A stretch of DNA of 64,000 nucleotides from Octopus bimaculoides (lineage: Eukaryota), in the NCBI RefSeq assembly GCF_001194135.2, contig NC_068992.1:59473824-59537823 (forward strand), written 5' to 3'. The translations under genes and the position numbers were made by a program. The notes below the pieces were generated by a model. It worked only from the letters and a program-made list of their open reading frames with translations, ran no database searches and was not told the origin of the DNA. Shown here piece by piece: positions 1-64,000 of the stretch (the first letter of the stretch is position 1; each line of letters opens with the position of its first letter).

Positions 1-255
1 GGAGGCGCAATGGCCCGGTGGTTAGGGCAGCGGACTCGCGGTCATAGGATCGTGGTTTCGATTCCCAGACCGGGCGTTGTGAGTGTCTATTGAGCGAAAA
101 CACCTAAAAGCTCCGGTAGGGGATGGTGTACACTTTTACCACAACTTTCTCTCACTCTTACTGTAATTCAAAGGGTCAGCTTGTCACGCTGAATATCCCC
201 GAGAACTACGTTAAGGGTACCCTCGACGTCGTAAGCGACGGGGTGCCAACAAAAC
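1..255 (+). mobile_element. tRNA-derived SINE family A (octopus OR-type, tentative), internally deleted
   Basis: A box tggcccggtgg, B box gtttcgattccc; tail gtgccaacaa; same family as 19638 and 45783. Confidence 0.85.
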
Positions 256-435
256 AAACGTAATAAAATTATATTTGTCACCTAAATTAAGTTTGCCCCT
301 TACTTTGCTGAAAGTAAAAGTTGCACTATTTTTTTTCTAGAAATCAATAATAATCTAGAATTCAATAATAAAGAAGCAACATTTTAAATTTATCGAAGAG
401 GTCCATTGCTAGCGTATCCTACGTTTGATCTGACT

Positions 436-449
436 GTTGTCATGGAAAT
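436..449 (+). promoter_or_regulatory. Putative RFX X-box upstream of the first found LRRC23-A exon
   Basis: GTTGTCATGGAAAT; differs from the RTHNYYWTRRNRAC X-box consensus only at the last base; lies next to a motile-cilia gene. Confidence 0.35.
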
Positions 450-1398
450 CAGCAAAGAAAACGAACACAAAATCTTTACGCTGGATACATGTTTGTTATT
501 AACACATACGTGTTTATGATTACATATAAAACAATGCATTACTGCTCTAATTATGACTAAAATTGGCAGACGACATCATTCACCCGTACAACCTTCCCTC
601 ATGACATAGATAAAGAGGCTAGGTTGAAAAAGAGAGCAAATGACGACGTCTCTACATATTGATCTCTATGGACCAATACCGAAGGGTTTCCAATAAAAAA
701 AAAAATAATAATAATCCCAATTACATTATATAATGACGTTTATTTTTTTAGACATAATGACAGACATTTTTTAGACATTTAAGGAAGATTTGGCTGCTAT
801 ATCTAGCAGTTCGAAAGATCGCGTAAAGGTGAAATATTACCTTACTTGGAAACAGGCAAGGGCATCTAGCTGTAGAAAATCAGCCTCAACAAATTCCATT
901 TGAGCCATGCAAGTATAGAAAAGTAGACATCGAAATGATGATAATGATGACGACGCCAGCTAAACAACGACAAAGTTATTGGAATAAATTCCTCATTATT
1001 TCCAAAATTAATCGAAACAAAATTACTGCATTATGCTTACAAAAGGGTTAAACCACCCCTTCTCTATTTTTGTTGCTTAATAATGGCCTCTAATCAAAAC
1101 ATAAGCTGGCAATTTTGATAGGAGGGGATTTAATCAATTACATCAACTCCAGTACTTGAACTGGTATTTTTATTTCATCAAGCCGAGAGGGGAGAAAGGC
1201 AAAGTTAGCTTCAACAAGATTTGAACTCAGAACAGCTGTACTGCGCTGCAGCTGCACTTGAGAAAGCACGTCAAGCTAAGTAAAATACAGGATGAAAGGT
1301 AAAGTCGACCTTGGTGGAATTTGAACACAGAATGTAGCAATGGACGAAATACCACTAAGCATTTTGTCTGGTGTGCTAACAATTCTGCCAGCTTGCCG

Positions 1399-1416
1399 AA
1401 TAATAATAATAATAAC

Positions 1417-1456
<40 letters not shown>

Positions 1457-1605
1457 GCAACAACAACAACAACAATAACAAAACCAACAACAGTCATCAT
1501 CATCATCATCATCATTATCATCATCATTGTCATCATCATCATCATCATCATCGTCACCATCACCACCACCATCAACATCAACATCAACATCAACATCATC
1601 ATCAT
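1399..1605. repeat. Compound microsatellite (AAT)n(AAC)n(CAT)n
   Basis: Directly visible; source of spurious homopolymer ORFs. Confidence 0.95.
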
Positions 1606-2177
1606 CAGGCACTGGCTGTCATGACTTCTGATCTTAACTGAATGGAATTGTTATCATGTACATTGTTTTGTCTTGGTATGAAAGATGGGCTACAGTTGAT
1701 TAGATCGACCTCAGTACGCAACTGGTACTTAATTTATCAACCCTGAAAGGATGAAAGGCAAAGTCGACCTCGGCGGAATTTGAACTCAGAACGTTACGGC
1801 AGATGAAATACCGCTAAGCATTTTGCCCGGCGTGCTAACGATTCTGCCACCTCGCCGCCTTAACAATAACGACAACAACAACAACACCAATAATAATAAT
1901 AATAATAATAATAATTCTTTCTAATATAGGCCCAAAGCCTGGAATTTGTGGGGAGAGGGTTAGTTGATCACATCAACTGCAGTACTTGACTGTTACTTAA
2001 TTTATTGACCCTGAAAGGATGAATAACAAAGTCGAATTTGGTGGAATTTGAACTCAGAACATAATGACCAATGAAATGCTGCTAGGCATATTCCCTGGTG
2101 TGCTAACGATTCTACCAGCTTGCAGAATACTAATGATAATAATAATAATTATTTCTACCATTTGCTATCTTTTATAG

Positions 2178-2287
2178 GTACCGGATAATATTTTGTCAGA
2201 AGAAGTAGTTAAAGAAGGTATCTCTTCACTACGGAGAACAGGAAGTGGTCTTGCTTATTCCTTCATTAAACTTGATCTCAGTAATAG
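2178..2287 (+). CDS. LRRC23: LRRC23-A exon (first found): VPDNILSEEVVKEGISSLRRTGSGLAYSFIKLDLSNR
   Basis: tttatag|GTA acceptor, AG|gtaagt donor, 110 nt, phase 0->2. Confidence 0.88.
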
Positions 2288-4284
2288 GTAAGTTGTCTTA
2301 TATAAACACCAACATAATAATGACAATGTTATTTTACCAAATTCTTTATTTCCAAAATTATTTGAAAAGAAGGCAGTGTATTTCAACAGAAATATGGTAA
2401 CCATCCTTCCATCTATCCATCCATCTTCCCTGTCCAATATTCCTGAGAGGGTTGTTGGGGTAGAATCCTCTGGCATTTCTGCCATGGGGCCCTATCAAAA
2501 GCAGCTATCATTAGACTTTCTGGCTGGATTTCCAAGCACGACTAATTGACACTATGCATGTTATCCAACCATTCCTAAGATCTTCTGCTGATTGGCTTGG
2601 CTTGTGATTCTTTCCTGTGACATTCTAATCACATCTGTAACACTGGATCTATGATCTCTCAATGCAAAGGAGTGGTGGCTCAATATGGAAGGACTCCCTG
2701 ATCTCTGAGCTATGTGCATATGTCAGGCAACACTACTCCATAGGTCCTTCAGAGGAACCCCATTTCGGCCGCTTGTATTTGCGATTGTACTCTTTTGGTC
2801 ATTATCCAATATTCATGGCTATAGGTAAGGCTAGGCACAAAAACTGAATTGAAGGCAGTGAGTTTGGCTTTTCACCAATCTCTTTCGAGTGTGCATCTAC
2901 TGATTGTATCTATATTGTGACATCATGTATTGCTGAATACTAGAACATATGTAAAAGTTGGAATAAAGGAGTATCGAGTTATGCCCAGTCGTGGCTAGTG
3001 CCAGTGACACCTAAACGGCATCCAGTTCACACCGTGTAGTGGTTGGTGTTAGGAAGAGCATCCAACTGTAGAAACAAAGCCATAACAGACTGGAGCTTGG
3101 TGTAGCTCTCTGGCTTACCAGTTTGAGTCAAACCAACTAACAACCTACGCCAGCATGGAAAATGGATGCTAAACCATGACGCCGTCGCCGATGCCATATA
3201 TAAACAGAGTATGTCAGTTTTTTGAAGGCACCTCTTTCAAGATCTCTAACTTTCTTCTCACTTATTACCTCTGCCTTAGTGAAGGCGGAGGTATTGTTTT
3301 CAGTCGTATTTGTTTGTTTGTTTGTTTGTTTGTCCATGGACAAGATATCTCAAAAGCCACTGGATAGATTTAGATGAAACTTTTAGGGATGTTTGGCTTT
3401 GTGACTGGCATGAACTGATTAGATTTTGGGATTGATCGGGTACCGGACAAGGATTCTGGATTATTTTTCCGGTCTTTTTACTTAATTTTTGAGAGCAGCC
3501 GGGTTCATTTTTAGTATTCTCGTTTGTAAGAGCGGTCAAGTTTATTTCAGATATTCTCATTTTAAAAATCATCTCCTGGTGTATGTACTTGATAAATTAG
3601 GCAATGAGGGATGACTGATGTGAAGCAAATAGAATGACCAGTGGAAACAGGACGAAACAATTTATATCATGTAAACAATAATTCTGTCTCTTTCTCAGAG
3701 AAGCAGCAAATAAAATTCTGCCTTTCTTCTTCTCTCTCTCTCTCTCTTTTATTTATTTATTTATTTTTGTTTTTTTTTTACCAGGAAGATGACCGATATT
3801 TCAATCCTGGAGAAATATATTCATCTGAGAATTGTTAATGTAAGCAACAACTATTTGACTGATCTAAAGCCTTTCAACACATTGACTGATTTGCTGCAGC
3901 TGACAGCCGACAAAAACCGCATTGCAAGCATAATGCTTGATCCATGTCCGTTTCTGCAATATATGTCTATCAACAACAACAGGATAAAGGATATCTCTGA
4001 AGGAATTTCACACCCACTTGTTAGATACATAGACCTTAGCAGTAAGTAAAACTTGTGTTGTATTACTTCTGTGATGACTCAGTGGAGGAGTTGTACAACT
4101 CTATAAAAACTAACTCTATGGTTTGGGGGTTCAGTCCCACTGCACAGCACCTTGGGCAACTGTGTTCTACTTAGAGCTCTGGGATGATCAATGCCTTGGG
4201 AGTGAATTTATTCATTGAAAACTATATGTTGTTTATTGTGTGAGTGTGTCTATCTATCTGTCTATCTGTGTGTGTGTGTGTATG

Positions 4285-4325
<41 letters not shown>

Positions 4326-5391
4326 ATATTATTATTTTTTTGCCTACGTTTTGTTTGCAATGTCCTGTACCCAGATATGCACCTACATATATAGGTAGAC
4401 GTAGGTATGCACATACCTGTACGTATATATGCTTATACTCATTTATTATTAGTAATATATATATATGTAATTTCAACCATGTTTCGTGGTCTGCTGCCAC
4501 AACAGCTCCTTTATANNNNNNNNNNNNNNNNNNNNNNNNNNNNNNNNNNNNNNNNNNNNNNNNNNNNNNNNNNNNNNNNNNNNNNNNNNNNNNNNNNNNN
4601 NNNNNNNNNNNNNNNNNNNNNNNNNNNNNNNNNNNNNNNNNNNNNNNNNNNNNNNNNNNNNNNNNNNNNNNNNNNNNNNNNNNNNNNNNNNNNNNNNNNN
4701 NNNNNNNNNNNNNNNNNNNNNNNNNNNNNNNNNNNNNNNNNNNNNNNNNNNNNNNNNNNNNNNNNNNNNNNNNNNNNNNNNNNNNNNNNNNNNNNNNNNN
4801 NNNNNNNNNNNNNNNNNNNNNNNNNNNNNNNNNNNNNNNNNNNNNNNNNNNNNNNNNNNNNNNNNNNNNNNNNNNNNNNNNNNNNNNNNNNNNNNNNNNN
4901 NNNNNNNNNNNNNNNNNNNNNNNNNNNNNNNNNNNNNNNNNNNNNNNNNNNNNNNNNNNNNNNNNNNNNNNNNNNNNNNNNNNNNNNNNNNNNNNNNNNN
5001 NNNNNNNNNNNNNNNNNNNNNNNNNNNNNNNNNNNNNNNNNNNNNNNNNNNNNNNNNNNNNNNNNNNNNNNNNNNNNNNNNNNNNNNNNNNNNNNNNNNN
5101 NNNNNNNNNNNNNNNNNNNNNNNNNNNNNNNNNNNNNNNNNNNNNNNNNNNNNNNNNNNNNNNNNNNNNNNNNNNNNNNNNNNNNNNNNNNNNNNNNNNN
5201 NNNNNNNNNNNGTGAAGCAAATATTTGCTGATCCCTTAATTATGTTTATAAATATATATGAGCTTTTAAATAAGTTCTCCACCAATAATGGTGCTTACAT
5301 ACCGATGGGCTTGGTAAAAATTATTAATTATTAATTGTTGATTTATTAATGAATTAATAAATTGATAATCCTTTACCCTTTTAATTTGTAA

Positions 5392-5430
<39 letters not shown>

Positions 5431-6197
5431 CACCTAGATTAGACAGGTTGTCTGGTGCTGAGTTGCTTCCACTGGCCACAACATTTGCTCCATTTCCCTT
5501 GCGCTCTTGCCATTCTCCTTTACGTTGTTCCAAACATTTGTCTTAAATCATCTTCTCACCTGATTGTGCATATACATCATCATCATCATCATCATCGTCA
5601 TCATCATTCAACATCCGTTTTCCATGTTGGCATGGGTTGGGTGGTTTGGCTGGGGACTGGCAAACCAGGAGGCTGCACCAGGGTCCAGTCTGATCTGGCA
5701 AGGTTTCTACAGCTGGATGCCCTTCATAATGCCAACCACTCCAAGAGTATAGTGGGTGCTTTTTACGTGCCACCAGCATGGGAGCCAATCAGGTGCACTG
5801 GCATTGAACATGTTTGGAGCCAGTGCTGCCTGACTGGCTGCCATGCCGGTGGCTGCCCGCATGAAAAGAAGTACATTCTATTGTACCTGTGCGCTCCACC
5901 ACTAGCCAAGCATGTCTGGGCTTTGAAAGAAAGTGCCACAAAGTACAGCATAAATGTAAGATCCTAGAAAGATGCAAACTGTACTTCAATAGCAGTAGGA
6001 AATGCAGATTATGCCTGGTTGAGAAGAGAGCAATTTTATAAGGTACCCAATGCCTGGATGTTTACCTCAATAACAGGAGTGAGGTGTTTATTCTATCGAT
6101 CACTTTTGCCAAACCGCTAACTTACGGGGATGTAAACACATCAACATCGGTTGTCAAGCAATGTTGTGGGGACAAACACATACACACAAACATATAC

Positions 6198-6264
<67 letters not shown>

Positions 6265-7534
6265 ATGGGCTTCTTTCAGTTTCCATCTACCAAATCCACT
6301 CACAAAGCTTTGGTCATACCGAGGCTATAGTAGAAGATACTTGCCCAAGGTGCCACGCAGTGGAACTGAACCTGGAACCATGTTTTTGGTAAGCAAGCTA
6401 CTTACCACACAGCCACTCCTGAATGCAGTTGAGACAGTAAGACCATTTGGAAGCTTGCTATGCAATAAAGTTTTGTGTTAAAAATGCTAGAGAAACTTAC
6501 GAAATGCTCCAGATTGGTCATGGATAAACTTGTATGAGCTGAGCATCTGTTTTCTGCTGGCACAAGATGCCTGGCAAAGTGACAGCAAGGCTATCATCAT
6601 CTATGTCCACTGTGAACCCTCTGGCCAGATGGTCAACAAAGAGTACTTTGTGAAGGTTTTGTGGAAGTTCAGAAAAAGATTTCATTGTGAAAGGTCAGAG
6701 TTCTTCCACTCGGGTCAGTGGCACCTGCACCAGAACAATACACCAGTCCACAATTCCATCTCGGTAGCCAACTACTTGAAAGAGATGGACATCAAAACTG
6801 TCCCTCATTCTCCCTCATCTGACTGCCCCTCCATCCACCCATACGTACATACATGTACACATACATACATACATACATACATACATACATACATACATAC
6901 ATGTATGCATACATATACTATATCTTTAATGTTCATGGGAGAAGAGGAGGAGGAAGAGGAAAAGGAGGAAGAGGAGGAGGAGAAAGAAAGAAAGAGAAGA
7001 AGAAGAAGAAGAAGAAGAAGAAGAAGAAGAAGAAAAGGGAGAAGAAGTTTTGACCCTCATTCATCTCCTTCAGCTTGAGTAACAACTAAAAAGTTGTTCT
7101 CCAAGTCGAAGGAGGAGATGGAATTGAAGGGGACTGTGACAAGGGTTTTGGACACCATCACTTTGGAGGACTTCCGTAGGAACTTCATGGAACGTTTGGC
7201 GTGCCACATTCAAGGAGCACATTGGTGCCAGAGGATTCTTGCATTGAAAGAGACAAGAGTTTTGTACTTTTTTGAAATTCATTCTCCTGAAAAAAAATCT
7301 CAAAACTTCTGGAATGCACTTTGTAAATATATGTGTGTGTGTGTGTGATAAAGAACACATACATGTACACACTTAAGCACATAAACACACACACACACAC
7401 ACATTTTTTCATGACATTTCGTAGTTTTTATTCTTGGCAAGGGTTATCAACATTTGTTATTTGTGTCATTATAGAAAGTCAGAAGTGAGGTATGTGTGTG
7501 CATGTATGTGTGTGTGTGTGAGTGTGTGTGTGTT

Positions 7535-7575
<41 letters not shown>

Positions 7576-8628
7576 GGTAGGGGTTGGGCTATAGGATTGT
7601 CTTCAGATTAAAAAAAAAAAGGAAAAAAAAAAGAACAGCAAACCAAAATAGAAAACAAAAAAAAAGTAAAACGAAACAACAGCAAAAAAAACATAAGAAC
7701 CTAACCTTTTGTGGGGAACAATAACAGTGTCAGAATAACAATAGCAGTGATTCAAAGATAGATTTCTGTATTCTGGAAGATATTTGAGAGAAGAACATTG
7801 GGACAGAGGGAACATTTTATGTAGTGAAAATAAAAGAGATTACACATAAGACAAACACACAAACACACACACACACACACATGCACATTCACACACACAC
7901 ATGCACGCTTACATATGCATGCATATATGCACTTTTACACACACACACACACACATCCTCTCAATATCTCTCTGTCGCTTTCTTTCTCTCTCTCTCACAC
8001 ACACATCCGGCTGCCCCCCTCCATCCACCCATACGTACATACGTGTACACATCCATGCATACATACACGCATACATGCATACATCCATCCGTAGTACATC
8101 CATCCATACATACATACATGCATGCATGCATGCATACATATACTATATCTTTAATATTCATGGGAGAAGAGGAGGAGGAAGAAGAAAAGGAGGAAGAGGA
8201 GGAGGAGAAAGAAAGAGAAGAAAACGAAGAAGAAGAAGAAGAAGAAAAAAAACAAGAACAAGAACGAGGCAGTGTTGAGTTGGTTTAATATTTTTTGAAA
8301 TTTGAGTCACTCAAATATTTGAATCATCTTTTGAGAGGAAATGATTAACATTTCATAAGTATTAAATGACAATATCTTTTTTTTTCTCCTGTTCCTGGGT
8401 TTTTTTACTTCTTGCTTTTTTTCTTTTTTTTTATTATTATTGTTCTTTTATTCTGAAACTTATTCCCTTCTGCTGAACCGTTTCTTCATTTCGTTGTTAT
8501 GAAAACAGTCGGTGATTCCTCTTTTTCCCTCAACTGCAATGTCTCCGTAATTTATATTCTGACATTAAATGCAGACTATATAAGTAACTAATAAAGGTTC
8601 ATTATTATTCGGCCATTACCAGCACAGC

Positions 8629-8659
<31 letters not shown>

Positions 8660-9262
8660 CCATCACCACCACCACCATATATATATATATATATATATGT
8701 GTTTGTGTGTGTGTGTGTGTCTGTGTGTGTGTGTGTGTGTGTTATTGTTTCCTTGCCTTGATATTGTGTGGTAATTGTAAGCGAGTGTCACTATCATGCA
8801 AGTGGCACCCTTTGTTTCCAATCTTCCATGAAAACATGTCTGGTCATGGAATGATATACACGTTACTTGGAAAACAGGTGAGGGTTGGCAACAGAAAGGG
8901 CATTCGACTGTAGAATATCTGCCTCAGCTAATTCCATCCAACCCATGCCAGCATAGAAAAGTGGATGTTCAAACAATACTGCTGCTGCTGCAGATGATGA
9001 TGATGATGATGATGATTGTATAGCCTTTCTCACAAAGAATCTCCTTATCTTGCTCCCTCACATACATTCTTTCTCTTTGTCTTATTCATTTCTGTCTCTG
9101 TCTCTCTCTCTGCTTCTCTCTCTCTCTATCTCTCCATCAGATCTTCTTTCTTTAATCCTGTTCCTTTCTCTCTCTGTGTCTTTCTCCCTCTCTCTGTCTT
9201 TATCTATCTCTCTCTCTCTCTGTCTTTCTCTGTCTGTCTATCTGTCTGTCTCTCTCTCTCTC

Positions 9263-9345
<83 letters not shown>

Positions 9346-9347
9346 TA

Positions 9348-9385
<38 letters not shown>

Positions 9386-10686
9386 TTTTCTGCCTCTAAT
9401 CCTGTTCCTTTTCTCCCCCACTCTCTCCCTCTCAGTCTTTCTATCCCTTGCACAGTTTTTCATTCTCTCTCTCATTCTCCCTCACATTATATCCCCTTCT
9501 CTCCTTGTGCTCATCCTTTCTCTCTTCCTCTCTCACTATATAAAAACACATATGTATAAAGAATAACCATATTTGATTATAAACCATGACTCATTACTCC
9601 GCCATTAATCAAATAAAACTGCCCCCTACCATTTCTGGTTTCACTGGCATATTTTTTATTCCTTTTCTTTTTCCTCTTGATTTTGCCAGAAATATTTTTC
9701 AACTCTCTAACAATATATAACTCTAGCTATGTACCTTCCTAACTAGCCTACATTTCTATTTACTTATCATTCTACCTGCCCTACTCACCTATCTACCTGC
9801 CTACCTATCCACCTACACACACACACAAACACACGTGCATATATAGATATGAATGTATGCATCATATATATGTCTATATACATGTGTGNNNNNNNNNNGG
9901 GTGCAGCTGTAGCCATGGGCACCGGTGTGGCTGTGTGGTAAGAAGCTCGCTTCCCAACCACATGGTTCTGGGTTCAGTCACATTGCATGGCACCTTGGGC
10001 AAGTGTCTTCTACTATAGCCTTGGGCCGACCAAAACCTTGTCAGTGGATTTGGTAGACGGAAACTGAAAGAAGCCCATTGTGTGTGTGTGTGTGTGTGTG
10101 CGTCTTTGTGTCTGTTTGTCCCCACACCATCGCTTGACAACTGATGTTGGGGGTGTTTATGTCCCTGTAACTTGGTTCAGCAAAATACACTGATAGAATA
10201 AGTACTAGGTTTATAAAGAATAAGTATTGGGTGCGATTTGTTCAACTAAAATACTGCTGTTGTAATTGACAGAGAGCTATTATAGTGCCTTGTGTTACAG
10301 CAATCTGAAAATTTTGCTTTTCTTTGACTTTTCCTTTCTTCTTTTTGGCTTCATTACAGACAATAAAATCAAAGAAGTGCCACCATTCGATGGATCAGGA
10401 TTCCATCATCTTACCACTCTCAAAATTGAAGGAAATAGAATTCAAAACATTAACGAGTTCAATATACCAAATCTGAAAATACTGCATCTTGTAAGTCATA
10501 GTTTCTTAATCTTTGCTCTTTGGCACCCCACGCCCCAGTATTTGACTGGTACTTTAGTTTATGAACTCTTCAAGGTTGGAAGGCAAAGCTGACATCAACA
10601 AGAGTTCAACTCGGAATGTGAAGGGTTAGAAGAAGTACCACAAGGTATTTTTTTTCCCAGTGCTCTAACAATTCTGTCACCCACTC

Positions 10687-10732
<46 letters not shown>

Positions 10733-10952
10733 CATCGTCATCGTCATCATCATCATTTCTACTAAAGGTACAATGCTTGAAATTTTGCAGGAGGGGGCTA
10801 GTCGATTACATCAACCCCAGTGCTCAACTGGTACTTATTTCATTGACCCCCTCAAAAGGATGAAAGGCAAAGTCGACCTCGGCAGAATTTGAACTCAGAA
10901 TGTAAAGAGGAATAATAATGATGATGACGATGATTACGATGGCGATGACGGT

Positions 10953-10997
<45 letters not shown>

Positions 10998-11004
10998 CAC
11001 CACC

Positions 11005-11036
<32 letters not shown>

Positions 11037-11278
11037 CACAGTAATTTCACATAGTAAGGGAATTTCAGTCGATACCGATCAGACAAATGGAGGTTTCTGA
11101 GTAGTTTTTGAGGCTTTTGCATCTCTTTACAGTCATGAGCTCTGAAATTTGGCAGAAGGGAGTAGTCAATTATGTCAATCCCAGTGCTCCACAGGTATAT
11201 ATTTCATTCACCCCTGAAAGGACAAAAGCAAAGTGAACCCCAGCAGAATTTTCATTACAATTACTGCTGCTCTTGCTT

Positions 11279-11373
<95 letters not shown>

Positions 11374-12625
11374 TGTTTTTTGATTTTGGCACAAGGCCAG
11401 AAAATTTTAGGAGAGGTGTATAACCCTGCCAACTTGACATTGGTGGGATTTGAACTCAGAATATAAGGAGCCGGAAGAAATGCTACAATGTAGTTTGTCT
11501 GACTCAGTAGGGTCTCTGTCAGCTCATTGTTTGATAATGATAATTTTGACAAAGACAATGACAATAATGGTGGTGGTGGTGGTGGTGGTGGTGGTGGCAG
11601 TGGTGGTGGCAGAAGAACAAGAAGAAGAACAACAACAACAGCAACAACAACAACGACAAGAACAATTGTTTGGAATTTATTTTTGTTTTTCATCACAATT
11701 TATTCAAGTGTCTGTCAGATATATGTATATATATATTTTTTTTTTCGCCATTTAAGTTTCCTTTCAAATGAAAGAAAAGGAAATTTAGATACAAACTTCC
11801 TTGTATGAATTCAAATATGCTGTNNNNNNNNNNNNNNNNNNNNNNNNNNNNNNNNNNNNNNNNNNNNNNNNNNNNNNNNNNNNNNNNNNNNNNNNNNNNN
11901 NNNNNNNNNNNNNNNNNNNNNNNNNNNNNNNNNNNNNNNNNNNNNNNNNNNNNNNNNNNNNNNNNNNNNNNNNNNNNNNNNNNNNNNNNNNNNNNNNNNN
12001 NNNNNNNNNNNNNNNNNNNNNNNNNNNNNNNNNNNNNNNNNNNNNNNNNNNNNNNNNNNNNNNNNNNNNNNNNNNNNNNNNNNNNNNNNNNNNNNNNNNN
12101 NNNNNNNNNNNNNNNNNNNNNNNNNNNNNNNNNNNNNNNNNNNNNNNNNNNNNNNNNNNNNNNNNNNNNNNNNNNNNNNNNNNNNNNNNNNNNNNNNNNN
12201 NNNNNNNNNNNNNNNNNNNNNNNNNNNNNNNNNNNNNNNNNNNNNNNNNNNNNNNNNNNNNNNNNNNNNNNNNNNNNNNNNNNNNNNNNNNNNNNNNNNN
12301 NNNNNNNNNNNNNNNNNNNNNNNNNNNNNNNNNNNNNNNNNNNNNNNNNNNNNNNNNNNNNNNNNNNNNNNNNNNNNNNNNNNNNNNNNNNNNNNNNNNN
12401 NNNNNNNNNNNNNNNNNNNNNNNNNNNNNNNNNNNNNNNNNNNNNNNNNNNNNNNNNNNNNNNNNNNNNNNNNNNNNNNNNNNNNNNNNNNNNNNNNNNN
12501 NNNNNNNNNNNNNNNNNNNNNNNNNNNNNNNNNNNNNNNNNNNNNNNNNNNNNNNNNNNNNNNNNNNNNNNNNNNNNNNNNNNNNNNNNNNNNNNNNNNN
12601 NNNNNNNNNNNNNNNNNNNNNNNNN

Positions 12626-12673
<48 letters not shown>

Positions 12674-13339
12674 TGTGTCTGTGTTTTTCCCCCCAACATC
12701 GCTTGACAACCGATGGTGGTGTGTTAATGGGGCCAGCAGGTTCCCCTCTATATTAGTTTTATTAATTTCATATTCAAACAGATATCAAACCAGATGAAAG
12801 ATATGTGAAATAGCAAAGACCAGCTACAAGTACAATAGAGAACAGAAGAGACCTAATATTGAAACAAGCAGTAAAACAAAAAATAGAATCCCTGTCCGTC
12901 CTGCTGCGCGCGTGTGTGTATTTGTGTGTGTGTATGTGTGTGCGTGTATGTGTATGTGCATGTGTCTATGTCTTGCTTGGGAGCCAATTAAGTTATGTTT
13001 TCTCAAAGATTCTGGAAGTATCATGGCTCTGTCTTTTACTGCTCAATAGAATGACAAAAGGTCAATAAGTATTTCACACTTATTATTTAAGTATTTCCTG
13101 TCAGATTGTTAGGAGGATGAACACACTACTGTGTCTGCCTATCTCTCTATCCATTTGTCTATCTGTGTGCTTGTCTGTCCGTCTGTCTGTCTATTTTAGA
13201 GGAGGGGATTAGTCGATTACATCAACCCTGGTGTTTCACTGGTACTTAATTTATTGACCCCGAAAGATAAACAGCGCGTGACCTCGCAGGTGGGGTTCAG
13301 TTAGAATTTTCTTCAGGTCGAGTAGCCCATTCCACTCAA

Positions 13340-13373
<34 letters not shown>

Positions 13374-14244
13374 GTCTGTCTTTATGTTCTGAGTTCAAAT
13401 TCTGCTGAGGTTGACTTTACCTTTCATCCTTTTGGGGTCAATAAATTAAGTACCAGTGAAACACAGGGGTTGATGTAATCGACTAATCCCCTCCCCTAAA
13501 ATTTCAAGGCTTTGTACCTTTAGTAAAAAGGATTATTATTAAGGTGGCGAGCTGGCAGAATTGTTAGCACGCCAGGTGAAATGCTTAGGGGCATTTCATT
13601 TGTCTCTTCACATTTTGAGTTCAAATTCTGCCGTGGTCATCTTTGCCCTTTATCCTTTTGGGATCAATAAAATAAGTACCAGTTGAGCACTGGAGTCGAT
13701 GTCATTGATTTTCCCCCTTCTCTGAAATTGCTGGCCTTGTGACAAAATTTGAAACCATTACAACTACAACTACTACTACTACTACTACTACTACTAACTT
13801 GGTTTCATATGATTGATTGTGAGAAAAAAACAGAAAATCCAAATGGAAAAAAAGATTAAATGAAAAATGTAAATCTCCTTTATGTAGGATTGAACCAGCA
13901 AATCTGTTGAACACAAGACTTTCTGGCTCTCTCTCTCTCTCTCTTGCTCATTCTATTACAATATCTCCTCCCCTCCACTTCCTCTGCTTTTCCTGTATAG
14001 TCATTCATCAAAAACCTCCACGGTGACCCACCGATACATGATAAACCAAGCCATAAGCTCCTTATCTTCCTAAAAACAGCCACAATCCAAAGGTAAAGAA
14101 TATACAACCAATATGAGATGCATGTCTCAAAACATTGATTTTATGCCATTTTTTTTTCTCACCTTCAGGAGTGGGTGTTATTCATCATCATCATCATCAT
14201 CCTCATCCTCCTCCTCCTCCTCCTCCTCATCATCATCATTATTA

Positions 14245-14302
<58 letters not shown>

Positions 14303-14403
14303 CCTTATTATTATTAGTCATATTATTAAAATCTTTCGCCCTGGTGGCAATAAAAGAAATCTTCATCATCATCATCATCATCATTATTATTATTATTATT
14401 ATT

Positions 14404-14475
<72 letters not shown>

Positions 14476-15469
14476 GTTGTTGTTATTATTATTTTGGATG
14501 TCTTCCAAATAGTTTTGTTTTTTTATTAATTAATTACAAACTTAATCTGATTTCCCTCCTTTATCAAAAATAGTCGTCAGATTACAGCAGACATCTTTTT
14601 AGTTATTATCGCTGTTATTTCTCAATTTTCATTGCTCTGCTATTATTGTTGTTGTTGTTGTCGTCGTCGTCATCACCATCGTCATCACCATTATTATTGC
14701 TGTTGTTCTTGTTGTTATTATGCTGCTGTTATTTTGATAGCTAAGCAAAAAGCAAACGAAGAAAGAAACAATTATTCATGCAACAATTTGAAATTCTTTT
14801 TCTGTCTTTGATATTTCAAGACTTCGTTTTCTCCTTGATTTGATTTTTCAAAGGAGAAAAAAAACAAAAAAAAAAACAAAAAACAAAACAAAACAAAACN
14901 NNNNNNNNNNNNNNNNNNNNNNNNNNNNNNNNNNNNNNNNNNNNNNNNNNNNNNNNNNNNNNNNNNNNNNNNNNNNNNNNNNNNNNNNNNNNNNNNNNNN
15001 NNNNNNNNNNNNNNNNNNNNNNNNNNNNNNNNNNNNNNNNNNNNNNNNNNNNNNNNNNNNNNNNNNNNNNNNNNNNNNNNNNNNNNNNNNNNNNNNNNNN
15101 NNNNNNNNNNNNNNNNNNNNNNNNNNNNNNNNNNNNNNNNNNNNNNNNNNNNNNNNNNNNNNNNNNACCAAAACCTTGTGAGTAGATTCAGTTGACAGAA
15201 ACTGAAAGAAGCCCATCATATCCTCACCATCATCATCATCATCATCATTTAATTCTGTTAGTGACAAGGATTGCACAGTTTGGCAGGAGGTGGTCAGCTG
15301 GAGAGCTGCCCAGGCTCCATCTCTCTGTTTTGGCCTGATTTTTATGGCTGGATGCCCTTCTTATGTCGACCATTTTACAGATTGTGCTGGGTACCTTTTA
15401 CATGCCACCAGCATGGATGCACTTAGCTGGTACTGGCAGAAGTGCATTTTACTTGGCAGTATATATATG

Positions 15470-15551
<82 letters not shown>

Positions 15552-17210
15552 CCAGGCATGTGTCGTCAGTAATTACTCAGGAGACGCAGTTGGTGACCTT
15601 TATGTATACACAAAAATAAGCGAAACACAACATGCGACTGAGTTGAAGGCAGATTTACTTCTGCCTTTATAGCACATAAAGAAAATGGTGTTGTAGGAGT
15701 GTACACAGCATGTGTACTACAGCAGTACTATGCGTAGCTTAAATACTGAGATTGACAAATTATGCCTACCTAATCTAAAAAAAAACATTTGCATTTTATG
15801 CATAATAATCAGAGCAACGTTCATAATTTTATTGAATTAGGCGCATATTTTGCCATAAAAGGAAAATGTTGCTATTGATCTATTTTAATCAAGATAAGCA
15901 CTGCCTACTTTGCCTACCTAGGTAGCACATCCCTGATATATACACATATGTATATATATATACATACATACAAGATTCAATTGAATAAGGTACTTAAAAT
16001 TAAGGCACCTAGTCAGGTTGGAATAAAATGCACTCACAACAGTTTCTTTATGTGAATACCAACCTTGGTACAGAAGTGCTGGCAGAATGATATTCTGGTA
16101 ATGCATGCAGTCAGTTTAACCTGACTGAGTATATAACCCACTCTCGAGCTATTCAGACATGAAAAATTTTATTAAATATACAGTTCATAATATATTACAG
16201 AACACACGAGGGGCATGTTCTGAGATGAAGGACAAGTGTCAATCCATGGATTAACACCGGTCCTTCAATTGTTTCTTATATGGGCAAGCGAAAGCGAAAT
16301 CGTGATGGCACCTGTACCAGTAGATCACTAAGAGCACCGTCTGAGCGTGATCGTTGCCAGAGCACCAGCTGTCTGGCTTCCGTACCGGGAGCATGTAAAT
16401 AGCACCATTTGATCATGATCGTTACCAACGTCGCCCTCCTGGCACTTGTGCCAGTGGCATGTGAAAAGACATTCGAGCGAGTTTGTTGCCAGTGCTGCTG
16501 GACTGGCTCCTGTGCAGGTGGCACGTAAAATACACCATTTCGAGCGTGGCCATTACCAGTACCTCCTGACTGGCCTTCGTGCCGGTGGCACGTAAAAGCA
16601 CCCACTACACTCTCAGAGTGGTTGGCGTTAGGAAGGGCATCCAGCTGTAGAAACTCTGCCAAATCAGATTGGAGCCTGGTGTAGCCATCTGGTTCACCAG
16701 TCCTCAGTCAAATCGTCCAACCCATGCTAGCATGGAAAGCAGACATAAAACGATGATGATGATATATCGTCAGTGAATCATAAATCCGAAAAAGAAGTAC
16801 ACTCTAAGTTATAGAAGCAAAGTAGCTAGTTCGAGAATTTCTATAACAGATGAAAGTAGTAACTATACTGAGAAGTAATGTTTAATTGCCACTTCAATAT
16901 GGCTGCTCCATTGGAACTGACGTTACTGGGGTTAAAAATGGTAGTATTGTCAGTTCCTATGGAACAGCCTTATTGAAGTGACGATTAAACATTACATCTA
17001 TACACACACACACGTACACACACACACGACACACACACATATATATATATAGGAGTAGCTGTGTGGTAAGTCGCTTGCTTACCAACCACATGGTTCTGGG
17101 TTCAGTCCCACTGCGTGGCACCTTGGGCAAGTGTCTTCTACTATAACCTTGGGCCGACCAAAGCCTTATGAGTGGATTTGGTTGATGGAAACTGAAAGAA
17201 GCCCATCATA

Positions 17211-17242
<32 letters not shown>

Positions 17243-20200
17243 NNNNNNNNNNNNNNNNNNNNNNNNNNNNNNNNNNNNNNNNNNNNNNNNNNNNNNNNNN
17301 NNNNNNNNNNNNNNNNNNNNNNNNNNNNNNNNNNNNNNNNNNNNNNNNNNNNNNNNNNNNNNNNNNNNNNNNNNNNNNNNNNNNNNNNNNNNNNNNNNNN
17401 NNNNNNNNNNNNNNNNNNNNNNNNNNNNNNNNNNNNNNNNNNNNNNNNNNNNNNNNNNNNNNNNNNNNNNNNNNNNNNNNNNNNNNNNNNNNNNNNNNNN
17501 NNNNNNNNNNNNNNNNNNNNNNNNNNNNNNNNNNNNNNNNNNNNNNNNNNNNNNNNNNNNNNNNNNNNNNNNNNNNNNNNNNNNNNNNNNNNNNNNNTGT
17601 GTGTGTATATGTTTGTGTGTCTGTGTTTGTCCCCCCAACATCGCTTGACAACCGTTGCTGATGTGTTTACATCCCCGTAACTTGGCGGTTCGGCAAAAGA
17701 GACCGATAGAATAAGTACTAGGCTTCTAAAGAATAAGTCCTGGGGTCAATTTGCTCGACTAAAGGCGGTGCTCCAGCATGGCCGCAGTCAAATGACTGAA
17801 ACAGGTAAAAGAGTAAAAGAGATATATAGATATAGGTATATAGATATGTATATATACACACATATACATATATATATATATATATATATACAGGTGTGGT
17901 TATTTGGTGAATAGTTTGTTTCCTAAGGACATGGTTCTGGGTTCAGTCCCACTGCATGACAACTTGGGCAAGCATCTTCTACAGTAGCTCTGGACTGACC
18001 TAAGCCTTGTGAGGTGGATTTGGTAGACGAAAACGGAAAGACCGTCGTGTGTGTATGTGTGTGTGTGTGGGGGGGGTGCGCTTGTGTTATTTTGTCTCCT
18101 TGTCTTGATATCACTTCTTAGTTGTAAAAGAGATTGCAGAATCGTTAACACACCTGACAAAATTTTTAGCGGCATTTCTTCCGGCTTTACGTTCTGAGTT
18201 CAAATACTGCCGAGGCCTTCTTTGCATCTAATCCTTTCGGGGTTGATAAAATAAATACCAGTTGAGTACTGAGGTCAATGTAAATCAACGAGTCCCTTCT
18301 CAAATGCCTCCAAACAGTTCAATAAAGTTGTCTCCCTTGAGATTAGCTTTTCACAAGTCGTCTCCCTTGTATTAAAACTCCTCTTGCACAATAATTTAAA
18401 AATCGATTTATACAATAGAGCCAACGTGGTTTCAATTCGTACTTGTAACCGTTGTGACGAAAATGTTACATCATCTCTTTTCTTAATTTCTTATACATTT
18501 TAATGCATCCTGAAATAAACTTACACTCGTGCAAGTATGGTTGCTAACGATGCTTAAATGTTATCATTATTCCTATACATACGAAGGCGGCGAGCCGGCA
18601 GAATCGTTAAGTATTCCGTCTGTCTTTACGTTCTGAGTTCAAATCCCGCCCGATGTCGACTCCGCCTTTCATCTTTTCAGGGTCGATAAATTAAGTACCA
18701 ATTGCGTACTGGGGTCGGTCTAATCGATTGACCACCCTCCCCCCAAATTTTGGGCCTTCTGCCTAGAGTAGAAAAGAATCGTTAGCACACTGGGCGAAAT
18801 GCTTAGCGGTATTTCGTCCGTCCTTACGTTCTGAGTTCAAATTCCGTCGAGGTCGACTTTGCCTTTCATTCTTTCTGGGTCGATAAATAAAAGTATTATT
18901 ACTATATATGCTGATGTTATTTTCTTTATTATATAATATACAAACAACGATTTTTATATTTATTGGAATACGACGCATATGACACAAACATGGTGGAAGA
19001 AAGAAGGAAAAGGAGAAAAAAGGAAAAACATCAATTCAACACCAAGTACCTCAATTGGTTGCATACCACAAGGTTCAAGCTACATGCTTCTCACCTTTAA
19101 CCTTTGACCTCTGTCTTCCCTTCACTCCTATCCACACATTAATTCAGATTCTTGTATAAGATGTGCTTTTTATATATTCTTAAGTGTAAAAATTGCCATG
19201 CATCTAATGTGACTGTATTACAGATGGAATACCAAGTGTATGAATATAAGATGAAACATTAAATTTGTTTTTTCCTCAAAAGCAAGTAGGGTTTTTTTTT
19301 ATGGGAATATGCATCTTAATTACTGGCACCTACAGTATTTTCATCTCCCAACTTTTATCTCCAGGCCCAGCCCATGTCAGTGTGAAAGACTGATGTTAAA
19401 AGATGACTTATGCTTAATCCATTTCTTTGTTGTCTATATTTGTAGGGTCAAAATAAGATTACAAGCACTGAATGGGTTCTGGACCTGGTTAATTTAGAAG
19501 AACTGAAACTCAACAACAATTTAATTGAGAAAACTCATGGCTTTAACTCCAACATGACGAAACTGAAATACATTGACCTGAAGTAGGTTTTCTGTTGGAC
19601 TATTTAGTCTTTTCATATTCTCTTACTTTTAAACTGTGGAAGCGCAATGGCCTAGTGGTTAGGGCAGCGGACTTGCGGTCATAGGATCGCGGTTTCGATT
19701 CCCAGACTGGGCGTTGTGAGTGTTTATTGAGCGAAAACAGCTAAAGCTCCACGAGGCTCTGGCAGGGGATGGTGGCGAACCCTGCTGTACTCTTTCACCA
19801 CAACTGTCTCTCACTCTTACTTCCTGTTTCTGTTGTGCCTGAATATCCCCGAGAACTACGTTAAGGGTACACTTGCATGTTAATTTCACAAGCAGGCTGT
19901 TCCGTTGATCGGATCAACTGGAACCCTCGACGTCGTAAGCGAAGGAGTGCCAACAACAACTTTTAAACTATGAAATATCAACATTTTCCACACACACACA
20001 CACACACGCACATGTGCACACATACACAGGGTTCTGACTGACACAGATATACCAAACACCTTTGACCTCCTTCTCACCTTTAACCTTTGACCTCTGTCTT
20101 CCCTTCAGTCCCATCCACACATTAATTCAGATTCTTGATGTACAGTAATGTCTCAATATAGGAATCGTTAGTATGCCAGGCAAAATGCTTAGCGCTATTT

Positions 20201-22715
20201 CGTCTGCCGCTACATTCTGAGTTAAAATTCCGCCGACGTCAACTTTGCCTTTCATGCTTTCGGGGTCGATTAAATAAGTACCAGTTACGCACTGGGGTCG
20301 ATGTAATCGACTTAGTCCCTTTGTCTGTCATTGTTTGTCCCCTCTATGTTTAGCCCCTTGTGGGCAATAAAGAATTAGATATAGGAGTTAATCCGTTCCT
20401 GGAGAACACTTGTAAAGTGAAAGCTCATAAGTGAATTTTACTCTTTTACTTGTTTCAGTCATTTGACTGCAGCCATGCTGGAGCACCGCCTTTATTACTG
20501 TATTTCCGTCACAGTTTTAACAAGAGTAAAGATTAAAATATTCAGATGGGAGATAAATGAATGCAAACAAAGATGAGGGGGTGGATGGGGATGGGGGTAA
20601 TCTTGTATTTTGATTTTTGACTGGTCAATAATTTATATTTAGATATGGGTTAAGTAGTTTGACCTTTGACCTCTTCCCCCTCCCCAAAAAATGTTTCATA
20701 GGCATAAGTATGACTATGTGATTAAGAACCTTGCTCTACAACCACGGGATCTAGTCAGTCTCATTTGCAAAATGAGCCCCCTTTAATTTTGCTTGGATTA
20801 CTTTCAATTTTGGTGCATTGATGCAACTCTGAATTTTGATTAGGATCAACCAATTACTTTACCTCGTAAATTAAAGTATCTGATGTTATTTGGAATTAAA
20901 GTTGGGAAAGTTGGGTAATTTTGTTGAATCAAATTACGTCAGTTGGATGTTTCTTATAAAATGTTCCGCATCAACAATTTTAAATGTTCCAGCATTTTTG
21001 ATATTTTTCCCTGTCCTCATATTTTTAAATATTCCATCATTAGCAATTAATTTTTATCTCTGTCATCTTATTATAAATGTTTTGTTTAACATTAATAATA
21101 ATATTTTGCAAACATCAAGATTTATTTTCCTAATCAATACTGGTTTCAAATTTTAGCACAAGGCTAGCAATTCGAGGGGAGGGGGTAAATCAATTATCGT
21201 ATTTCAATGTGTATATGGAATCCTATTTTTTTGCCAAAAATTAGGTTAAAAAAATACGAAAGTTTCTTATACATGGATAGTATTATAATCTTTTACAAAA
21301 CCTTTTTTTCCAAATATTAAGCCCCCCCCCCAAAAAAAAAATTGGGGGACTTCTTCCTTATACATATGAGGGTTTCGATTTGCTCAACTAAAGGCAGTGC
21401 TCCAGCATGGCCGCAGTCAAATGACTGACACAAGTAAAAGAGATAAAAGAATAAGATAGAAAAATAATAGTCTCAAGTATTGGGACAGGGTCAGCCATTT
21501 TTTGAGGGGAGGGGTAAGGCAACTACATTGATCTAAGTACTTGACTAGTATTTATTTTATCGCCCCTGAAAGGCTAAAAAGCAAAGAATCTCAGTGGGAT
21601 TTGAACCGAGTATGTAAAGATGGACAAAATCTGGTAAGCATTTCGTCCAGCATGCTAACAGTTCTGCCAGAAAAAATAATGATTTTCAATTTTAGCGCAA
21701 GGCCAGTAATTTTGTTTTTGGAGAAGGGGTTAAGTTGATTACATCGATCCCCAGTACGCAACTGGTACTTATTTTATTGACCCCCCAAAAGCATGAATGG
21801 CAAAGTTGGCCTCAGTGGGATTTGAACTCAGAACATGGAGATGAAGAAGATGCTGCTAAGCGTTTTGCTCGGTGTGCTAACGATTCTGCCAGCTCACCGC
21901 CTTAACTTAGAAAAATAATAACATGTTTTTACAAATACACAAATGAGAAATTTGTTTTAATTTTATTTTAAGGTAATAAATATGTTTCTTTTGATGATTA
22001 GTATTTATTTCATCTCTCTTCCTTTCTTTCTCTTTCTGTCTCAATCTCTCTCTCTTTCCCTTTCTCTCTCTCTCTTTCTCTCCCTTTTTCTCTCTCTGTC
22101 TCTTTCTCTCTCTGTCTCTTTCTCTCTCTTTTTCTCTCTCTCTCTGTCTCCCTTTCTATCTCTCTCTCTCTGTCTCTGTGTCTCTTTCGTTCTCTGTCTG
22201 TCTGTCTGTCTGTCTCTTTCTCTCTCTCTGTCTCCCTTTCTCTCTATCTGTCTCTTTCATTCCCTGTCTGTCTGTCTCTTTCTCTCTTTGCCTCTCTCTC
22301 TCTCTTACTATTTCCCCCTCTGCCTCTCTCTTTCTCTCTCACTCTCCTTTTCTCTCCTTCTTTCTCTCATTCCCCCCATTCTCCCCCTCTTCTTCCATTC
22401 AGAGAGAATAAAATTGCCCAGTACTATGATCTGAGCCAAATGTCTACTTTGCCACAACTGAACTCCTTGATGTTGAATGGTAAGTCCCTATATCTCACTT
22501 GTTATTGCATCACAAACCAAGACCTTCAATAGGTTTAGCCAAACAAATCAATCCCCTTTCACCAGTACCTATTTATAAGCCTGGTACTTAGTCTATTAGT
22601 CTATTTCTGCTGAACTACCAAGTTGCAGGGACGTTAACAAACCAACACCTGTTGCCAAAAGATGGTTAGGGAACCAATACAAGCACATACGCGCATATAC
22701 ATACATAAATACACA

Positions 22716-22753
<38 letters not shown>

Positions 22754-23502
22754 NNNNNNNNNNNNNNNNNNNNNNNNNNNNNNNNNNNNNNNNNNNNNNN
22801 NNNNNNNNNNNNNNNNNNNNNNNNNNNNNNNNNNNNNNNNNNNNNNNNNNNNNNNNNNNNNNNNNNNNNNNNNNNNNNNNNNNNNNNNNNNNNNNNNNNN
22901 NNNNNNNNNNNNNNNNNNNATTCCAGCAGCTCTTACTTCTTTGGAGTAGTGTGCACATATATTTTGAAACATATGTAGGAATTAAAGGAACTATTGTTTA
23001 TATGCGTTTTGCTCCATTTATTATTTTTATTCATATCTACTCAAAATACATCACTTTAACTTGGTATTTCTACCTATAAAACGGGTGTGATATCCCAGTT
23101 TTTGTGTGATTTTTGCTACCCATGGTAACTATTAACATATTTACATTGTCAAAGTTTTTTCAACCGAGATAATATTAATATGCACATAAATTATATATAT
23201 ATATATATATCTATATATACACTAAGCAGATGTGCACAAAGTACAAACATTGCTAGAAATAGCAGCCAGTAAGCTATTGGCGCTACGTAGAGCTTCACTG
23301 AATGTTTACAGGCAGAGATGTTTGTGGGCTGTGAACATAGGAAAATTCTGTCTTACCTTTATGGAGACCGTTAGAGGAATGAAGGATATTTCTAGCAATG
23401 ATCGTACTTCATGTACATCTGCTTTGTATATTTATAATTCTCCCTTTTATGGTGCTTTATTTTTGCTGGCTAGTAATATTATTTTTAATAATATTTATAT
23501 TT

Positions 23503-23542
<40 letters not shown>

Positions 23543-25094
23543 TCGTTCTGGTCTAACGACCCTCCATGCTTGTTTTGTTCAGTTTCCTTGTATGTCTCCA
23601 TTGTCATGTTTTTGTTCCCAACTTTGACCCTCCATAGATCCTAAATTTTATTTTAGAATTTATGGCAGCAACTGTCTTTGAAGACTCATATTGTTGGTAT
23701 TATCCATCATCATCATCATCATCATCGTTTAACGTCCGCCTTCCATGCTAGCATGGGTTGGATGATTTGACTGAGGAGTGGTGTAACCAGATGGCTACAC
23801 TAGGCTCCAATCTGATTTGGCAGAGTTTCTACAGCTGGATGCCCTTCCTAACGCCAACCACTCCGAGAGTGTAGTGGGTGCTTTTATGTGCCACCTGCAC
23901 GAAGGCCAGTCGGGCGGTACTGGCAATGGCCACGCTCAAAATGGTGTATTTTATGTGACACCTGCACAGGAGCCAGTTCGGCGGCACTGGCAACGATCTC
24001 ACTTGAATGTCTTTACACGTGCCATCCGGCACAAGTGCCAGGAAGGCAATGCTGGGCACAGGTACCATTGACGGTTTCGCTTTCGCGTGCCCCAATAGGT
24101 CTTCGCAAGCTGAGGGTCATATATATATATATATATATATAATATAAAAAATATATAAATATATGCATATATACATACATATATGTACATACCTACATAT
24201 ATATGTATATATACATGCATATATGGGTACAGGACATCAAAAAAACGTTAAACACAATGAGAAGCAAAAACATAGAAAATGAACTTTTTTTGAACAACGA
24301 AAAAAACAGAGAAACGAGACATGCAACATAAAGAATATACCCCTTCATCAGTTGTCCCTGTTTCATCTACTCCGTGTTTCAAAGGTAATATATGTATGGG
24401 CTTCTTTCAGTTTCTGTCTACCATGTCTGTTCACAAGTCTTTGGTTGACCCAAGTTTATATTAGAAGGCACTTGTTCAAGGTGTCATGCAGTGGGGCTGA
24501 AACTGGAATCATATGGTTCAGACGCAAACTGCTTACTACATATTTTTCTCAAAAATATTTTACTTGCTTATTTTCGGAATCCAGAAAATCCTATATCTCA
24601 GGATGGCGACTACCGTGTTGAAATTCTGAGCATCTTAAAGACTCTCACAGTCTTGGATGAAGAAGAATTTACAGACGAAGATCATGCAGAAGTAAGGGAC
24701 ATTGCCAAGCAGCGCCATAATTCTGAGGTACTGTGGTTCTTTTAAGCCTGTGATTGATAATATTTTCCAAACAGAATTCTTCTATTGTTATTTAGTTCAA
24801 AGATTAGTTGTCAAATGACTGGTTGATAAGGTGATGTGGTAAAGAGAGAGAGAGAGAGGGAGAGAGGGAAGGAGAGAGAGAAAGAAGAAAGAGAGATGGT
24901 GTGATGTGTCAGAGGGAGAGAGAGTAAGAGAGAAAGAGAAAGACGGAGACAGAGCCTGAGAAAGAAAGATAAACAAAAATAAATAGAGAGAGAGAAAGAG
25001 AGAAGAGATGACAAAATTTTAGAGAGACAATTGTCAGAGAGGGATATAACAAAATGTAAGAAGGATATGAGAAGCCACCAGAGAGAGAGAGAGA

Positions 25095-25143
<49 letters not shown>

Positions 25144-26868
25144 GTACAATAACCATGTCATGTCTATTTTTATAAATCCTCCTCATCATTATCATTTAGC
25201 ATCCATTTTCCATACTGGCATGGGTTGTATGGTTTGGTTTGACAGTAGCTGGCCAACTGGAGAGCTGTACCAGGCTCCAGTTGTCTGGTTTCACTGGGTT
25301 TCTATGGCTGGATGCCCTTCTTAATGCCAGCCACTTTACAGAGTGTACCGGGTGTGCTTATGTGCCACCAACATGGGCGTTTTGTACATGGCACCAGCAT
25401 GTAAAATAATAAAGGTTTTTGATTTAGTCATAAGGGAACTATTTTGAGGGGAGGGGCTAGTTGATTGCATCAATCCCTCTACTTTGGCTTAGTGGTTAGA
25501 GCGTTGAGCTCTAATCATGAGGTAGTGAGTTTGATTCCTGGGCTGTGTGTTGTGTTCTGTTCTTGAGCAAGACACTTTATTTCACGTTGCTCCAGTTCAC
25601 ACAGCTGTAGAAATGAGTTGTGGCGTCACTGGTGCCAGGCTCTCAAGAATTAAGTAAGCAAACAGGAAAAATAATCCAGAATCCTTGTCTGGTACCTGAT
25701 CGATCCCAATGGTAGTCATGGAATGAGAAAGTGGGTGTGTGGGCCGTGTTTGTATTGCTGTGTGGGTCGTCTGCATTGGGAACAGGGGCAGTTTTTCTCT
25801 ATGAAGGCCTTTTTTAGTCTATCCATTGATATAGTATCTTTACGATCATTAAGGTCTATAGAGAAAAATTTATCCGTGTATGAAAGAAAACAGAAAGGAC
25901 CTGTATACAGTGCTGTTAACAGAGGTTTAACAACATTGTTGTGCACAAAAATGTGAGTCCAAGAAGTAAAGCTTCCTTCAAGGCAGAGCTAGAAATGCAA
26001 TTGTTTAGTAGGTAAGAGGTTTTAAACAGGAGCGATATATTCAAAATTGGTGAAACTAAAAATTGTTGAGGATAAATTAGATTTATTATTGTTACTGAAT
26101 ATGCTGGTGTTATCTAATTCCTGAATGGTTTTGCTGTCGTTTATGTAGTTTGATTCCTTTATTTATCAGTTTCTACTAAGATAGAGATGTGAGTAAAATT
26201 AATAATAGAGGAACAAAAACAAAACTTTGGAAACAGCAACGCTCCCATAACTTACATGGAAACCATGAGCATACTTTCAAGGGAGATAATCAGAGAAAGA
26301 CTTGAAAGTCAATGTAAGAGCGTAATACTTCATGTAAAGTTAAGTAAATATAACAAATAATCCAGAATCCTTGTCCGGTACTGGATTGATCCCAAAATCG
26401 AATTAAGTTTGTGCCAGTCATAAGGCCAAACATCCCTGAAAGTTTCATCCGAATCCATGCAGCAGACAAACAAACAAACACAACTGAAAACAATACCTCC
26501 GTCTTCGCTAAGGCGAAGGTAATAATTCTTTCTATTATAGACTCAAGGTCTGAAATTTTGGGGAAGGAGACTAGTCGATTACATCGACCCCAGTATGCAA
26601 CTGGTACTTAGTTTATCAACCCTGAAAAGATGAAAGGCAAAGTCAACCTTGGCGGAATTTAAACTCAGAATGTAAAGACGGGCAAAATGCTATAAAGCAT
26701 TTTGCCCGGTATACTAATAATTCTGCCCACTCGCTGCCTTACATAATTATAATACTAATAATAATGATGGTGATAATGATAATAATGATAAATTAAAATA
26801 ATAACAATAACGATGATAATTCTGCTTTCTTTATTCAGCTGGTACCAAATGAAGGAAATCCTTCCTAG
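2178..26868 (+). CDS. LRRC23: Leucine-rich repeat-containing protein 23 (radial spoke LRR protein), copy A; join(2178..2287,3785..4041,10360..10490,19446..19582,22403..22479,24585..24727,26839..26868); 5' (ATG) exon not located
   Basis: Seven GT-AG exons with matching phases (0-2-1-0-2-1-0) give 294 aa plus stop. Peptides ILSEEVVKEGISSLRRTGSGLAYSFIKLDLS, TDISILEKYIHLRIVNVSNNYLTDL and NPISQDGDYRVEIL are colinear with human LRRC23 as recalled (LTEDMMKEGLSLLCKTGNGLAHAYVKL; LTDIYLLRSYIHLRYVDISENHLTDL; NPCTDETSYRQEAL). SDS22-like LRRs plus LRR cap. Confidence 0.9.
2400..2890 (-). mobile_element. RTE-clade LINE fragment (RT C-terminus and 3' end)
   Basis: Minus-strand KAKLTAFNSVFVPSLTYSHEYWIMTKRVQSQIQAAEMGFL*R resembles Rex3/Expander-type RTE ORF C-termini; contains stops. 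Confidence 0.8.
3262..3575 (+). mobile_element. Non-autonomous Helentron/DINE-1-like (HINE-type) element
   Basis: 5' hairpin tacctctgcctt-agtg-aaggcggaggta, internal (GTTT)n, shared core ccggacaaggattctggattattt; family call from structure only. Confidence 0.5.
3785..4041 (+). CDS. LRRC23: LRRC23-A exon: KMTDISILEKYIHLR...RYIDLS
   Basis: ttaccag|G acceptor, A|gtaagt donor, 257 nt, phase 2->1; overlaps ORF 3789..4049; LRR motifs. Confidence 0.93.
6460..7324 (+). mobile_element. Mariner transposase fragment (C-terminal half plus 3' end), interrupted by a microsatellite cassette
   Basis: GQMVNKEYFVKVLWKFRKR...QWHLHQNNTPVHNS...KTVPHSPS in ORF 6530; resumes about 7090 (LFSK...VLDTITLEDFR); ends tctcaaaacttctggaatgcactttgTA. 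Confidence 0.8.
6823..8270 (+). repeat. Duplicated composite microsatellite cassette (6823-7045 and 8011-8270)
   Basis: Both copies: ctgcccc..ccatccacccatacgtacatac-(CATA)n-tatactatatctttaat[g/a]ttcatgggagaagaggaggaggaaga-(GAA)n. Confidence 0.9.
9085..9520. repeat. CT/TCTG/TA low-complexity tract
   Basis: Directly visible. Confidence 0.95.
10360..10490 (+). CDS. LRRC23: LRRC23-A exon: NKIKEVPPFDGSGFHHLTTLKIEGNRIQNINEFNIPNLKILHL
   Basis: ttacag|AC acceptor, CTT|gtaagt donor, 131 nt, phase 1->0. Confidence 0.92.
10690..11660. repeat. Cluster of trinucleotide microsatellites (AAT, GAC, CAC, ACT, GGT, AAC) interleaved with SINE C fragments
   Basis: Directly visible. Confidence 0.9.
14180..14490. 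repeat. Compound (CAT)n(CCT)n(TAT)n microsatellite
   Basis: Directly visible. Confidence 0.95.
16275..16762 (+). mobile_element. RTE-tailed retroelement family D, long copy (over 20 copies, e.g. 3000-3190, 5570-5800 -, 23705-24115 -, 46945-47375, 51783-52016 -, 54270-54525, 55548-55730 -)
   Basis: About 60-bp internal subrepeats, RTE-like tail ggcgttaggaagggcatccagctgtagaaac, ends gcatggaaagcggacgttaaac(GAT)n. Confidence 0.85.
16875..16995. repeat. Long inverted repeat (47-bp arms, 27-nt spacer)
   Basis: 16875-16921 vs reverse complement of 16949-16995: 42/47 identical. Confidence 0.9.
19446..19582 (+). CDS. LRRC23: LRRC23-A exon: GQNKITSTEWVLDLVNLEELKLNNNLIEKTHGFNSNMTKLKYIDL
   Basis: ttgtag|GGT acceptor, AA|gtaggt donor, 137 nt, phase 0->2; not in ORF track. 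Confidence 0.92.
19638..19960 (+). mobile_element. SINE family A copy, 56 nt after the LRRC23-A exon ending 19582
   Basis: Near-identical head and tail to 1-255. Confidence 0.85.
22002..22400 (+). repeat. CT-rich tract abutting an LRRC23-A splice acceptor
   Basis: About 400 nt, almost all pyrimidine, no AG dinucleotide. Confidence 0.95.
22403..22479 (+). CDS. LRRC23: LRRC23-A exon: ENKIAQYYDLSQMSTLPQLNSLMLN
   Basis: ccattcag|A acceptor, G|gtaagt donor, 77 nt, phase 2->1. Confidence 0.9.
23705..24115 (-). mobile_element. Family D long copy
   Basis: Reverse complement of 16275-16762. Confidence 0.85.
24585..24727 (+). CDS. LRRC23: LRRC23-A exon (LRR cap): NPISQDGDYRVEILSILKTLTVLDEEEFTDEDHAEVRDIAKQRHNSE
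   Basis: atccag|AA acceptor, GAG|gtactg donor, 143 nt, phase 1->0. Confidence 0.92.
24842..25140. repeat. GA-rich microsatellite tract
   Basis: Directly visible. Confidence 0.95.
25716..25960 (-). mobile_element. Ty3/Gypsy integrase C-terminal fragment
   Basis: VKPLLTALYTGPFCFLSYTDKFFSIDLNDRKDTISMDRLKKAF resembles the P-Y-GP...VS.DRLKPA tail of Gypsy integrases. Confidence 0.7.
26340..26525 (-). mobile_element. Second copy of the HINE-like element (a fragment also lies at about 25665-25712)
   Basis: Reverse-complement match to 3262-3480, including the hairpin and (CAAA)n. Confidence 0.6.
26839..26868 (+). CDS. LRRC23: LRRC23-A terminal coding exon: LVPNEGNPS*
   Basis: ctttctttattcag|CTG acceptor in phase 0, TAG at 26866-26868. 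AATAAA downstream, and homologous to the terminal exon of copy B. Confidence 0.8.
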   Translation: MVPNEGNPS

Positions 26869-27032
26869 TCCACTTGTCTGGCTGGCACCAAGCCACTTCA
26901 CTGATGGCACCAAATACAACTCCAGGAATGTTTCTGTCGTATTTATATTGTATTGATAAGATATTGATCTAATATTGATACAATATTGCTGTGAATATTA
27001 AAGTTATATTGATGTGTTGATTTAAAACTGAA

Positions 27033-27139
27033 ATAAATAATGTTGATATAATATTTGTGCTTTTATAATGTAATACTTATGAAATATTGTTGTGACATTG
27101 GTGTAATATTGATGCAATATTATTTTTGAATAAAATAAA
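27033..27139 (+). terminator. Candidate polyadenylation signals of LRRC23-A
   Basis: AATAAA at 27033-27038 and 27129-27139, followed by a GT-rich tract. Confidence 0.55.
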
Positions 27140-27269
27140 GGGGTTTAGTTCCTCTGTTGTGTCCTAAGCCCAAACTTTGTTTATTTGCAATTTGTTATTT
27201 GTTGTAGTCTTGTTCTGTTTTTATTCATTTATTTTTATCATCACAGTTAAATTCAAGTATAACCACTAC

Positions 27270-27830
27270 AGAGCAGGACAGGGTGGACTGGAGACTTAAA
27301 GACTTGAACCTTTGTTCTCCTGCTCAGATATTAGCAGTGCCAAACGCTCTTGTCCAATGTGTCCACAACTCATACAAGTCTGTTTAGGACTTCAGACTTG
27401 CAACTAATGCAGCTGTGAATCTCATTTCCGAGACAAGTGGTTCTAGTCTGTAGCTGTGAGACTTGGACACTGTCCAGAGCTTCACAGGACTATGGGTTAC
27501 CATTGGTCAGATTTTGTATCTGATCAACAACTCTGTTCAGAAACTGGGATGCATCTTCTTACTTGTATGATTTGGGAGTGCCAGCTCAGACGGTTTTATC
27601 TGTTGCTCAATTTTCTAAGTTGAACCCTACTTACTGTGGATCTGGCTGGGCTGATGGCTTGTCTTGGTCAACCACATACCACATGGTCATGACAGACGAA
27701 GAAGTATCTTGTGGAGATGGGGACTGATTAAGACTCTGTTCAACGGGTTGCCTGGGAAGACCCAGGAATATACGGACAAATGGCAAAGTGTTGCAAAGGG
27801 GGCATGCATACATGTTTGACCAAACAGTCA
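27270..27830 (+). mobile_element. Degenerate RTE-type LINE fragment, distinct family
   Basis: VLVCSCETWTLSR and MGYHWSDFVSDQQLCSETGMHLLTCMIWECQLRR resemble the YGCETW / RW.D.VSN..L motifs of RTE ORFs. Confidence 0.65.
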
Positions 27831-28092
27831 AGCTGTTATTCGTGTATCTTTTGTTTCAGTCGTTGGACTGCAGCCATGCTGAAGGATTTTAGCTGAACAA
27901 ATTGACCCTGGTACTTATTTATGTTTTAAAACTAGTATTTATTCTATTGGTCATTTTTGTTGACCTGCTAAGTTATAATGTTGGGTGTCAAGCAGTGGTG
28001 GCAGACAAACATGACACAGACACAAAGGCACATGTATATTTACATATATGCATATATATATATATGTGTATACATATCTATATCTATATATC

Positions 28093-28126
<34 letters not shown>

Positions 28127-29225
28127 TATATAAACATAATTAAGGGATCAGCAACAGTTGCTTCACCACATACCGAAGTTCAGAAATAGCAGCTAAAGTG
28201 CTAAAACTCCAACAGATAGCAATAACTAAGACTGGTTAGTTTCGTTGTTTTTTCTTCTTGTTTTGCCTTTGTGAGTTACAAGTATTGCNNNNNNNNNNNN
28301 NNNNNNNNNNNNNNNNNNNNNNNNNNNNNNNNNNNNNNNNNNNNNNNNNNNNNNNNNNNNNNNNNNNNNNNNNNNNNNNNNNNNNNNNNNNNNNNNNNNN
28401 NNNNNNNNNNNNNNNNNNNNNNNNNNNNNNNNNNNNNNNNNNNNNNNNNNNNNNNNNNNNNNNNNNNNNNNNNNNNNNNNNNNNNNNNNNNNNNNNNNNN
28501 NNNNNNNNNNNNNNNNNNNNNNNNNNNNNNNNNNNNNNNNNNNNNNNNNNNNNNNNNNNNNNNNNNNNNNNNNNNNNNNNNNNNNNNNNNNNNNNNNNNN
28601 NNNNNNNNNNNNNNNNNNNNNNNNNNNNNNNNNNNNNNNNNNNNNNNNNNNNNNNNNNNNNNNNNNNNNNNNNNNNNNNNNNNNNNNNNNNTATATATAT
28701 ATATATATATATATATGGTGGTGGTGGTGGTGTTTGTGTTTGTATGTGTGTGCAAATTTGTTTTTATTACCTACAGGTTACACAACATGTAGATTCACAT
28801 ACTTTATCTTGCAAGGGTTAACAATACATCTTAGTGTGACCTTAATTTAAGACTGATTGTTATGGTGGTGGTAGTGGTGGAAGTGTAGGGGTAACACATA
28901 TTTTAAACTGACGTTAATTTAATACGGCTGTCTGTTAGTTGGAGGGAGGAATTTCACTTTGTGTGTGTTGCATAAAAGTTTCTTTGTGGAACTCTTTGAC
29001 CTTTTTCATATAAAATAGACAGAACTGTGAAATTGAAACCAAATTAAAAACCAATTTCAAATGAAAAAAATATTGCCATTATGAGAGGAAAATCTTAATA
29101 CGTGTTTTGTGGTGAAGATTAACTGCTTTAAGTCATTTCTTGTCAGAACATGTTCTCAGCACAATAACTCTCTTTTTATAAGTATCATAATTTCTAGTAT
29201 AAAAATCAATATTTAAAGTAGCAGA

Positions 29226-29290
29226 TTTAATAGTTCACTGGTTAAAGCACTAGTCTTGTAAGCCAGTGGTTGTAATCCTCATTGGGGAAC
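29226..29290 (+). pseudogene. Degenerate tRNA-Thr(TGT)-like sequence
   Basis: tagttcactggttaaagcactagtctTGTaagccagtggttg..taatcctcattgggg follows tRNA-Thr-TGT, but the T-arm/B box is deleted. Confidence 0.55.
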
Positions 29291-29776
29291 TTCTGTTGGA
29301 ATTTAATTTTTAGGTGTAGGCATGCCCATGTGGTTAAGAAGCTTGATTANNNNNNNNNNNNNNNNNNNNNNNNNNNNNNNNNNNNNNNNNNNNNNNNNNN
29401 NNNNNNNNNNNNNNNNNNNNNNNNNNNNNNNNNNNNNNNNNNNNNNNNNNNNNNNNNNNNNNNNNNNNNNNNNNNNNNNNNNNNNNNNNNNNNNNNNNNN
29501 NNNNNNNNNNNNNNNNNNNNNNNNNNNNNNNNNNNNNNNNNNNNNNNNNNNNNNNNNNNNNNNNNNNNNNNNNNNNNNNNNNNNNNNNNNNNNNNNNNNN
29601 NNNNNNNNNNNNNNNNNNNNNNNNNNNNNNNNNNNNNNNNNNNNNNNNNNNNNNNNNNNNNNNNNNNNNNNNNNNNNNNNNNNNNNNNNNNNNNNNNNNN
29701 NNNNNNNNNNNNNNNNNNNNNNNNNNNNNNNNNNNNNNNNNNNNNNNNNNNNNNNNNNNNNNNNNNNNNNNNNNAT

Positions 29777-30907
29777 ATTGGGTCATCCCATAAATAGTGT
29801 TTTTTTTTATACTTTAATTTTTCAAAATTAAGATAAACAAAGTTCCTTTTTTAATCTAAAATATACTCTCCTTCATTTTCTACAATGCTCTTCCATCTAT
29901 CTGGTAGACTTACAAGGTCTCTCTTCCAAAATTCACTTGTCTGTGATGAAAAATACTCCTCCAGTACTGTTCTGACCTCGTCTACAGAATTCATATTTTT
30001 TCCATCCAGATGATTTTGAAGACTGCAGAATAAATGATAATCAGATGGGGCAATGTCTGGTGAATATGGTGGGTGGGACATTATTTCCCATTCGAACTGC
30101 TCCAGCCTTTGGAATGTCATCCTCGCTATATGTGGCTGAGCATTATCCTGACAGAAGAACACCTTTCGTCTTGAAACCAAAGACGCTCATTTTTTTTCTA
30201 TCACTGACCGAAGCCACTCAAGTTGCTTGCAGTAGGTCTCCTTTGTTATCGTTTTGGTTTGGGTTTAAAAGTACAAAGTGGACTAAACCTTTCATATCCC
30301 ACCAAACAGATAACAACACCTTACATGGGTGAAGACCTTCTTTAGCCTGGGGTGCCAGTGTTTCTCCTTTCCCTACCCACTGTCTTCATTGCTTGACATT
30401 TTGATAGGGAACCCATTTCTCATCACCAGTCACTATTCTGTCCAAAATGGTTTCATTTGTGAGACGTGACAGCAAAGAAGAGCACACATTCACTCTGTGT
30501 GTGCGATTAGACTTGGAAAGTTTGTGAGGAACTCATTAACCCAATTTGTTGGCTTTTCCAACGGTATGTAGGTGTTGATGAATGGTTGAATGACCAAATC
30601 TAAGCTTCTCTGCTAGTTCTTCAATAGTTACAGTGGGATTTTGTTCCACCAGGTTTTGCAGGACATTCTTGTCAAGTCCTACAGATCTTTCAGGATGAGG
30701 GTTGTGTTCTAGGCTGTAGTTTCCAGCTTGGAAAGAGCATGGACACGCGAAGCCAAAACTGGCTGACATTTAAGCAATGTCATTTTTCCTGTTATGTAGT
30801 GGTGTTGCAAAATTTGACTTGTGCATATTGATTTTCATTATGTCCTTTATATTGTAACAAAATTTCATGCATTTCATGACTGAAAACAGAAAACATGAAT
30901 GGGACAA
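29777..30907 (-). mobile_element. Mariner (DD34D) transposon relic, nearly full length, inactive
   Basis: Minus-strand transposase pieces: HTH (LVEQNPTVTIEELAEKL), *VPHKL (WVPHEL motif broken by TGA), IVTGDEKW, QDNAQPH, HPPYSPDIAPSDYHLF; several stops. TA-flanked end ttgggtcatcccataaat at 29777; degenerate other end near 30899-30907. Confidence 0.9.
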
Positions 30908-31161
30908 TAACAACCCTCCATCACTCTATGCAATATGATGACTAACGACAGGACGAGAGAAGAAAAACATGACACAAATACAAACAGTATAATATATAAA
31001 CCCATACTTAAGATGGAAAGAGAGAAAAAAAGTAAATAAATGTATAAAAAACAGCTAAAGGACATGGATGAAAATAGTGTCATAAGCAGTGCCCCAGCAT
31101 GGCCACAGCTCATGAGTTGAAACTGGATTAAAAAAAAAATATATATATATATATATGTGTA

Positions 31162-31192
<31 letters not shown>

Positions 31193-31957
31193 TTGTGTGC
31201 CTGTGTTTGTCCCCCCCACCCCAACATCTCTTGACAACCGATTCTAGTGTGTTCACGTCCCCGTAACTTAGCGGTTCGGCAAAAGAGACCGATAGAATAA
31301 GTACTAGGCACCCAAAGAATAAGTCCTGGGGTCGATTTGCTCGACAAAAGGCGGTGCTCCAGCATGGCCACAGTCAAATGACTGAAACAAGTAAAAGAGA
31401 NNNNNNNNNNNNNNNNNNNNNNNNNNNNNNNNNNNNNNNNNNNNNNNNNNNNNNNNNNNNNNNNNNNNNNNNNNNNNNNNNNNNNNNNNNNNNNNNNNNN
31501 NNNNNNNNNNNNNNNNNNNNNNNNNNNNNNNNNNNNNNNNNNNNNNNNNNNNNNNNNNNNNNNNNNNNNNNNNNNNNNNNNNNNNNNNNNNNNNNNNNNN
31601 NNNNNNNNNNNNNNNNNNNNNNNNNNNNNNNNNNNNNNNNNNNNNNNNNNNNNNNNNNNNNNNNNNNNNNNNNNNNNNNNNNNNNNNNNNNNNNNNNNNN
31701 NNNNNNNNNNNNNNNNNNNNNNNNNNNNNNNNNNNNNNNNNNNNNNNNNNNATATATGTAGAGAGTTTTTGAAGTGATGTACAGATATTGTATATTGAGA
31801 ATAATATTGTCTCAGTGCATTGTGCACGCTTGCACTATGCAATTTGAGGCCTATTTAGTTTCTATTATGAGAATGTGAAATGACCATAGTACAGACAGAG
31901 CATAGAGGGAGATAACTCTAAGTGTTCTTCCTGTTTGTTGTGAAAGTGGTGCTAACA

Positions 31958-32077
31958 ATGGAAGAAGTGGAAGACCCGTGTCTCTCTGACCAAGATTTCA
32001 CAAAACAACTTGAGAAATGTGTTTGTATTTTGAAAAAAGCTGGCACCGACAACGAAAAGCTGGCTGCACTAATGATG
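31958..32077 (+). CDS. NCDN: NCDN exon 1: MEEVEDPCLSDQDFTKQLEKCVCILKKAGTDNEKLAALMM
   Basis: ATG in acaATGg context, ATG|gtttgt donor, 120 nt. Confidence 0.88.
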
Positions 32078-33979
32078 GTTTGTAGGGACATCTTTTATGT
32101 ACATTATATATCGAGCTTCGCTCTTTTTTTTCTTTCTTTTTGTCATACTGCTTTCATCTTTCCTAATTATGATTAAATTTATTGAATTGAAGTAAATAAA
32201 AATATTCAGGTAAATTTTACAATCTTAGAAGTATACCTGTGTGAAGTCTGTCGCGTATACTAGATAGTATAAGTATTTGTTGCATTGTAATCCATTCATT
32301 TGGTGTAAATTCCCTTGTTTACATTGTGTCGGCGCACATGTAGTCGAGTCGAATGAAACCTTACAGTAAAAACTAAATGATTGTATATAAAAAAGATTAT
32401 TTGTTACTAATTTTGTATCATAATTTGTTGTCTCGGATCATCTGCGGTTTCTAAGTTTGCCAAACAACTTTGTAATTCCGAGTTCGATGCCACTTCGCGA
32501 TACCTTTACGAGTGAAATTTCGTAGATGATTCCTGCCGTTTGTTACAGAATACTTGAGTAAATCTATGATTATTTCATATGATGACATTATTATTACAAT
32601 ACTATTTTCGTAGTTATTTTATTAGTGATTCTAGGAACCTAAAAAATAAGTGTCGCAGTATTTTTTCACCAGTTAAAATATGTTTTAGCGGACAAAACAT
32701 CGTCATAGTAATCATTCAAGTTTTCATGTTCCCACGCTCAAGATCTCAATATGCTTATNNNNNNNNNNNNNNNNNNNNNNNNNNNNNNNNNNNNNNNNNN
32801 NNNNNNNNNNNNNNNNNNNNNNNNNNNNNNNNNNNNNNNNNNNNNNNNNNNNNNNNNNNNNNNNNNNNNNNNNNNNNNNNNNNNNNNNNNNNNNNNNNNN
32901 NNNNNNNNNNNNNNNNNNNNNNNNNNNNNNNNNNNNNNNNNNNNNNNNNNNNNNNNNNNNNNNNNNNNNNNNNNNNNNNNNNNNNNNNNNNNNNNNNNNN
33001 NNNNNNNNNNNNNNNNNNNNNNNNNNNNNNNNNNNNNNNNNNNNNNNNNNNNNNNNNNNNNNNNNNNNNNNNNNNNNNNNNNNNNNNNNNNNNNNNNNNN
33101 NNNNNNNNNNNNNNNNNNNNNNNNNNNNNNNNNNNNNNNNNNNNNNNNNNNNNNNNNNNNNNNNNNNNNNNNNNNNNNNNNNNNNNNNNNNNNNNNNNNN
33201 NNNNNNNNNNNNNNNNNNNNNNNNNNNNNNNNNNNNNNNNNNNNNNNNNNNNNNNNNNNNNNNNNNNNNNNNNNNNNNNNNNNNNNNNNNNNNNNNNNNN
33301 NNNNNNNNNNNNNNNNNNNNNNNNNNNNNNNNNNNNNNNNNNNNNNNNNNNNNNNNNNNNNNNNNNNNNNNNNNNNNNNNNNNNNNNNNNNNNNNNNNNN
33401 NNNNNNNNNNNNNNNNNNNNNNNNNNNNNNNNNNNNNNNNNNNNNNNNNNNNNNNNNNNNNNNNNNNNNNNNNNNNNNNNNNNNNNNNNNNNNNNNNNNN
33501 NNNNNNNNNNNNNNNNNNNNNNNNNNNNNNNNNNNNNNNNNNNNNNNNNNNNNNNNNTGAAGAAAATAATATATAAAAAAAAATAATATATAAAAAAATA
33601 ACTATACCAATACATTATATTGTCTTTGAGCTTTTGCAGTTCAATGGTAGTTCATGTATATAATGGTTGGAAAAATAAGGATGCATGAGAGCTGAGAGTT
33701 GTGTTAGGTTTAAAAAAAGGGTTAAAAGTTTGTGTTAAGCAGGAAGTGTGGTGTCAAAACAGGAAGTGTGTGTAAGGGGAGACAAATGTTTCAGTCATTA
33801 GACTGTGGCTATGCTGGAGCACTGCTTTGAAGAAATCTTAGTCAAATGAATTGATCCCAGTACTTAATTTTTTGCTAAGCTTGGTACTTATCCCGTCTCT
33901 TTTTTAAACCACTAAGTTACAGGAATATAAACAAACCAACACCAGTTATCGAGCAGCAGTGGGGGACAAACCTGGCACG

Positions 33980-34014
<35 letters not shown>

Positions 34015-37000
34015 CTATATAGATATATACAATGAGCTTCTTTCAGTTTCCATCTATCAAATCCACTCACAAGGCTCATTCTGAGGCTATAATGAAAGAC
34101 ACTTGCCCAAGGTACCATGCAGTAGGACTGAACCTGGAACCACATGGTTGGGAAGCAAGCTTCTTACCATACAGCCATGCCTGCGCCTTTATATATAAAA
34201 CCAGTGCAAAAGGGGAGGGACTGAAGTGAGTGGACACGAGTAGAGGCGGGGGTGTTAGGAGGCTGTGTTGTGGGGGAAGGGATTTGACGGATACATTGTG
34301 TGCAGGTAGGTTAGTGAAGATGTGAAGTGAGAGTGGTAGGTAGAGGGGGATGAGAAATAGAGGGAGTGGTGAACATGGGTGGAGGTGTTTGGGTTATGAT
34401 GGTATGTGGCACAGCTGGTTGTGTCATGATCTGAACCAGTCTTTATTTGAAGTTCCTGTTTTTCTTGGTATGGTTAAAGGACCATGTCTTCCTGTACATT
34501 TTGGCAAGATTTCTTCAGCTGGATTCCCTTTCTAACACCAAACAATTACAGGGTGTACTGGATGCATTTAATGTGGCAGCGGTGCTAGAGAAGCTGCCTT
34601 GTTGCCTGTCAGACCAAAGAGTTCTCTTTGGATTATATCTTCTCAGTTCTATATTCTTTTGTTTTATATTTTAGGTAACCAAACTGATCAAGGCTGACAA
34701 ATGTAATTTGCAGGCGCAAAAAATACTCTTTGATGCAATTGGATTCAAGTTTCTTGTTCGGCTGCTGCGTACAGGTAAGACAACACACAAACATCTCTGT
34801 TAATTGTTAATTATTAAATGGCTTGTAGTTAAGAAGTTCTCTTCCCATCCAAGTGAGTTTGTGTTCAGTCTCATTGCAAGGCACCTTGAGCAAGTGTCTT
34901 CTACTAAAGCTCCAGGCTGACTAAAGCCTTGTGAGTGGACCTGGTAGATGGAAACTAAAAGAAGCCTATTGTATATGTGTGTGTGTAGGTAGGTATTTCC
35001 TGTCTTCTGTCTGGCGATGGAGAAGCATTACTTTGCTCGGAAACATTTGAGGGTTAGTGACAGGAAGGGCATCCAGCCATAGAAAATCTGCTTCAATAAA
35101 TTCTCTGCAATCTGTGCAAGCATAGAAAAAATTGGACATTAAATGATGATGATGATATACATGTTTGCATGAACTTATATTTACCACTTGTCTGCACATC
35201 CATTTCACTCACTTGTAAATGGTATTATTTGCTTGCAGCTCACTATGGAAGCATGTTTAGGTTTCTTGACATGTGAAAACTTTGTAAAGAAAAGGTTTGC
35301 TTTGAACACGTTTGTTTCCAGTTCTTCATATAAGCATAACTGGGCTCTTTGTTCTTTGATAGATTAGGAAATTATTACCTCACTTGGTAATAAGTGGTGG
35401 ATGGGAACAAAAAGGGCAACTGGCGATAGAAAACTCTCCCCAACATTTGTCTAACCCATGCAAACATAGAAAAATAGTAGTTAAAACCATGATGATGCAT
35501 GTGTAAATGTCTGTTAAGCCTGATGTAGGGCCAGTGGTTATCTCGATTTTCATAGTGTGACACATCACTGTTGTTTAGCATCTGTTTTCCATTCTGGCAT
35601 GGGTTGGACGGTTTGACAGGAGCTAGCAAGCCAGAAGACTTCACCAAGATACTGCCCTAGATACTTTATATGAAGGTTTCATTAGATTCCTACAACTCCA
35701 TGGGTTACATAGATCTCTATTTGGCTGTGTGGTAAGAAGTTTGCTTCCCAAACACATGGTTCTGGGTTCAGTCTCACTGTGTCATAACACTTTGGACAAG
35801 TGCTTTCTACTATAGCCCTAGGTCAATCAAAACTTTGTGTGTGAATCTGATAGACGGAAACCGAAAGAAGCTTGCCTCTGTGTGTGTTTGATGAGTGAGT
35901 GTCTGTTTGTATCTCCTTGTCCTGACATTGCATGATAGTTGTAAAATGATTGTCACTGTCATACAAGCTGTTTCGTTCATTTCCAATATTCTGCAGGCCT
36001 TGTGCTAAAATGTGAACATGTCTGGCCATGGGAAAACATTGCTTTGTTTCGAAACAGTCGAGGGTTGGCAACAGGAAAGGCATCTAGCCAAAGAAAATCT
36101 GTCTCAATAAACTCTGTCTGATCCATACAAGCATGAAAAAGTGGATGTTAAAACAATGATTATTTTATAATTTCATTCTAGGTTTACTCTCATCTCTGAC
36201 GTTTATATTTTCAGCTAAAGTACCTGAAGGATGCAATAACTACATCTATAAGTCTTTGTCTCTCACCATTCTCTCCAGTTTCTCTGGATTACAAGAAGTG
36301 GTAAGTCTCTGTTAGTGTTACTATATTATGTGGGGGGTTTTTTGTCCTCTTCCCCCTAAGTTGTACTGTATGTATATCTATGTATTGTTGATATTTTGTC
36401 CTAATATTTAGGACATGAAGAATGGTATAGCTCTTATTTTAAAGTGCAAACTTCATGACTATAATTGTAAATTTTATTCACCATTCAGTGAAAACCCCTT
36501 TTATATCTTAAAGATTCTCAATGCTAAATTTGTAGATGATAATGGTAATAATAATAATAATGATAATAATAATAATGGTTTCAAATTTTGGCACAAGGCC
36601 AGCAGTTCCAGGGAAAGGAGTAAGTTTAATTGCATCAACCCCTGTGCTCAACTGGAACTTATTTTATCAACCCTGAAAGGATGAAAGACAAAGTTGACCT
36701 AAGCAGAATTTGAACTCAGAATGTAAAGATGGAGAAAATGCTTGGCATGCTAACTTGTTGCCTTTAATCCTTTCTACTATAGGCACAAGGCTCGATATTT
36801 TGTGCGAGGGGGGATAGTCGAGTGCATCAACCCCCAGTGCTTAACTGGTACATATTTCATTGACCTTGATAGGGCAAAAGGTAAATTTAGCCTTGGCGGG
36901 ATTTGAACTAAAAAATGCTTAGTAGTGTTTTGTCCGACATGCTACTGATTCTCCCAGTTCACCACTTAATAATAATAATAATAATTTCTGACATAGGCAC

Positions 37001-40000
37001 AAAGGTCAGAAGTTTGTGGGGAATTGCAACCCCTGAAAGGTGAAGCCGAACTCTTACAATTCTGAACCCTTGTATCTATCTATGTAAGATAAGAACTAAT
37101 ACAGGAATTACGTGAATGTCTTTTGTTGCCCTATTTCTGTCTTTTAATTCCAGAAGGAAGATCCTCGGATGTTGACCTCTGTCCCACTCATTTTAGATGT
37201 CCTCGTCTCTTGTCTCAAGTAAGTGATATATTTTATTTTACTCACACACCCATTCATCCTCCCCACTGGCTCACTCAACTTCTCCAGTACCCAGTACACT
37301 TACTGAGAACCCCCCCCCCCACTTCCCTTTCACATTTACATCTCTCTCTTTCTACCTCAGGCAATCAAGTTTCCCCTCTAATGCAAGACTCTGCTTTCTG
37401 TCCCTCAGTACTACAACCCCCACCTCAGTCGAGGAGGGCCTTGTCTTGCAAGTTACTTGGTGGCCTCACTGATGCTGGTGCCACTTAAAGAAAAAACACC
37501 CTATAGACTCTGTTGGCATTAGGAAGAGCATCTAGCCATAGAAACCATGCCAAAGCAGACTTCAGGGTTTGGTGCACCCCTCTGGTTTGCCAGCTCTTGT
37601 CAAATTGTCCAGCCCATGTCAGCAAGCATAGAAAACCGATGTTAAATTATGATGATGATAAGCAGTCCTCCCTCCAACAACCCTACTTTGTCACCACCAT
37701 TACCACCACCACCACTAGTAACTTACTATATTTCTGTTTACCACCACTACCACCATGTCTTTCCCACCACCATGAACCACACATCTGTTTATCACCATCT
37801 ATGGTATATTTATATGAGTGTGTGTGTATGTGTATACACACACATACATACACCAGATTTCTATACATGCTATCCTGTCAAATACTTTCTCCATGTCAAT
37901 GAAGGCCATAGTGTTATATATCTATTTCTGTATATATTCCATTGTAATTGTAATGGTAGAAAAGTTTTGTGTTATAAATTTCTTTCACACAGTATCGAAC
38001 AAACACAGGATGACAACGAACTGACAGAAGGAGAGTTCAAATCCATGATTGACAGTTGCTACGACTGTTTAACAGCTGTTTGTATGACAGACAAAGGAAG
38101 GACGGTTTTAATCGACTCCAGATCTGTGTCTCAGTTGTGCACCTGCTACATACATGCAACATACGGTACAGTAGTGAGAGTTTCAACTTTTATATACAAG
38201 GTGGTATCAAAAAGTTCCCAGACTAGTTCTGCAGCGTGCCAACAGATGGCAGCACATGGTTGTGTGTGCAGTGGGAGCTAGCAGCGATCCATGTGAGGCA
38301 GTGTGATGTGAGACATTGCTGTGTTAACTTCACAAGATGTGAAATTTGTGTTTTTGTGATCACATGTATGCTGCAGTCTGTGATTTTGTTATAGGTAGGA
38401 AGTTGGAACAAAGAGCCAACGTGAAATTTTGTGTTAGACTTGGGAAGTCTGCTACAGAGACATTGAGCATGCTTCGGCAAACTTACAGCAACAAGGCAAT
38501 AGGTTGCATGCAATGTTTTGAGTGGCTTGGAGGCTTCAAAGGCAGAAGAACATCTCTGGAAAATGATGAATGGTCTAGAAGATCTGCCATGAGCATCGTC
38601 CCTGGAAATGTGGAGAAAATTCACCAGCTTGTGTTTGAGAATCGTCAGAGGACAATCAGTGATGTTACTGATGTTGTTGGTCTGTTGTATGGGTCTGTGC
38701 GGGCAATCCTAATGTCTGGATTCTTCACAACGACAATGCACCCTGTTACCGGGCTCTCTTCACTCATAAGTTTCTTGCCAAAACCAACATAGTACCACTT
38801 CTGCACTTGACCCATTCACCAGATTTAACACCTGCAGACTTCCAACTCTTCCCCAAGATGAAAATGCAGCTCAAAGCTCACCATCTTAACACTGTTGTTG
38901 AGATCAAGTGCAAATTACAGAACGTCCTCGACTCACTTACAAAAGATGTCTTCCTGGATTCTAAAAGTGGCAGAAATGCTGGGACCAGTGTATTGTTGCT
39001 CAAGGTGACTATTTTGAAGGAGTTGATGTTAAAACTTAGCTAAAATAAGTTATTTTTTTAATAAAGATAACTAGTCCGGGAACTCTTTGATACCACCTCA
39101 TAGATCTGTGGATATGTGTTTCTGTTTATGTGCCTTTGTACCTGTGTATGTGTTTATCTGTGTGTGCCTCTATATCTGTGTATGTGTCTCTGAGTGTATG
39201 TGTATTTGTCTCTATCTCTCTGTGGTATGAGTCTATGTCTGTATGTGTATATGTGTTCTCTCCGTATGTGCTTCTATATTTGTGTGTGTATATACCTGTA
39301 TATCTGTGTGTATCTTTTATCATTTTATCCTTTTCTTGTTTCAGTCATTTAACTTTTTCATCATCACCTCCTCCCCTCTTAAAAGTTTTTGTCTTGCATG
39401 TACTTGGTAACCCTGTCAGGACAGGTGCCACTTAAAAGCATCCAGTCCACACTCTTGGAGTGGTTGGTGTTTGGAAGGGCATCCAGCTGTAAAGACCTTG
39501 CCAAAACTGACCTTGCCTGTGCTTGTGCCACATAAAAGCACTAAGTCTGCTCTCTTGATGTTAGGAAGGACATCTAGCTGTAAAAATCCTGCCATAACAA
39601 TCACAGAAGTCTGGTGCAGGCTTTGGCCTGGCTGGCTCTTATGGTACCGTCCCACCCATGCATGGAACATGGATGTTAAATGATGATGATGATATATGAC
39701 ATACAGACACAAACATGTACACAAAGACAGACACACATACACATAACAGCACATACATACAAATAGAGAGGCATACACATAGATGCATACACATAGATGC
39801 ATACACATACATGTGAGCGGGCTGTTTAGCTTAATTGTAGAGTACTCAGCTGGTATGTGAGGGCTACAGGTTCAACTTCCGTAGCTGCCTGCTGGCAACA
39901 TTTTATTGGCTTAGCTGTAGCTGTGTGGGAAGAAGCTTGCTTCTCAACAACGTGGTTTTGAGTTTAATCCCATTACATGGCATCTTGAGGAAGTGTCCTC

Positions 40001-43000
40001 TACTATAACCTCGAGCTGAGCAAAGCCTTATGAGTGGATTTGGTAGATGGAAACTGAAAGAAGCCCATCATATATATGTGTGTGTTTGTGTATGTGTGTT
40101 TGTCCCCCCCCCCCATTGGCATTTGCCAAAAGAGACCAAAAGAATAAGTACTAGGCTTAAAAATTAAAACCCCTCAAGGCAGTGCCCCAGCATGACCACA
40201 GTCAAATAGCTGAAACAAATAAAAGAATAAAAGAATCAGTGATTATGGTTAATAGCTCTAATAGGTTTGTTCTTAAAAATTTATTTCAAAACATTTTTTA
40301 TTGCTTTCCTTGTACAGGTAACCACCGAGCTTTGGTTATAATCCAGCAGATTATCTCAACAAATGGTGCTGAAGTTTGGACAAAGAATATGAAAGGTCTC
40401 CAAGAGTTACTGGGTTATTTAGGAGAGAATTTCTCCCGCTCAAAAGTAAGTCAATGCAAATATATGTAAGTATGTGTGCGTGTACCTTTGTCTTGATATC
40501 ATGTGATGGTTGTAAACGAGCATCACCATCATACAAGTGATGTTATTTCCAGTCTTCCACAAAGAATAAGCTTGGCTATGGTGAAATATTATTTTGCTTA
40601 GAAACAGATGAGGGCAGGTGACAGCAAGGGCATCCAGCCATAAAAGAAAAATCTGCCTCAATAAACTCCGTCCGGTTCATATAAGCACGGAGAAGTGTTT
40701 GTTAAATGGTATAATGGTCTTGTTTCAGTTTCCATCTACCGAATCTACTCACGACACTTTTATCAGCCTGGGACTATAGTAGAAGACACTTGAACAAAGT
40801 GCCATGGAGCAGGACTTAGCCTGATGCCATGTGATTGAGAATATCTGATATTCACCATTTCTTCTCTGCCTTAAGCTTTGAGTGATCAAATTAATCTGTC
40901 AAATGTAATACTTTTTTTATTCAGATTGTTTTGGATTAATTATGCATTATATCTCATAGCTTCAGAACTTTGATGTGGTGTATTTTTAGAACAACAATGA
41001 AATGAAATTATTATTATTATTATTTTTTTTTTTTTTTTGCAGGAAGTTGACAAATTCCAGTTTTGTGATATTCTTGCCAGTGTATTCACCAGTGTCTCAA
41101 AGGTTTGTATTACGGATTGTGGTTTTCCTTCTCAATATTTCTAAAACCATTACTACACAGGGAGATTGAACTGGGGATCTTATGATTACAAAGCAAACTT
41201 CTTAATCATTCAACCATGTTGTGTCCCATATTCAAGGATGGCATCATCACTTTTTTTTTATCATTTAATGTCTGAGTTGGATGGAATCTGTTGAGACGAA
41301 GCAGGATGCCCTTCCTGTCACCAATCCTCACCTGTTTCTAAGACAGGCAGTATTTCCTCATGACCAGACATGTTTTCATGGATGACGGGAAACAAGGGAC
41401 ACTATTTGTATGGCGCTGCTGCTTGTTTATAGCTATCACACAATGTCAAGACAAGGAGATGTAGGTTCTAGTCCCATTGGCAGCCTTTGATTTTTGTTTC
41501 TCTCTAAAACTGATTTTTAACTCAATATTTACACGCTATCATTTATAGCTTTATTTGCTTCAAGATCCACCGTCCCCCAAAAAAGATCTATTTCATGTTC
41601 TCTTGAAGTTTATTAATTTCTTATGACATCAACATACAATTTTCATTGGTAAGAATAAAATTTCTAGAATAGAAAAAATTGAAAAATTGCTTTGGTCTAA
41701 TGGTAGAACATCTGTCATGTCTACAGTGGGAGGTGGGTTCAAATCCTATAGGCTGCCTACAACTTTTTTATCCAAACGAGTTTTTTAACCTAATTCTTCT
41801 AATAATTACATGCTGTTGTTTATAACTTTATCTGCTTTGAGATTCACCATTCCAAAAAAAGAATATATTGTTATTGTTGTTTAGGACCAAATTCCAGCAG
41901 GTAACTTCAGTTGGCAGAAAAATATTCCCCAAGGATTTATGGATTTGATTAAGTCACGTCTAGGTTTGTAAACCATTTTCTCTACTTTTAATCTTTTAAC
42001 GCTAAAAGTATTTTTTACCATAAATGTGACGTTCCTTATTATACAACCACAACATTGATTTTACAGAAGATTTGTTTCCAAGACTTTCCAAACAAGTGGT
42101 GGTCATTTTGGTCAACACACACTAAATTAAACAAATATTAAATTTACATAAATAATCAAATGAAATACAGGTACGTTAATATAAATCAGTGGTTACCAAA
42201 ATTTTTCGGGCTGCCACCTGCCTTGACACCCAGGCCACTTTCCTAGTGACCCCACCCCAATTAACCATCACAAACTTAGATCTCTTTCTGCAGCCAATTC
42301 AAAGCAACTGTATTTCACAAATAAAACCTAACCTAATGAACCCATTATTTTGTTGTTTTTACATAAATCACTATTCCCTTATCACCCCAGTTTTTACATA
42401 AATCACTACCTTATTATCACCCCATTTGTTTTCAACATCCCCTTGGAACTTTCCACTGCCCCCAGGAGGGCAATACCGCCCACTTTAGGAACCACTAATA
42501 TAAATGATACAAGTTTATTGATGCTGTATTGTACAAGGTACTGTTAAACAGAGCTGTTCAGTCAATTAGTCTGGTGGCCATGGGAGTTTGAAGTTCCTGT
42601 TTGTAAATTGGTGCAGATTATTAAGAGGTTCCAAACCATCAATGTTTGGAAAGTTGATGTTGTACTAGGATTTGTATCTCTCTATCATTTCTGTCATAGT
42701 TTTTACATCCATTTTTGCCTATGCTAGCTTGAATCAGACGTGTCTTCTGATAATGTTCTATGATCAGATACATTTCCTTACACCAAAATTTACTCAGTGG
42801 TCCAATCATTTATTAGCTTCTGGATGTGTGGTTAAGAAGCTTGTTTTTTCCCAAATATGTGGTTTTCGGTTCAGTTTGATTGCACTGCAATTTGGGTAAG
42901 GGTCTTGCTACTATAGCTCTGGGCCGACCAAAACCTTGCGAGTGGATCTGGTCGACAAACACGAAAAGAAGTCCATCACACACACACACACATATATGTG

Positions 43001-46000
43001 TGTGTAAATATATATATATATACTGTAGATCAGATAAACAAGCACAGGTGTGGCTGTGTGGGAAGAAGCTTACTTCCCAACCACATGGTTCCAGGTTCAG
43101 TCCCACTGTGGGATACCTTGGGCAAGCATCTTCTACTATTATCTTGGGCTGACCAAAGCCTTGTGAGTGGATTTGGTAGATGGAAACTGCAAGAAGCCCG
43201 TCGTGTATGTATATATATGTATATGTATGTGTTTGTGTGTCTGTTTGTCCCCCCAACATCGCTTGACAACCAATGCTAGTGTGTTTACATCCCCCGTAAC
43301 TTAGCGATTCGGTAAAAGAGACCGATAGAATAAGTACTAGGCTTACAAAGAATAAGTCCTGGGATTAATTTGCTCGACTAAAGGCGGTGCTCCAGCATGG
43401 CCACAGTCAAATGGCTAAAACAAATAAAAGAGTATATAAATAAAGGTTTCTTTTAGTTTCCATCTACCCAATTCACACAAAGGCTTTGTTGTCCTGGGGC
43501 TATAGTAGAAAACATTTACCCAATGTTCCAATTTGTGGGACTGAACTTGAAGCCATACTCTAATCATTGATTGGAAAATATGACTCTCCGTGGTTGCTTG
43601 ATATCCTAGAAATAACAGCCGTACATCCCGAGTATCATATACTTGTATCTCAGTTTTTAAAAAATATTTTTTGGTAAGTGTTACTAAATTATTTCCCTAT
43701 ATTTTCAGAACAGAAGCAAAGGGAATCGGTATTAATGCTAATCTCTGTGATTGTTGAGAGTTTAGGACCAGAATTTTTGCTGCCTCCAAATCTCCCTGAT
43801 GCAAAACCATTTCTTTTAGCCATAAACCTGAATTCAGTGGAAGTTGGAATGATCATTCCATTTTCTCCTTTGGGACAGGTAAATATAATTAACATTTTGA
43901 CTGTTTCTTTTCGATATAGAATGATGGGACACAGGGGCCAGTGAAGGATGAGAGTGACAGGGTGAGAGGAGTGAGGGAAATGGAAGGAAAGTAAGAGTGA
44001 AAACTGAGGAAGATGATAGAAAATGTGATGAGGACAAGGGAGCTGATAATAAAAGGGGATGGAGAGAATAGAGTAGAATGGAGAAGATGGGAAATAAGAG
44101 CCAGTGCTGAATGTTGTGAAGAGAAATGGGATGAAATGGTTGTGTCAATAAAATTGTGCATAAAGTATATAAAATGCATTAAGTAACCATATTCCAATTT
44201 CCTTCACTTTTCAATGATTAGCAGAGGAGCGACCATCTTTTGATACAGACTCAATACAGGCCAAGCTTTCAGGTTTTATGGATCAAGTTTTCAGAAATAA
44301 CCCAATAGGTTTACTATTCATGGGTCCTGCTACTTTACCATTGTGCTACTTCATTCACTTTCTTGTAACTCTGGGTATCCTCTGACACATCCTCACCATC
44401 ACTTTCTTTCTTTTCCATCTGGGGTAACTGTATATCTCTCTGCAACAAGACACCTATTCCTATCCCTCTAACCTACTTTAGCTCCTCGTTGCCTAGCATA
44501 AAGCCACCTCCCTCAATACTACACCTGTTTCAGTCAAGGAGTTCTTGTTTGGCAAGTTACTTGATATCTTCAGTAGTGCCGGTGCCACGTAAAAAGCAGC
44601 CAGTACACTCTGCAAAGTGATTGACATTAGAAAGGGGACCCAGCCACAAACCATGCCAAAGCGGATGTTAGAGCTTGATATAATAACCCTATAGTATTCA
44701 AATGATTTTGTCAAATGTAATGATTATTTATTACCTCCGCCGAGGAAGGAGGTTATGTTTTCATCGGCGTTGGTTTGTCCGTCTTTCTGCAAAATAACTC
44801 AAAAAGTTGTGAACGCTATTTGATGAAACTTGCAGGAAAAGTTGGTAACAATACAAAGAACAGATGATGAAATATGGTAGTGATCCGGGAATTTTTATGG
44901 ATTCTTGAAGGATTTTTCATTTGTTATATTTACTTTACATAAATTATTGTTATGTTCTTTGATTATCTCCCTTGAAAACACATTCATCGTTTCCACATAA
45001 CCTATGGTGGTGTTGCTGTTTCCAAAGTTTATTTTCGTTTCTCTATTAGTAATTTTATTTGCGTTGTGTGTGTATCAGTCAAGTTTTAGGTAATTGTTGT
45101 TTCTTTTTAGTTGTATGGTGAAACNNNNNNNNNNNNNNNNNNNNNNNNNNNNNNNNNNNNNNNNNNNNNNNNNNNNNNNNNNNNNNNNNNNNNNNNNNNN
45201 NNNNNNNNNNNNNNNNNNNNNNNNNNNNNNNNNNNNNNNNNNNNNNNNNNNNNNNNNNNNNNNNNNNNNNNNNNNNNNNNNNNNNNNNNNNNNNNNNNNN
45301 NNNNNNNNNNNNNNNNNNNNNNNNNNNNNNNNNNNNNNNNNNNNNNNNNNNNNNNNNNNNNNNNNNNNNNNNNNNNNNNNNNNNNNNNNNNNNNNNNNNN
45401 NNNNNNNNNNNNNNNNNNNNNNNNNNNNNNNNNNNNNNNNNNNNNNNNNNNNNNNNNNNNNNNNNNNNNNNNNNNNNNNNNNNNNNNNNNNNNNNNNNNN
45501 NNNNNNNNNNNNNNNNNNNNNNNNNNNNNNNNNNNNNNNNNNNNNNNNNNNNNNNNNNNNNNNNNNNNNNNNNNNNNNNNNNNNNNNNNNNNNNNNNNNN
45601 NNNNNNNNNNNNNNNNNNNNNNNNNNNNNNNNNNNNNNNNNNNNNNNNNNNNNNNNNNNNNNNNNNNNNNNNNNNNNNNNNNNNNNNNNNNNNNNNNNNN
45701 NNNNNNNNNNNNNNNNNNNNNNNNNNNNNNNNNNNNNNNNNNNNNNNNNNNNNNNNNNNNNNNNNNNNNNNNNNNNNNNNNNGGAACAGCCTGCTCGTGA
45801 AATTAATGTGCAAGTGGCTGAGCACTCCACAGACACGTGTACCCTTAACGTAGTTCTCGGGGAGATTCAGCGTGACACAGTGTGACAAGGCTGACCCCTT
45901 GAATTACAGGCACAACAGAAACAGGAAGTAAGAGTGAGAGAAAGTTGTGGTGAAGGAGTACAGCAGGGTTCACCACCATCCCCTGCCGGAGCCTTGTGGA

Positions 46001-46823
46001 GCTTTTAGGTGTTTTCGCTCAATAAACACTCACAACGCCCGGTCTGGGAATCGAAACCGAGATCCTATGACCGTGAGTCCGCTGCCCTAACCACTGGGCC
46101 ATCGCGCCTCCACTATTACTATTAGGGAAAAGAAAAAATGAAATCTGGAAAGAAGTGAGTGTCCTGTCATGATTATAATTATCGTCACCACCACCACTAT
46201 CATCATCACCACCACCATCTTCACCACCACTACCACCACCACCACCACCACCACCACCATCTCCATCACCACCATTACCATCTTCAGCGTCATCTTTGCA
46301 TCTACTGTTTCCATGCTGGCATGAGTTGACCAGTATGTTGGTCAACTCGTTGCATGATAGTTGTAAGCAAGTGTCACCATCATGCAAGCAGTGTCCTTCG
46401 TTTCCAAACTTCCATGAAAAATCATGTTTAGCCATGCAGAAATATTACTCTGCTTGGAAACAAGTAAGGTTGGTGACAGGAAAGGCATCCTGCCATAGAA
46501 AATCTGCCTCAATAAACTCAACCTATGCAAGCATGGAAAAGATGTTAAACTGATGATGATGATATTTTGAAGTATGTTTAATGATGTTTCTTAATTACTA
46601 TTCTAGGTTCGTGAGAAATCAAACCAGTTGTCAGCTTATTTCAGCCTTATTGAGAACACAATCAAATTTTTGGTGAGCGGTGAAGAAGGACCACCATTTG
46701 ACCCAAGCCAAATAATTCAACTCTATTCCATCCTCACAGAGACACTGAAGTGTGTGATCCTTTTCCTGCAAGAGATAACTAAATCTTTACAGTCATTCCA
46801 GGTGTGTATATAAATGATCATAT

Positions 46824-46882
<59 letters not shown>

Positions 46883-46893
46883 TATCATATACA

Positions 46894-46931
<38 letters not shown>

Positions 46932-49900
46932 AGTGAAATCGAAATCAAACCAAATTCGATGACAGGCACCTGTGCCAGTGGAGCGCTAACAGCACCATCT
47001 GAGCATGATCATTGCCAGAGCAGGTGCCTGGCTTCTGTGCCGGTGGCACGTAAAAAGCACCATTTGAGCGTGATCGTTACCAGTGTCGCCTTACTGGCAC
47101 TTGTGCTGGTGGCACGTGAAAAAACATTCAAGCGAGGTCGTTGCCAGTGCCGCTGGACTGGCTCCTGTGTAGGTGACACGTAAAGTACACCATTTGAGTG
47201 TGGCCGTTGCCAGTACCGCCTCACTGGCCCTCATGCTGGTGGCATGTAAAAGCACCTACTACACTTTCATAGTGGTTGGCGTTAGGAAGGGCATCCAGCT
47301 GTATAAACTCTGCCAGATCAGATTGGAGCCTGGTGCAGCCATCCGGTTTCACCAGTCCTTAGTCAAAGATTGGGAATAAATAAATTAGAATCCTGTCAAC
47401 TCAGCTGTCTTCGAAATTTTCTCACGTAGTTATTTATAATAAATTTACTGTTTGTGACACAGCATGATGTACGAAAACCATTATCTCCCTTGGATTATAT
47501 TTCTCTGTCTTCTGTTGTGGACGTTCAAATTTCCATTGTTCAGGAAACTGAGATTGAGCTTGATTTATATAGCAAACAGTGTATGCTGCTTATTAAGGCT
47601 AAACTACATGTCATCATCATTCTCATCGTTTTAAGATTCAAAATTCAAATCCCACTTGAAAGGAATAAGATTTCAAGACAGAAGAAATACCAGAGAATGC
47701 AATGATGCAGCTGGTTGCTGTCCCAAATAGGTGAATTCCAGGAATGCTTCCATCAATGGCTGGATAAAGAATATGGGTGCAGAATGGGATTACTTCAAAG
47801 GAGAGTAAATGCTGAATTGATATGTGTTGTAATTTTCTTGTTATTGTACCAATTCCTATACTTTTTGATCAGACTTTGTATATATGTATATATATATATA
47901 TATATATTTGACATTGCAGGCTACTGACCCTCTGCTGCAAGCTTGCATCCGATTGGTTGGTGTGTGGATGAAAGAAGATAGTGAAGCTCTCTGTGATGAA
48001 ATCCATGATCTGGTGCCAATGTTACTGACATTTAGGTAAAAATCTATTTTATCGTTGCTCTCATTTCTTACCATTGTCATCATGAATGATTGCATCTTTG
48101 TCTGCTGTTTCCTTGGTGCCCTCATCGAATATCACTAATATTTGTATATCATTTTGTTGAACCAACAATAGAGTTTCTTTGTTGTAATTTGACCTACTGG
48201 AAACAGCAGCCTAATCTCCCTTGAATCATATCCTACTGTTTTAAATAAGGGAACTGGTGTTGCCATCCGGTTTCACCAGTCCTCAGTCAAATCGTCCAAC
48301 CCATGCTAGCATGGAAAGCGGACGTTAAACGACGATGATGATGATGATGATGATGAAAAGCATTTGAGATGCAGTTATAGCTGTGTGGTTAAAACGTTTG
48401 TTTCTCAGCTGCTTGGTTTTGAGTTCAGTTCCACTGCATGGCACCTTGTGCAAACATCATCTTTAGTCCTGTGTAGACTCTGAGTGGTTTTGGTTGATGT
48501 TAACCGAAAAAAAAGCGTGTGTGTTGTGTAGTGATAAGTGTCAACACATGAAACTCTCAGACCATGAGTCACTCTTTGCTTCTACTAAATATTAATAAAT
48601 ATATACATATAGGCACAGGAGTGGCTGTGTGGTAAGTAGCTTGCTTACCAACCACATGGTTCAATATATATATATATCATCATCATCGTTTAACGTCCGC
48701 TTTCCATGCTAGCATGGGTTGGACGATTTGACTGAAGACTGGTGATCCAGATGGCTACACCAGGCTCCAATCTGATTTGGCAGAGTTTCTAAAATATATA
48801 TATATACAGAGACAGATGATACATTAGAAAAATGTAGATCTAGATATACTTCTAAAAAGACTGGGTGGTCAAATTTGGAACATCTGTAGTGATAGGTGTG
48901 CATGGATAGGATTGACCTAGGGATGAATAACAACAAAATGAGGCAATGAGAGAATTAGTTTGCTAGAAATTGCAATCAAATGCCCCTTTAAGAAAAAGAT
49001 TGGCTGGATACATTAGATAATGCAGTAGTAAATATAGAATGTCTGATAAAAAGGGCTGGAGGGATGGTTATAGTTGGAAAGTCTGTAATCATAGATCTGC
49101 TCAATGAGAACTGACCAGCCTCTAAGAATCATCATTATCTCTTTAAGAAATCGGTTGCTGTGTGGTTAAGAAACTCTCTTTGCAAGCATGTGGTTTCGAG
49201 TTCAGTCCCCCTGAATGGTAGCTTGGCCAAGTGTCTTCTACTACAGCCCTGGGATGACCAATACCTTGTGAGTGAATTTGGTTGATGGAAACTGTGTTGA
49301 AGCCTATCATGTGTATGCGTTTGTGTTTGTCCTCCTACTGTCACTGTTGGTTTGTTTATGTCTCTAACTTAGCAGTTCAAGAAAAAGATATTGATAGAAT
49401 AAGTACCACAATTTATGACATATATAGAGGTGCTGGGGTTGATTTGTTTGACTAAACTCTTCAAGGTAGTACTCCAGCATGGTCGCAGTCCAATGACTGA
49501 AGCAAGTAAAAGATGAAACATAAAAATGTAAAGAAGTAAAAATCTGAGAAGGTGAAAGGTCATCAGGAAACATCTTATTCCGTTCTATTTTCAGTAAAAA
49601 CCTCCTTTGTACGGATGAGGTCGAGAACCCTGTGGTCAGCTGTTCAGGTGTTTTGTCCCCTTTGTTTGAAGGGTTCTGTCAGCTTGCCTCCGACACCAAG
49701 GGCAGGGAACAGCTACTACAACATGAGGCCTACGTCCCAGTCGGTCAATATTTGTTACATGCTCTCAGTCAGTTTCCTGAGACAGACGCTAACATCCTGG
49801 TAAGTTCTTTTTGTCAATGTTATTTTTGAATAATAATATCCCTCCCTCTTTTCCACTCACTGTTCCTGGGAGGGTCATGAGCGAGTCCTAAGACACCTCC

Positions 49901-52900
49901 TCCATGGGGTCCCATCAGAAGCAACTATCATTATACTTTGTGGTTGGATTCCCAAACTTGACCGACTTAGACCATAGATATTATCCAATCATCTCATTCT
50001 TGGTCTACTCTTCGGTCTCCGGTCAGTTGGCTCAGCTTGAAGAATTCATCATGTAATTCTTACCTGTGACATTCTAATCACATGTCAATAGTACCGGAGC
50101 TGTGACCTTTCAATGTGGAAAAGTAGCAGCTCAACCTAGAGAGACTCACCCTGCTGAATAATATTACTCCAGAGGTCCTTTGAAGGGACCCCATTTAGGC
50201 CACTTGTATTCGTGATTGTAGCTTTTAATTTTGCACAAGGCCAGAAGTTTTGAGGGGAGGGAGCAAGTCCTTAACATCAACACCAATATTTGGCTAGTAC
50301 TTTATTTCGTCGACCTCAGAGGTCTGAAAGACAAGATTAACCTCTGGGGCTAATTTCCTTCACTAAAATGACCTCAGAGGTGAATGGCAAGATTGACCTT
50401 GGCTTAATCTATTTGACTAAAACCCTCCAAGGTGGTACTCCAGCATGGCTGTTGTCCAATGATTGAAATAAATTAAAGAATATAAATAATCTCTCAGGAG
50501 ACAGGACACAAACTCTGTGGTCCCATGATGCATGTTCAGTTTTTCTTTAAAATTTCCTGTGTTATGAACTTTTACAGCTTCCTACTTCTTTGCAAATGTC
50601 ATGACTGTCAGGCAAAACTTTCCATGGCTCACAGCATCTGCTTTCGCAGTGGGATCATTGGCCCTTGTTATGGAGGATCATCCAGATTTGGGATCATCTT
50701 TGGTAGATGTTCTTCCAAATTTGAAATGCTTGTATCACAGGTGTTGCGTTCAGCCCCACGTTGTGGTACATTGACCAAGTGTCTTCTTCAACCAAAACCT
50801 TGTGAGTAGATTTGGTAGACAGAAACTGAAAGAAGCCCATTGCATATATGTGTGCATGTACATGCACAAGCGTGTGTGTTACTGTCTCCTTGCTTAGATT
50901 TTGCATAATAGCTGTAGACAAATGTCTGCTTTCCATGCTGGCATGGGTTAGATGGTTTGACTGGAACTGGTAAGCTGGGGAGCTACATCAGGTTCAAATC
51001 TGATTTAGCAGTTTTTCTACAGCTGGATGCCCTTCCTAATGCCAACCACTCCAAGAGTGTAGTGGGTGCCTTTTATGTGCCATTATATGACACTGGGAGC
51101 CATGTCCTTCATTTTCAATTTTACCATGTAAGCATGTCTAACCATTGAGAAATATTACTGTACTTGGAAATGTGTGAGGGTTGATGGCAGGAAGGGCATC
51201 CAGTCATAGAAAATCCACTTAAGCAAATTCCATACAGCACATGTAAGTATGGAAAAGTATGACGAGGAAGACGAAGATGAAGAATAAATAGATCCAGATG
51301 TTCCTAACAGTTAAGACTTCTAAATATCCCAATATTATTGTTGTTATTTCCAGCTGTGTGTGGAGACCCTCTGTGACCTTTTGCTTCAACTCACCGAGAC
51401 AGATACATGTTTTATTGACTCAGACTCTATATATGTTAGTTTATTCAACAGAATCTCAGAAGTTCTTCACCAAATTGGTAAGTATTCAGCAAATTTCTTG
51501 TCATTCTTGTTATAGTTTTGAGAGAAAATGAAATATTAATCACCATCTTTGATGGTATGTAAGGTGCCCTTTTTTACCCTTAAAAATTTCACGCAAAATC
51601 ACCTCAAGTCTTATATGCAAAGTTAAGCTTCCCATGGGTTTTAACCTATTAGCATTTAAACTGGTTATATCCAGCCCCATATATTCCACTTCTTTTATGT
51701 TCAAACTGGCCTGATTTGATCTCTCACACCTACCCTACAATGCCATTCTAAAATATACAATCACATCATTGTAATCTTAAGATCATCATCATCATCATCA
51801 TCGTTTTGGACGATTTGACTGAGGACTGGTGAAACCAGATGGCTACACCAGGCTCCAATCTGATTTGGCAGGGTTTCTACAGCTGGATGCCCTTCCTAAC
51901 GCCAACCACTCAGAGAGTGTAGTGGGTGCTTTTACGTGTCACCCGCACGAAGGCCAGTCAGGCGGTACTGGCAACGGCCATGCTCAAAATGGTGCATTTC
52001 ATGTGCCACCCGCACGAAAAAAAAAAAAAAAAGTGTGTTTGTGTTTATCTATTTTAATTGTTATTCCTTCATGTTTCAGTTTTCAAAAGTGAATGTCTCA
52101 ATGTAGTTGCTGTGATGTCCCTTCTTGGCCTAACACTATTCAATTCACATCATATAACAAGAGGTAAGCCATCTACTTATCTAAATGCTCTAAATGCTCC
52201 AGTCATTTTAACTATTGTCCAAGTCCATGTGTAACAAAATAAAAATAAAGAAATTGGTCTTGGTCAGAATTTTTTGACGAAGGATGCTAAACTTATCAGG
52301 TGAGATGGCACAGGACCGAGATACCTCACACCTTGCTGTACTCAAGAAGACCCGTACTCTGCAGCAGAAGTGTTAAGACTGATCCCTCTGGTGGTGAAAA
52401 GCACTTGTGATGGTGCGACGTAAAAGCGCCCATGCAGTGCCACACAAAAGCACCCGTGTAGTGTCATGTAAAAGTGCCTGTGTGACGTCACATAAAGGCA
52501 CCTGTGTGGTACCATGTAAAAGCACCAGTGCAGTGTCACATAGACGTGCTTGTGGGGTGCCATGTAAAAGCACCCAGCGCATTCTTTAAAGTGGTTGGCA
52601 TTAAGAAGGGCATCCAGCCGTAGAAACCCTGCCAAATCAGAGTGGAATCTGGTGCAGCTTGCCAGTTCTAGTCAAAACCGTCCAACCCATGCCAGCATGG
52701 ACAATGAATGTTAAATGATGAAATATTCATTTGTTTGATCAACCGAATGACCCACTCATTGAATTAACATATAAATGGCTGAGTATTCCAATGATAGATA
52801 TTTTCTTCTTGGAAAAATGTTTCTTTTGTTTTGTAGAAGTGGAAGAAGTGAAACAGAAGACGTTATTAAAGTCAACAATAACGTTCCTAAGTAGGGCCCA

Positions 52901-55900
52901 CCTTTTAGACTCTCAGCGGAACCGGAAAGAAAAAGTGCTGGTCATCAACGAAGAATACCAGGTTCATTGGGATTCTGTGTCAGGTTATTGGCTGTCAACT
53001 ATGAAAGGTAATCATGACTTCCTTTTGAGAATTGTTCTGTGTTTTCTGAGTCCTTGCTGCTGTTTGTTTTGTCTACCCTCAGACTGGATGGCCATGTATC
53101 TCCTTTACAATAGCACATCTGTTTCTGTCCACATTCTCTCTCTCTCTCTCACTGGGTAACCATGTTCCTCCTTTATAGCAAGACACCTGTTTCTGCCTCT
53201 CTGTCTCTCTCGAACTTTTTTTCATCTGACAGATCACCTCCTCCAACCCCCCCCCTCTCCTCTCAAAAGGATCTTTGTCTTGCTAGTTACTTGGTGACCC
53301 TGCCAATGTTGGTACCATGAAAAAGCATCCAGTCCTCACTGTAAAGTGGTTAGTATTTGGAAGGGCATCCAGCTCCCCCAAAAAAAAAGCCATGCCAAAA
53401 TGGACACAGAAGTCTGGTGCAGGCTCCTGCCTGGTCAGCTCCTGTCAACCTGTCCAACCCATGCCAGCATTGGAAGATGGACGTTAAACGATGATGGTGG
53501 TGGTAAAATAACTAATTCTTCTGTATGTCTTGATTCAACTCCTTTGCTCTGTTGCTTCAGATAAAATTTCTATCCATCTCTTCCAGTGCTGACCAAATGT
53601 ATCCAGAATCACCCACAGCTGACCACTACAGTGTTATTACAAACTGGCTGGATCCCTCGATTGTTAAAACTACTTGTTGATGTCCAGAGTAAGTATCCTT
53701 CATTCATTTCATTTGATGCAATGTGTGTGTGTGTGTGTATGAAAATAATGAGTCCTACAAAAAGTGTTTTGTTTCATCTGGATATTTTATTAAAAGCAAT
53801 GTTTCTCAAAGTTTTCTAATACATATTAAAACATTCAGTCCTAACACAGTTCTTTCTTCAAGTGGTCTAACCATGCTCCTCTGAGCTGGTAGCCCCACGA
53901 GTTACTCTGAGTGAGTCATTGTGGTAGTATTGATATTTCACCACTTCCATGATAACCAACGTTACTTTTTATTTGAGTGTAAGTTTGAAAGCTGAGTCAA
54001 CAGAAACGAGTTATGACTGGACGAAATCTCCAGGCTGTTTAAATGTACAAATCTCTGATATCCAAGAGGTTAAAAGTGTCTGCTGAAGGGTGCCCAGGAG
54101 TCACGACCTCAAAGCATCCAGCCCCTTTAGAGTGTAAGATGTTAAGGACTGAAATGCTTGCCTGATGGGGTTTCTTCTCCGAAGACCTTCTGCTGTTCAA
54201 CTCTCTTGAGAGTTTATTACACTATATATGTGTGTGTATGTTTTTGTATATGTATTTTTTTTTTTTTTTGTGCGGGTGGCACATGAAATGCACCATTTTG
54301 AGCGTGGCCGTTGCCAGTACTGCCTGACTGGCCTTTGTGCGGGTGACACGTAAAAGCACCCACTACACTCTCTGAGTGGTTGGCATTAGGAAGGGCATCC
54401 AGCTGTAGAAACTCTGCCAAATCAGATTGGAGCCTGGTGTAGCCATCTGGTTTCACCAGTCCTCAGTCAAATCGTCCAACCCATGCTAGCATGGAAAGCG
54501 GACGTTAAACGACGACGACGACAACATACACATGTTTGTAAATATATATGTATATATATATATAATAATAAGATGAGAGTATAGAAAGGTAATTAATAAA
54601 TTATTATTTATTAATTAAAGAATTGACAAACATCCCTTACAGCAGTTTCAATTCAGGCTCTCAGAAAATTAATTAATTAAATCAAAAATTATATGAAAGT
54701 CGAATCTCTTCAGAGGTAGATAAAGGTATACACAGTAGGTGTTCAATTTCCTCATATTGAGTAAACAACTGCAAACCTATATATATATATATATATATAT
54801 ATAAGCATGTAAAAACCACTATCCAAACGTGTCCAATACCAGTGCTGCCTGACTAGCCCCCATGCTGGTGGCATGTAAAAAGCACCCACTACAATCTCAG
54901 AGTGGTTGGCGTTAGGAAGGGCATCCAGCTGTAGAAACATTGCCAGATCAGATTGGAGCCTGGTGCAGCCTCCTGGTTTGCCAGTCCCCAGCATGGAAAA
55001 CAGACATTAAATGATGATGATGGTAAGAAACTGCACTGGAATTAAAAGAAATTATACAAAACTGAGCTAACCCAAACGAAGGACTATTGAAAGTATATGC
55101 TATTATAAAAAGCAAGGATATATTATTGCTGGGAAGCGCTCCTCCGCTCACTTTTATAAATTTGCTGTGTTGCTTAGAAAGTTTTGCACACTCCTACTTG
55201 ACCTTACTTTCTCATTATTAAGAGTCCCTCCTTTCAACAAAATGCAGCACTCCTTTATTTCTTTGTTTCTCTTTCAATGTAATTTTTTCCTCCTCTGCTT
55301 CCTCTTGACTTCATTTTCTTCCTATCCTTCTCATCTTTAGTAATATTGTTGTTGTCTTCAAAAACCCATTTTGTTTTACTTTCTTTTCTCTAGAGATCAG
55401 TGTTCATGTGGATTATAGCAGTGCCTACCTGAACCTACTGTATGCCCTGATCATCACCAAGGAAGCTAGAACTGTGATAATCGATAACTGTGGAGCTGAA
55501 GTGGCCAAGTAAGTTAAACACTAACACTGTTCTCTTCATCTTCATCATCATCATCATCATCATCGTTTAACGTCCGCTTTCCATGCTAGCATGGGTTGGA
55601 CGATTTGACTGAGGACTGGTGAAACCGGATGGCAACACCAGGCTCCAGTCTGATTTGGCAGAGTTTCTACAGCTGGATGCCCTTCCTAACGCCAACCACT
55701 CAGAGAGTGTAGTGGGTGCTTTTACGTGTCTTGTTGTTATGAAATGATGGATGATAACGAATAGCCAATACTTGATAATATATTACCCATTTTTATCATG
55801 GGAACAGGCATGGCTGTGTGGTTAAGAAGTTAGCTTCTTGATCATAGGGTACTGGGTTCATCCCTATTGCATGACACCTTGGGCAAGTATCTTCTATTAT

Positions 55901-56910
55901 AGCCCTGGTCTGACCAAGGCCTTGTGAGTGGATTTGGTAGATGGAAACTGAAAGAAGCTTGTCATTTGTGGGTGTGTATGTGTCCGTCCTTGACTTGATG
56001 TGGTGTAATGTCATAAATGAATGTCATTCATTTCTGTTATTTTGTGAAAACCTGTCTGGTCATGGGGAAATATTACTTTGGCTGGAAACAGATGAGGGTT
56101 GGTGACAGGAACAGCATCCGTCCATACAAAATCTGCCTCAATGAACTCTGACCCATGCAAGCACTGAAAAGTGGACATTAAAGTGATGATGATACAACTT
56201 ATTGTGGTTCTGTGCTGGTTCAGGTATGTAATGTATAGAGATGATGATGATGACTGGGTAATAAAAAAAAGGTGTCAGGTGATCCAAATGGGAAGAATTT
56301 GTGGAAGAGGAAGACATAGGAAGATGATTAAGGTGAGGGAACTAATATTAGGAGGCTGACCCTCACAAAAACATTGACAAAGAATCCACAATAAGTTGCA
56401 AGATGCTGTAGTGGAGAAGAACTGCCCATCGCATGCAAGTGTGGAAAACAGGCATGAAGGAGGAGGAGAGGAAGAAGAAGAAGAAGAGGATGATGGTGAT
56501 AATGACCATCATCATCATCATTATCAAGGGTGGTGAGCTGGTAGAATCGTTAGCGTGCCGGCTGAAATGCTTAGCGGTATTTCGTTTGCCGTTACGTTCT
56601 GAGTTCAAATTCCGCCGAGGTTGAATTTGCCTTTCATCCTTTCGGGGTCGATAAATTAAGTACCAGTTACGCACTGGGGTCGATGTAATCGACTTAATCC
56701 CTTTGCCTGTCCTTGTTTGTCCCTTCTGTGTTTAGCCCCTTGTGGGCAATAAAAAAAAATAAAACAAATAAGAATCGTTAGCATGCTGGGTGAAATGCTT
56801 AGCGGCATTTCGTCTGTCTTTAAATTCTGAGTTCAAATTCTGCCAAGGGTAACTTTGCCTTTCATGGTTTTGGAGTCAATAAAATAAGTACCATTTAATA
56901 TTTGTGTGTG

Positions 56911-56941
<31 letters not shown>

Positions 56942-57758
56942 GCGCATACATGATGGGCTTCTTTCAGCAGTTTCCCTCTACCAAATCCACTCACAAGAAC
57001 CATGTGCTTGGGAAGCGAGCTTCTTACCACATGTACAGAATTTTATAATGGCTGTGCAGTTAAGGAGTTTGTTTTGCAACCACATGGTTTCAAGTTCAGT
57101 TCCACTGTGTGGCACCACGAACAAGTGTCTTCTTTTATAGCCCTGGGCTAACCAAAGCTTTGTGAGTGAGTTTAGTAGATAGAAACAGAAAGGAACCTGC
57201 CATATGTATGTTTGTGTGTGTGTGTATGCATTTATCACCCCACTGCTTAACACTTCTGTCGGTGTATTTATGTCACCGTGACTTAGCGGTTCAGCAAAAG
57301 AGACAGATAGAATAAGTACCAGATTTTTAAAAAATAAGTATTGCGATTGATTTGACTAAAACCCTTCAAGGTGTTGCCCCAGAATGGCCAAGTGCAGTTA
57401 CTGAAACAAATAAAAAAGTTTTTTTTTTTTGAAATTTTTATAGTATTTTTTTTTTTAGAATATATTGCTTCTAAGTATCATCATCATCATCATCATCATC
57501 ATCACTGTTTTACGTCCACTTTTCCTTCCTTGCATGAGTTAGAAGTTTATTGAAGTAGATTTTTTTATGGGCAGATGTCCTTCCTCTCGCCAGCCCCTAC
57601 TTGTTTCCACATGACTGGACATGTATGAAATTTTGAAATATAATTCTTTCATGTGTGATATTATGAAATAATCTTTGAAATGCTGAAAACATTCTTCAAT
57701 TTTCATTTGCAGGAAATTTAACCATTCTGAGTTGTGTGATGTTCTGTCTGTCACTTGA
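31958..57758 (+). CDS. NCDN: Neurochondrin (norbin), 18 exons, 712 aa; join(31958..32077,34675..34774,36215..36300,37154..37218,37993..38165,40318..40445,41043..41102,41885..41963,43709..43878,46607..46801,47920..48035,49595..49799,51354..51477,52080..52163,52837..53007,53587..53688,55394..55508,57713..57758)
   Basis: All introns are GT-AG and phases are consistent; 2139 nt from ATG to TGA. Colinear with human NCDN motifs as recalled: LKKAGTDNEKLAALMMVTK ~ LREAKNDSEQFAALLLVTK; IFDAVGF ~ LFDAIGF; SMIDSCYDCLTAV ~ SMIDDTYQCLTAV; DKFQFCDIL ~ SKFELCQLL; ACIRLVGVWMKEDSEAL ~ ASVRILGAWLAEETSSL; W-DSVSGYW ~ WADLQELW. Confidence 0.93.
34675..34774 (+). CDS. NCDN: NCDN exon 2: VTKLIKADKCNLQAQKILFDAIGFKFLVRLLRT
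   Basis: ttttag| ... G|gtaaga, 100 nt, phase 0->1. Confidence 0.92.
36215..36300 (+). CDS. NCDN: NCDN exon 3: KVPEGCNNYIYKSLSLTILSSFSGLQEV
   Basis: tttcag| ... |gtaagt, 86 nt, phase 1->0. Confidence 0.9.
37154..37218 (+). CDS. NCDN: NCDN exon 4: KEDPRMLTSVPLILDVLVSCL
   Basis: ttccag| ... |gtaagt, 65 nt, phase 0->2. Confidence 0.85.
37993..38165 (+). CDS. NCDN: NCDN exon 5: IEQTQDDNELTEGEFKSMIDSCYDCLTAVC...HATY
   Basis: cacag| ... G|gtacag, 173 nt, phase 2->1. Confidence 0.92.
38197..39100 (+). mobile_element. Internally deleted mariner element with intact ends, NCDN intron 5
   Basis: TIRs of about 30 bp (aggtggtatcaaa[a/g]agttccc[a/g]gactagtt, 2 mismatches); TA on both sides (38195-96, 39101-02); transposase pieces EQRANVKFCVRLGKSATET and SPDLTPADFQLFPKMK. 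Confidence 0.92.
40318..40445 (+). CDS. NCDN: NCDN exon 6: NHRALVIIQQIISTNGAEVWTKNMKGLQELLGYLGENFSRSK
   Basis: gtacag| ... |gtaagt, 128 nt, phase 1->0. Confidence 0.9.
41043..41102 (+). CDS. NCDN: NCDN exon 7: EVDKFQFCDILASVFTSVSK
   Basis: poly-T gcag| ... AAG|gtttgt, 60 nt, phase 0->0. Confidence 0.9.
41885..41963 (+). CDS. NCDN: NCDN exon 8: DQIPAGNFSWQKNIPQGFMDLIKSRL
   Basis: gtttag| ... G|gtttgt, 79 nt, phase 0->1. Confidence 0.85.
42187..42497. mobile_element. hAT (Charlie-type) MITE
   Basis: Termini cagtggttaccaaa / tttaggaaccacta; perfect 8-bp TSD ATATAAAT (42179-86 and 42498-505). Confidence 0.85.
43045..43435 (+). mobile_element. SINE family B, near full-length representative (over 20 full or partial copies, e.g. 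6090-6420 -, 9905-10260, 17050-17820, 31170-31400, 33790-34170 -, 39910-40230, 49150-49520, 55800-55990, 56940-57420)
   Basis: Head gctgtgtggtaagaagcttgcttcccaaccacatggttcc gggttcagtccc, internal (TG)n, tail aaggcggtgctccagcatggccgcagtcaaatgactgaaac. Confidence 0.85.
43709..43878 (+). CDS. NCDN: NCDN exon 9: QKQRESVLMLISVIVESLGPEFLLPP...SVEVGMIIPFSPLGQ
   Basis: tttcag| ... CAG|gtaaat, 170 nt, phase 1->0. Confidence 0.92.
44728..45060 (+). mobile_element. Related HINE-like element
   Basis: ttattacctccgccgaggaaggaggttatgttttc start, same architecture as 3262. Confidence 0.45.
45783..46111 (-). mobile_element. SINE family A copy (3' end lost in a gap)
   Basis: Reverse complement of the family A head and core. 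Confidence 0.85.
46340..46562 (+). mobile_element. Second RTE-tailed family F, representative (also 8780-9010, 35940-36160, 40510-40700, 56030-56190, 58250-58450 -)
   Basis: cttggaaacaggtgagggttggcgacaggaagggcatcc...agaaaatctgcctcaata...gcatggaaaag(GAT)n shared among copies. Confidence 0.7.
46607..46801 (+). CDS. NCDN: NCDN exon 10: VREKSNQLSAYFSLIENTIKFL...QSFQ
   Basis: ttctag| ... CAG|gtgtgt, 195 nt, phase 0->0. Confidence 0.92.
46945..47375 (+). mobile_element. Family D long copy
   Basis: Same subrepeats and tail as 16275-16762. Confidence 0.85.
47620..47810 (+). mobile_element. Degenerate mariner transposase C-terminal fragment
   Basis: Frameshifted LKGIRFQ..EEIPENAMMQL..EFQECFHQW..GDYFKG-like reading. 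Confidence 0.5.
47920..48035 (+). CDS. NCDN: NCDN exon 11: ATDPLLQACIRLVGVWMKEDSEALCDEIHDLVPMLLTF
   Basis: ttgcag| ... AG|gtaaaa, 116 nt, phase 0->2. Confidence 0.92.
49595..49799 (+). CDS. NCDN: NCDN exon 12: KNLLCTDEVENPVV...PLFEGFCQLASDTKGREQLLQ...ANIL
   Basis: tttcag| ... |gtaagt, 205 nt, phase 2->0. Confidence 0.9.
49870..50220 (-). mobile_element. Second fragment of the same RTE LINE family
   Basis: Shares blocks with 2480-2790 (ccatggggtcccatcagaagcaactatcatta; cctgtgacattctaatcacat; ccccatttaggccacttgtatt). Confidence 0.7.
51354..51477 (+). CDS. NCDN: NCDN exon 13: LCVETLCDLLLQLTETDTCFIDSDSIYVSLFNRISEVLHQI
   Basis: ttccag| ... G|gtaagt, 124 nt, phase 0->1. Confidence 0.9.
51645..51783. 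mobile_element. Truncated copy of piggyBac-like MITE family 1
   Basis: TTAA|cctattagcatttaaactgg..., reverse complement of the 62890-63048 half; cut by a retroelement at 51783. Confidence 0.65.
52080..52163 (+). CDS. NCDN: NCDN exon 14: FKSECLNVVAVMSLLGLTLFNSHHITR
   Basis: tttcag| ... G|gtaagc, 84 nt, phase 1->1. Confidence 0.9.
52411..52578 (+). repeat. 24-bp minisatellite, 7 units with a 48-bp higher-order dimer, inside a family D tail
   Basis: Units start at 52411, 52435, 52459, 52483, 52507, 52531 and 52555; consensus tggtgccaygtaaaagcacctgtg. Confidence 0.9.
52837..53007 (+). CDS. NCDN: NCDN exon 15: VEEVKQKTLLKSTITFLSRAHLL...HWDSVSGYWLSTMK
   Basis: ttgtag| ... G|gtaatc, 171 nt, phase 1->1. 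Confidence 0.92.
53587..53688 (+). CDS. NCDN: NCDN exon 16: LTKCIQNHPQLTTTVLLQTGWIPRLLKLLVDVQ
   Basis: ttccag| ... A|gtaagt, 102 nt, phase 1->1. Confidence 0.92.
55394..55508 (+). CDS. NCDN: NCDN exon 17: ISVHVDYSSAYLNLLYALIITKEARTVIIDNCGAEVA
   Basis: ctctag| ... AA|gtaagt, 115 nt, phase 1->2. Confidence 0.9.
56525..56760 (+). mobile_element. SINE family C, full-length representative (over 15 copies, e.g. 1245-1400 -, 1700-1865 -, 13540-13740, 18585-18900, 20160-20380, 21720-21905 -, 26545-26740 -, 36600-36960 -)
   Basis: Head ggtgagctggtagaatcgttagc...gagttcaaattccgccg (B box); core gcctttcatcctttcggggtcgataaattaagtacc. Confidence 0.85.
57713..57758 (+). CDS. NCDN: NCDN exon 18 (terminal): KFNHSELCDVLSVT*
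   Basis: tttgcag|G acceptor in phase 2, TGA 57756-57758; matches the length of the human C-terminus as recalled (HYRMAALEQCLSEP*). Confidence 0.88.
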
Positions 57759-57967
57759 AGACAATGGAATCGACCCTATTAAATCATCATGGTCACTATA
57801 ATCACCTGTTAACGAACATTTTGATTTTGGTGGTGTCATTTAAAGATTTCTCCAAGTCTGTAGACTTTGCTTCTATGGCAGACAAGAAAACCACAGAGTT
57901 CCTTTGAGTGACTAAGTACAAGAGGACTGAAAAATTATTGTCACCTTTTTGTTCTCATTGTTTGATA

Positions 57968-57973
57968 AATAAA
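57968..57973 (+). terminator. Candidate NCDN polyadenylation signal
   Basis: AATAAA about 210 nt after the stop codon. Confidence 0.5.
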
Positions 57974-59015
57974 AAATATTAATTAAATGGTTAATGAAAC
58001 TGTCTGTTTCTTTCAGTGGGCGAGTGTGAATGTTTTTTATATCTTCATCATCGTTTAACGTCTGTTGTCCATGCTGGCATGGGTTGCAGGTTGACCAGGA
58101 ATGGTAAGCTGAGGTTCTGCAAGAGACTCCAGTCTGATTTGGCATGGTTTCTATGGCTGGATGCCCTTCCTAAGTCTAACCACTCCAAGAATGTAATGGG
58201 TGCTTTTACGTGCCTGTTGTATGGCACCTAATCATCATAATCATTTAGCATCCACTTTTCCATGCTTGCATGGATCAGACTGAGTTTATTTGAGGCACAT
58301 TTATGGCTGGATGCTCTTCCTTACACCAATCCTCACTTTTTTTCTAAGCATGGTAATATTTCTTCATGGCCAGACATGTTCTTGGCGAATAAGGGAAATG
58401 AACGACTCTGCTTGTTGGACAGTGACACTCGTTTACTGCTTTCATGCAATGTGAAAAGAAGAAGACACACAAACACATACACACACAACAGGCTTCTTTC
58501 AGTTTCTGTCTACCAAATCCACTCACTAGGTTTTGGTCAGTCTGAGACTATCATAGAAAACACTTGTCCAAGGAGCCTTGCAGTAAGACTGAACCCGGAA
58601 CCATACAGTTGGGAAGTGAACGTCTTACCATACAGCGCAGCTGCTGAGGCCCCCATCGGTCATGACTGACCATGGGATTGCACCTAGAATGTTACTCTTC
58701 CAAGCACAAGTCCGGGCAAGGTTGTTTTATGGAAGACCAGCAGTCACCCATGCATACTAGCCTGCCCTCTCCATGCCACCAGTGTTATCCAAGGGAAAGG
58801 CAAAGGGGCCGATACAGCTTGGCACCAGTGATGCTACAACTCATTTCTACAGATGAGTGAACTGGAGCAATGTGAAATAAAGTGTCTTGCTCAAGAACAC
58901 AACACATAGCCCGGTCCGGGATTCAAACTCACAACCTCACGATTGTAAGCTCGACGCTCTAATCACAGAGCCATGCGCCTTCACAGCTCAGCTATGAATA
59001 TGCATATGCATACAT

Positions 59016-59046
<31 letters not shown>

Positions 59047-59755
59047 TACCAGGGGTTGTTCTTTTATATCACATGGATATATCTCTGTTAAGGGCCAAAG
59101 GAAATTAACATCAGAAAAGATTGGACTTCATTTATATTTGATATTTACCTTTGACGTACTTCTGGAGAAAGACAATGAGTATGCCTGTATGAGGTTAAGT
59201 AACATGCTAGAAAAGGCTGTCACATCTTATTCAAAACACATTGTCTTAAAATAGGAAGAACACAGTAGATAATGTAATCTCGCCCTATGTGTAGACATGA
59301 CATACATGCTCAAGTGTGGTTCTCTGGTAACCATGTCGTTTTGAGTTTCATCTCATTGTGTGGCATCTTGGGCAAGTATTTTCTGTAATCTATGCCTGAC
59401 TAATTTCTTTTGTGTGAAATTGGTTTATGGAAATTGTATACAAACCTATTGTTATCATCATCATCATCATCATTGTTTAATGTCCGTTGTTATATATGTT
59501 GGTGTGTGTGTATAAATTCACAAGGAAAAGATTCACAGTGACTTTAGAATTTTGGCTCACTCTCTTTAAGCAAACTGATTTACTATGGCTCTTTTTGACT
59601 TTGGTAAGTTGCTTTTCATGTTTTTTGGTAGGTGGACAGTGCGAAGATAAGACATGATGTAGGTAAGTGGGACATAGTCATGTAGGAAGCGAAGAACTAA
59701 AGAGAATAAGAGAATAGGGGAAAGCATGTGGTTGATAGTAAAATAGGTGAAGAGA

Positions 59756-59761
59756 TTTATT
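59756..59761 (-). terminator. Candidate LRRC23-B polyadenylation signal
   Basis: AATAAA on the minus strand about 625 nt after the stop, followed by a pyrimidine-rich tract. Confidence 0.35.
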
Positions 59762-60385
59762 TTGGTTTGATGCAGGAATTTTATCATTGCTTAGCATTCA
59801 GTCAGGTCTGAAAGTAATGGTGTACATGTATATAAGATGGGCTGACATATAGTTTCTATTTGTTGCTCACAAGTCATTGACTCACTCAAGGCTATAATAG
59901 TAAAAGAAACTTGCCCAAGGTGTCAAACCTTGGGTAATGAACCTGAAGCCACATAGTCACAAAGCAAAATTCCATATCGATACAGCTGTAGTTATACCTA
60001 AACAAAATATGGGACTCTCAGAGAGGACAGGAAATACTTTGGCATTCAAGTTAGTACAAACAATAAAAGCTACAAAGTTACACAAAAAAAATATATTAAA
60101 AAGCAAACGATGCAATACTGCAGCATGTTAAGAAGTATAATGGTATTAAAGTATAAAAACCAATTCAAGAAGAAAGTCTGTCTATTGCGTTCAGAAGAAT
60201 ATCGTATAATGTTGCATTTTTTATCATAGAAATATTACAGCAATATTTCACAGATATTATATTGATATGATATCAATAATACACCTTTGTAACTTCTTTA
60301 TGTTATAGGAATGCCTGATCATTGGTTGCTGGATTTGTGTTTACTGTCCTCACTCAAGTGGTGTACAGTTGTCTGGACAGGTGAG

Positions 60386-60415
60386 CTATGATGGTGTTTC
60401 CTCTTTCTGTGTATT
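60386..60415 (-). CDS. LRRC23: LRRC23-B terminal coding exon: NTQKEETPS*
   Basis: ttttctctttccag|AAT acceptor in phase 0; 9 aa + TAG exactly as in copy A; downstream UTR aligns with A. Confidence 0.8.
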   Translation of the reverse strand, partial: NTQKEETPS

Positions 60416-60908
60416 CTGGAAAGAGAAAATAACATTGCTATTGAGTGAGGGAGCAGTGCATACCACAATCTACCCACCATGACTATCCATCTGATAAGGG
60501 TACACTGAACACATGCATCACAACCATATATGCATGACATGGAAATATCATATCAAGATAAACAGTGCATGACTTTACAAAGCCAAGAGGAGAGCGGAGA
60601 TTTATTCACATCTAAAACTTTTTATTAAAAGTTTTCTGCAACATATATAACAATGACCAACATATGTTTCTACTGCACCAACTTCACATTGCTCTGTACG
60701 CAATTATGCATCCTAGGCACTGCAGTTTCCTCAAGGGTCCGTCATTTATGATGGTTTCAAAGTGAATTAAATCAAACAAGTTACCTGCATTGGCATTCAG
60801 TTGAAGGTGATAGTATTACTTTTTAAATCGTATTGAATTCTGGTCTTATAATCACCTCTACTGATATTACAGTTGAATCGTGTTTTCAAAATGTTTATTC
60901 AGATTACA

Positions 60909-60942
<34 letters not shown>

Positions 60943-62413
60943 AGTCTTTGAAACGCCAGTGTTATAATGGTGGCAGCTGATGAAGGAAATGTCCTCTATG
61001 TGGCCTGTGTGTTTTCTGTACTCTGTTTACCATTTTGTCCATGTTTTTTTGCAACGTCATGTACCCAGATATGCATCTATATATACATGTAGATCAAGGT
61101 ATGTACATACATGTACATATATATGCATATACTCATATATTATTTATATATATATATATATATTGCCATGTTTCTCTGTCTTTCTTACATCATATATGTC
61201 ATCTCTTTGATACCTTGGTACCTTTCTATGTCTCTCTTTGAGACATTGTAACATTTCCTTCACCCTTTGACATCTTGCTGTGTAAAACAGTTATTGAAAA
61301 GTCTCTCACATCACAAGAACTGAGTGATGGTCAGAAAGGGAAGTGTTGGTGTTTGTAAGTCATACAAATATCGTAGAACGTACCTGAGCCTCTTGGCGCT
61401 CTTTTGAAACCTCATTAGCTTCATTTCTCTCTTCCTCCGTGACTTCAGAGTAATTCAATGTGAAAAGAGTTGTCAAGAAGCTAAGAACTTCAACGCGGAA
61501 ATCTGCTTCTTTAGTGATTGGATTATCTGGATTTAAAAATGTTAATTAAAAAAAAAAAAAAACTGTGTATCAGCATGGCCACAGTCAAATGACTGAAACA
61601 TGTAAAAATACATTAGAGTAAAGACACTCTTTGGTCACGAACGACCATGGGATTGCACCTAGGAAGTTATCCTTCAGACAAGGTTGTTTATGGAAGACCA
61701 AATGGTTGTGTTGCACATAAGCTCTCTCCTTCCATCAAACCGACATTGCTTGTACAGGTGCATGATGCACCACATGTCAGGTTTTGTTCAAGAAAACCAC
61801 ATGTCACCCGATCCAGGAATTGGACCCATGATCTCACAATCACGAGTGCAACGTCTTAGAAAGTAGGCCACATAGCCTTATACCAGTAATTATTATACTG
61901 TAGTTATTGATGCAGTTCATTACAAAGTGACCGTGACTGGCTCTCTGTCACTTACAATGACAAGGGTTCCAGTTGATCCGATTAACAGAAAAGCCTGCTT
62001 GTGAAATTAACGTGCAAGTGGCTGAGTATTCCACAGATACACACGCCCTTAACATAGTTCCCAGGTAGGTTCAGTGCGACACAGAATGTGACAAGGCTGG
62101 CCCTTTGAAATACAGGTACTATTCATTTTTGCCAGCTGAGAGAACTGGAGCAACGTGAAATAAAGTGTCTTGCTCAAGGACACAACATGTCACCAGGAAT
62201 CGAACTCATGACCTTATGATTATGAGTAAACATCCATAATCACTAAGCCACATGCCTTCACCCATTGCAAAGTACAACGACATTGTCTCTGTAAATATTG
62301 CCAATATGATTATAAGTCGTGAGATGTGAGACTTACCGGCCAGCAACAAAACAGTAAGAGCTGGTAGACAGGCGAGTTTTTCTATTTCGCAAAACTCCTC
62401 AATGACATTCTCT
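60386..62413 (-). CDS. LRRC23: LRRC23 paralog, copy B (3' three exons only; 5' exons beyond the window end); complement(join(60386..60415,61384..61526,62337..62413))
   Basis: Minus-strand exons ENVIEEFCEIEKLACLPALTVLLLA (77 nt), DNPITKEADFRVEVLSFLTTLFTLNYSEVTEEERNEANEVSKERQEAQ (143 nt) and NTQKEETPS* (30 nt). Same lengths and phases as the last three exons of copy A; 8/25 and 19/47 aa identical to A; canonical cag/gt sites; no stops or frameshifts. Confidence 0.88.
61384..61526 (-). CDS. LRRC23: LRRC23-B LRR-cap exon homologous to A 24585..24727
   Basis: aaatccag|AT acceptor, CAG|gtacgt donor, 143 nt, phase 1->0; 86/143 nt identical to A by hand count. Confidence 0.9.
61935..62263 (-). mobile_element. 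SINE with the family A core and a different tRNA-like head (same head at 25490-25640 +, 58630-58980 -)
   Basis: Core gttgatccgattaacagaaaagcctgcttgtgaaattaacgtgcaagtggc plus head aataaagtgtcttgctcaag...ggaatcgaactc. Confidence 0.75.
62337..62413 (-). CDS. LRRC23: LRRC23-B exon homologous to A 22403..22479
   Basis: ctatttcag|AGAGAAT acceptor, G|gtaagt donor, 77 nt, phase 2->1. Confidence 0.88.
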
Positions 62414-62485
62414 CTGAAATAGAGGAAGGAAAATGGACAGAATGCAAAGTGATGGCTATAAATTGCTCAATGTTTGAATATTTAA

Positions 62486-63048
62486 CCCTTTAACATTCAG
62501 ATTATTGTCAAAAGTAATGCTTATTTATTCACAGGATCTTTGTCTTCCAAGTTACTTGGTGACCCTGTCAGTACTGGTGCCACTTAAAAAAAAAGCATTC
62601 AGTCTACGCTGTAAAGTGGTTGGCATTTGGAAGGGCAATCAGCTGTAGAAACCATGCCGAAACTGATCTCGCCTTTGCTGGTGCCATGTAAAAAGCACTG
62701 AGTCCACTCTGCAAGGGGGGGGGGGGGTTCAAGTTAGGAAGGGCATCCAGCCACAAAAAAAAAGAACCCATGCCAAAACAGATGCTGAAGCATGGTGCAG
62801 TCTTCTGCTCGGCCAGTTCCTGTCAAATCATCCAACCCATGGAAACAGCATGGAACACACAGATGTCTAGTGATGATGATGATGATGATGTAACTTCACC
62901 ATGCATTATTTTGTAGCTTTAAGATTTCAATGATGTGATTGTTTATTTCTATAAACACTGTATGTGTTAGAGGCCGAGTCTGGTCAGTTTGAGCATAAAA
63001 TCAGGTGCAATATTTTGGTCTGATATGGTTGGTTTAAATGCTAACGGG
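62486..63048. mobile_element. piggyBac-like (TTAA) MITE family 1, interrupted by an RTE-tailed retroelement (about 62535-62890)
   Basis: TTAA|ccctttaacatt ... aatgctaacggg|TTAA; related partial copies at 51645-51783 (opposite orientation) and about 40890-41000. Confidence 0.75.
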
Positions 63049-63732
63049 TTAAAATGTGATGATAGTAAAATTGTTAATGTTAGAATCAACATATCATCAT
63101 CAACATTTAACGTTCGTTTTCCAAGCTGGTTTGGGTTGGACAGCTTGACAGGAACTGACAAGGCCAGGGGCTGCACCAAGTTCCACAGTCGGTTTTGGCT
63201 TGTTTTCTATGGCTTGATATAATCGTTAATTAACACTGGCATATTTTAAAATATGTTGACAGCAAATTGCTAATTTGTGACATTTAAAATACAACGTGAT
63301 GGGAGGAAAATGTTAATGCTGAACATTGAAAAGAAAAATTAGCAAAACATAATTTATTTAGTTATAATACCAACAAATATTAAACCATTACAAGGCATGA
63401 GCTAGCAGAATCATACATAAGGTGCCATGCAGTGAGAGTGAACCAGGAACCATGTGGTTGGGAAGCAAACTTCTCACCACACAACCACACCTGCACCTAA
63501 AATGTTACCTAAGGTAACATTATACTAACTCTTAATGATGGTGTATTAAGTTGTAATACTAACAGTACTAACAGTTAACTCATTTTCTCATGAAATCACA
63601 TGATCTGTGACATCTGTTGTTTGGTGTCAATCACTGCCACTTTGCCAATCAGGAAATTCTGATTTTGTTTTGGACTTCATTGAAAGGAACAACGATGCAT
63701 GGGGGGATGTAACAACAAGTCGAAATGTGTAA

Positions 63733-63953
63733 CTCTTTTGTTACCATATTTCTCTTGAAGTAGACTGGTTTTGTTTCAATTAATTTTGAAAATAACGAAG
63801 CTTTAAGTAAAATAGCTTTATCCTTATAAAGCTGGTTTTTGGAACATGAATTAAGATGGAAATTTGATGGACGGTTTTAATTTAGATCATTTTCAACAAG
63901 AAGTTAGTATCCTAGGAGTAGGGGAGGTTTCGGGTTGGTTGGTATCAAAAGAG
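63733..63953. mobile_element. piggyBac-like (TTAA) MITE family 2
   Basis: 13-bp TIRs ctcttttgttacc / ggtatcaaaagag (12/13 match), flanked by gTAA and TTAA. Confidence 0.7.
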
Positions 63954-64000
63954 TTAAACATTCTATTTAAAATCGGAATATAGTAGTAGATAAACTGAAA

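What the first reader, a model, noticed from the sequence alone, without database searches (positions are those of the whole stretch)
60386..62413. Hidden second LRRC23 gene: divergent paralogs bracketing NCDN in inverted orientation
Seen: three small minus-strand exons, absent from the ORF track, repeat the last three exons of the plus-strand LRRC23 with identical lengths (77/143/30) and phases. Amino-acid identity is only 32-40% and the frames are open. Layout: LRRC23-A (+), NCDN (+), LRRC23-B (-). Established: LRRC23 is a radial-spoke (RS3) component needed for sperm motility and, to my knowledge, usually single-copy. Inference: an old local duplication with inversion, retained under selection, perhaps giving sperm- vs cilia-specific spokes. 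B has LN where A and the LRR-cap consensus have LD (LNYSEV vs LDEEEF).
Basis: partly seen in the sequence, partly recalled or inferred. Interest (0 to 1): 0.7.

Follow-up and report, generated by a model that had tools for sequence, protein, structure and literature searches.

The report
Second octopus LRRC23 gene, already annotated
The three small minus-strand exons are the real 3' end of a second, intact LRRC23 (radial-spoke 3 head) gene in Octopus bimaculoides, an inverted paralogue on the far side of neurochondrin that public databases already annotate in three Octopus species, so it is genuine but not new.

Summary
Three minus-strand exons lie at 62413-62337, 61526-61384 and 60415-60386. 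They have AG/GT splice sites and the same lengths (77/143/30 nt) and phases as the last three exons of the plus-strand LRRC23 gene. Amino-acid identity to that gene is 32%, 40% and 33%.

The window is O. bimaculoides CM046612.1:59,473,824-59,537,823. Copy B is RefSeq XP_014769221.1 and copy A is XP_014769222.1, both named LRRC23. Neurochondrin lies between them. The layout A(+), NCDN(+), B(-) recurs in O. vulgaris and O. sinensis.

All seven shared coding exons have identical lengths in A and B (110/257/131/137/77/143/30). AlphaFold models of both copies match LRRC23 in solved RS3 structures best (TM about 0.9).

Both copies are intact in three species, with dN/dS near 0.5 (p about 0.01). A and B are sister groups. 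Synonymous divergence (pS 0.57 between A and B; 0.72-0.82 to the single Argonauta gene found) places the duplication inside octopods. Argonauta's gene sits in B's position, so B probably holds the ancestral position.

Division of labour between the copies (sperm versus cilia, or the two LRRC23 sites on AK9) was not tested. The gene is already known and of modest interest.

The parts
62337..62413 (-). LRRC23-B coding exon 6 of 8 (77 nt): last leucine-rich repeat
   Evidence: AG/GT splice sites and open frame. Identical to residues 184-209 of XP_014769221.1, which is P0003.
61384..61526 (-). LRRC23-B coding exon 7 (143 nt): LRR cap (Pfam LRR_9 type) and start of the C-terminal helix. Carries the LN in place of the consensus LD.
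   Evidence: Pfam LRR_9 match on the orthologue P0004.
60386..60415 (-). LRRC23-B terminal coding exon (27 nt plus TAG)
   Evidence: The exon is 36 nt in O. vulgaris.
2178..2287 (+). LRRC23-A coding exon 2 (110 nt): helix and N-terminal beta-hairpin
   Evidence: Exact spliced mapping of P0001 onto L004, which matches the window exactly over its first 30 kb (exons 7-8 confirmed directly). Exon 1 (357 nt) lies about 2.9 kb upstream of the window start.
3785..4041 (+). LRRC23-A coding exon 3 (257 nt)
10360..10490 (+). LRRC23-A coding exon 4 (131 nt)
19446..19582 (+). LRRC23-A coding exon 5 (137 nt)
22403..22479 (+). LRRC23-A coding exon 6 (77 nt)
24585..24727 (+). LRRC23-A coding exon 7 (143 nt)
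26839..26868 (+). LRRC23-A terminal coding exon (LVPNEGNPS*, 30 nt)
31958..57758 (+). Neurochondrin (NCDN) gene, 712-aa product. It lies 5.1 kb downstream of A and is convergent with B (2.6 kb between the two stop codons).
   Evidence: Called gene with PF05536 in L004 and L001. The ORF at window 37649-38281 hits Pfam Neurochondrin at 28.5 bits against a cut-off of 22.

Best explanation
The three exons are the 3' end of LRRC23-B, a complete and probably functional paralogue of LRRC23-A.

Shown:
- Both genes have the same 8-coding-exon structure.
- Both encode the LRRC23 fold: an acidic tail, a helix plus beta-hairpin, SDS22-type leucine-rich repeats, an LRR cap and a C-terminal helix.
- The two genes flank neurochondrin in inverted orientation in three Octopus species.
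- Both evolve fast but under purifying selection.

Inferred:
- One local inverted duplication occurred in the octopod lineage, after the split from the Argonauta lineage and 5-6 times deeper in synonymous divergence than the O. bimaculoides / O. vulgaris split.
- B kept the ancestral position, tail-to-tail with NCDN. A is the derived copy upstream of NCDN and later gained a disordered acidic N-terminal extension of about 90 residues.

Inferred from mammalian and Tetrahymena work: both proteins are head subunits of radial spoke 3 (RS3) and bind adenylate kinase AK9. The paralogues have probably divided that role. My first choice is division by cell type (sperm flagellum versus epithelial cilia). 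My second choice is division between the two non-equivalent LRRC23 sites per RS3 head.
For: - Identity: P0003 (XP_014769221.1, 'LRRC23 [O. bimaculoides]') ends with exactly the B peptide. The window maps exactly to CM046612.1.
- Exon lengths: A is 357/110/257/131/137/77/143/30. B in O. vulgaris is 81/110/257/131/137/77/143/36, and the last exon is 30 nt in O. bimaculoides.
- Family: the best PDB sequence hits are LRRC23 (B tail E = 2.4e-8; A E = 9e-50). The AF2 models have pLDDT 89.8 (B) and 79.0 (A, whose first ~120 residues are disordered). Their best Foldseek matches are LRRC23 in mouse RS3 (9d2f) and bovine sperm (9fqr), with target-normalised TM 0.90-0.92.
- Phylogeny: A and B group together in 100/100 bootstraps; the octopod clade including Argonauta is found in 200/200; A and B are sisters within it in 161/200.
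- Synonymous divergence: pS is 0.57 between A and B, 0.72-0.82 between Argonauta and either copy, and 0.15-0.18 between species. GC3 is similar in all.
- Selection: omega is 0.52 for B and 0.54 for A, below 1 at p = 0.011 and 0.009. The frames and splice sites of the annotated models are intact in all three species for both copies, apart from the N-terminally truncated O. bimaculoides B model caused by an assembly gap (models for O. sinensis B and O. vulgaris A, not remapped exon by exon).
- Synteny: the Octopus layout is conserved. The only Argonauta hians LRRC23 gene found is convergent with NCDN, like B. Gigantopelta LRRC23 has a different neighbour.
- Function context: the mouse RS3 head holds two LRRC23 molecules, each plugging an AK9 catalytic domain (bioRxiv 10.1101/2025.05.19.654877). 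LRRC23 is needed for the RS3 head and for sperm motility (PMC10721216).
Against: - No expression data could be examined, so transcription of B rests on the existence of RefSeq and ENA gene models.
- Omega near 0.5 is high for an axonemal structural protein.
- Both copies are only 36-42% identical to any non-octopod LRRC23. A keeps 57 and B keeps 67 of 101 positions that are at least 85% conserved elsewhere. RS3 and AK9 binding is therefore assumed, not shown.
- Timing relative to Argonauta is not settled. Shared derived residues slightly favour B plus Argonauta (5, against 3 for A plus B and 2 for A plus Argonauta). Bootstrap support for A plus B is only 80%. I could not inspect the DNA upstream of the Argonauta NCDN gene.
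- No squid, cuttlefish or Nautilus sequences were available.
Confidence: 0.85

Rival explanations
1. The duplication is older than the Octopus/Argonauta split, possibly coleoid-wide. B and the Argonauta gene would then be true orthologues. Argonauta either lost A or has an A copy that was not found. Gene conversion between A and B later lowered their synonymous distance.
For: The Argonauta gene occupies B's position and orientation. It shares with B the derived N at the cap LD position and the ELTNIS motif. Derived-state counts are 5 for B plus Argonauta, 3 for A plus B and 2 for A plus Argonauta. Argonauta matches B alone at 39 sites and A alone at 27. Per-exon dS between A and B is uneven, from 0.5 to 2.0.
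Against: pS between A and B (0.57) is 4-6 standard errors below pS between Argonauta and A or B (0.72-0.82), with similar GC3. Neighbour-joining supports A plus B in 161/200 replicates against 32/200 for B plus Argonauta. No second Argonauta-like protein appears among the best 150 representatives in a library of 1.84 billion.
Confidence: 0.2
2. B is a decaying or silent pseudogene copy whose terminal exons happen to remain open.
For: Omega of 0.52 shows relaxed constraint. The O. bimaculoides RefSeq model is N-terminally truncated (265 aa). No expression data were seen here.
Against: The truncation is caused by an assembly gap (L001 8736-9941) that cuts the 110-nt exon. O. vulgaris and O. sinensis have full 323-aa models with canonical splice sites. 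All internal exon lengths are preserved after dS of about 1.1. Omega is significantly below 1 and equals that of copy A. B keeps more family-conserved residues than A does (67 against 57 of 101).
Confidence: 0.04
3. B belongs to another family of cap-bearing LRR proteins (LRGUK, LRRC51, U2A', SDS22) and only resembles LRRC23 at its C-terminus.
For: With the 82-aa tail alone, the margin over LRRC51 (3e-6) and U2A' (7e-6) is modest.
Against: Full-length B groups with A inside the LRRC23 clade. It shares the 131/137/77 exon core with gastropod LRRC23. Its model matches LRRC23 chains at target-normalised TM 0.91-0.92, against 0.49 for LRGUK and about 0.8 for SDS22 at only 23% identity.
Confidence: 0.01
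4. The second copy is an assembly artefact, either a haplotig or a misjoined inverted duplicate.
For: The window is a gapped draft with 11 runs of N.
Against: A and B are only 49% identical in protein. The same arrangement is present in three independently assembled Octopus genomes.
Confidence: 0.005

Closest known systems
Mammalian LRRC23 (RS3 head subunit; PDB 9d2f chains B/C from mouse respiratory cilia, 9fqr chain Xm from bovine sperm)
   Same: Same fold and domain order: acidic tail, helix plus beta-hairpin, SDS22-type LRRs, LRR cap and C-terminal helix. Target-normalised TM is 0.90-0.92 at 38-41% identity. It is the best sequence match for both A and B.
   Different: The mammalian gene is discussed as one gene whose product fills both LRRC23 sites on AK9. 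Octopus has two genes that are 49% identical to each other. Both are unusually divergent, with changes at many otherwise conserved positions. Axonemal location was not tested for the octopus proteins.
Tetrahymena Lrrc23A / Lrrc23B (PMC12399478)
   Same: This is a precedent for two LRRC23 paralogues in one organism. Both were proposed as RS3 head components, with acidic tails of different length.
   Different: It is an independent duplication in a ciliate. There the acidic enrichment is C-terminal; in octopus copy A it is N-terminal. No genomic linkage or inversion is reported in the passages I read.
Other molluscan LRRC23 (e.g. Gigantopelta aegis XP protein P0023)
   Same: Same 8-coding-exon plan, with invariant 131/137/77-nt exons.
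   Different: Only one gene was recovered per non-octopod mollusc in these searches, which were not designed to count copies. That gene is far better conserved (abalone versus amphioxus 68% identity). It is not next to NCDN. Exon lengths differ at 113/254/155/51 nt.
Argonauta hians GAB1606088.1 (P0100)
   Same: An octopod LRRC23 in B's position, convergent with NCDN. It shares LN at the cap.
   Different: It is the only Argonauta copy found. It is 41% identical to B and 37% to A. Exons 2, 7 and 8 are 104/128/27 nt, against 110/143/30.

Membership tests
LRRC23 (radial spoke 3 head protein) | Closer in sequence to LRRC23 than to any other LRR family, and placed inside the LRRC23 clade | tested here: met
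   PDB phmmer gives LRRC23 as the top hit for both the B tail and A. The profile search returns LRRC23 orthologues across Metazoa. In the neighbour-joining tree A and B sit inside LRRC23 with 100/100 support for their monophyly.
LRRC23 (radial spoke 3 head protein) | Architecture: acidic N-tail, helix plus beta-hairpin, SDS22-type LRR solenoid, LRR cap, C-terminal helix, about 320-360 aa | tested here: met
   The AF2 model of B (pLDDT 89.8) has hairpin strands at 42-45 and 56-60, the cap, and a helix at 295-318. A is the same apart from a disordered extension of about 120 aa. The best Foldseek hits are 9d2f_B and 9fqr_Xm at TM 0.90-0.92.
LRRC23 (radial spoke 3 head protein) | Conserved gene structure: 8 coding exons with a 131/137/77-nt core in molluscs | tested here: met
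   covering Octopus A and B, Argonauta and Gigantopelta.
LRRC23 (radial spoke 3 head protein) | Retention of family-conserved residues | tested here: inconclusive
   Of 101 columns at least 85% conserved in 60 other LRRC23 proteins, B keeps 67 and A keeps 57. Many of the changes are shared by both copies.
LRRC23 (radial spoke 3 head protein) | Location in the RS3 head, binding of AK9 and RSPH9, requirement for flagellar motility | not testable with these tools
   Known only for mouse, human, bovine and Tetrahymena.
LRRC23 (radial spoke 3 head protein) | Expression in testis or ciliated tissues | not tested
   No cephalopod RNA-seq was accessible. No paper in the library pairs LRRC23 with the word octopus, and none of the listed top results of a broader cephalopod search held the LRRC23 phrase.
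Processed or decaying pseudogene | Frame disruptions, lost splice sites, or dN/dS about 1 | tested here: not met
   Introns are retained. Frames and GT/AG sites are intact in O. bimaculoides and O. vulgaris, and a full-length model exists in O. sinensis. Omega is 0.52 with p = 0.011.
LRGUK / LRRC51 / U2A' / SDS22 (other cap-bearing LRR proteins) | Best match, extra domains (guanylate kinase in LRGUK), or a different length class | tested here: not met
   All score lower than LRRC23. B has no further Pfam domain beyond LRR_1/4/8/9.

The most novel reading that the evidence does not exclude
After the duplication, the two octopus LRRC23 proteins became non-interchangeable. Either each fills one of the two structurally distinct LRRC23 sites that plug AK9 catalytic domains in every RS3 head, or A (with its long acidic tail) and B build different RS3 heads in sperm flagella and in epithelial cilia. 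Either case would be a natural genetic separation of two roles that one gene performs in mammals.
Probability: 0.3. Interest if true: 0.5.

Novelty: already known. Interest (0 to 1): 0.22.

Why it matters
As a gene discovery it does not matter: both copies are already in RefSeq, UniProt and ENA for three Octopus species.

The evolutionary details worked out here are a small addition. They are the octopod-internal inverted duplication across NCDN, the likely ancestral position of B, and the fast, symmetrical divergence of both copies.

They could be useful to people studying radial spoke 3. In mouse, the RS3 head holds two LRRC23 molecules in different environments, each proposed to gate an AK9 adenylate-kinase domain. 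An animal with two diverged LRRC23 genes offers a way to ask whether those two positions, or sperm and ciliary spokes, have different requirements.

There is also a practical point. The RefSeq model XP_014769221.1 is truncated at its N-terminus by an assembly gap.

Tried and rejected
- Searching the 5.8-billion-protein index with the 82-aa B peptide alone found nothing. This was a word-index artefact, because the annotated protein P0003 contains the peptide exactly.
- I looked for a further B exon inside 62414-64000. There is no LRR-like open frame there. The next exon lies 364 nt beyond the window end.
- I looked for a third copy or stray LRRC23 fragments in the window and in all fetched flanks. 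None was found.
- I tested for gene conversion between A and B using per-exon dS. The values are uneven (0.5-2.0), but the exons are too short to conclude anything.
- I tried to settle A plus B against B plus Argonauta with derived-residue counts. The result (5, 3, 2) is not decisive. Exon-length characters are equally parsimonious on both trees.
- The Haliotis synteny look-up failed because the protein is not on record.
- P0005, P0006 and P0011-13 scored highest against the profile only because two of them were in the query alignment. They do not group with octopods and their source organisms are unknown.
- Literature searches pairing LRRC23 with octopus or cephalopod terms found no relevant paper.
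- I considered and rejected compositional bias as the cause of the lower pS between A and B. GC3 is 0.40-0.47 in all the sequences.

Full report
**Observation.**
- The exons are 62413-62337 (77 nt), 61526-61384 (143 nt) and 60415-60386 (30 nt, ending in TAG).
- Each is preceded by a polypyrimidine tract and AG. The two internal exons are followed by GTAAGT and GTACGT.
- Only one frame is open across the joined 250 nt.
- It encodes a last leucine-rich repeat, an LRR cap and a short charged tail.
- The plus-strand counterparts are 22403-22479, 24585-24727 and 26839-26868, with the same lengths and phases.
- Amino-acid identity is 8/25, 19/47 and 3/9.
- Within the window, tblastn links the two 143-nt exons at E = 4e-10. 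Apart from B's own exons, nothing else scores below E about 2.6.
- No ORF of 90 aa or more covers these exons.

**What the locus is.** A search with the translated copy-A exons returned two O. bimaculoides proteins on the same 68.46-Mb chromosome, both named LRRC23 by NCBI.
- P0001 (413 aa, XP_014769222.1) is 100% identical to copy A.
- P0003 (265 aa, XP_014769221.1; UniProt A0A0L8HUT1) ends with exactly the copy-B peptide.
- Orthologues of both are annotated in O. sinensis (A: XP_029643750.1; B: XP_029643796.1 and XP_036363883.1) and in O. vulgaris (A: CAI9731312.1; B: CAI9731314.1).
- Fetching the encoding contigs shows that the window is CM046612.1:59,473,824-59,537,823. I verified this base for base.
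- Between the two genes lies a 712-aa Neurochondrin gene on the plus strand, at about window 31958-57758.
- The layout A(+), NCDN(+), B(-) recurs in O. vulgaris and O. sinensis.

**Gene structure.** Exact spliced mapping gave these coding-exon lengths.

| Gene | Exon lengths (nt) |
|---|---|
| A, O. bimaculoides | 357/110/257/131/137/77/143/30 |
| A, O. sinensis | 402/110/257/131/137/77/143/30 |
| B, O. vulgaris | 81/110/257/131/137/77/143/36 |
| B, O. bimaculoides | .../257/131/137/77/143/30 |

The 137-nt exon would lie at window-equivalent 64364-64500, the 131-nt exon at 69324-69454 and the 257-nt exon at 71254-71510.
- The 110-nt exon begins near 73857 and runs into a 1.2-kb assembly gap. 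That gap explains the truncated 265-aa RefSeq model.
- The gastropod Gigantopelta has 156/113/254/131/137/77/155/51. Argonauta hians has 141/104/257/131/137/77/128/27.
- The 8-exon plan is therefore ancestral for the molluscs sampled. The exact 110/143/30 lengths are specific to Octopus A and B.

**Family membership.**
- The B tail alone hits LRRC23 best in the PDB (E = 2.4e-8), ahead of LRRC51 and U2A'. Copy A hits LRRC23 at E = 9e-50.
- AlphaFold models built from a 64-sequence alignment are confident. B has pLDDT 89.8 and pTM 0.84. A has pLDDT 79.0, with its first ~120 residues disordered.
- Both show the same order of elements: helix, beta-hairpin, LRR solenoid, cap and long C-terminal helix.
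- Their best Foldseek matches are the LRRC23 chains of mouse RS3 (9d2f) and bovine sperm doublets (9fqr), with target-normalised TM 0.90-0.92 at 38-41% identity. LRGUK and SDS22 rank lower.

**Evolution.**
- In neighbour-joining trees of 71 LRRC23 proteins, the A and B orthologue pairs are sister groups in 100/100 bootstraps.
- Both are unusually divergent: 36-42% identical to any non-octopod LRRC23, whereas abalone and amphioxus share 68%.
- The divergence is symmetrical. Tajima relative-rate tests give p = 0.27-0.90.
- Of 101 positions at least 85% conserved elsewhere, A keeps 57 and B keeps 67, and many losses are shared.
- Between species, omega is 0.52 for B and 0.54 for A. Both are below 1 at p about 0.01.
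- The last three exons are the fastest-evolving part of both genes.

**Timing of the duplication.**
- An exhaustive search of 1.84 billion representatives found one further close relative, Argonauta hians GAB1606088.1.
- Its gene is convergent with NCDN, exactly like B.
- The octopod clade has 200/200 support. A plus B is found in 161/200 replicates and B plus Argonauta in 32/200.
- Derived-residue counts are indecisive at 5 (B plus Argonauta), 3 (A plus B) and 2 (A plus Argonauta).
- Synonymous sites are clearer. pS is 0.57 between A and B (dS about 1.1). It is 0.72-0.82 between Argonauta and either copy, which is saturated. It is 0.15-0.18 between Octopus species. GC3 is similar throughout.
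- The most likely history is a single inverted duplication inside octopods after the Argonauta lineage split off. B keeps the ancestral position and A is the new copy upstream of NCDN.
- An older duplication with later conversion or loss remains possible; I give it about 0.2.
- In Gigantopelta, LRRC23 is not next to NCDN.

**Function.**
- LRRC23 is an RS3 head subunit. Loss of its C-terminal part abolishes flagellar localisation and the RS3 head and causes male infertility (PMC10721216).
- In the mouse RS3 structure the head contains two LRRC23 molecules. Each inserts an N-terminal beta-hairpin into a different AK9 catalytic domain (bioRxiv 10.1101/2025.05.19.654877).
- Tetrahymena has two paralogues, Lrrc23A and Lrrc23B, both proposed as RS3 head parts (PMC12399478).
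- By inference, octopus A and B are both RS3 head proteins.
- They differ most in the N-terminal acidic tail and in the cap and C-terminal exons. The tail has 123-138 residues with 47-53 acidic ones in A, against 31 residues with 17 acidic ones in B.
- Whether they are split by tissue or by site within one spoke cannot be decided without expression or proteomic data. I lean to a tissue split at about 0.4, against about 0.25 for a site split.

**Novelty.** The gene is real but not hidden: it is annotated under the LRRC23 name in three species. No paper in the library pairs LRRC23 with the word octopus, and none of the listed top results of a broader cephalopod search held the LRRC23 phrase. The evolutionary description is therefore a minor new note on a known gene. 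Nothing here required a referred step.

Noticed in passing
Beyond the window: L001 8669-9941, equivalent to window positions about 72585-73857: The 110-nt exon of LRRC23-B runs into a 1.2-kb run of N in the O. bimaculoides assembly. This is why RefSeq XP_014769221.1 (265 aa) and UniProt A0A0L8HUT1 (272 aa) have artificial N-termini, compared with the 323-aa O. vulgaris and O. sinensis proteins.
   Followed up: yes
Whole LRRC23 clade; P0001-P0004 and P0100: All octopod LRRC23 proteins (A, B and the Argonauta gene) are only 34-42% identical to other animals' LRRC23. Abalone and amphioxus share 68%. Seven conserved positions changed in all octopod sequences, so an RS3 head protein accelerated along the whole lineage and not only after the duplication.
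   Followed up: partly
Just upstream of the window start (L004 10001-10357) and L003 10001-10402: Exon 1 of copy A encodes a 119-134-aa Glu/Lys-rich, repeat-like extension that is predicted to be disordered. It differs by 45 nt between O. bimaculoides and O. sinensis and by a further 7 residues in O. vulgaris. B, Argonauta and other molluscs have short acidic tails.
   Followed up: partly
window 39819-39892 (+): A tRNA-like sequence sits inside an NCDN intron. It scores 36.6 bits against Rfam tRNA (cut-off 29), and ARAGORN calls it tRNA-Thr (GGT). ARAGORN alone calls a second one at 42559-42649. Either a tRNA gene or a tRNA-derived SINE head is possible.
   Followed up: no
window 25563-25596 (+), 58861-58894 (-), 62144-62177 (-): A dispersed SINE-like repeat has a 34-mer core present three times, against zero expected by chance. 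One copy is in the last intron of A and one is in the intron between B's 77- and 143-nt exons.
   Followed up: partly
window 38346-38792 (+), 29851-30180 (-), 6530-7078 (+): ORFs that look like mariner/Mos1 transposase remnants lie in an NCDN intron (38346-38792), the A-NCDN intergenic spacer (29851-30180) and an intron of A (6530-7078). Only the first has a Pfam hit (HTH_48, 21.2 bits, below the 24.1 cut-off). The other two resemble mariner only from memory.
   Followed up: partly
window 4516-5211, 11824-12625, 32759-33557, 45125-45782 and seven more: Eleven runs of N (10-802 nt) and many microsatellites and low-complexity tracts, for example (GA)n at about 24850-25140. The window is gapped draft sequence, so intron lengths are approximate.
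   Followed up: no
P0014 and P0108 (Branchiostoma floridae): Amphioxus also has at least two distinct LRRC23-like proteins, on contigs of different size. LRRC23 is therefore not strictly single-copy outside octopods.
   Followed up: no
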